From contig NZ_CP080507.1 in NCBI RefSeq assembly GCF_019464535.1, forward strand, positions 3,660,001 through 3,692,000: DNA of 32,000 nt. Direction: 5' to 3'. The notes below the pieces were generated by a model, which saw nothing but the letters and a program-made list of their open reading frames with translations, did no database searches and was not told the DNA's origin. The position numbers were made by a program, and so were the translations under genes. This DNA is from Horticoccus luteus (GTDB taxonomy: Bacteria; Verrucomicrobiota; Verrucomicrobiia; Opitutales; Opitutaceae). Below, piece by piece: positions 1-32,000 of this stretch (position 1 is the first letter of the stretch; each line of letters starts with the position of its first letter).

Positions 1-3000
1 GCCGAATACACCGCCAACATCGTCACCGCGCCGACGACCGGCGCGGACGTGCGCACCCTTCAAGGCAGCACCGGGTTGATCACGCTCAAGGGCACGTTGA
101 CGCTCAATGGCACGACGAATTTCTTCCTTCCGAGCAAGGTGAGCGACATGCGCTTCAACATCGAAGCCGCGCTGTCCGGGTCCGGCGATATCGTGATCAA
201 CGGCGGATCGGCGGGTGGCACCACCACCAACGGATTCGTGACCTGGGCGTTTGGCGACATGTCCCAGTGGCATGGCACCGCGATCACCGTGGCCAACAAG
301 CACACCATCGCCTTCACCCAGAACACCGACTTTTACACCACCAACCCCACGCTCCAGTTGGATTTCTCCAACACCTCCGCAGGCTTTATCAACCTTTCGG
401 CCAACGTTTCCGTCGGCAGCGGCAAGGTCAAGATCGCCACCGGCACCTCCAAGAATCCCGCGACGTTCACGCTGCTCGACGGCATTTATACGGTTTACGA
501 TCTCAATGCCCTCGCGATCGCCCAATCGGCGAGCGGAGCGCCTTACTCCGCCCAGACTTGGGCCAGCGAAGGCGCCGGCTACGACGCCGCCGGCACCACC
601 TACAAACTCTACGTCGGCCAGGCTCTCCCCGCGACTGCACCGACCATCTCCACCCAGCCCGCCAGCAAGGCCGTTTTCGCCGGCAGCTCCGTCACCTTCT
701 CCGTCGTCGCCACCGGCACCCCTGCGCCAACGTATCAATGGCAGAAGGACGGCTCGCCCTTGGCCGGTAAAACCGACGCCAGTCTCTCGCTGACCAACGT
801 TTCTTCCGCCGAGGCCGGCGACTACGCCGTCGTCGTCACCAATGTCGGCGGCACCGTCACCAGCAATGTCGCCACGCTGACCGTGCAAACTGTCGCGGTT
901 GCCCCGAGTTTCACCGCCCAGCCGCAAAGCAAAACCAGCTACGCAGGCACGACCGTCACGTTCACCGCCACCGCGACCGGCACCCCCGCGCCGACTTACA
1001 CGTGGCAGCTCAACGGCACCGCCATCGCCGGCGCGACCACCGCGACTCTCACGCGCTCCAGCATTTCCGACGCCTCCGCGGGCACCTACACCTGCGTTGC
1101 GACCAATAGCGCCGGCTTCGCCACCAGCACGGGGGCCGTCCTCACCGTGACGCCCCTGCCGACCGGCGTGCAGGCTTACGCCAATGCCAACGCCACCGGT
1201 TCGAGCGACAACTGGAATGCCGCCAAGGACGCCGTGCAATGGACCTTTGATGCCGGCACCACCTACCTCGCTGCTTCCACCGGCAACACCTACCACACCA
1301 ACGGCTACACGATCCGCGCTGGTCACGCCGCCACGGTGGCGCCCCTCGCTCCGGGCGTCTCCACCTTCAACGGCGCCACGCTCGTCGTTGACGCTTTCAG
1401 CTCCGCTTCGCAGTTGACCGACAATTCTGCGGCTGGCGGCGGCACCTTGAATTTCGAGCCCGCCTCCACCGGCGCCGGCCCGCGCCTCTCGCCCACGTCG
1501 ACCACGCGCGCGGCCTTTACGGCGAACATCGTCACCACCGCCACCCCTCTCGTCGATCAACCGCGCAACATTCGCACCAACACCGGTTCCGCCACGCTCG
1601 ACGGCACCTTGGTGCTCAATGGCAAGACCGTCTTCAGCATCCCCGGCAGCGTGACCGACGTCTTGTTCGATATTAATTCGCCTGTCACCGGCGCCGGCAG
1701 CATCGAGCTCAGCGGCGGCTCGTCTGGCGCCGGCACCGCCAACGGCTTCGTCACCTGGGCTTTTCACAACTTGAATGGTTGGACGGGCGCGAGCCTCGCC
1801 GTGATGCACCATCACACCGTCAGCTTCGCCGGCCCGACCGATCTTTACCGCACCAACCCGGCCGGTGCGGTTGTCTTGGGCTCCACGAGCTCCCCTTCCT
1901 CCGGCTATCTGAACATCCAGGCAGATGTCTCGTTCGGCAGCGGTAAGCTTTCGATTATCACCGGCAGCGCGACCACGCCCGTGACCACCGTCATTCCCGA
2001 CAACACCTACACCGTCGCGAGCCTCAACGCCTACGTCGCCAACGTCGTCGCCGGCACCTCCGGCGGTTATGTCGACCTGCCGCTCGCCAGCGAAGGCCCG
2101 ACCAACACCACGACGCCGAACTACAGCGGCACCACCTACCGCATCTACGTCGGCAGCGGCCTGCCGAATCAGGCGCCCACGATTTCGACGCAGCCGCAGG
2201 GTGCGACCGTCCTCCTCGGCGAAACCGTCACGCTCACCGTCGCGGCCGACGGCAGTCCGGCCCCCACGTTCCAATGGCAGAAAGACAACGTCGCGATCGC
2301 CGGCGCCACCGCCGCCACCCTCACGATCGCCTCCGCCCAAGTGACCGATAGTGGCACCTACACGGTCGTGGCGACCAACGCGGTTTCCAGCGTCACCAGC
2401 AGCGGCGCGCTCGTCACCGTCAACCTGCCGCCGGCGCCGCCATTCACCGCGCAACCCGCCTCGCTCACGCAAAACGCCGGCACCACCGCCACGTTTACCG
2501 CCGCCGTCGCCCCCAGCGCGTTCGCGCCGACCTATCAGTGGCAGAAAGATGGCAGCGATGTGGCCGGAGCCACCTCCGCCACGTTGACGATTGCCAACAT
2601 CCAAGCCGCGCACGCCGGCAGCTACACCGTGATCGCGACCAACGCCGGCGGCTCCACCACCAGCACGGCTGCGACTCTCGTCGTGACTCCCGCCGCCCCG
2701 ACCGTCGAACCCGCCGCCCCGCTCACCGTCGGCGCGGGCAGCCCGATCACGCTCACCGCCGTCGCACATGGCACGGAACCGTTCACCTACACGTGGGCCA
2801 AGGATGGCGTCATCATCGCGGGTGCGACCGACGCGACCTACACGATCGCCAACGCCCAGGCGTCTGACTCCGGCATCTACACCTACACGGCGACCAACTC
2901 CGTCGGCACCGCCATGAGCGCGGACGCCCAAGTCGTCGTCAACGCCGTCTCCTCGACCTATCTCTCCAACGTCTCCGTGCGCGTCACCACCACGCCGACG

Positions 3001-3741
3001 CAGACGCTGATCATGGGCTTCGTCGTGGCCAACGGTTCTAAACCGATCCTCGTGCGCGCCGCCGGCCCGATGCTCAACACCTTCGGCCTCACCGGCGCTC
3101 CCAATCCTTCGGTTACGCTGTTTGATTCTTCGACGAACCCCGCCACCAGCGTAGCCGTCAACGACGACTGGTCGCTCTCGTTGAAAAATAAAATCGCCGA
3201 GCTCGGTGCGTATCCCTTCGCGGATGGCAGCAAAGACGCTGCACTGTTGCAGACCATCACCGGACCCCACACGGCGAACGCCATGGGCGGCGGCAGCGGC
3301 GCCCTCCTCGCCGAGGCCTACGACGCCGGCACCAACAACGGCCCGAAACTCGTCAATGTCTCCGCCCGCTTCAACGCCGGCACGGGCAACGACGTTCTCA
3401 TCGCCGGGCTGGTCATCGCCGGCACCGGCCAGCAATGGGTGCTGATCCGCGCCATCGGCCCGACCCTCGCAGACTTCGGTGTCCCCGGCACCCTCGTCGA
3501 CCCGAAGGTCGAGGTTCACCACACCGTGAATCAGGCCGACGTCATCGTCGCCTCCAACGACAACTGGGACGCCGCGCTCGCGACGGAGTTCTCCCGCCTC
3601 GGCGCCTTCCCGCTGACCGCAAACAGCAAAGACGCCGCCCTCCTCGTGCTGCTCGATGCTGGCGCCTACACCGTCCAAGTCTCCGGCGTGAACGGCGGCA
3701 CCGGTGAAGCGTTGGTCGAAGTTTACGACGCGACTCCCTGA
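1..3741 (+). CDS. Very large secreted/surface protein, 5'-partial. Architecture: [~330-aa module + 2 Ig-like domains] + [~330-aa module + 3 Ig-like domains] + 2 C-terminal ~130-aa domains of unassigned family
   Basis: The frame is open from nt 1 (AEYTANIVTAPTTGAD...). That stretch aligns with the internal AAFTANIVTTATPLVD of the second module. The GTG at 49 in the ORF track is therefore not the real start, and the gene continues upstream of the window. Five domains carry an Ig (I-set-like) signature: P.(Y/F).WQKDG ... D.G.Y.V.A.N ... L.V. Stop is TGA 3739-3741. Composition is Thr/Ala/Ser/Gly-rich with no enzymatic motif seen. Confidence 0.85.
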   Translation, partial: AEYTANIVTAPTTGADVRTLQGSTGLITLKGTLTLNGTTNFFLPSKVSDMRFNIEAALSGSGDIVINGGSAGGTTTNGFVTWAFGDMSQWHGTAITVANKHTIAFTQNTDFYTTNPTLQLDFSNTSAGFINLSANVSVGSGKVKIATGTSKNPATFTLLDGIYTVYDLNALAIAQSASGAPYSAQTWASEGAGYDAAGTTYKLYVGQALPATAPTISTQPASKAVFAGSSVTFSVVATGTPAPTYQWQKDGSPLAGKTDASLSLTNVSSAEAGDYAVVVTNVGGTVTSNVATLTVQTVAVAPSFTAQPQSKTSYAGTTVTFTATATGTPAPTYTWQLNGTAIAGATTATLTRSSISDASAGTYTCVATNSAGFATSTGAVLTVTPLPTGVQAYANANATGSSDNWNAAKDAVQWTFDAGTTYLAASTGNTYHTNGYTIRAGHAATVAPLAPGVSTFNGATLVVDAFSSASQLTDNSAAGGGTLNFEPASTGAGPRLSPTSTTRAAFTANIVTTATPLVDQPRNIRTNTGSATLDGTLVLNGKTVFSIPGSVTDVLFDINSPVTGAGSIELSGGSSGAGTANGFVTWAFHNLNGWTGASLAVMHHHTVSFAGPTDLYRTNPAGAVVLGSTSSPSSGYLNIQADVSFGSGKLSIITGSATTPVTTVIPDNTYTVASLNAYVANVVAGTSGGYVDLPLASEGPTNTTTPNYSGTTYRIYVGSGLPNQAPTISTQPQGATVLLGETVTLTVAADGSPAPTFQWQKDNVAIAGATAATLTIASAQVTDSGTYTVVATNAVSSVTSSGALVTVNLPPAPPFTAQPASLTQNAGTTATFTAAVAPSAFAPTYQWQKDGSDVAGATSATLTIANIQAAHAGSYTVIATNAGGSTTSTAATLVVTPAAPTVEPAAPLTVGAGSPITLTAVAHGTEPFTYTWAKDGVIIAGATDATYTIANAQASDSGIYTYTATNSVGTAMSADAQVVVNAVSSTYLSNVSVRVTTTPTQTLIMGFVVANGSKPILVRAAGPMLNTFGLTGAPNPSVTLFDSSTNPATSVAVNDDWSLSLKNKIAELGAYPFADGSKDAALLQTITGPHTANAMGGGSGALLAEAYDAGTNNGPKLVNVSARFNAGTGNDVLIAGLVIAGTGQQWVLIRAIGPTLADFGVPGTLVDPKVEVHHTVNQADVIVASNDNWDAALATEFSRLGAFPLTANSKDAALLVLLDAGAYTVQVSGVNGGTGEALVEVYDATP
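640..1152 (+). repeat. Two tandem Ig-like domains (640-888, 901-1152)
   Basis: PTISTQP...PTYQWQKDG...AGDYAVVVTN...ATLTV and APSFTAQP...PTYTWQLNG...AGTYTCVATN...AVLTV. The nucleotide sequences are diverged, so this is an old duplication. Confidence 0.8.
1174..2154 (+). repeat. Second copy of a ~330-aa N-terminal-type module (protein-level paralog of 1-618 and of 9318-10289)
   Basis: Shared blocks: NTYHTNGYT(I/L)RAG; AGPRLSPT; T(L/I)(D/N)G(T/S)L.LNG.T.F; (I/V)(E/V)(L/I/M).GGS.G; NGF(V/D)TWA; W(T/H)G; H(H/K)HT(V/I)(S/A)F; (F/Y).TNP; G(Y/F)(L/I)N(I/L).A(D/N)VS(F/V)GSGK; TTY(R/K)(I/L)YVG. Confidence 0.8.
2173..2943 (+). repeat. Three tandem Ig-like domains (2173-2424, 2437-2691, 2692-2943)
   Basis: PTFQWQKDN...SGTYTVVATN...LVTV; PTYQWQKDG...AGSYTVIATN...LVVT; FTYTWAKDG...SGIYTYTATN...QVVV. 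Confidence 0.8.
2959..3738 (+). repeat. Tandem pair of an unassigned ~125-130-aa C-terminal domain (A copy 2959-~3330, B copy 3349-3738)
   Basis: Both copies follow this pattern: L.N(V/L)S.R ... L(I/V).G(F/L)V(V/I).G ... (I/L)(L/I)(V/I)RA.GP.L..FG..G ... P ... NDDW/NDNW ... LGA(Y/F)P....SKDAALL ... G.(H/Y)T ... G(E/A)(A/L)L.E.YD. The same pair ends the protein encoded at 4890-6644. Confidence 0.75.
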
Positions 3742-3770
3742 TCGCCGGCCACACTCGCCCTCGCCTGACC

Positions 3771-3810
3771 GAAGCGGCAATCGCGCTCCCGCGCATTGCC
3801 GCTTCGCTTT
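3771..3810 (+). terminator. Hairpin downstream of the giant gene, a possible weak intrinsic terminator
   Basis: The 11-bp arms gaagcggcaat (3771-3781) and attgccgcttc (3795-3805) are perfectly complementary. An inner gcgc/gcgc pairing lies at 3783-3786/3791-3794. Only gcttt follows, so the U-tract is poor. Confidence 0.4.
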
Positions 3811-3842
3811 AGGCGCGACGCCCGCTCCGCCTTATTTTCCCC

Positions 3843-4871
3843 ATGAACTTTCGGACCGGCTTGTGCGTTCTCGCCTGCCTGCTCGCTCCCGCCCTCCGCG
3901 CCCAGATCGCCGCCGGCTCGGACCCCGTTGGCATCCTGTCGTATGACGTTCCCCTCGGACTCTCCGGCCTCAGCCTTCCGCTGATTCCACAGGAAATCAT
4001 CGCCGCACCCGTCGTCGCCAACGCTGGCTCCGTCCTCACCTTGGCGGCCGCGGCCGGCAATGTCGGCGCGCAGTTGCAGAGCGGCGCCGCCTACTACGTT
4101 GAAATCCTCAGCGGCCCCTCCGCCGGTGAACGCTTCGAGGTCGACACCGCGGCGACGATCACAACCGCTAACGCCACCGTCGTCCTCGTCCTCGGCGGCG
4201 CCTCGCACAGCACCGCGCAGCCGGTCGACCACGCGCTCGTGGGCGCCCGCGCCGCCGTGCGCGCCGGCGTCACCCTCGAAACACTCGCCGCCCAATTTTC
4301 TCCCGCCCTCACAGGCTCCGATGATCCCGCCCTCGCCGACGGGGTGCGCCTCTACGGCGCCGAAGGTTTCACGAGTTACTACCTGCGCGCCGATGGTGCG
4401 AGCTGGGCCACGCTCAACAATCCCGCCGACCAGCGCACCCTCGTCCTTCCGCCCGATGTCAGTCTCGTGCTCGACCTCAAATCGGCGCCCCGCCAGCTCG
4501 TGCAGTTGGGCGGCGTCCGCACCAACGTTTTTCGCGTGAACTTGCGCGCGGGTTACCAGGCGTTCGCCACCGGATTTCCGGTCGACCTGACGCCCGCGCA
4601 AGTTGCCGCCGTCGTCGATATCAACCAACCCGCGTCCGCACGCTGGACCGCTGCGAACGACGCAGCCGCCGCCGACAACCTCGAGATTCTCGATCTCCCC
4701 GCCCGCAGTTTCCTGCGTTATTATTTGCGCGCCGATGGCCGCAGCTGGCGGCGGCTCGGGCAGACGACCGACTTCGCCGACCTCCCACTTCTTCGCACCG
4801 ACAGCATCATCATCGTGCGCCGCACTCTCGCCGATGCGACTTATCGCATCGCGCCGCCTTTCTCTCTGTAA
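3843..4871 (+). CDS. Secreted hypothetical protein (342 aa) with repeated YY(V/L) ... G..(F/W) modules
   Basis: ATG 3843, TAA 4869-4871. N-terminal signal peptide MNFRTGLCVLACLLAPALRAQ. Three related segments: AYYVEILSGPSAGERFEV, SYYLRADGASWATLNNPADQRTLVLPPDVSLVL and RYYLRADGRSWRRLGQTTDFADLPLLRTDSIIIV. The opposite-strand ORF 3723-4628 has shadow-ORF composition. Confidence 0.75.
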   Translation: MNFRTGLCVLACLLAPALRAQIAAGSDPVGILSYDVPLGLSGLSLPLIPQEIIAAPVVANAGSVLTLAAAAGNVGAQLQSGAAYYVEILSGPSAGERFEVDTAATITTANATVVLVLGGASHSTAQPVDHALVGARAAVRAGVTLETLAAQFSPALTGSDDPALADGVRLYGAEGFTSYYLRADGASWATLNNPADQRTLVLPPDVSLVLDLKSAPRQLVQLGGVRTNVFRVNLRAGYQAFATGFPVDLTPAQVAAVVDINQPASARWTAANDAAAADNLEILDLPARSFLRYYLRADGRSWRRLGQTTDFADLPLLRTDSIIIVRRTLADATYRIAPPFSL

Positions 4872-4889
4872 CGCGCGCTCCGTGCTCTC

Positions 4890-6644
4890 ATGAACAAATT
4901 TCTGCGCGTTGCGTCCTTTTGGTTCGGCAGCGTTTTAACCACCTTCGCCACCTCCGTCGGTCTTTCCGACACCGCGACCCTCGTGCAGGGCCGGAGCGGC
5001 ACGACGTGGGACGATGCCACCGTCGCCCTCGGCACCTTCGACGATGGGTTCGTGCCGACCGCGCAAAACCGCGCACAATGGGCCAGTCATTGGTTCACCA
5101 CGTCGACCGGCTACTACGCCTCCGCCGGTGGCGCCTCTGAAGTGAGCGCCGAACTTGTTCTGGCCGACAACGTCGCAATCCCCGCCGGCCAGCTCCTCTA
5201 CGTCTGGATCACCCACGGGTCCGAAGCAGGTTTATACAGCGACGCCGCCTGGACAGCGCCCGTCGCCTCCACGCTCGGCCTCAGCCACACCTTGCACTTC
5301 AGCGCGCAAACGGTGGCGATCTTCGGCGCGTTCGACGGCGCTCACCTCGTGGCGGCCACCGCCTCCACGGATCTGTCGATCGTCACGCAGCCCGCGACTC
5401 AATCCGTCACCGCAGGTGACTCGGTGACGTTCACCGTCGTCGCCGGTGGCACCGCGCCCTTCGCGTATCAATGGCACAAAGATGGCGTCGATCTCGCTGG
5501 TGCGACCAACGCCACCCTCCTCCTCGCCAGTGTTACCAACGCGGATGCCGGCGAATATCAAGTGAGCGTGGCGAACGCCGCCGCTGCCATCACCAGCGAC
5601 GCCGCCACGCTCACGGTCGCCACGGCGCCCCTCATCGTCGACGATCCGCAATCGCAGACCGTGCCGCCGGGAGGCAGCCTCACGCTCACCGCCCATGCCG
5701 AGGGCGTCGCGCCCTTCACCTACCAATGGTTCAAAAACGGCGTGCCGATCCCCGGCGCGACCGACGCCACCTTCGCCATCCCTGCCGTGAGCTCGGGCGA
5801 TGCGGGCAGCTATATTGTTCGGATCACCAATTCGCTCGGCACCGCGTATAGCGCCGCCGCGCTCGTGGCGGTAAACTACGGCCCTGCGCTCTCCAACCTT
5901 TCCGTGCGCGGCGGCATGACCGCCGGTCAAACGCTCATCACCGGCTTTGTGGTCTCGGGTGGCACGAAGCCCGTCCTCGTGCGCGCCGCGGGACCCGCCC
6001 TCAATGCGTTCGGCCTCGTCGGTGTCGCGGATCCACGGCTCGTTTTATATGATGGCGACACCGTCGTCGTCACCAACGACGATTGGCCGGCGTCGCTCGC
6101 TCCGACCTTCGCTTCACTCGGCGCCTTTCCCTTCGACCCCGACAGCAAGGACGCCGCCCTCATGGAATCGATCAGTGGCCCGCACACCGCGCACACCAGC
6201 AGCACCGGCGACGGCACCGTGCTGGTCGAAGCCTACGACGCCGGCTCGAGCAATGGCGTCGCGTTGAGCAACCTCTCCGCGCGCTATCATGTCGGCACCG
6301 GCAACGATATCCTCATCGCCGGCTTCGTGCTGAGCGGCAGCGGACCACAACGGATCTTGATCCGCGCCGTCGGCCCGACACTCGGCTCCTTTGGCGTCAC
6401 TGGCGTGCTGGAGAATCCGCAATTCAGCGTGTTTCTCGACGGTCAGTTGGTCGCATCCAACGACGATTGGTCCGCCGCGCTCACGTCCGTTTTTCAATCG
6501 GTCGGCGCCTTCAATTTCCTCGCTGACAGCAAAGACGCCGCGCTGCTTGTCACACTCGAGGCGGGCCACGGCTACACCGTGCAAGTGTCGGGTGTCGGCG
6601 GCGCCACCGGCGAAGCACTCGTGGAAATCTACACGGTGCCGTGA
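4890..6644 (+). CDS. Secreted Ig-like-repeat protein (584 aa): unique N-terminal region + 2 Ig-like domains + the same tandem C-terminal domain pair
   Basis: ATG 4890 lies 18 nt after the previous stop. TGA 6642-6644. Hydrophobic N-terminus FLRVASFWFGSVLTTFATSVG. Ig-like domains show FAYQWHKDG...AGEYQVSVAN...LTV and FTYQWFKNG...AGSYIVRITN...LVAV. The C-terminal 250 aa are collinear with the end of the 1-3741 protein. Confidence 0.85.
   Translation: MNKFLRVASFWFGSVLTTFATSVGLSDTATLVQGRSGTTWDDATVALGTFDDGFVPTAQNRAQWASHWFTTSTGYYASAGGASEVSAELVLADNVAIPAGQLLYVWITHGSEAGLYSDAAWTAPVASTLGLSHTLHFSAQTVAIFGAFDGAHLVAATASTDLSIVTQPATQSVTAGDSVTFTVVAGGTAPFAYQWHKDGVDLAGATNATLLLASVTNADAGEYQVSVANAAAAITSDAATLTVATAPLIVDDPQSQTVPPGGSLTLTAHAEGVAPFTYQWFKNGVPIPGATDATFAIPAVSSGDAGSYIVRITNSLGTAYSAAALVAVNYGPALSNLSVRGGMTAGQTLITGFVVSGGTKPVLVRAAGPALNAFGLVGVADPRLVLYDGDTVVVTNDDWPASLAPTFASLGAFPFDPDSKDAALMESISGPHTAHTSSTGDGTVLVEAYDAGSSNGVALSNLSARYHVGTGNDILIAGFVLSGSGPQRILIRAVGPTLGSFGVTGVLENPQFSVFLDGQLVASNDDWSAALTSVFQSVGAFNFLADSKDAALLVTLEAGHGYTVQVSGVGGATGEALVEIYTVP
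5370..5876 (+). repeat. Two tandem Ig-like domains (5370-5618, 5625-5876)
   Basis: Same signature as the Ig-like domains of the first gene. Confidence 0.8.
5886..6641 (+). repeat. Tandem pair of the unassigned C-terminal domain (A copy 5886-~6250, B copy 6264-6641)
   Basis: ALSNLSVRGG...LITGFVVSGGTKPVLVRAAGPALNAFG...TNDDW...LGAFPFDPDSKDAALM...VLVEAYDAG, then LSNLSARYH...LIAGFVLSG...ILIRAVGPTLGSFG...SNDDW...VGAFNFLADSKDAALLV...GEALVEIY. The A copy resembles the A copy of gene 1, and the B copy resembles its B copy. Confidence 0.75.
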
Positions 6645-6770
6645 TTATTTCGGCGCCCGACCGGCGCGGGAATGGAAGTCGGCACAATGCATCGCCGTGC
6701 AACCGACCCAATCGCTTCTCGCGCTCTTTCTCCGGGAGCGAGTGACTACGCGGGCACAATTTCGCACCGC

Positions 6771-8810
6771 ATGCCTGCACGAACCCTTCACCGCCTTCCG
6801 TTGATCGCCGCCCTCGCGGTGATCGTGTTGGCCGGCCTCGTGGCCTATCGTGGCAGCTTCGCGGCGCCCTTCGTCTTCGACGATCTCTCGGCCGTGCGCG
6901 ACAATCGCTCGATTCGGCAGCTCTGGCCACTAAGCGAACCACTCGCCCTCGCTCCGCGCACCGGCGGCTCGGGCGCTGACGGACGGCCGCTCGTCAACCT
7001 CTCCCTCGCGCTTAACTATGCGTGGAGTGGTCTCGATGTCCGCGGCTATCGCGTCACCAACCTCATCGCCCACATCCTGGCGGCTCTCGCCCTCTTCGCG
7101 CTCGTGCGGCGCACACTCACGCTGCCGAAAGTCGGCCTTCCTCCAGCCGACGTCACACTCGCCGCCGCCGCCTCGGCCTTGCTGTGGGTTGTTCATCCGC
7201 TGCAATCAGAGAGCGTCCTCATCGTCCAAAACCGCAGCGAAATCCTCACCGCACTCTGCTATTTTTTAACGCTGCTATTCGTCGCCCGCGCCGCCCTCGC
7301 GCCCCGCGGCACGCGATGGTCAACCCTCGCGATCGTCACGTGTCTCGCCGGGATGGCCTGCAAAGAAACCATGGTTTCCGCGCCCCTCGCCGCGCTGCTC
7401 TACGATCGCACGTTTCTCGCCGGTTCGTTCCGCGCCGCGTGGCGTCAACGCGGGCGGCTGTATCTTGCCCTCGCCGCCACGTGGGGACTTCTCGCCGTCC
7501 TGGTGTTGCAGCAGGACGGCCGTTCCGGCACCGCCGGATTTGGACTCGGCGTCACCGCTTGGAATTACCTGTGCACCCAGTGCGCGGCGATCGTCATCTA
7601 TCTCAAGCTCGTCGTCTGGCCTTCGCCCTTGGTCTTGGATTACGGCCTTCCCATTGTTCGCGATTGGACCGCCGTCTGGCCGCAGGCGGCGTTGCTGGTC
7701 CTCCTCGGCGCGGCCGCCATCTGGGCGTTGCGGCGCTGTCCGCGCGCCGGCTTTCTCGGCTTCGTCTTCTTCGCCACCCTCGCGCCCAGCTCGAGCGTCA
7801 TCCCCATCGTCACCCAAACGATGGCCGAACACCGGATGTATCTGCCGCTCGCGCCGCTGCTCGTGCTGCTCGTTCTCGGTCTGCGCCGGTTGTCTCGGTT
7901 TTGGTGGGCGCCCGTAGCCGCCGCCGTCCTCGGACTGACTGTGCTCACGGCGCAACGCATCCCTGCTTACCGCTCCGAACTCGCCCTCTGGACCGACACC
8001 GTGGCCCACGCGCCGGAAAACGCCCGCGCTCACAACAATCTGGGCAACATGCTGGCCGCCTCGCCTGCGGACTTGCCTGCAGCGATCGCGGAATTTCGCC
8101 GCGCGCTGCAGTTGCAACCCGACCACCTCGAAGCCCTCAACAATCTGGGCAACGCCTTGGTTCTCTCCGGCCCGGCCGGCGTCCCCGAAGCCATCGCCTG
8201 CTACGAACACGCCCTGCGGCTCGACCCCAACTACGCCTCCGCCCACAGCAACCTTGGCGAGGCGCTCGCCAAAGTCCCCGGGCGTCTCGACGAAGCCATC
8301 GCGCACCTCGAGCGCGCCGTCGCGCTGAAGCCGCAATTCCCCGAAGCGCAGTTCAACCTCGCGCTCGCTCTCGCGCAACGCCCGGGTTCCGCCCTCGCCG
8401 CAATCGCCCAATTCGATCTCGCGATCATCCAACAGCCCGAGCTCGCGGAGGCGCACTATTACCGCGCCAACCTGTTGCTCGCCCAACCGGGCCGCGTCAC
8501 CGACGCCATCGCCGGCTATGAAGCGGCGCTGCGGCTAAACCCCCGCTACCCTGAGGCGCATCACAACCTCGGCACCGCGCTGGCCCGCACGCCCGGCCGG
8601 CTCGACGATGCCATCGCTCACCTCCGCACCGCGATCGAACTGAAGCCAGATTACTTCAGCGCCTTCCTTAACCTCGGCTTGATCTATGCCGAGCTCCCCG
8701 GCCACGAAACGCTAGCACGCACTCACCTCGAACGCGCCCTCGCTCTTCGCCCCGACTCCACCCGCACCCGCGCGGCGCTCGGTCGCCTGAATGCGCACCG
8801 CCGCCCCTGA
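6771..8810 (+). CDS. TMTC-like GT-C family membrane glycosyltransferase (PMT_2/DUF1736-like multi-pass N-terminal half) fused to about 7 C-terminal TPR units
   Basis: The N-terminal half has about 9-11 hydrophobic spans. It carries the loop-1 acidic motif FVFDDLSAVRDN after TM1, then RPLVNLSLALNY, GYRVTNLIAHIL, HPLQSESV, CKETM, LVLDYG and AEHRMYLPL. This order matches what I remember for TMTC/DUF1736 proteins. The C-terminal half is a TPR array. TGA 8808-8810. The start is ambiguous: the ORF opens at ATG 6672, but ATG 6771 (MPARTLHRLPLIAALAVIVLAG) sits directly before TM1. Confidence 0.8.
   Translation: MPARTLHRLPLIAALAVIVLAGLVAYRGSFAAPFVFDDLSAVRDNRSIRQLWPLSEPLALAPRTGGSGADGRPLVNLSLALNYAWSGLDVRGYRVTNLIAHILAALALFALVRRTLTLPKVGLPPADVTLAAAASALLWVVHPLQSESVLIVQNRSEILTALCYFLTLLFVARAALAPRGTRWSTLAIVTCLAGMACKETMVSAPLAALLYDRTFLAGSFRAAWRQRGRLYLALAATWGLLAVLVLQQDGRSGTAGFGLGVTAWNYLCTQCAAIVIYLKLVVWPSPLVLDYGLPIVRDWTAVWPQAALLVLLGAAAIWALRRCPRAGFLGFVFFATLAPSSSVIPIVTQTMAEHRMYLPLAPLLVLLVLGLRRLSRFWWAPVAAAVLGLTVLTAQRIPAYRSELALWTDTVAHAPENARAHNNLGNMLAASPADLPAAIAEFRRALQLQPDHLEALNNLGNALVLSGPAGVPEAIACYEHALRLDPNYASAHSNLGEALAKVPGRLDEAIAHLERAVALKPQFPEAQFNLALALAQRPGSALAAIAQFDLAIIQQPELAEAHYYRANLLLAQPGRVTDAIAGYEAALRLNPRYPEAHHNLGTALARTPGRLDDAIAHLRTAIELKPDYFSAFLNLGLIYAELPGHETLARTHLERALALRPDSTRTRAALGRLNAHRRP
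8022..8790 (+). repeat. TPR array, about 7 units of about 38 aa
   Basis: Recurrent unit: (A/E)(H/Q).NLG.AL...PGRL(D/T)(E/D)AI..(L/Y)(E/R).A(L/V).L.P.... Confidence 0.8.
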
Positions 8811-8844
8811 ACGCTCATGCCTTCCCGGCTTCTGCCCCGCAATT

Positions 8845-9156
8845 ATGGAGTGGCGGTGGGGGGCCGGCCTGACCGAGGCAATCGAGCAGCAGAAAATCGC
8901 CGCGCGATTGCGCCCCGACTCTCTCCCTGACCACTACAATCTGGCCCTCGCACTTCTTCAGTCACCCGGCCGCGAACGCGAGGCCGAACGGGAATTGCAG
9001 GAAACAGTGCGACTCGCTCCGAATTTCGTCTCCGCCCGCGAAAACTCGCCGAATTGCAGGCACCGCCCGATCGACCAAAGGCGCCCGGTTTCATCTCCTC
9101 GGCACTGTCGGCCCTCCATCGACGAGCCGCCAAGCACCTTCGCTCACGTCCTCTAA
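8845..9156 (+). pseudogene. Decayed TPR-gene fragment (about 1.5 TPR units) in a different frame from the upstream gene
   Basis: LTEAIEQQKIAARLRPDSLPDHYNLALALLQSPGREREAERELQETVRLAPNFVSARE matches the unit of the upstream TPR array. After ...SARE the frame reads as non-protein-like sequence (NSPNCRHRPIDQRR). An adjacent frame reads KLAELQAPPDR across the run gaaaac (about 9040-9050), which suggests an indel. Confidence 0.3.
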
Positions 9157-9248
9157 GATGCGTGGTCATTACGCTTGGCCGCGCTAGACCGCGACTTTCT
9201 CATGTCATGCACTACCAATAAAATTTTGCGCGCTCCAACATTTACCCC

Positions 9249-10394
9249 ATGAAAATCAATCGTCTCACCCTCCTATCCGGACTAACCGCCTGCCTCGCTT
9301 CGCTAGCCAACGCTCAAACCGATTATTACGCTAACGGCGCTGCCGGCACGAGCGACAACCTAAATAGTTCCCAAAACAACAAGTGGACGCTGGGCGGCAC
9401 GCCCGCATACGTCGCAGCCAACACAACCCCCGGCAACGTCTATCACACCAACGGCTGGACGCTGCGCGCCGGCCGCATTGGCACAACAGTTGATCCCCAA
9501 GGCTCCTTTACTTTTAACGGCTCGTCGCTGGTCATTGATGACTACGCTGCAGGCTCTAGCCTGAACAGCAACACGACCCACGGTGCGGTCATTTTCGAAC
9601 TGGCCTCGGTGCTCGCCGGACCGCGCCTCAGCCCCGCCACCTACACGCGTGGCAGCTACACCGTCAATCTCACCACCGCGCCGCTGTCCGCCACGATGAC
9701 TGCCGGCGCTGCCTCGGCGGCTAATTCTCTGCGCATCATTCAGGCCAGTAACGGTGTCACGACAATCAACGGCTCTCTCACCCTAAACGGCGACACTCAG
9801 TTCAAAATCGGAAGTAGCATCACGGACATGTTAGTGAAAATCGACGCGCCCATCACAGGTTCCGGGCGCATTGAAATGAGCGGTGGCTCGGCAGGTGGCC
9901 AGATGGAAAATGGTTTCGACACGTGGGCAGTAAGCGACATGAGCGGGTGGACAGGTGGGCTGATCAACGTCGTCAACAAGCACACGATCTCGTTCACGAA
10001 CGACACGGATTTCTTCACGACTAACCCGAACGCGGTGATCAATTTCGGCACCACTTCTAGCGGTTTTCTCAATCTCCAAGCCGACGTTTCCTTTGGAAGC
10101 GGCAAGGTTTTCATCAATGGCACCTCTTTAGCCGACGGTTCCTACACTGTCGACATGCTAAACACCCCTTTCACAAGCGGAGTAAATGGGCTTTACGGCC
10201 AGACATTAACGAACGGCCACATTTCGCTTTTCGCCAGTGAAGGCGCGAACTTCGGGACGGTGGGCACAACCTACAAACTCTACGTGGGCTCGTCGATCGC
10301 CTCCGCGATTCCCGAGCCTTCCACCTACGCGGCGGTTGTCGGTCTCTTCGTCCTCGCCGGCGCGGCCTATCGCCGTCGCCAACGTCAACGCTGA
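9249..10394 (+). CDS. PEP-CTERM-anchored secreted protein (381 aa), a single-module paralog of the N-terminal modules of the giant protein
   Basis: ATG 9249, TGA 10392-10394. Signal peptide MKINRLTLLSGLTACLASLANAQ. The body (9318-10289) is collinear with modules 1-618 and 1174-2154. The C-terminus IPEPSTYAAVVGLFVLAGAAYRRRQRQR (10311-10391) is a canonical PEP motif, followed by a TM helix and an Arg cluster. Confidence 0.9.
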   Translation: MKINRLTLLSGLTACLASLANAQTDYYANGAAGTSDNLNSSQNNKWTLGGTPAYVAANTTPGNVYHTNGWTLRAGRIGTTVDPQGSFTFNGSSLVIDDYAAGSSLNSNTTHGAVIFELASVLAGPRLSPATYTRGSYTVNLTTAPLSATMTAGAASAANSLRIIQASNGVTTINGSLTLNGDTQFKIGSSITDMLVKIDAPITGSGRIEMSGGSAGGQMENGFDTWAVSDMSGWTGGLINVVNKHTISFTNDTDFFTTNPNAVINFGTTSSGFLNLQADVSFGSGKVFINGTSLADGSYTVDMLNTPFTSGVNGLYGQTLTNGHISLFASEGANFGTVGTTYKLYVGSSIASAIPEPSTYAAVVGLFVLAGAAYRRRQRQR

Positions 10395-10420
10395 CACTCG
10401 GCGCCATCTTCGCTTCATCG

Positions 10421-10453
10421 GCCCAAACCTTCATTGGTTTGGGCTTTTTTTTT
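10421..10453 (+). terminator. Rho-independent terminator of the PEP-CTERM gene
   Basis: gcccaaacc (10421-10429), loop ttcatt, ggtttgggc (10436-10444), then T9 (10445-10453). It lies 27 nt after the stop codon. Confidence 0.85.
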
Positions 10454-10634
10454 CGCCGGTGTTTTTCATCCGACCGCAGTCTTCAGGACACCTCCTCCGC
10501 CACTGAATCAGTTCCCCGCAGCACCGCCGCCCCAACGCCTCGTTGCATCTCCCTGCGCCTCTCCTAACCTGCCCACTCGCTCGCCCTGCCACGGCCTTTG
10601 GCCCTCGCGCCAACTTTGTTCACCTCGCCCCGCT

Positions 10635-12746
10635 ATGTTCTCCGCGTCTCCTCCCCTCTGCTTCCTCCTCGGCTTCGCCTTGACGCTCACTTCCGCCGCG
10701 TCCGCGCAACTCCCCACGTCAGCCCCCATGCGTCCCTTGGTCGATCTCCACACCGGCTATTTTCCGTTTCACGCGGAGAACACCACGTCACCCGCCGCTT
10801 GGTCCGCCCGCCGCGCCGCGATTCGCGAACGCGTGCTCCTCGCCGCGGGGCTTTTCCCGCTCCCTACCAAAACGCCCCTCCACGCCGTCGTGCATGGCCG
10901 CATCGAACGCGACGACTACACCATCGATCGCGTCTTCTTTGAGTCGTTTCCCGGCCATTACGTCACGGGCAACCTGTATCTTCCCAAGTCTCTCCCCGCC
11001 GGCGCGACGATGCCCGGCATCCTCAGCCCGCATGGCCATTGGCCCGACGGCCGCTTCATGGATTTCGGCGCCAATTCCTCCGCCGTCAAAGAGCAACTCG
11101 CCACCGGCGCGGAGCGTTTCGAGAGCGGCGCGCGAGCCTTCCTCCAGGCCCGCTGCGTGCAACTCGCGCGCATGGGCTGCGCCGTGTTCATCTACGACAT
11201 GCTCGGCTACGCCGACAGCCTCCAGGTCGCCGCGCATCGCGACCACCGCCGCGACGAGTTGTGCGGCGACGAACCCGGCACCTTCGGCCTGCTCAGTCCG
11301 ATGGCGGACCTGCGTCTCGAATCCAACTTCGGCTGGCAAACGTGGAACAGCATTCGCGCGCTCGACTTCCTCCTCACCGTGCCGGGCGTCGATCCCTCCC
11401 GCCTCTCCTGCACCGGCGAGAGCGGTGGTGGCACGCAAACCCTCATGCTCGCCGCCATCGACGACCGCCTCGCCACCGCGTTTCCCGCCGTCATGGTGAG
11501 CACGGCCATGCAGGGCGGCTGCCTCTGTGAAAACGCCGCCTATCTCCGCCTTGACCAAGGCAACGTCGATCTCGCCGCTGCCTTCGCGCCCAAGCCGATG
11601 GGCCTCACCGCCGCCAACGACTGGACGAAGGAACTCGCGACCAAAGGCTTTCCCGATCTGCAGCGCCTCTGGACGCAGCTCGGCCATCCCGAAAATCTCA
11701 CGGCCACTTTCAACACGCACTGGCCGCACAACTACAACCAGGTTTCCCGCGCCACGATGTATGGATTCATGAGCGAGCATTTCCACCTCGGCTATTCGCT
11801 CCCGGTCCTCGAACGCGACTTCGTCGTCAGCTCGCCCGCCGAACTCACCGTCTGGAACGCCGACCACCCAAAACCCTCCGGCCAACACGTCGGCGGCGCG
11901 CACGAGGAAGCCGTGTTGAAATACTGGAGCGAAGACGCCGATCGCCAGCTCGCCGGCCGCGACGACCTCGTGCGCCGCGCGTGGGAAATCATGATCGATA
12001 ATCCCGCGCCCGACGCCACCGACGCGCGTTTCCTCTCCCTCTCGTCTCCGCAACCTGTTGCCGCCGGCGAGACCCGTGGCGAAATCAAGTCCGCCCAAAC
12101 CGGCGCCACCATCCCGTGCGCGATCTTTGCGCCCACCAACGCCACGCCCAACGGCACCATCGTCCTCTGGCTCACCGACACCAATCCTGCCGCCGACGCC
12201 GCCAGCGCCACATCCGCGATCGCCCAACTTCGCGCTGCCGGCAGCGTCGTCGTGCAACCCACGCTCTATCTGCAAGGCGCCGCGCACCAACCGCTCCTCC
12301 CGCCGGCAGACGGCGATCCCGAGCGCCGCGGCTGGGAGTCGGCCGCCTGCTACACATTCGGCTACAATCCCACTCTGCTCGCCCAGCGGGTGCACGACGT
12401 CGCCACGGTCGTCGCCTGGCTCAAGGCAGAACCCAAATTTTCCGCCGCCCAACTTATCGTCGTCGGCTCCTCCGGCGCGGGTCCGACCGCCGCCACCGCC
12501 GTGGCGCTTCTCCCCGACCAAATCGCTCGTGCCGTGTTCGCGCTCGAGGGCTTCCGCTTCGCCCACGTGCGCGACATGGTTGACCCGATGTTCGTCCCCG
12601 GTGCCGTCAAATACGGCGACGTGCCCGCGCTCCTCCGCTTGGGCGCCGCCGCCCGGCCGATCGTTTTTGACGACGCCGCACACCCGACCGATGACGCCAC
12701 TCTCGCCCGCGCCGTCCTCACCGCCATCGCGGCTCCTCGCCACTGA
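10635..12746 (+). CDS. Secreted alpha/beta hydrolase (acetyl-xylan-esterase / dienelactone-hydrolase-like), with a possible second degenerate hydrolase-like C-terminal half
   Basis: ATG 10635 gives the signal peptide MFSASPPLCFLLGFALTLTSAASAQ. A nucleophile elbow CTGESGGGTQTLMLAA is present, along with HGHWPDGRF and the typical YTIDRVFFESFPGHYVTGNLYLP esterase N-terminal region. The ORF-track start at 10434 would span the terminator at 10421-10453, so I rejected it. TGA 12744-12746. Confidence 0.8.
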   Translation: MFSASPPLCFLLGFALTLTSAASAQLPTSAPMRPLVDLHTGYFPFHAENTTSPAAWSARRAAIRERVLLAAGLFPLPTKTPLHAVVHGRIERDDYTIDRVFFESFPGHYVTGNLYLPKSLPAGATMPGILSPHGHWPDGRFMDFGANSSAVKEQLATGAERFESGARAFLQARCVQLARMGCAVFIYDMLGYADSLQVAAHRDHRRDELCGDEPGTFGLLSPMADLRLESNFGWQTWNSIRALDFLLTVPGVDPSRLSCTGESGGGTQTLMLAAIDDRLATAFPAVMVSTAMQGGCLCENAAYLRLDQGNVDLAAAFAPKPMGLTAANDWTKELATKGFPDLQRLWTQLGHPENLTATFNTHWPHNYNQVSRATMYGFMSEHFHLGYSLPVLERDFVVSSPAELTVWNADHPKPSGQHVGGAHEEAVLKYWSEDADRQLAGRDDLVRRAWEIMIDNPAPDATDARFLSLSSPQPVAAGETRGEIKSAQTGATIPCAIFAPTNATPNGTIVLWLTDTNPAADAASATSAIAQLRAAGSVVVQPTLYLQGAAHQPLLPPADGDPERRGWESAACYTFGYNPTLLAQRVHDVATVVAWLKAEPKFSAAQLIVVGSSGAGPTAATAVALLPDQIARAVFALEGFRFAHVRDMVDPMFVPGAVKYGDVPALLRLGAAARPIVFDDAAHPTDDATLARAVLTAIAAPRH

Positions 12747-12877
12747 CGAGCACCCGCCCGGTGGGCCGTGCGTTCCGCCGCGCGGCAGCTTTGCCCCTCC
12801 ACTCGCGCGGCCCACGCCCAGCTCCGCGCGCGGCTGATTCTCCGTCCGATCGAGCCTCGCGCTGAAGCGCGCACGCG

Positions 12878-13080
12878 TGGTGGGCGCCCGACGTGCTTCT
12901 GGTCGAGGCGGCTGAAGTCGTGCGGATGGCGGTAGCCGAACGGGTAGGCCACTCCTGGCATTCTCCCCATGCGAGATATCGTCGTGGGTTGACATGGCCT
13001 GCTGGCGCCCGCTGGTGCGCGCGGTCCGTGGGCGGAAGAATCCACTTGCGGGAATAGATGCGTGGCACGGGTTGATTCAC
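12878..13080 (-). pseudogene. Internal-deletion remnant of an AraC-family regulator, paralogous to the gene at 23361-24281
   Basis: In minus-strand frame A (13050-12961), RKWILPPTDRAHQRAPAGHVNPRRYLAWGE aligns with RKLTLPPRDRAHWHAPAAHPGPLLYLAWGQ of the intact paralog. In frame B (12958-12878), PGVAYPFGYRHPHDFSRLDQKHVGRPP aligns with its extreme C-terminus VAFRLGYSHPHDFSRAYQKQTGRPP. The two pieces are out of frame and abut at about 12953-12965. Roughly 200 or more codons, including the first HTH, are therefore missing. Confidence 0.7.
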
Positions 13081-13298
13081 TCGCGAAAACCCGGTTCAGC
13101 ACTGAAAGTGTGGCCCAACGGAGCGCTGATAATCCATCGATGGCCGCAATAGTTTGGTCTCAGGGCGCAGCAAAATGCGTCAGGGACGTGAATCCGCTGC
13201 TCGTTGGCGATTGAGATGGCGCGGAGTGGGGCTGATTTTTCGAGCGTGGCCAAAGGAGTATCGAGGCCGGCCGCGTTGTTCCCCTCGCCATCGATAAT

Positions 13299-15722
13299 AT
13301 GAAATCACTTCTGTCTGTCGGATGTCTCGCTCTGGCTTTGGTCAGCCTCGCGATCGCGGGGGAGCCGGTGATTCCGGTCTTTCAGCTTAAGCCTGGGCAA
13401 CTTGAAACCGCGCCGAGTTTCGAGGCTTGCAGCTACTATTTTCGCCCGACTGACGTGGCGGGGCGCGGCTATGCGGTGGAGTTTCGCCGCACGGGCGACA
13501 CGGCGTGGCAGCGGGCCTTTGAGCCGGTTTGCGATCAGCCCGTGGGAATTTGGAAAGGGAGTCTTTTTAATCTGACGGAGGATACGGACTGGCAGGTGCG
13601 AGTGCTTTCATCGAGTGGCGCGGAGATTATCGGACCACAGGGGTTTCACACGTGGTCGAGCCACCCGCCGATCGCGCGCATCATCGATCTCAGCCAGCTC
13701 GCGCCAGGGCCGAAGGGCTGGGTGATCTCTGATCAGGGCCAGCCGGATGGCTGGATCAAATATACGGCGCCCGCGGGCTGGAAACTGGAGTGCGCGTATG
13801 ACGCGAAGGATCTGTCGGGCGCGGCGATCACGTTTTCCGGCGCGAGCCATGTGATTTTGGAAAACATCACGGTCGTTGGCGGAGCGCGCTACGGCATTCT
13901 CGTCGAAAACTCCGAGTCGGTGAGAATCCTCAACTGCGAGGTCACGGGCTGGGGTCGGGTGGGAGTGCAGCAGTTCACGAACACGGGTGCGCGAGGCAAG
14001 TATGCCGATGCCGCGGGCGAGTTGATCAACTTGGACGGCGGCATCACGATCACGCGCAGCGCACGCACGGTCGTCGAGCGCTGCTACGTGCACGATCCGC
14101 GGCACCGGGCGAACTCGTGGATGTATTCCCATCCGGCCGGCCCCTCGGCGGTCTTCGTGAATTTCGCGCGCGGCGGCACGGTGCTACGATGGAACGATTT
14201 CGTCGGCAGCGACGAGCATCGGTGGAACGACGTGGTGGAGTCCGCGAGCAACTCCGCGCCGGACGGCGGATTTTTTCGCGACAGCGACATCAGCGGCAAC
14301 TTCCTCGCTTTCGGCAACGACGACGGCATCGAGCTCGAGGGCGGTGGGATGAACGTGCGCTTTTACCGCAATAAGATCGAGGGCACGACTTGCGGGATCA
14401 GCACCGGCCCCTGTTTCGTCGGCCCCCAGTTTGTTTACGGCAACCTCGTCGCAAATCCCGGCGATGAGGCGGGTCTGGCGCTCATGTTTTTCAAAAACAG
14501 CCACCGGGCGGAGCAGGGTGGGAAGCGGCACTTCGTCAACAACACGCTCTACGGACTCAACTGCAGCGCTTACGGCAGCTATGGCCGTCCCACGGGCAGC
14601 GGCCGCCTCGGCTACATGCGCAACAATGTCTTTGTCGGCAACGCCGCGCGCCTCCCCGGCGACTGGGCGCGGCGCGAGGATTTTGACGGCGACCTGTTTT
14701 GGCTCGAGGGCAGTGTGGAGGCGTCGCGGAGTTTTCTCAACGGCCTGCTCAAGGTCGGGCAGGAGATGCAGGGCGCGGCGGGTGATCCGCATTTCGTCGC
14801 CCCGGAGGAGGGTGATTTTCACCTCGGCGCGGATAGCCCGGCGCGCCAGCGCGCGTTGGCCGTGGCCAATCTCACCGTGGCGGGCGCCCACCTCGGCGCG
14901 TTGGCCGACGACGCGACGGAGGTGCCGTTTCGCCCGCTCGCGCTCACGGCCACGCCGCGCCAGCTCGATTTTTCCGCGCCCGAAAAAAACGCGCGGATGC
15001 AGGTCACGCTGCGCGTGCCGGCCGGAGCGAAGGAAGCGGTGCCGTTTGTGATCCGAAAGAATCGCGTCGCCACATGGTTCGACGTCTCGCCGGCGACGGG
15101 CACGGTGGCGCCGGGTGAAACGGTGACGCTGACGGTGACGGTTGATCCTGCGGCGCTGCGCGGGCGGCCGCGCTTCAAGGGCGCGTTTTTGGTGCGCACG
15201 CCCTCAGGCCTCTCGCGGCCGGTGTCCGTGTATGCTGCGGTGGATTTTCACGAGGATCTGCGACCGGCGTCAGCGCCAGACACAGTGTATCTGGACGCGG
15301 TGACACTGGCCGATGGGAAGCGGCGCCTGAGCGATGCCGGGGCGCCGGTCGGCGGAAAATATCTCGCCCTCAACGCCGGCGATGCGTCGGTGGCGGCGCG
15401 ATTTGTGCTGCCGCGTGGCGGACGCTACGCGCTGCTGGCACGGGCGGGCATCGGGCGCGAGGTGATGAAAAAGCGGAATTTCGCCCTCACGCTCGACGGC
15501 GCGATGAAGCCGGCGAATGTGCCGCTCAACACCGATTACGAGTGGAACACGGGCGCCACGAATGTGCGCGTGGTTTTCCTGCACGATCTTGGCGAGCTTG
15601 CGCCGGGCGACCACGAATTGCGGCTGCAGCTGACCGGCGGAGAAATCGGCCTGCACGAGCTGATCATCACCGACAATCCGGCGGCATTTTTCGCCGACAC
15701 CTGGCAGCGGGAGAAAAAATAA
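13299..15722 (+). CDS. Secreted right-handed parallel beta-helix repeat protein (807 aa), a putative polysaccharide lyase or glycosidase
   Basis: ATG 13299. Signal peptide MKSLLSVGCLALALVSLAIAG. Beta-helix coil pattern: ITFSGASHVILENITVVGGARYGILVENSESVRILNCEVTGWG ... GGITITRSARTVVERCYVHD ... ISGNFLAFGNDDGIELEGG. The C-terminal regions look like beta-sandwiches. TAA 15720-15722. Confidence 0.75.
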   Translation: MKSLLSVGCLALALVSLAIAGEPVIPVFQLKPGQLETAPSFEACSYYFRPTDVAGRGYAVEFRRTGDTAWQRAFEPVCDQPVGIWKGSLFNLTEDTDWQVRVLSSSGAEIIGPQGFHTWSSHPPIARIIDLSQLAPGPKGWVISDQGQPDGWIKYTAPAGWKLECAYDAKDLSGAAITFSGASHVILENITVVGGARYGILVENSESVRILNCEVTGWGRVGVQQFTNTGARGKYADAAGELINLDGGITITRSARTVVERCYVHDPRHRANSWMYSHPAGPSAVFVNFARGGTVLRWNDFVGSDEHRWNDVVESASNSAPDGGFFRDSDISGNFLAFGNDDGIELEGGGMNVRFYRNKIEGTTCGISTGPCFVGPQFVYGNLVANPGDEAGLALMFFKNSHRAEQGGKRHFVNNTLYGLNCSAYGSYGRPTGSGRLGYMRNNVFVGNAARLPGDWARREDFDGDLFWLEGSVEASRSFLNGLLKVGQEMQGAAGDPHFVAPEEGDFHLGADSPARQRALAVANLTVAGAHLGALADDATEVPFRPLALTATPRQLDFSAPEKNARMQVTLRVPAGAKEAVPFVIRKNRVATWFDVSPATGTVAPGETVTLTVTVDPAALRGRPRFKGAFLVRTPSGLSRPVSVYAAVDFHEDLRPASAPDTVYLDAVTLADGKRRLSDAGAPVGGKYLALNAGDASVAARFVLPRGGRYALLARAGIGREVMKKRNFALTLDGAMKPANVPLNTDYEWNTGATNVRVVFLHDLGELAPGDHELRLQLTGGEIGLHELIITDNPAAFFADTWQREKK

Positions 15723-15723
15723 C

Positions 15724-17364
15724 ATGCCATGGCCCCTCTTTGTTCTGGGCGCGGCGCTGGCCGTCGCCCATCCGACCACCGCAGCGGAGCCGAGCGCGGA
15801 GTGCCGCAACGGCGAGTTTCAGTTCAGCGCCACGTTCAGCAACCGCGGTGTGGACGGCCACCCGGCCCACCCCGTCACGGCTTACCTGTGGATTCCGCCG
15901 GACTGCGGCAAGGTGCGCGGGCTCATTCTCACGCAGCAGAATGTCGGCGAGCAGACCTTCACCGAGCATCCGGCGATCCGCGAGGCGTGCGCCCGCAACG
16001 GACTGGCGATCCTTTGGTGCTGCCCGGCCATCGACATCCGTTTTGAAAAGGACCGGAAGGCAGCCGTGCAGGTGCTTGAGGACGGGCTGCGCCAGCTAGC
16101 GGAGGTTTCCGGCTACTCTGAGATCGGCTCGGCACCGTGGATCACCTTCGGGCATTCCACGACGGCGACGTTTGCGCGCACGCTCGCCGAGGCGCGGCTT
16201 GATCGCACGCTCGCGATCATCTCGGCCAAAGGTGGCATCATGCTGCCGGTGGTGGGCTCGGTGCCGGGCGTTTACTCCGGCGGGCATTTTCCCGAGTGGC
16301 GGCAGACCTCGGCTGACTGGACCAAGCAGGGTCGTTCACTGCCGGCGCTGGAACGGATTCGCGATGGATTGAAGGCCCGCTGGCGCCCCGTTTCATATGT
16401 CGAGGAGTTTGGCGGCGGGCACTTCGACTACACGGATCGCTACCTCGAGTTTCTCGCGCTCTATATCGACAAGGTGATGCGCTATCGGCTGAACGCCGAC
16501 GGCTCGATTCGCGCGATCCGGCCGGACGAGGGTTTCGTGGTCGACATGCGGCCGCCACTGCCAACGGCTCCGCTGCGGATTCTGCCGCTGAAGGAGGCGA
16601 CGGGTGATCAGCGCTCGGCGCCGTGGTTTTTCGACCGCGAACTGGCGGAGGCGGCGGTGGCGCTGATGGATGACGGCCATTGGGAGCGGAAGAACCAGAT
16701 CGTGGCCTTCGCCAAGGCGGACGGCACACCGGCGGAGTTTTCCAAGTCGGGCATTGCCGACCCGGTGCCGTGCGAAATCGCCACGGACGGGGTCACGGTC
16801 ACCCACCTCGAAACGACGTTTCTTGATGAGTTGCCGGGAAACTTTGCGCAGGCGGGCATGAAACTGACGCACGCGGCCACCGGCCCGCGCACGATCGAGC
16901 GCATTTCCGGCGTGTTCGTCGCCGATGGCGGCAAATACCGCATCGAACTGAACCGCGGCTATCCCGCCATCCCGAACTTCATCGCAGTGCGCCATGCGGG
17001 CGATGCCACGCACCGGCCAACGGTCCAGCCAGCGCGGTTTGTGCCTCCGGTGTTCACGGGCCGGGCTCAGAAAATCACCTTTGGCAGGATTGGCGACCAG
17101 ACGGCGGGCGTCGCGCGGGTCGCACTGCATGCCGAGTCCGACGCCGGGCTGAAGGTGCGGTTTTTTGTGCGCAGCGGTCCGGCCAAGATGGTGGGCGACG
17201 AGCTGGTTTTCCTGCCGGTGCCTCCGCGCACCCGCTGGCCGGTGAAGATAACGGTTGTCGCCTGGCAGCTGGGCCGGGGCGGTGCAAATCCCGTGGCTGC
17301 GGCGGAGATGGCGGAACAGACGTTTTGGCTGAAGGCGCGTTTGGGCGCGAAGGCGCAGCCATGA
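15724..17364 (+). CDS. Secreted hypothetical protein (546 aa), possibly alpha/beta-hydrolase-like at its N-terminus
   Basis: ATG 15724 lies 1 nt after the upstream TAA, so the two genes are translationally coupled. Signal peptide MPWPLFVLGAALAVAHPTTAAEP. WITFGHSTTATFA is a weak nucleophile-elbow-like motif (GHSTT, not a strict G-x-S-x-G). TGA 17362-17364. Confidence 0.7.
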   Translation: MPWPLFVLGAALAVAHPTTAAEPSAECRNGEFQFSATFSNRGVDGHPAHPVTAYLWIPPDCGKVRGLILTQQNVGEQTFTEHPAIREACARNGLAILWCCPAIDIRFEKDRKAAVQVLEDGLRQLAEVSGYSEIGSAPWITFGHSTTATFARTLAEARLDRTLAIISAKGGIMLPVVGSVPGVYSGGHFPEWRQTSADWTKQGRSLPALERIRDGLKARWRPVSYVEEFGGGHFDYTDRYLEFLALYIDKVMRYRLNADGSIRAIRPDEGFVVDMRPPLPTAPLRILPLKEATGDQRSAPWFFDRELAEAAVALMDDGHWERKNQIVAFAKADGTPAEFSKSGIADPVPCEIATDGVTVTHLETTFLDELPGNFAQAGMKLTHAATGPRTIERISGVFVADGGKYRIELNRGYPAIPNFIAVRHAGDATHRPTVQPARFVPPVFTGRAQKITFGRIGDQTAGVARVALHAESDAGLKVRFFVRSGPAKMVGDELVFLPVPPRTRWPVKITVVAWQLGRGGANPVAAAEMAEQTFWLKARLGAKAQP

Positions 17365-17397
17365 GTGGTCCGCGCGGGTGGATTTCCCGGCACTTTT

Positions 17398-17563
17398 AGG
17401 GAGCTCCTATTTTCTCTCCCGCCCGTAGGGCCGTCGCTGGTCGGTGCGTCATCCGAACCACCTCCTGCGGAGGCCAGGCACAGCCACAAGGGCCGGCCCT
17501 ATGCAGACTTCGAGTTCCTGTACGTGCCTTTTACGCATAGCCATGAGAAAATAGGAGTCCCCT
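17398..17563. repeat. 166-bp element bounded by 19-bp imperfect inverted repeats, in a convergent intergenic spacer
   Basis: The left arm agggagctcctattttctc (17398-17416) and right arm gagaaaataggagtcccct (17545-17563) are complementary at 17 of 19 positions, with 13 contiguous (ctcctattttctc / gagaaaataggag). Inner complementary pairs: 17426-17432 with 17495-17501 (tagggcc/ggcccta), and 17461-17465 with 17469-17473 (cctcc/ggagg). Confidence 0.6.
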
Positions 17564-17706
17564 TTATTCGCGCAGGCCGGAGGGCCGCGCGCTCCCCCGC
17601 GCGGCTGTGTCGCCTCTCCAGCCGATCAAGCCGCGCGCGGCGCGCACGGCCCACCTTGCCCTCTTTCGCGCCCCGCGCAGACCCAGACCTCACCCGCAAA
17701 CGTCGT

Positions 17707-19626
17707 TCACCAGAACATCGCGTAAAGCGCCACCGTTGCGACGATCACCACGAGTCCCCACGCCTTCGCGCGACCAGAGCTCTCGACCGCAATCACGTTC
17801 TGCGTCGGCAGTTCCACCGGCTGCGCCAGCGGACGGACCATCGTCACGATCGTCAGCACCGCAACCACCAGCCCGAAGCAGATCGCCATGCGGTTGAGGA
17901 ACGACACATCCGGAATCGCCACTTTCAGCGCTCCGTATAGAATAGCATTCAATATAATTCCCAACCAGCCGGCGAAGCGCGGCGTGCGCGCAACCATCAG
18001 GCCGAAGATGAACACCGCCAGCACTCCGGGACTGATGAAGCCCTGAAATTCCTGGATGAACGTGAAGATGCCCCCGAACGCGGGATTTCCCAGTCCCGGC
18101 GCGATGAGGCACGCGATGATCGTGAAAACCAATACACCCCCTCGCCCCACCCGCACGAGTTCGCGCGCCGGCGCCTCCTTCCGCACCTTGCGATAGAGAT
18201 CCATCGCGAAAATCGTGGACGCCGAGTTGAGCATTGCGGCCAGCGAACTCACCACCGCACCGAAAATCGCTGCAAACACAAAGCCCTTCAACCCCGTGCC
18301 CGGCGCGAGCAACCGCCGCAGCAACGTCGGAAACGCCGCGTCGTAGTCATAGGCCACCAGCCTCGTCCCAACCACTAGCGCGCTCCCTTTCGCCGCCGTC
18401 ACCAACGCGTCGTTCGCCGCCTGCAGCGCTGCGGCATCCACCGGCTCTTCCGCTGGCTGGTGAAGCAGGGCCGCGTTGTGGCGGTAAACCTCCGCGGCGA
18501 GATCGGCATGCGTCGCGGCAAATCGCACGTCCATCGGGTAAACGATAGCCGAGTCCGCCCGCATCGCTGCGATCGCCGGCTCGTTCTTGCGCGCCGCCTC
18601 GTCGCGAAGATCGGTGTTGAACAGATTGAACGCCAGGATGCCCGGGATCACCACGATGAACGGCACGATCAGCTTCAAGCCCGCCGCAAAGACGATGCCC
18701 TTCTGCCCCTCGGCGAGCGACTTCGCGCCGAGCGTCCTTTGCATGATATACTGATTCAAGCCCCAGTAGAAAAAGTTGGGAATCCACAGACCCACGACGA
18801 GCGCCGTCCACGGAATCGAGGGATCAGTCGACGGCCGCACCATGTGCAGTTTTCCGCCCGCCGCCGCGGGCGCGTCGTTCAACAGCCAGAACCGGCTCAA
18901 CCCCGACGTCTCCGCAATCTTGTCCGCCGTTGCGCCGGGATTCACCGCATGCGCCGCCAGTTGCGTCGGATCAGCCGCGCCCAACGCTTTTACCGCCAGC
19001 CACGCCAGAATTCCTCCGCCCACGATCAGCGCCGCGCCCTGCAGCAAATCCGCCCAGGCGCACGCTTTCAACCCGCCGACAAAAACGTAGATCGCCGCAC
19101 TGCCGCCGATGATCCAGCACGCCACGGTCATGTTGCCCAGATCCAGGCCCAGCAAAGCCTGCCCTTGAAACGCCACGGTAATCACCTTCGCCCCCGAATA
19201 GATGACGGACGCCGTGGGCACGCCGACCAGAATCACCATCGTCGCCACCGCCATCACCGTCCGCGAAAAACTTCCGAAGCGATACTCCAGAAACTCCGGC
19301 ACCGTGTAGATGCCGCAGCGCAGGAATTTCGGCAGAAAGAGAAACGCCACACATACGAGCGTGACCGCCGCCATCCACTCATACGACGCGATCGCCATCC
19401 CCAGCCAGTCCGCCGCCTGCCCCGACATCCCCACAAACTGCTCCGTCGAGATGTTGGCGGCGATCAGCGAAAAACCGATCAGCCACCAGGTGAGTCCACG
19501 CCCCGCGAGGAAATAGTCGCTCGCCCCCTTGTCCGACGCGACGGCTTCGTCGCGGCTCATAAACAGGCCGATGAAAACAACCGCAGCGACAAAGCCGAGG
19601 AAGACAATAACGTCGAGAGGACTCAT
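17707..19626 (-). CDS. Sodium:solute symporter family (SSS/SGLT-type) transporter, 639 aa
   Basis: DYFLAGRGLTWWLIGFSLIAANISTEQFVGMSGQA ... YTVPEFLEYRFG ... GLKGFVFAAIFGAVVSSLAAMLNSASTIFAMDLY are classic SSS signatures. The protein has about 13-14 TM spans. ATG 19626-19624, TGA 17709-17707. Confidence 0.9.
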   Translation of the reverse strand: MSPLDVIVFLGFVAAVVFIGLFMSRDEAVASDKGASDYFLAGRGLTWWLIGFSLIAANISTEQFVGMSGQAADWLGMAIASYEWMAAVTLVCVAFLFLPKFLRCGIYTVPEFLEYRFGSFSRTVMAVATMVILVGVPTASVIYSGAKVITVAFQGQALLGLDLGNMTVACWIIGGSAAIYVFVGGLKACAWADLLQGAALIVGGGILAWLAVKALGAADPTQLAAHAVNPGATADKIAETSGLSRFWLLNDAPAAAGGKLHMVRPSTDPSIPWTALVVGLWIPNFFYWGLNQYIMQRTLGAKSLAEGQKGIVFAAGLKLIVPFIVVIPGILAFNLFNTDLRDEAARKNEPAIAAMRADSAIVYPMDVRFAATHADLAAEVYRHNAALLHQPAEEPVDAAALQAANDALVTAAKGSALVVGTRLVAYDYDAAFPTLLRRLLAPGTGLKGFVFAAIFGAVVSSLAAMLNSASTIFAMDLYRKVRKEAPARELVRVGRGGVLVFTIIACLIAPGLGNPAFGGIFTFIQEFQGFISPGVLAVFIFGLMVARTPRFAGWLGIILNAILYGALKVAIPDVSFLNRMAICFGLVVAVLTIVTMVRPLAQPVELPTQNVIAVESSGRAKAWGLVVIVATVALYAMFW

Positions 19627-19631
19627 AGGGC

Positions 19632-19659
19632 TTGGCGAATAAGACGAATTGGCGAATAA
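19632..19659 (-). promoter_or_regulatory. Two copies of an 11-nt direct repeat immediately upstream of the symporter start codon
   Basis: ttggcgaataa occurs at 19632-19642 and 19649-19659 (TTATTCGCCAA on the coding strand), a 17-nt period. The proximal copy ends 5 nt from the ATG. Confidence 0.25.
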
Positions 19660-19692
19660 AACCCGTGGTATGCGACGCAGGGCCGATGGCGC

Positions 19693-20961
19693 TCACTTCC
19701 ACCGTGTGACGTCCGGGTCCGCGCGGTAGGCGGGCGGTTTCGGTTCCAACATGGCGACGAGCGCATCCTTCAACGCAAGCGCCGTGAACAAATTTCCACG
19801 CGGGTTGTAGTGACCGACGAAATAGTGCTTTAAATAGTCTTTGATGTCGCCGCTGTAGTGCGCCAGCTCGGCGGCGTGCCCGGCGAGCAGATCGACCAGC
19901 GGTAGCTTTTTTGCCCGCATGAAATCGATGAACGACTGATCCGGCCGCACGCCTTCCGCCGCATGGCGCGCGATGAAGCTGGGCGAGTATGAAACCACAT
20001 AGAGCACGCGCTTCCCCGTCTGCGCCGCAAAGGCTTCAATCTTCTCGACGATCCTTTCCGAAGCGAAGTAGGCGGAGCGTCGATGCAATTCGTCCGCCGT
20101 GGCCGAAAGGTTTGCGGCGGTCTGCTCGCGCGTCACGATGCCGTGCGTCGTCGCCAGAGCGAGAATGCCGGCGTAACGCCGATCCGGATTTTCCATTTTG
20201 GCATTCAGGTGCGCCAGCAGAATTTGGAGCGCAAAGTCCTCTTCAAAGTGCGCACACACCCAGTCGAGGTCACACAAATGGTACACGCTTTCCGGCGTCG
20301 GGCACGGATTCGGGCATTCCTCGAATCGCCCGTCGCGCGCGTTCACCCGCACGTGCGGCAGGGTCGGCTCGATGAACTGTATGTGTTTCTTTGCCCTTAA
20401 ATTTCGCCAGGCGTCCAAATTGCGGAAGTGATCGTCCTCGTAGATGTTGAAAATGATATAATCTGCCGGATGCCGCTTCTCCTCCTGCATCATGCGGAGA
20501 TAAGCCTGATAAACTGACCAGCCGCCGACGCCGAAATTCCGGACCGGCTCGTGCAGATGCGCCGCCAACGCCTCCTGCCACGTCTCGCCGTCACTCACCT
20601 GGTGACATTGGGTGAAGCTGTTGCCGTAGGTGTTGATCCGGCACGGGCGGTCGCGGTAATTGATCGTGATCCGCTCGTCCGATGTCCCGTAGGTGTAGAC
20701 GCAGATCGAATCATCCATGCCATCCTGAAACTTTGCCGAGCGGAGCAGCCATCCGTAGTCGCTGCTATATTTCGCAAATGGGAACGCCCGCCCGGCCAGC
20801 CAGTCATCGACTTCCGCTCGCGTATATAGATGCGCCGCGAGATAGCTCCGCGCGGTGACGGGCTCCGCCTCCGGCGCGCCGAGCGCCCGGCTCGCCAGCA
20901 AGGCCGCCGCGCTCGCCGCAGTCTGACTGAGGAATTGACGGCGGGGCATGGGATTCGACAT
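19693..20961 (-). CDS. Tat-signal periplasmic protein, SGNH/GDSL-hydrolase-like (tentative)
   Basis: The twin-arginine signal is MSNPMPRRQFLSQTAASAAALLASRALGA. I preferred ATG 20961 (or 20949) to the ORF-track start 21012, which would overlap the upstream gene. SGNH-like blocks: INTYGNSFTQ (block I with GNS in place of GDS), VRNFGVGGWS (block II), IIFNIYEDD (block III-like) and GHYNPRGN (block V-like, with no obvious Asp). TGA 19695-19693. Confidence 0.7.
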   Translation of the reverse strand: MSNPMPRRQFLSQTAASAAALLASRALGAPEAEPVTARSYLAAHLYTRAEVDDWLAGRAFPFAKYSSDYGWLLRSAKFQDGMDDSICVYTYGTSDERITINYRDRPCRINTYGNSFTQCHQVSDGETWQEALAAHLHEPVRNFGVGGWSVYQAYLRMMQEEKRHPADYIIFNIYEDDHFRNLDAWRNLRAKKHIQFIEPTLPHVRVNARDGRFEECPNPCPTPESVYHLCDLDWVCAHFEEDFALQILLAHLNAKMENPDRRYAGILALATTHGIVTREQTAANLSATADELHRRSAYFASERIVEKIEAFAAQTGKRVLYVVSYSPSFIARHAAEGVRPDQSFIDFMRAKKLPLVDLLAGHAAELAHYSGDIKDYLKHYFVGHYNPRGNLFTALALKDALVAMLEPKPPAYRADPDVTRWK

Positions 20962-20975
20962 CGCGAAAAGCGTTC

Positions 20976-23027
20976 TCAATCCGCGCGGATCAAACCCACA
21001 CCGTGAATCCACGGATAATCGGCGCCCGCTTTTTGCAACGTCACCGCAATCTCGCGTTCGCCCGTCGCCGCTGCCGGCAACGCGACTTCAAACGCCCCGT
21101 CCGCATCGTAAACGGCCTCAATCCGCCTGCCGTCCACACGAAGCACGAAGCCGGTCGATTTGTCGGCCCGTCCCTCGATGCGCAGGATCAACGCCGACGC
21201 CGGCCCGCGCAGCGTGCAGGTGATGAAGCCGTTGGGGAAAACACGGTTTCCTACGACGCGGCTCGGCCGGCCGTTCGCATGGGAATGACTCGCGTGCATA
21301 TAGCGCGTGACGCGATGGTCGTCGGTCAGCCCGCCGCACACGATATAGTCCACCACGCCCGGGCGCGCCCGCCAGCGCGCCCGCTCCGCCGCCTCCGCGC
21401 GATACTCCTCCTGCAGCAAACTCATGTGCGCCCACAGCGGGCGCGCATACGCTGAAGCAACGTCCTCCGGCTCCCGGTTGCCGTCGCCATATTCATGTTC
21501 GCTCGGTCCGGTCGGTTGACGCGTTACGATCACGTTGGCAAACGGCGCGAAGACCGGCCGCGCCGCGGCGATCGCCCGTTCGAGTCGCGGAGCATCCGCC
21601 TCTCCTGCCGCCAGGTCGTCGAAATACGCTGCCACGCACGCGCACCACGCACGGATCAACCGCGCGGCCACCGTCGCGTTCCGCCACGCCTCGTCGGCCA
21701 CGCGAAACTCTTCTGCGCTCAAGCGCGGGCGCAGCGTTTGCAACGTTCCCCAGCACTCATCCGCGATCGCGATCGCCTCGTCCTTTTCCTGCAGGATGGC
21801 CGCGCGCGACGCCGGGCTGCGTCGATCGCCGAGGATGCCCCACATGCCTTGGTGAGACGAAAGATCGGCCCCCGGCGTGAACAGCGAAAGGATGCCGCAG
21901 GCCTTCACCCACTTTAATTCCGGCTGAATGGGAAACGCGTGGAAGATCACGTTGCCATCGATGAAATGCAGCTTCTTCACCGCCTCGATGCCCCGGCGCA
22001 TGAGCCGCGTCATCTCCGCCGCGCACTCCGGCCAGTGCGCCTCCGCCCACGCCGACCACACCGATTCAGCGGTGGTGTGCGGGTCGAGGATCGCCCGCTC
22101 AAACGCCAGCAGGTTCACCGCCTGCGCCGACGCGAATACGGGATGACCGATGCGATCGATGCGAATCGCATGACGGTCGACGCCCTGCGCGCGCGCGAAA
22201 TTCACGGAGTCGATCACGCGCTGCGGGTCCGCTGCCGGCAGAAAACCCGCACCCAGAAACTCACCGATACTGTCGTATTCCGCCGACAGCGTCGCCGGTT
22301 TCTGCGCCCGCAAAAACGGATTGAATGGCAGGAAGGGACTGAAGTCGTAAGGCGTGATCTTCGTCTCCACCTCGAAGTGGAACTGCGCGCTCGCGCGCCT
22401 CGCGCCGGCGAGGATGTCTTCATAATCCTGCGCCACCGAGCCAAAGCTCCGCAGGATGAAACGCTTCCCCCGCCGCGCGAGCGCCTCGGCAAAAGTCGCG
22501 ATCACCCGCTCAATGACCAGCGCCGGCGGATAGCGCTCGGGGCCGGAATTGTGGATCACCGAGTAATTCGACTCCGTCAACGTCAGCACGAGGCCGTCCA
22601 TGCCGGGCACACGGTCGAAAAACTCCGCCACCTTCGAACGGATGAGCTCGTGGTAGGCGTTGCCCAGCAGATTAAACTCGCCGTTTTCGTCGAGCAGGCC
22701 CGGCACCGTCTCCACCACGATGCGCGGCACCATGACCTCCCGATGCCAATAATACACTGGCCGTCCCGATTCATGCGCCAAACGCACCGTTTCCACCAGT
22801 CGCCGAATGTTTTCTTCAATACCTGAAACGTCCAATTGCTCAGTCGCCGCGGGATAATCGCGGAACTGGATCGCGCCTTCGAGCCCACCCGTCCACGAAT
22901 GGCAGTCGCCGCAAATCTCGAAACTATCAACCTGGCACTTCGCAGCGGCAGCAATCACCGTCCACATATAGTCCGGATCCACCCGGGTCGGGTGCATGAT
23001 CGACCACGAAACTTCTGAAGACTTCAT
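20976..23027 (-). CDS. Cytoplasmic hypothetical protein (683 aa), family not recognised, possibly glycoside-hydrolase-like
   Basis: ATG 23027-23025 (MKSSEVSWSIMHPTRVDPDY...). No signal peptide. Long uninterrupted frame with protein-like composition. It is the first gene of an operon with the esterase-like protein and the symporter, and lies divergent from an AraC regulator. The C-terminal ~110 aa look like a beta-sandwich. I cannot name any motif with confidence. Confidence 0.75.
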   Translation of the reverse strand: MKSSEVSWSIMHPTRVDPDYMWTVIAAAAKCQVDSFEICGDCHSWTGGLEGAIQFRDYPAATEQLDVSGIEENIRRLVETVRLAHESGRPVYYWHREVMVPRIVVETVPGLLDENGEFNLLGNAYHELIRSKVAEFFDRVPGMDGLVLTLTESNYSVIHNSGPERYPPALVIERVIATFAEALARRGKRFILRSFGSVAQDYEDILAGARRASAQFHFEVETKITPYDFSPFLPFNPFLRAQKPATLSAEYDSIGEFLGAGFLPAADPQRVIDSVNFARAQGVDRHAIRIDRIGHPVFASAQAVNLLAFERAILDPHTTAESVWSAWAEAHWPECAAEMTRLMRRGIEAVKKLHFIDGNVIFHAFPIQPELKWVKACGILSLFTPGADLSSHQGMWGILGDRRSPASRAAILQEKDEAIAIADECWGTLQTLRPRLSAEEFRVADEAWRNATVAARLIRAWCACVAAYFDDLAAGEADAPRLERAIAAARPVFAPFANVIVTRQPTGPSEHEYGDGNREPEDVASAYARPLWAHMSLLQEEYRAEAAERARWRARPGVVDYIVCGGLTDDHRVTRYMHASHSHANGRPSRVVGNRVFPNGFITCTLRGPASALILRIEGRADKSTGFVLRVDGRRIEAVYDADGAFEVALPAAATGEREIAVTLQKAGADYPWIHGVGLIRAD

Positions 23028-23246
23028 GCGGCGCGCAGGGTCGGAGAACGAACGTCAATTGGTAGACGGGCTGGAAGAGGCGCGCGTCATTGGAGCGGCG
23101 CGTCCACACGTTTCCGTTTGGCCAGACAGGGCAACGGTCGTCTGCACCAAGTATTCCATGCCTCCACTCCGGATTTAAACTCCCGTCTCTCACAGTGGCG
23201 AGGTGCTTGAAAAACCATGCTGGCAACGTCCGGCCTGGAAAGAGGG

Positions 23247-23276
23247 GAGCAATTCATTTCTCCCAGCGAATTGCTC
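23247..23276. promoter_or_regulatory. 9-bp perfect inverted repeat in the divergent promoter region
   Basis: gagcaattc (23247-23255), a 12-nt spacer, then gaattgctc (23268-23276). It lies between the operon start (23027) and the AraC start (23361/23442). Confidence 0.25.
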
Positions 23277-23312
23277 GCTTTGACGTAATCTGCTTGATCG
23301 GCCCCGCGTCTC

Positions 23313-23326
23313 TTTTGAAGTCAAAA
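23313..23326. promoter_or_regulatory. 14-bp AT-rich palindrome upstream of the AraC gene
   Basis: ttttga-ag-tcaaaa (23313-23326). Confidence 0.2.
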
Positions 23327-23360
23327 TCTCCGGCAACGAAACGCCTCCCTTGAGTGTCGT

Positions 23361-24281
23361 GTGACCGCCCGCTCCTGCACCTACGTTCGCTGTTCAATCT
23401 CACCTCGCCGTGTCTCAAACCGCTTCAGCTCACTTCGTCTCTTGAATCTCGATTTTGAGCGCAAATTAACCCTCCCGCCACGCGACCGGGCGCATTGGCA
23501 CGCCCCCGCGGCCCACCCCGGTCCGTTGCTGTATCTTGCGTGGGGACAACGCCAATACGGACTTTCGCCCATCCCCGTGACGCGGCACGAGGGATGGGTT
23601 TATGCGGCCATTGAGTCGGGCACGCCAACCCTCGTGCGTGCGAACCATCGGGACTCGGTCCGCGCAAAGACTATCCTGATTCTCGGACCCGAATGTGCGT
23701 TCGGTTGGGCGGACGAAGGCGAGAAGACCAGCCGCTTATTGGTCAGTACCTGGCGGGCGCCCTTGCTGACGCCGCTGGCAAAATTGCCCGCAAATGCCGC
23801 TCTGCAGTTCAGCTTTTCCCCGGCCGAACTCGGCGAATGGCAGCGGCTTCACGCGCTGTGCCGGATCGAAGCACGCCGAGATGACGACCAGACGGCGCGT
23901 GTTCTCAACGCCCTGCAAATCCTCATCGAAGCGCAGCTCGTGCGCTTAGGCGTGGAGAAGAGAAATGCGTTTGGCGACGAATTGCTGGCGCAGGCGCTCG
24001 AGTGGATCGGCGCGCATTTGGAAACCCGTCAACCGCTGGCCCGGCTCGCCGACTATCTTGGTGTGTCATCCGCCACAGTGCAGCGCATGTTCGACGAACG
24101 CCTTGGTGCGTCTGTCATGAAAGTGGTGGCTGACCTGCGTCGTCGCGAGGCCGATCGGATGCTCGCGCAGAAAGGCACGACGATCAAGGAAGTCGCCTTC
24201 CGCCTGGGCTATAGCCATCCCCACGACTTTAGCCGCGCCTACCAAAAGCAAACCGGCCGCCCGCCGAAATCGGCGAAATAG
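23361..24281 (+). CDS. AraC/XylS-family transcriptional regulator
   Basis: The C-terminal dual HTH reads LARLADYLGVSSATVQRMFDERLG ... IKEVAFRLGYSHPHDFSRAYQKQTGRPP. TAG 24279-24281. The start is uncertain: the ORF track uses GTG 23361, and an in-frame TTG at 23442 (LNLDFERK...) is an alternative. The gene is divergent from the 23027 operon. Confidence 0.85.
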   Translation: MTARSCTYVRCSISPRRVSNRFSSLRLLNLDFERKLTLPPRDRAHWHAPAAHPGPLLYLAWGQRQYGLSPIPVTRHEGWVYAAIESGTPTLVRANHRDSVRAKTILILGPECAFGWADEGEKTSRLLVSTWRAPLLTPLAKLPANAALQFSFSPAELGEWQRLHALCRIEARRDDDQTARVLNALQILIEAQLVRLGVEKRNAFGDELLAQALEWIGAHLETRQPLARLADYLGVSSATVQRMFDERLGASVMKVVADLRRREADRMLAQKGTTIKEVAFRLGYSHPHDFSRAYQKQTGRPPKSAK

Positions 24282-24456
24282 CGTTCTTTCAGCGCGGCAC
24301 CGGATATTCCTCCGCGGAATGCGCTGGCGCACCGAGCGCCGCATCCCTGCCGCACTGGGTTCGCCGACGCACGCGCCTCGCTGACGGACGCCCGTTCCGA
24401 TTTCTCGGGTTGACAACGTCACCTGCCATCCCACCGTGAACCCTCCACATTTCCGC

Positions 24457-24651
24457 ATGAGCACTTCCGACCAATCGCAGCACACCCCGACGCCCGCCGA
24501 GATCTCTTTCACGACGCCTCAAATGATGAGCCGCTACGTGACCGATACCGGCAAGATCCTTCCCCGCAAATACACGGGGCTCTCGGCCAAGCATCAGCGC
24601 GCCGTCACGCGGACGATCAAGCATTCGCGCAATCTCCTGTTGGCGCTGTAA
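24457..24651 (+). CDS. rpsR: 30S ribosomal protein S18 (short form, 64 aa)
   Basis: ISFTTPQMMSRYVTDTGKILPRKYTGLSAKHQRAVTRTIKHSRNLLLAL aligns with the conserved S18 core (E. coli ...[50 protein letters not shown]). ATG 24457 is preferred to GTG 24436. TAA 24649-24651. Confidence 0.85.
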   Translation: MSTSDQSQHTPTPAEISFTTPQMMSRYVTDTGKILPRKYTGLSAKHQRAVTRTIKHSRNLLLAL

Positions 24652-24675
24652 TACGCCGCAAGCACGTCTTCGTAA

Positions 24676-24702
24676 GGCCGGAGCCTGCCTCCGGCCTTTT
24701 TT
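24676..24702 (+). terminator. Rho-independent terminator after rpsR
   Basis: ggccggag (24676-24683), loop cctgc, ctccggcc (24689-24696), then T6 (24697-24702). Confidence 0.85.
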
Positions 24703-24707
24703 GTGCC

Positions 24708-25718
24708 ATGGCATCCCGCACTACGGCCCGCATCTATCGGGGGACCCCACGAAACCTTCGCCGTCTCGCCAACGCGCTGCGTGCGGGGGAACTCGTGGCT
24801 GTCCCGACGGAAACGGTTTATGGACTGGCGGCCAACGTTTGGGACTTCCGCGCCTGCGCCAACGTGTTCGAGGCCAAGGGACGCCCCAGCACCGACCCGT
24901 TGATCGTCCACATCCGGCTGCTTGGAGAGCTCCACGAAGTCGCCGTGGCGAACGACGCTGCTCTAGCACTGGCGCGCGCGTTCTGGCCCGGGCCGCTCAC
25001 GCTCATCCTTCCGAAGCGGGCGACCGTGCCTGACATCGCCACTGCCGGGCTTCCGAGTGTCGCCGTGCGGATGCCGGCCCATCCGCTCTTTCGGCGTTTG
25101 CTGAAAGCGGCCGACGTTCCGCTGGCGGCACCCAGCGCGAATCGTTTTGGCTATATCAGCCCGACGACGGCCCTCCATGTGCAGGAGGGGCTCGGACAAC
25201 ACATCCGATACATTCTCGATGGCGGCAGCGCGGCCATCGGACTTGAATCAACGATCGTCGATCTCCGGAACCCGCGGCAACCACGCGTGCTTCGACCGGG
25301 TGCGATATCCGCCGCGCAGATCTCGGCCGTGCTCAAGAGGCCGGTGCGGACGAAACATGGTCAACCCTCAGCGGCGTCGGCCGCAGCTCAAGTTTCACCG
25401 GGGCAGATGCTTCGCCACTACAGCCCGCGGACGCCTTTGACTCTCCATTCCAGCCTCACTCTCGAGGCTGCCCGACGCGCGCCTCACGAAGCATGGATAT
25501 TTTTGCGCACGCCGGCGGGCCTCCGAAAGGGCGACGCTAATATTCGCAGTTTCAGCCGGCGGGGGACCTTGGAGGAAGTGGCCCACCGGTTGTTTGCCAT
25601 TCTGCGCGAAGTCGACGCCGGGCGCTGGCGTGCGATTCACGCCGAACTACCGCTGCCGGATGCCGGCGACCTCGCTGCAGCGATCCGCGACCGATTGCAT
25701 CGGGCCGCGGCCCGATAG
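24708..25718 (+). CDS. tsaC: L-threonylcarbamoyladenylate synthase, Sua5/YwlC type (YrdC domain + Sua5 C-terminal domain), 336 aa
   Basis: GELVAVPTETVYGLAANVWD...VFEAKGRPSTDPLIVHI...FWPGPLTLILP...VAVRMPAHP...APSANRFGYISPTTA is the YrdC/Sua5 signature. The ~130-aa C-terminal extension fits the Sua5 type. TAG 25716-25718. Confidence 0.9.
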   Translation: MASRTTARIYRGTPRNLRRLANALRAGELVAVPTETVYGLAANVWDFRACANVFEAKGRPSTDPLIVHIRLLGELHEVAVANDAALALARAFWPGPLTLILPKRATVPDIATAGLPSVAVRMPAHPLFRRLLKAADVPLAAPSANRFGYISPTTALHVQEGLGQHIRYILDGGSAAIGLESTIVDLRNPRQPRVLRPGAISAAQISAVLKRPVRTKHGQPSAASAAAQVSPGQMLRHYSPRTPLTLHSSLTLEAARRAPHEAWIFLRTPAGLRKGDANIRSFSRRGTLEEVAHRLFAILREVDAGRWRAIHAELPLPDAGDLAAAIRDRLHRAAAR

Positions 25719-25722
25719 GGTT

Positions 25723-27924
25723 TCAGGATTTGCTGTTTTCCTCTTTCGCCATCACGACGTAATAGTCTTTGTAAGACCGGTCGTAATATTGGGCGTAATA
25801 GTATCCCGAAATCGCCAGGTTCAACCCATTCAGCACAGCGCCAAAGCACGGCACGTTGGCTTCCAGGAGCCGCTTCGCGCAAAACTGGGCCGATTTCCGA
25901 CGCACTTTGTTGAAGAAGATTGTGAAGAGAGAGCCGTCCACCAAAGGAAGGATCACCAAAGCATCGCTGACGGCGGCGAGCGGCGGCGTATCGACAAACA
26001 CCCGATCATAGCGTTTGCGCAACTCGGCGATCATCGCGTCGAAGTTTTTGCTGTTGAGAATTTGCGTCGGGTTCTTCGCCCGGCCACCCGCCGGCAGTAC
26101 GTCCAGATTGGGATGCACCCCGCGAACGATTCCTTCATCCAGCGAAATGGTTCCGGCGACGACATCGATGACGCCCTTCAAGTTCTCCAACTGAAACGAC
26201 TTGTGGATGTTCGGTTTGCGCAAATCGCAGTCGATGATGATAACCTTCTCGCCGTGCGCCGCAAAGGTGAGAGCGAGATTTGAAGAGAGGAACGATTTTC
26301 CTTCGCCCGGAATCGTGCTGGTCGTGAGGAAACACTTCGCATTTTTACTCTCATCCTTGAGCCGCAGGCTGGAATGAAGCGTTAGAAAAGCTTCGGAAAC
26401 CGAGCGATCCGCCTGGTTGATGGCAACCTGCGCCTTTTCAACGGGCGAGAGGTTTTTTAATTCGGGAATGATACCAACGATCGGGAGGCCGATCACCGAT
26501 TCAATATCGAACGAGCTCTTTACCCGGTCATCGATGAACGCGACCAAAAAGGCAAACGTGAGGCCCAGGCCCACGCCGCCCACCGCGCCCAAGGCGAGGT
26601 TCAAAATGACGTTGGGTGACGCCGGCAAATCCGGAACGCCCGCCTTGTCGACCAGACGAGCATTCTGCGTTTCGAGCGTGCTGCTCATCGACGTTTCGCG
26701 CATCCGCGCCATCGTGGACTGGAAGATCTGCTCGTTGACGCTCAATTCACGGTCCAAATTGGAATACTCCACCGCGTAGCGATCGATTTCGAGCGACTCC
26801 GCCTCCTGCGCGGCCAACTGCGCCCTCGCCTCTTTTTCGGATTGCGCGGCGGATTGATACTCCGCCTCCACGGAAGCCGCCACTTGGGCTACCGCACGCT
26901 TCAATTCGTCCTGCGTTTGCCGAAGAGAATTTTGCGCCTCGATCATCTTGGGATGCTTGGCGCGGTAGCGGTTGCTCAGTTCCGCGATGGTGATGTTTTG
27001 GGCCGCAATCCGCTGCACCAGCTGGGCAATCAATGGCTGGGACGAGACAAACGGCAGATCGACCAAATCGCCGTTGTTCGCGATTCGCTGCTTAACTTGG
27101 TTGAGACGCACCTCCGCGTCTTTCGTCCGTGCGGTCGCCTGCGTGAGGTAAACGCTCAGCGTTTTCAGCTTCTCGGTTACGATGTCTTTGCGTTGATCCA
27201 GCGAAACCATGTTTCGCTTTTCGCGGTATGCCTGCAACCGGCCGGCAATTTCCTCGACCTTCTTGCGTTGCTGCTCTGCCCGGACCTTGAGGTCCTCGAC
27301 CGCCTTCATCGATTCCTCAATGCGCACCCGAGCGTTATAAGTGATAAATTCTTCTACGAAGAGATTCGCCACCTTCGCCGCCATCTGGCGGTTGGGATGC
27401 CGATATTGCACGAACACGAACAGGCTCAGGCGTTGCGGGATGATTTTCCGGTTATCGAGCAGGATGGCGACCGGCGTCAGCACTTCACCTCCGGCCGATT
27501 TCTCGTACGGGGCAAGAAAATCGCGGAGATCGGCGCCCGTCAGCCGTTCGGCGACGCGCTGGGCAATGGCGGTGCTTTCCAGCACCTTCATCTGCGTATT
27601 CAGATCTTCGGCATTGCGGATATCATTATCCACCACCGCCTGCACCTGCATGATATTCGGGTCGCGCCGGAAGAGCTGGATCGTCGCGACTGACTCGTAA
27701 ATCTTGGTTTGATTAAGCGTGTAAACCAAGACCGATGAAAAGACGACGAAGAATACGACAATGATATACCAGATGCGCTCGCGCAGAATCAACAGGTAGT
27801 CGCGAAAGGCGCGCTGATGGGTCGCACCGTCATTATTGCCATATCCGTAGCCGTAACCGGGTACAGAATATCCGTAGCCATGTTGACCACCGTCTTGTTT
27901 GATGTCTTTCGGCGCTGAGTCCAT
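25723..27924 (-). CDS. Polysaccharide co-polymerase / tyrosine autokinase (Wzc/EpsB/GumC-like, PCP-2a), 733 aa
   Basis: The N-terminal Wzz-like region has a TM helix (IWYIIVVFFVVFSSVLVY), a long coiled-coil periplasmic domain and a second TM helix (VILNLALGAVGGVGLGLTFAFLVAFI). The C-terminal P-loop kinase has Walker A PGEGKSF, Walker A' VIIIDCDLRKP and Walker B VFVDTPP. The C-terminal Tyr cluster is GYYYAQYYDRSYKDYYV. ATG 27924-27922, TGA 25725-25723. Confidence 0.9.
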   Translation of the reverse strand: MDSAPKDIKQDGGQHGYGYSVPGYGYGYGNNDGATHQRAFRDYLLILRERIWYIIVVFFVVFSSVLVYTLNQTKIYESVATIQLFRRDPNIMQVQAVVDNDIRNAEDLNTQMKVLESTAIAQRVAERLTGADLRDFLAPYEKSAGGEVLTPVAILLDNRKIIPQRLSLFVFVQYRHPNRQMAAKVANLFVEEFITYNARVRIEESMKAVEDLKVRAEQQRKKVEEIAGRLQAYREKRNMVSLDQRKDIVTEKLKTLSVYLTQATARTKDAEVRLNQVKQRIANNGDLVDLPFVSSQPLIAQLVQRIAAQNITIAELSNRYRAKHPKMIEAQNSLRQTQDELKRAVAQVAASVEAEYQSAAQSEKEARAQLAAQEAESLEIDRYAVEYSNLDRELSVNEQIFQSTMARMRETSMSSTLETQNARLVDKAGVPDLPASPNVILNLALGAVGGVGLGLTFAFLVAFIDDRVKSSFDIESVIGLPIVGIIPELKNLSPVEKAQVAINQADRSVSEAFLTLHSSLRLKDESKNAKCFLTTSTIPGEGKSFLSSNLALTFAAHGEKVIIIDCDLRKPNIHKSFQLENLKGVIDVVAGTISLDEGIVRGVHPNLDVLPAGGRAKNPTQILNSKNFDAMIAELRKRYDRVFVDTPPLAAVSDALVILPLVDGSLFTIFFNKVRRKSAQFCAKRLLEANVPCFGAVLNGLNLAISGYYYAQYYDRSYKDYYVVMAKEENSKS

Positions 27925-27935
27925 GGAGCCAGATA

Positions 27936-28562
27936 TTAAAGTATACGTTCAGGAACAAACACAGTGTCGTCTTTGGTCAGGACCCACTGATCGCTCGTCG
28001 CCCCTTGAATGAGATCGTCCGCGTTGATGGTGAAGTTTTCCACCCGACCGTCCGGACGCGCACGCGTCAGTTTGACATGCTTTCGGTCCGCCAGCCGGGT
28101 AAAACCGCCGGCGAGCGAAATGGCGTCCAAAAGATTCAATCCCTTTTCTTGGGGAAATTGGATTGCGCCGGGACTGTTGACCATGCCGAGCACATTCACG
28201 GTGCGATGACCGTAGTCCAAGACGATGACGTTGATCTGCGGGTTCACCAAATAGTCACGATCATACAGTTGGCGTACGTTCTCCTCGATATCGCGCACCG
28301 TGCGCCCCAAAACGTTGACGTTGCCGATCAGCGGCAAACTAATCGTCATGTCTTGCGAGACCCGGACGTCACGAGTCAGGTCATCCTCTTGGAAAACCTG
28401 GACGCGCAACAGATCCGAGGCGTGAACAATATAGTCAGCCGACGTCGCCGTTTCAGACGCGGCGGGAGCGGCAGTCGCCGGCGCCGATGCAGGTGCAGCT
28501 CGCAGGTTGAGCAAGCCGACAGAAAACGCCGCTAATGCAATCAAATGGTGATAAAAGCGCAT
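27936..28562 (-). CDS. Polysaccharide export protein (Wza/Poly_export + SLBB-like), about 208 aa
   Basis: YIVHASDLLRVQVFQEDDLTRDVRVSQDMTISLPLIGNVNVLGRTVRDIEENVRQLY..DYLVNPQINVIVLDY..RTVNVLGMVNSPGAIQFP...LNLLDAISLAGGFT matches the Poly_export pattern. ATG 28562-28560 (MRFYHHLIALAAFSVGLLNLRAAPA) is preferred to the TTG at 28571, which sits in a T-run. TAA 27938-27936. Confidence 0.85.
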   Translation of the reverse strand: MRFYHHLIALAAFSVGLLNLRAAPASAPATAAPAASETATSADYIVHASDLLRVQVFQEDDLTRDVRVSQDMTISLPLIGNVNVLGRTVRDIEENVRQLYDRDYLVNPQINVIVLDYGHRTVNVLGMVNSPGAIQFPQEKGLNLLDAISLAGGFTRLADRKHVKLTRARPDGRVENFTINADDLIQGATSDQWVLTKDDTVFVPERIL

Positions 28563-28569
28563 GGGAGAC

Positions 28570-28601
28570 AAAAAAGGAAGAAGACCGCGAGGTCTTCTTC
28601 C
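28570..28601 (-). terminator. Intrinsic-terminator-like hairpin + T6 between the beta-barrel gene and the wza-like gene
   Basis: On the minus strand: GGAAGAAGACC (28601-28591), loop TCGC, GGTCTTCTTCC (28586-28576), then TTTTTT (28575-28570). The stem is 11 bp and perfect. The hairpin begins 30 nt after the upstream stop. Confidence 0.7.
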
Positions 28602-28631
28602 ATGGAAGGCAAATCAACGCCTCGCAACAAT

Positions 28632-29777
28632 TCAGAAGCGGAAGTTCGCCGCAACCGTGAAGACGTTATTCGTGAAGTTCGGATCGAGTTGGTCGCGAAG
28701 GGCCTGCGGCAGCGCGGCCGGAGGAATGCGGTCCGAAGAGTTGTCGCGATAGGTGTAACCACCCGAGATGCTGACAAAGGCGTTGATTGCGTAGTTGAAG
28801 CCGACCTGCCCCTGCCAATAGGTGTCGGTGCCAGCGTCGTATTTGATCTCCCGACGGCTGATGCCACCAGAGAAGCTGAGCTCTTCCGAGATTTGGGTGT
28901 TTGCACCCAACGTCACGGTGAAGTTCTTTTGCTGCGAACCCTGCCCGCTGGTGCCGAAGTCATTGTCGATACCGAGCTGAATCGCCGTTTTGGGAGTCAC
29001 GGCATAGGAAAAGTCGGAGTCGATACCGAGCCCATTGCGGTCACTGCCACCAGACAGCGAGCGTTGGTTATATCCCAATTGGAAACGGCCGCTCAGCTTC
29101 GGCGTGAATTCGCCGCGGGCACCCACACTGAGAAAGTGATCTTGCGAATTCTGGCCGGCAGAAAGTTCCGTGTCCCGAAAGCGGTAACCGAAGCTCAGGT
29201 CGAGTTTGGGCGTCATCTTCAGGTAGTAGTTCAATGGCACCGTGGTGATGTCAGAATCCGAGTAACCCCGGCCCGTGCCATCATCTTGATAATCCGTGCG
29301 CTCAAACAAGCCGCCGACGGCCACACTCGATTTCGCGGTCGCCAATACTTCGACGTTCCCGTGGATGTTAAAAACGTCGCGGCGGGTCAGTCCGCGGATG
29401 TCCACCGAATTCTGATTCAATTCCTTATACGACGTGCCGTAATCCAGCTTCAACTTCGCGTCATCGTAGTTTCCCGACAACATGCCGGAGAAAAGATTGG
29501 TATCGAGGCTGTCGTTGTCGCTATAGCGCGCAAACGATTCGGCGACCTGCAGTTTGTTCTGCAAATTCGCGTTCCGGCCGAACTCCAGCGAAATGCCGGG
29601 CACGAAATCGTAAACCACATCATCCGTGCGCACGTGGGACAGGTAGATGTTATCATCCGCTCGCACGTCAGCTGTGCCCGTCACGAAAAAGGCCGGCCCT
29701 GTGCCATCCGCACCGAATGCAGACGAGACGAAACCGATCACGGCGATGGCTGATAAAGCCTTTAATGCAGAGTTCAT
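28632..29777 (-). CDS. Outer-membrane beta-barrel protein of the EPS locus (381 aa)
   Basis: ATG 29777 gives the signal peptide MNSALKALSAIAVIGFVSSAFGADG. The sequence shows alternating hydrophobic/polar beta-strand periodicity and many Gly/Asp/Asn/Ser turns, and ends with aromatic ...TVAANFRF. The upstream extension to 30029 (K/R-rich) was rejected. TGA 28634-28632. Confidence 0.8.
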   Translation of the reverse strand: MNSALKALSAIAVIGFVSSAFGADGTGPAFFVTGTADVRADDNIYLSHVRTDDVVYDFVPGISLEFGRNANLQNKLQVAESFARYSDNDSLDTNLFSGMLSGNYDDAKLKLDYGTSYKELNQNSVDIRGLTRRDVFNIHGNVEVLATAKSSVAVGGLFERTDYQDDGTGRGYSDSDITTVPLNYYLKMTPKLDLSFGYRFRDTELSAGQNSQDHFLSVGARGEFTPKLSGRFQLGYNQRSLSGGSDRNGLGIDSDFSYAVTPKTAIQLGIDNDFGTSGQGSQQKNFTVTLGANTQISEELSFSGGISRREIKYDAGTDTYWQGQVGFNYAINAFVSISGGYTYRDNSSDRIPPAALPQALRDQLDPNFTNNVFTVAANFRF

Positions 29778-29919
29778 TACGATGGTGCTGGTAGATTTAA
29801 ATACCCGAGGGGCCGGTAGGTGAAGACGGCACCCCAAGTCTTTGATTAGCCGGTCAGGAAGATGCAATCGCCTTGCTGAGGCAAGGATTTTTTTCCATGC
29901 CTTCCCTCGCTTAAAAAGC

Positions 29920-31506
29920 ATGCATTTTCGAGGCGTTTTTCTGCTGCTCTCCTCAGGCAAACCACGGCGCCCCCGCCGGGTGGCCTTCGCCGTTGCCCTC
30001 GCGGGCATCGCCGGGTATTTGATTCTCACCGTTTCCGTCTGGCTCTTCGTTCGGTTTCACAGCGGCTTTTCAGACGCGACGCTGACGGACTACCTCACTC
30101 TTCCGCTTCGATGGGATGCCTATCGCGAAAAACGCGGACGGTGGGAGATTCGCCACGGCCTGCGCTTATTCGCGGAAGGTAAAGTACGCGATGCGCTGCC
30201 GCGTTTGCGCGCGGGTGTGGCCCGCGTCCCACGCGATGTGGAGGCACGTCTCACGCTTGCGCGCGGCTACGCGATCGGGCGCCGGCTCGATCTCAGCGAG
30301 GCTATCTTGCTCGATGGCGCTTCTTACGTGGGCGACGACCCGCGTTACGTCGGCGAAGTGCTTGAGTTTCTGTTTTTCCGTCAGGAAGACGACAAGGCGC
30401 TGGCATTCTGCGCCCGAGAGTTGGCGAACTATCCTCACCTCAATGAAGAAACCAGAACGCTCCTCCAGCGGGGAGCGGCCACCGCCTGCTTTTTCCGCGG
30501 CCATTTCGACGCCGCCGAAGACTGGTTGCAACGCGGCGGGCATCCTCTCGATCCCGTTTCCCGACTGCTGACGGCGCAGATCGAGTGGGAACGCGGTTAT
30601 CCGGCACTCGCTATTACCCAGCTCGAAAGCCTCCTCGCCGACGCGCCGCCGGCGGCCGACGCCTACGATCTTTTGGTCAACTATTTGGTTGAGCAGCGCC
30701 GATTTGGGGATGTTCAACGCATCAGCATCCAGCAACAGGTCGCTCAACCGCATCGAGCACGTCCGCGGGTGGATTACCTCCTCGCGTGTGAGCGACTTGG
30801 AGAACGTCGCCGGGTCGACACCGAGACCGCCTCGATCTTGGCCGAATTCGCCGCCGACAACGATGGGGCCGCCAGCCTCGCGAGCTTCGCCGCGCAAAAC
30901 GGCAACGTGCCGTTGGCCGCAGCGCTTGTGCAGCGGCGCACGGCGCTCGGTCTCGACGCTGTGCCCGCGCGCTTCGCGCTGGCAGAAGCTCTCACCAAGA
31001 TCCACGACTTCAAAGCCGCCCAAGTCGAACTGCAGCAACTGGCCGCGCCGGCCACCCTGCTTCCAAGTCAGGACGCGCTATTGCTCGGCCTTGAGGCCGT
31101 CGTCGCCGCTGGCTTGGGCGATTCCGGCGGCGTCCAACTCCATCTGACCGCGTTTCTAAGCCACCCGGCTGTTCGCGCCGACAATGTCGTCGCCGTCGCC
31201 GTTCGACTTCAAGAGCAGGGCGCTTCCAACTACGCCCGCTCCGCTCTTGAGACTGCCGTGCACCTCGATCCTCAAAATCAATTCGCACTCATGCACTTGA
31301 TCGACCTCGACGTGCAAAATACCAACCTCGCCGCGCTGCCATCCAATCTTCGCTCCTACCTGCAAACGCGGAAACCTTCCCCCACCGTCCTTGCGGCGGC
31401 GCGCACTAAACTTAGCAGCGATGCGTTTTTGTTTTCCGCCGACCGCACGGCCACCTTGGAGCTTCTCCGCGATGCCGCCCCGCGCTCATCGGCTCCGCGC
31501 GGCTAG
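29920..31506 (+). CDS. Membrane-anchored helical-repeat (TPR-like) protein, 528 aa
   Basis: ATG 29920 (MHFRGVFLLLSSGKPRRPRRVAFAVALAGIAGYLILTVSVWLFV) gives one N-terminal TM helix. It is followed by Ala/Leu/Arg-rich helical repeats (ARLTLARGYAIGRRLDLSEAILL..., ALETAVHLDPQNQFALMHLIDL). The gene is divergent from the EPS export operon. TAG 31504-31506. The start could instead be 29842. Confidence 0.7.
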   Translation: MHFRGVFLLLSSGKPRRPRRVAFAVALAGIAGYLILTVSVWLFVRFHSGFSDATLTDYLTLPLRWDAYREKRGRWEIRHGLRLFAEGKVRDALPRLRAGVARVPRDVEARLTLARGYAIGRRLDLSEAILLDGASYVGDDPRYVGEVLEFLFFRQEDDKALAFCARELANYPHLNEETRTLLQRGAATACFFRGHFDAAEDWLQRGGHPLDPVSRLLTAQIEWERGYPALAITQLESLLADAPPAADAYDLLVNYLVEQRRFGDVQRISIQQQVAQPHRARPRVDYLLACERLGERRRVDTETASILAEFAADNDGAASLASFAAQNGNVPLAAALVQRRTALGLDAVPARFALAEALTKIHDFKAAQVELQQLAAPATLLPSQDALLLGLEAVVAAGLGDSGGVQLHLTAFLSHPAVRADNVVAVAVRLQEQGASNYARSALETAVHLDPQNQFALMHLIDLDVQNTNLAALPSNLRSYLQTRKPSPTVLAAARTKLSSDAFLFSADRTATLELLRDAAPRSSAPRG

Positions 31507-32000
31507 CACGTCGTCGAGCGCTTCCAGCAAACGGCGGTTTTGGCTCTCCGTGCCGACAGTCACCCGCACCCATTCGGGCATGCCGTAACCGCGCAATGGC
31601 CGCACAATCACGCCGCGCGCCTGCAAGCCGTTGAAAACCGCCGCGCCATCGCCGACGTGAATCAGCACGAAGTTCGCCGCACTCGGCACGTAGGTTAGCG
31701 CGCGGCTCCGGCAACCCGCATACAATTGCTCCAACCCTGCGGCGTTGGCCTCCCGGCACCGCTTCGCAAATTCTCCATCCGCCAGCGCAGCCGTCGCGGC
31801 GGCTTGCGCGATCGCATTAACGTTGAACGGCTGACGCACCCGTTCGAGCAGGCCGATCAACTCCGCATCGCCATAACCGTAGCCCACTCGCAACGCGGCG
31901 AGGCCGTAGATCTTGGAAAACGTCCGCAGCCCGATGACCGCTCTGCCCTCGGCGATCAACGGCCGAATATCGGGCGGCTGGGCGAGAAATTCCGCGTAAG
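31486..32000 (-). CDS. hisC: Histidinol-phosphate aminotransferase, C-terminal part (the N-terminus lies beyond the right window edge)
   Basis: GLRTFSKIYGLAALRVGYGYG holds the PLP-Lys SK motif. Also present: VRQPFNVNAIAQAAA, NFVLIHV and WVRVTVGTESQNRRLLEAL. The frame stays open to nt 32000. TGA 31488-31486. The 3' end overlaps the convergent gene by 21 nt. Confidence 0.75.
   Translation of the reverse strand, partial: YAEFLAQPPDIRPLIAEGRAVIGLRTFSKIYGLAALRVGYGYGDAELIGLLERVRQPFNVNAIAQAAATAALADGEFAKRCREANAAGLEQLYAGCRSRALTYVPSAANFVLIHVGDGAAVFNGLQARGVIVRPLRGYGMPEWVRVTVGTESQNRRLLEALDDVLAARSR

Follow-up and report, generated by a model that had tools for sequence, protein, structure and literature searches.

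A TMTC-like GT-C/TPR protein and its neighbouring cassette of Ig-repeat surface proteins in Horticoccus luteus

The window analysed here is a stretch of 32,000 nucleotides from the contig NZ_CP080507.1 of Horticoccus luteus, a member of the Opitutaceae (positions 3,660,001 to 3,692,000), and ORF1 to ORF5 as well as the gene remnant described below lie on its + strand. It opens with four co-directional, closely spaced genes separated by gaps of 101, 18 and 126 bp, an arrangement already noted in an earlier reading made from the letters alone (the sequence-only reading). ORF1 (1..3741), whose 5' end lies beyond the window edge, encodes a large secreted or surface Ig-repeat protein, ORF2 (3843..4871) a protein of 342 aa that carries a signal peptide, ORF3 (4890..6644) a secreted Ig-repeat protein of 584 aa, and ORF4 (6771..8810) a multi-pass membrane protein of 679 aa with about seven TPR units. 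The coordinates of ORF4 follow the NCBI start (P0001); an alternative ATG upstream, at 6672, would give 712 aa. A scan for terminator-like sites between ORF1 and ORF4 revealed none that was conspicuous. Downstream of ORF4, the segment 8869..9066 showed 61% identity (blastx) to residues 618-676 of P0003, a 683-aa protein that is the downstream member of a tandem enzyme pair at locus L001. Judged by this match, the segment is the leftover C-terminal TPR of a second tandem GT-C/TPR gene that has since been deleted. ORF5 (9249..10394), which encodes a 381-aa PEP-CTERM protein, is flanked by a promoter-like site (9197-9224) and a terminator-like hairpin (10420-10445), and is probably a transcription unit of its own. 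An XrtA/PEP-CTERM-type exopolysaccharide export locus lies approximately 17 kb downstream, within the window.

The Ig-like repeats proposed earlier for ORF1 and ORF3 were recovered by Pfam Ig_3, in five stretches of ORF1 (E 2.6e-65) and two of ORF3 (E 8.6e-22). ORF1 is, however, large rather than giant, as it had been called: its orthologue in L004 has 1385 aa, and the part missing at the window edge would appear to be about 140 aa. We mapped the domains of ORF1, ORF3 and ORF5 by blastp and aligned the Ig repeats (alignment A3), using 'Cdom' as a label for a C-terminal domain of ∼125 aa without annotation. ORF1 comprises a partial ORF5-like N-module (4-627), two Ig repeats (640-891 and 904-1140), a second N-module (1177-2163), three further Ig repeats (2176-2436, 2440-2700 and 2704-2955) and two copies of Cdom (2965-3342 and 3349-3732). 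ORF3 is composed of an N-domain (4950-5369), two Ig repeats (5370-5627 and 5628-5891) and two copies of Cdom (5892-6263 and 6264-6641), with the Ig repeats of both proteins supported by Pfam Ig_3 as well as blastp. The N-module of ORF5 is the module present in duplicate inside ORF1. Ser and Thr together make up 24% of ORF1, 23% of ORF5 and 12.9% of ORF2, and ORF1 and ORF3 span 19-24%. Signal-peptide-like N-termini were recognised in ORF2, ORF3 and ORF5, in agreement with the earlier description of ORF2 as a 342-aa secreted protein. ORF2 has no match in Pfam or NCBIfam and belongs to a very small family of 17 clusters, whose members always lie between or beside genes for very large surface proteins; ORF3 orthologues come after ORF2 homologues in L004, L005, L085 and L089. 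Proteins combining Ig repeats and Cdom form at least 1,718 clusters.

The N-terminal GT-C domain of ORF4 (6771..8015, aa 1-415) is TMTC-like by hhalign, hmmsearch, blastp, Foldseek and family invariants. Alignment of the profile of this N-domain family with metazoan TMTC1-4 by hhalign gave a probability of 99.86% (E 5e-31, 372 columns) and ran end to end (query 18-403, template 6-429). A search with the family profile using hmmsearch retrieved six TMTCs at E values of 1e-27 to 3e-19, with human TMTC4 at 1e-27, and did not match ArnT; identity to the TMTCs is 25-33% (blastp). The N-terminal half of ORF4 gave no match in Pfam even at E<=10, including to PMT_2 and DUF1736 (PF08409). DUF1736 is also missing from the 25 of 55 Pfam families listed for 47 relatives, and the 'DNPA' stretch of the DUF1736 segment (TM7-TM8 loop) is paired by hhalign with unrelated residues. 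PMT_2 (PF13231) matches 18 of the 47 relatives at E<=0.01 (best 1.2e-8), and no solved GT-C was recovered with the family profile by sequence. The core had been described as TMTC-like GT-C of the PMT_2/DUF1736 kind; the profile search upholds the first part of this description but not, for ORF4 itself, the Pfam assignment. NCBI calls this kind of protein 'tetratricopeptide repeat protein', as anticipated, and several relatives are 'protein O-mannosyl-transferase' in JGI.

Each of the motif blocks singled out earlier is present in ORF4, namely FVFDD (M1; 6870-6884, aa 34-38), HP..SE (as HPLQSE; 7194-7211, aa 142-147), KET (within KETMVS, M4; 7362-7379, KET at aa 198-200), DY (within DYG, M5; 7638-7646, DY at aa 290-291) and EHRMYLP (M7-like; 7827-7847, aa 353-359), in addition to GRPLVNLSLALNY (part of M2; 6981-7019) and RSE (M3; 7233-7241). 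We compared these with the TMTC motifs M1-M7 defined in Table 4 of PMC7801869. M1 (DD), M3 (RxD), M4 (KE[T/Q]xxT) and M5 (DW) align to D37/D38, R155/E157, K198/E199/T200 and D290/Y291, respectively, and apart from T200 each of these residues is either invariant across the family or conserved in at least 90% of it. At the M3 position, TMTC3 likewise carries E (PMC7801869). Only R72-P73 and the subsequent L..L...LNY are retained from M2 (SHKSYRP), P339 alone aligns to M6 (PxxP), and E353 and Y357 align to M7 (ERxxY), with the arginine at +2 instead of +1. The family alignment of 47 sequences shows F36, D37, D38, H142, P143, K198, E199, D290, E353, H354, R355, M356 and Y357 to be invariant. F34, E147 and Y291 are at least 90% conserved there and invariant in an alignment of 20 sequences (A2), and V35, T200 and P359 fall short of 90% conservation in the larger alignment.

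The AF2 model of ORF4 has a pLDDT of 90.3 at full length and 79.6 for the N-domain (N-domain pTM 0.86). A Foldseek comparison of the N-domain model with the PDB returned GT-C or GT-C-like proteins as all of the top 15 matches (AglB, STT3, PglB, ArnT, EmbA/B/C and PIGU). These matches are modest (E 2.6e-3 to 0.13, TMq 0.33-0.49, TM-scores 0.40-0.49); the best TM-score is that of ArnT (5f15, TMq 0.49), and Pmt4 is a weak match at ranks 17-18 (E 0.38). The comparison with solved structures thus bears out the predicted GT-C core, and at the level of the model the N-terminal domain is shown to have a GT-C fold. Taken together, the profile matches and the predicted structure give good support to ORF4 being a true homologue, in a bacterium, of the TMTC O-mannosyltransferases found in animals.

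The C-terminal TPR array (8016..8810, aa 416-679) matches Pfam TPR_11 (E 2.7e-51) as well as the TPRs of OGT and SPY, and the 16 helices of the AF2 model beyond residue 401, with a period of ∼35 residues, correspond to the seven TPR units counted earlier plus a capping helix. We took the K+R-rich loops 218-227, 321-327 and 371-380 as cytoplasmic and helix 263-282 as a membrane-parallel JM3 helix, as in the 11-TM model of the TMTCs (PMC7801869), and together these would place the TPR array in the periplasm.

The family to which ORF4 belongs as one paralogue is very large and amplifies in tandem; it numbers 89,511 cluster representatives at a cutoff of E<=1e-3, of which 14,647 are retained when the cutoff is E<=1e-30. 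Tandem enzyme copies were seen in 24 of 84 loci, with as many as five consecutive. Identity between paralogues is ∼47-60% in the N-domains and ∼27-46% in the TPR halves, and the combination of a conserved catalytic half and a divergent TPR half fits differing acceptor specificities. A search of the literature for biochemistry of bacterial members of this TMTC-like GT-C/TPR family found none.

We surveyed the neighbourhoods, within 10 kb, of 78 genome loci with family members 46-57% identical. None of the 78 had an ORF2 gene or Cdom in this range and two had any Ig domain, the usual neighbours being genes for a TonB-type receptor, ribonucleotide reductase and similar housekeeping functions, and also cardiolipin synthase. 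Linkage of ORF2 to the enzyme was found in three close lineages only, represented by the Horticoccus luteus window, by L001-3 and L090, and by L004/L005, whose enzymes are 57-70% identical. Gene order in L004/L005 is identical to that in the window. ORF2 lies directly 5' of the enzyme pair in L001-3 and L090 despite rearrangement, with no ORF3 gene between ORF2 and the enzymes in L001 and L090. L085 contains the trio of Ig, ORF2-like and ORF3-like genes, but no enzyme of this kind lies within 10 kb of it, and further ORF2 homologues border giant proteins that are not of the Ig type, again without the enzyme; homologues lacking the enzyme are 44-50% identical to ORF2. The enzyme was missing from both neighbourhoods of Ig+Cdom proteins that were sampled (n = 2). 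As an anecdotal observation, L094 has an unrelated PMT_2 GT-C directly upstream of an Ig+Cdom protein. The adjacency of enzyme and Ig-repeat genes, which the sequence-only reading had taken for a candidate module, holds in close lineages only and is not conserved across related genomes. That reading had named an enzyme found next to unrelated genes in related genomes as grounds for refutation, and by this standard its module proposal fails in part, so that its interpretation as a whole is partly supported. Since the family is huge and multi-copy and the adjacency occurs only in close relatives, the Ig-repeat proteins are candidate substrates of ORF4 and nothing more, and they are weakly indicated as such.

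The explanation that we favour, with a probability of roughly 60%, is that ORF4 is a TMTC-type GT-C protein glycosyltransferase, one paralogue of a large family, and that the cassette beside it is separate. This builds on the TMTC homology, GT-C fold, motif conservation, family size and neighbourhood pattern that we observed, from which we infer topology, donor, a protein acceptor and the role of the TPRs. ORF4 would be an inner-membrane glycosyltransferase (CAZy GT105-like) with ∼11 transmembrane helices, in which D37/D38 of the first periplasmic loop would form the catalytic/acceptor-binding pair, by homology with TMTC, ArnT and PMT. K198/E199, D290 and E353/R355/Y357 would, again by homology, bind a metal ion together with the phosphate of the donor, a sugar carried on polyprenyl phosphate. 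By analogy this sugar may be mannose, and its carrier would be of the undecaprenyl and not the dolichyl type because the organism is bacterial. In the periplasm, the enzyme would pass the sugar to Ser/Thr residues of exported proteins, with the acceptor docked by the 7-TPR superhelix. ORF1, ORF2 and ORF3 would represent a separate surface-protein cassette, found elsewhere without the enzyme, which became joined to the tandem enzyme pair in the Horticoccus clade. As acceptors, ORF1, ORF3 and ORF5, the PEP-CTERM protein, are reasonable candidates.

A dedicated partnership of ORF1 to ORF4, as envisaged by the sequence-only reading, where ORF4 specifically O-glycosylates the Ig-fold domains of ORF1 and ORF3 and its TPR array recognises the beta-sandwich, appears unlikely, at about one chance in five. 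It draws on the short gaps between the co-directional genes and the lack of a conspicuous terminator-like site, on the shared gene order in L004/L005 and the ORF2-enzyme link that survived rearrangement in L001-3 and L090, and on the 19-24% Ser+Thr of ORF1 and ORF3. In addition, a Thr in what is presumed to be the B strand and a Ser in the presumed G strand are invariant across all seven Ig repeats (7/7), and it is on B and G strands that TMTCs mannosylate cadherin EC domains (PMC10214176). The two characterised families of GT-C+TPR architecture, TMTC and TMEM260, are protein O-mannosyltransferases acting on beta-sandwich domains (PMC10214176), and the L094 arrangement, though anecdotal and involving an unrelated enzyme, is of a similar kind. 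However, Thr and Ser conserved on beta-strands are a generic trait of Ig-like domains, and the linkage is phylogenetically shallow. The absence of ORF2 and Cdom from the 78 other loci, with Ig at two of them, the occurrence of the L085 trio and of other ORF2 homologues without the enzyme, the missing ORF3 gene in L001 and L090, and the large number of Ig+Cdom clusters, with neither sampled neighbourhood containing the enzyme, all argue against such a partnership.

Slightly less probable still is that ORF4 modifies something other than protein, for example lipid A or the LPS core, exopolysaccharide or a different glycan of the envelope, and that the TPRs provide a scaffold to the machinery there. 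Non-protein envelope acceptors are the targets of ArnT and of the Emb/Aft enzymes, and it is ArnT that tops the TM-scores, with EmbA/B/C matching too. The majority of the family adjoin housekeeping or envelope genes (TonB-type receptor, cardiolipin synthase), and the exopolysaccharide export locus downstream would be compatible with this role. By sequence, however, the family lies far nearer to TMTC, matched at E 1e-27, than to ArnT, which gave no match, and the TMTC motifs are retained. TPR arrays bind proteins, both characterised GT-C+TPR families modify proteins (PMC10214176), and the faster divergence, from one paralogue to the next, of the TPR half than of the catalytic half is more in keeping with many protein clients than with a single glycan. 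That the enzyme has its functional partner in ORF2, as adaptor or acceptor, and the Ig proteins are cargo of the ORF2 cassette is very improbable: no gene other than ORF2 is next to or near the enzymes in each of the three linked lineages, and it is immediately upstream of the pair in L001-3 and L090, but its homologues at 44-50% identity exist without the enzyme, its Ser+Thr content is low (12.9%), and no Pfam or NCBIfam match points to a fold or function.

TMTC1-4 (CAZy GT105) are metazoan enzymes of the ER that O-mannosylate the EC domains of cadherins and protocadherins, and ORF4 shares with them, end to end, a GT-C domain of ∼11 predicted TM helices followed by a C-terminal TPR array. The DD of M1, RxD/E of M3, KE(T/Q) of M4 and D-aromatic of M5 are aligned, as are an HPxxTE block (conserved, and outside the M1-M7 list of PMC7801869), the RP-L-x-x-L-x-x-x-L-N-Y portion of M2, and the E and Y of M7 at equal spacing. 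Unlike TMTC1-4, ORF4 lacks the 'SHKSY' of M2, the 'DNPA' of the DUF1736 loop and a Pfam DUF1736 match, has a single M6 proline and an M7 arginine that is off by one (EHRMY vs ERxxY), and is a bacterial protein, 25-33% identical, from a massively multi-copy family with tandem arrays. ArnT, the closest solved homologue of the TMTCs (PMC7801869), and other PMT_2 (PF13231) enzymes share the GT-C fold, and PMT_2 matches 18 of the 47 relatives, but ORF4 has no PMT_2 match and the family profile misses ArnT, a lipid A-modifying enzyme of 13 TM helices whose periplasmic domain is not of the TPR type. TMEM260 (GT117) and PMT/POMT (GT39) are further GT-C protein O-mannosyltransferases. TMEM260, with a TPR-like lumenal domain, acts on Ig-like IPT domains (PMC10214176), and by description ORF4 resembles it in combining GT-C and TPR. 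ORF4 is excluded from GT39 since it has no MIR domain (no MIR beta-trefoil match in Pfam, and an all-helical AF2 model), and it resembles Pmt4 only as a weak fold match (E 0.38). Full-length prokaryotic TMTC homologues, uncharacterised and likewise with TPRs after a GT-C sugar transferase, are already in the literature (Eisenhaber et al., 2021; PMC7801869), for example AMJ42_05695 from a deltaproteobacterium. The Horticoccus luteus locus adds to these a specific genomic context of Ig+Cdom proteins, an ORF2 cassette and a PEP-CTERM protein.

Four co-directional, tightly spaced genes had been proposed from sequence alone, and all four were found on the + strand, with gaps of 101, 18 and 126 bp. 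These are ORF1 (1..3741), an Ig-repeat protein whose 5' end lies beyond the window edge, ORF2 (3843..4871), a secreted protein of 342 aa, ORF3 (4890..6644), a second Ig-repeat protein of 584 aa, and ORF4 (6771..8810), a TMTC-like enzyme of 679 aa for which an alternative upstream ATG at 6672 is possible. No terminator-like site stood out between ORF1 and ORF4. The gene for a PEP-CTERM protein, ORF5 (9249..10394, +), follows after a gap of 438 bp, with a promoter-like site at its 5' side and a strong terminator-like hairpin at its 3' side. An XrtA/PEP-CTERM-type exopolysaccharide export locus is also present in the window (25723-30029, - strand), comprising genes for a Wzz/GNVR/AAA_31 chain-length/kinase-like protein (25723-27924, -), an EpsE-like export protein (27936-28571, -) and a BBP2_2 beta-barrel porin (28632-30029, -). 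The ORFs at 15724-17364 (+), 19693-21012 (-) and 20976-23027 (-), of 546, 439 and 683 aa respectively, had no significant match in Pfam or NCBIfam; the two on the minus strand overlap by 37 nt.

ORF4 is 100% identical to an NCBI 'tetratricopeptide repeat protein' of Horticoccus luteus (4.32-Mb contig), in which a further paralogue, P0096, was found, and its C-terminal half is an unmistakable TPR array (Pfam). The sequence-only reading had placed the N-terminal half in the GT-C families, naming PMT_2, DUF1736 and TMTC. Pfam did not bear this out, since neither PMT_2, DUF1736 nor any other model matched this half even at E<=10, but the TMTC assignment held. We used the aligned N-domains of the animal protein O-mannosyltransferases TMTC1-4 published by Eisenhaber et al. 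2021 (PMC7801869), and the family alignment of ORF4 matched six TMTCs with a probability of 99.86% and an E of 5.2e-31 over 372 aligned columns (hhalign; query 18-403, template 6-429). Human TMTC4 was matched at E 1e-27 and ArnT was not matched (hmmsearch), and identity between ORF4 and the TMTCs was 25-33% (blastp). PMT_2 matches 18 of 47 relatives of ORF4, and several relatives carry the JGI label 'protein O-mannosyl-transferase'.

A search of PDB sequences with the family profile returned no solved GT-C enzyme and only TPR designs, matched via the last 30 positions of the profile. The AlphaFold model of full ORF4 had a pLDDT of 90.3; a Foldseek search with this model retrieved only TPR proteins, and the N-domain was therefore remodelled alone (residues 1-425; pLDDT 79.6, pTM 0.86). 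The best 15 PDB matches of this model were all GT-C or GT-C-like (AglB, STT3, PglB, ArnT, EmbA/B/C and PIGU), with Pmt4 at ranks 17-18, in line with the fold proposed earlier; E ranged from 2.6e-3 upward and TMq was <=0.49.

Seven TMTC ligand-site motifs are given in Table 4 of PMC7801869. ORF4 matches M1 (DD) in full at D37-D38 within FVFDD, M3 (RxD/E) at R155-S-E157 and M4 (KE(T/Q)) at K198-E199-T200, as well as the conserved HPxHTE block outside M1-M7, at H142-P143..E147. Agreement is partial elsewhere: M2 (SHKSYRP) retains only RP and the helix after it (G-R72-P73-LVNLSLALNY), M5 (DW) carries an aromatic substitution (D290-Y291), M6 (PxxP) is reduced to a single proline (P339), and in M7 (ERxxY) the arginine is displaced by one (E353-H-R355-M-Y357). 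Across the family, almost every one of these residues is invariant or conserved at >=90%, and the acidic and other blocks picked out from the sequence thus correspond to TMTC active-site motifs. Unlike the TMTCs, ORF4 has unrelated residues aligned to the 'DNPA' stretch of the DUF1736 loop (hhalign). K+R-rich loops at residues 218-227, 321-327 and 371-380, together with a helix at 263-282 that aligns with the membrane-parallel JM3 helix of TMTC, would fit an 11-TM topology with a periplasmic TPR array.

The family of ORF4 has at least 4,878 relatives, and 89,511 cluster representatives were retrieved at E<=1e-3 and 14,647 at E<=1e-30. At 24 of 84 loci the gene is present in tandem, with a maximum of five copies in a row, as seen in one genome (L016, 4202-13266). 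A relative of 1270 aa, P0138, has two matched stretches and could have arisen when two tandem copies fused. A different TMTC-like tandem pair (L092, 1385-7817), lying after two small PEP-CTERM proteins and before a chondroitinase-B-like protein, was ruled out as an orthologue of the window's pair, the TPR halves being 26-36% identical. Paralogues share ~47-60% identity in their catalytic halves and only ~27-46% in their TPR halves, a pattern that fits conserved chemistry combined with diversifying acceptor recognition.

ORF4 itself looks chimeric when compared with the tandem pairs of L001 and L004. Its N-domain is nearer to the downstream copy (59-68% identity vs 52-60% to the upstream copy), and its TPR half is nearer to the upstream copy (57% vs 46% to the downstream copy). 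Just behind ORF4, at 8869-9066 (+), a trace of the downstream copy survives: the final ~65 codons of another tandem GT-C/TPR gene, sharing 61% identity with residues 618-676 of P0003, which is the second enzyme of the L001 pair. The window's enzyme is itself, judging from these comparisons, a product of tandem-family turnover.

Most likely, ORF4 would act as a periplasm-facing GT-C enzyme using a polyprenyl-phosphate hexose. D37 and D38 would form the catalytic/acceptor-binding pair, and K198/E199, D290 and E353/R355/Y357 may hold the metal and the phosphate, in keeping with the proposal made for the TMTCs (PMC7801869), with exported protein clients presumably chosen by the TPR superhelix. A non-protein acceptor, as for ArnT, is less likely, since both the specific affinity of the family for the TMTCs and the divergence of the TPRs argue for a protein client.

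We then considered the secreted proteins. By Pfam (Ig_3), ORF1 has five Ig domains (E 2.6e-65) and ORF3 has two (E 8.6e-22). Domain mapping gave the order ORF5-like N-module, two Ig, N-module, three Ig and two Cdom for ORF1, and N-domain, two Ig and two Cdom for ORF3. ORF1 had been described as giant; it is a large Ig-repeat protein, but its orthologue in L004 has 1385 aa, and therefore only ~140 aa appear to be cut off at the window edge. The N-module of ORF5 (aa 23-350) is present twice within ORF1 (window 4-627 and 1177-2163; 43-48% identity), which is therefore assembled from a pair of ORF5-like units together with Ig and Cdom domains. The Cdom copies, of ~125 aa each, lie in pairs at 2965-3732 (ORF1) and 5892-6641 (ORF3) and have no Pfam or NCBIfam model. 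At least 1,718 protein clusters contain Cdom, mostly behind Ig and at times behind RCC1 or RGL11_C domains, and all of them carry the name 'hypothetical protein'. Ser+Thr content is 19-24% in ORF1, ORF3 and ORF5. In all seven Ig repeats a Thr of the B strand and a Ser of the G strand are invariant (repeat alignment; strands presumed). Though compatible with glycosylation of these proteins, this was not counted as evidence, since Thr and Ser at such places are a general trait of Ig-like strands.

ORF2 carries a signal peptide and matches no family in Pfam or NCBIfam; a search of 5.8 billion proteins yielded just 17 clusters of homologues. Its homologues always lie between or beside genes for very large surface proteins, which points to ORF2 as an accessory to them; these neighbours vary in domains (Ig+Cdom, RGI_lyase/Big_13/PATR, or a 2724-aa protein).

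Conservation of the cluster was seen close to Horticoccus. In L004/L005, where the enzyme N-domain is 59% identical to that of ORF4, the order is Ig protein (1385 aa), 341-aa protein, Ig protein (589 aa), enzyme, enzyme; in L001-3 and L090 (68-70%) it is 343-aa protein, enzyme, enzyme, PATR protein, ORF5-like, ORF6-like. Linkage of ORF2 to the enzyme is thus kept in three lineages despite rearrangement, and vanishes outside the Horticoccus-related clade. At 78 genome loci whose family members are 46-57% identical, neither ORF2 nor Cdom was present within 10 kb in any case, and an Ig domain of any kind lay within this distance at just two. The recurrent neighbours, read by eye from cluster-representative sequences and not from a family search, were a TonB-type receptor, ribonucleotide reductase alpha and beta, hemolysin III, cardiolipin synthase and an ECF sigma factor. 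The paralogues therefore sit beside unrelated genes, contrary to the conserved pairing with Ig-repeat proteins expected across related genomes. PEP-CTERM proteins were found at only 4 of the 78 loci (immediately adjacent at 3), too few to be regarded as habitual neighbours.

The homologues of ORF2 (L085, L086, L088 and L089) likewise do not lie beside the enzyme. L085 encodes an Ig+Cdom protein (1240 aa), an ORF2-like and an ORF3-like protein (591 aa), and no TMTC-like enzyme lies within 10 kb of them. The ORF2 homologue of L086 is accompanied by RGI-lyase/PATR giants, that of L089 by the 2724-aa protein, and that of L088 only by a divergently transcribed, 26%-identical TPR protein. The TMTC-like enzyme was also absent from two sampled Ig+Cdom neighbourhoods. 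The Ig cassette is separable from the enzyme. In L094 (14608-20439, -), which is one of these two neighbourhoods, a PMT_2-only GT-C protein (625 aa) is encoded directly upstream of, and co-directionally with, a 1204-aa Ig+Cdom protein; we treat this independent case of a GT-C adjoining an Ig+Cdom protein as an anecdote only, because its enzyme lies outside the TMTC-like family.

The Discussion of PMC7801869 already describes full-length TMTC homologues in prokaryotes as widespread but uncharacterised, and our literature search found no functional study, substrate or activity for them. On present evidence, we regard the locus as a well-annotated representative of this known, uncharacterised enzyme family. 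ORF1, ORF3 and ORF5 are the candidate acceptors, and that such adjacent proteins are substrates of ORF4 is a reasonable lead, although an unlikely one. Bacterial TMTC-like GT-C/TPR proteins are extremely common, and the locus offers concrete candidate acceptors in a named, sequenced species; were they substrates, they would be the first for tens of thousands of uncharacterised bacterial enzymes. We give a probability of roughly 0.15 to the reading that, in the Horticoccus clade, the tandem pair of TMTC-like enzymes is devoted to O-glycosylating, in the periplasm, the beta-sandwich domains (Ig-like and also Cdom) of the surface proteins encoded next to it. Such a system would be the bacterial equivalent, and perhaps the evolutionary precursor, of the domain-specific O-mannosylation that animals carry out on cadherin EC domains and on IPT domains. 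If this link were true, TPR-guided GT-C O-glycosylation of folded beta-sandwich domains would be older than animals.
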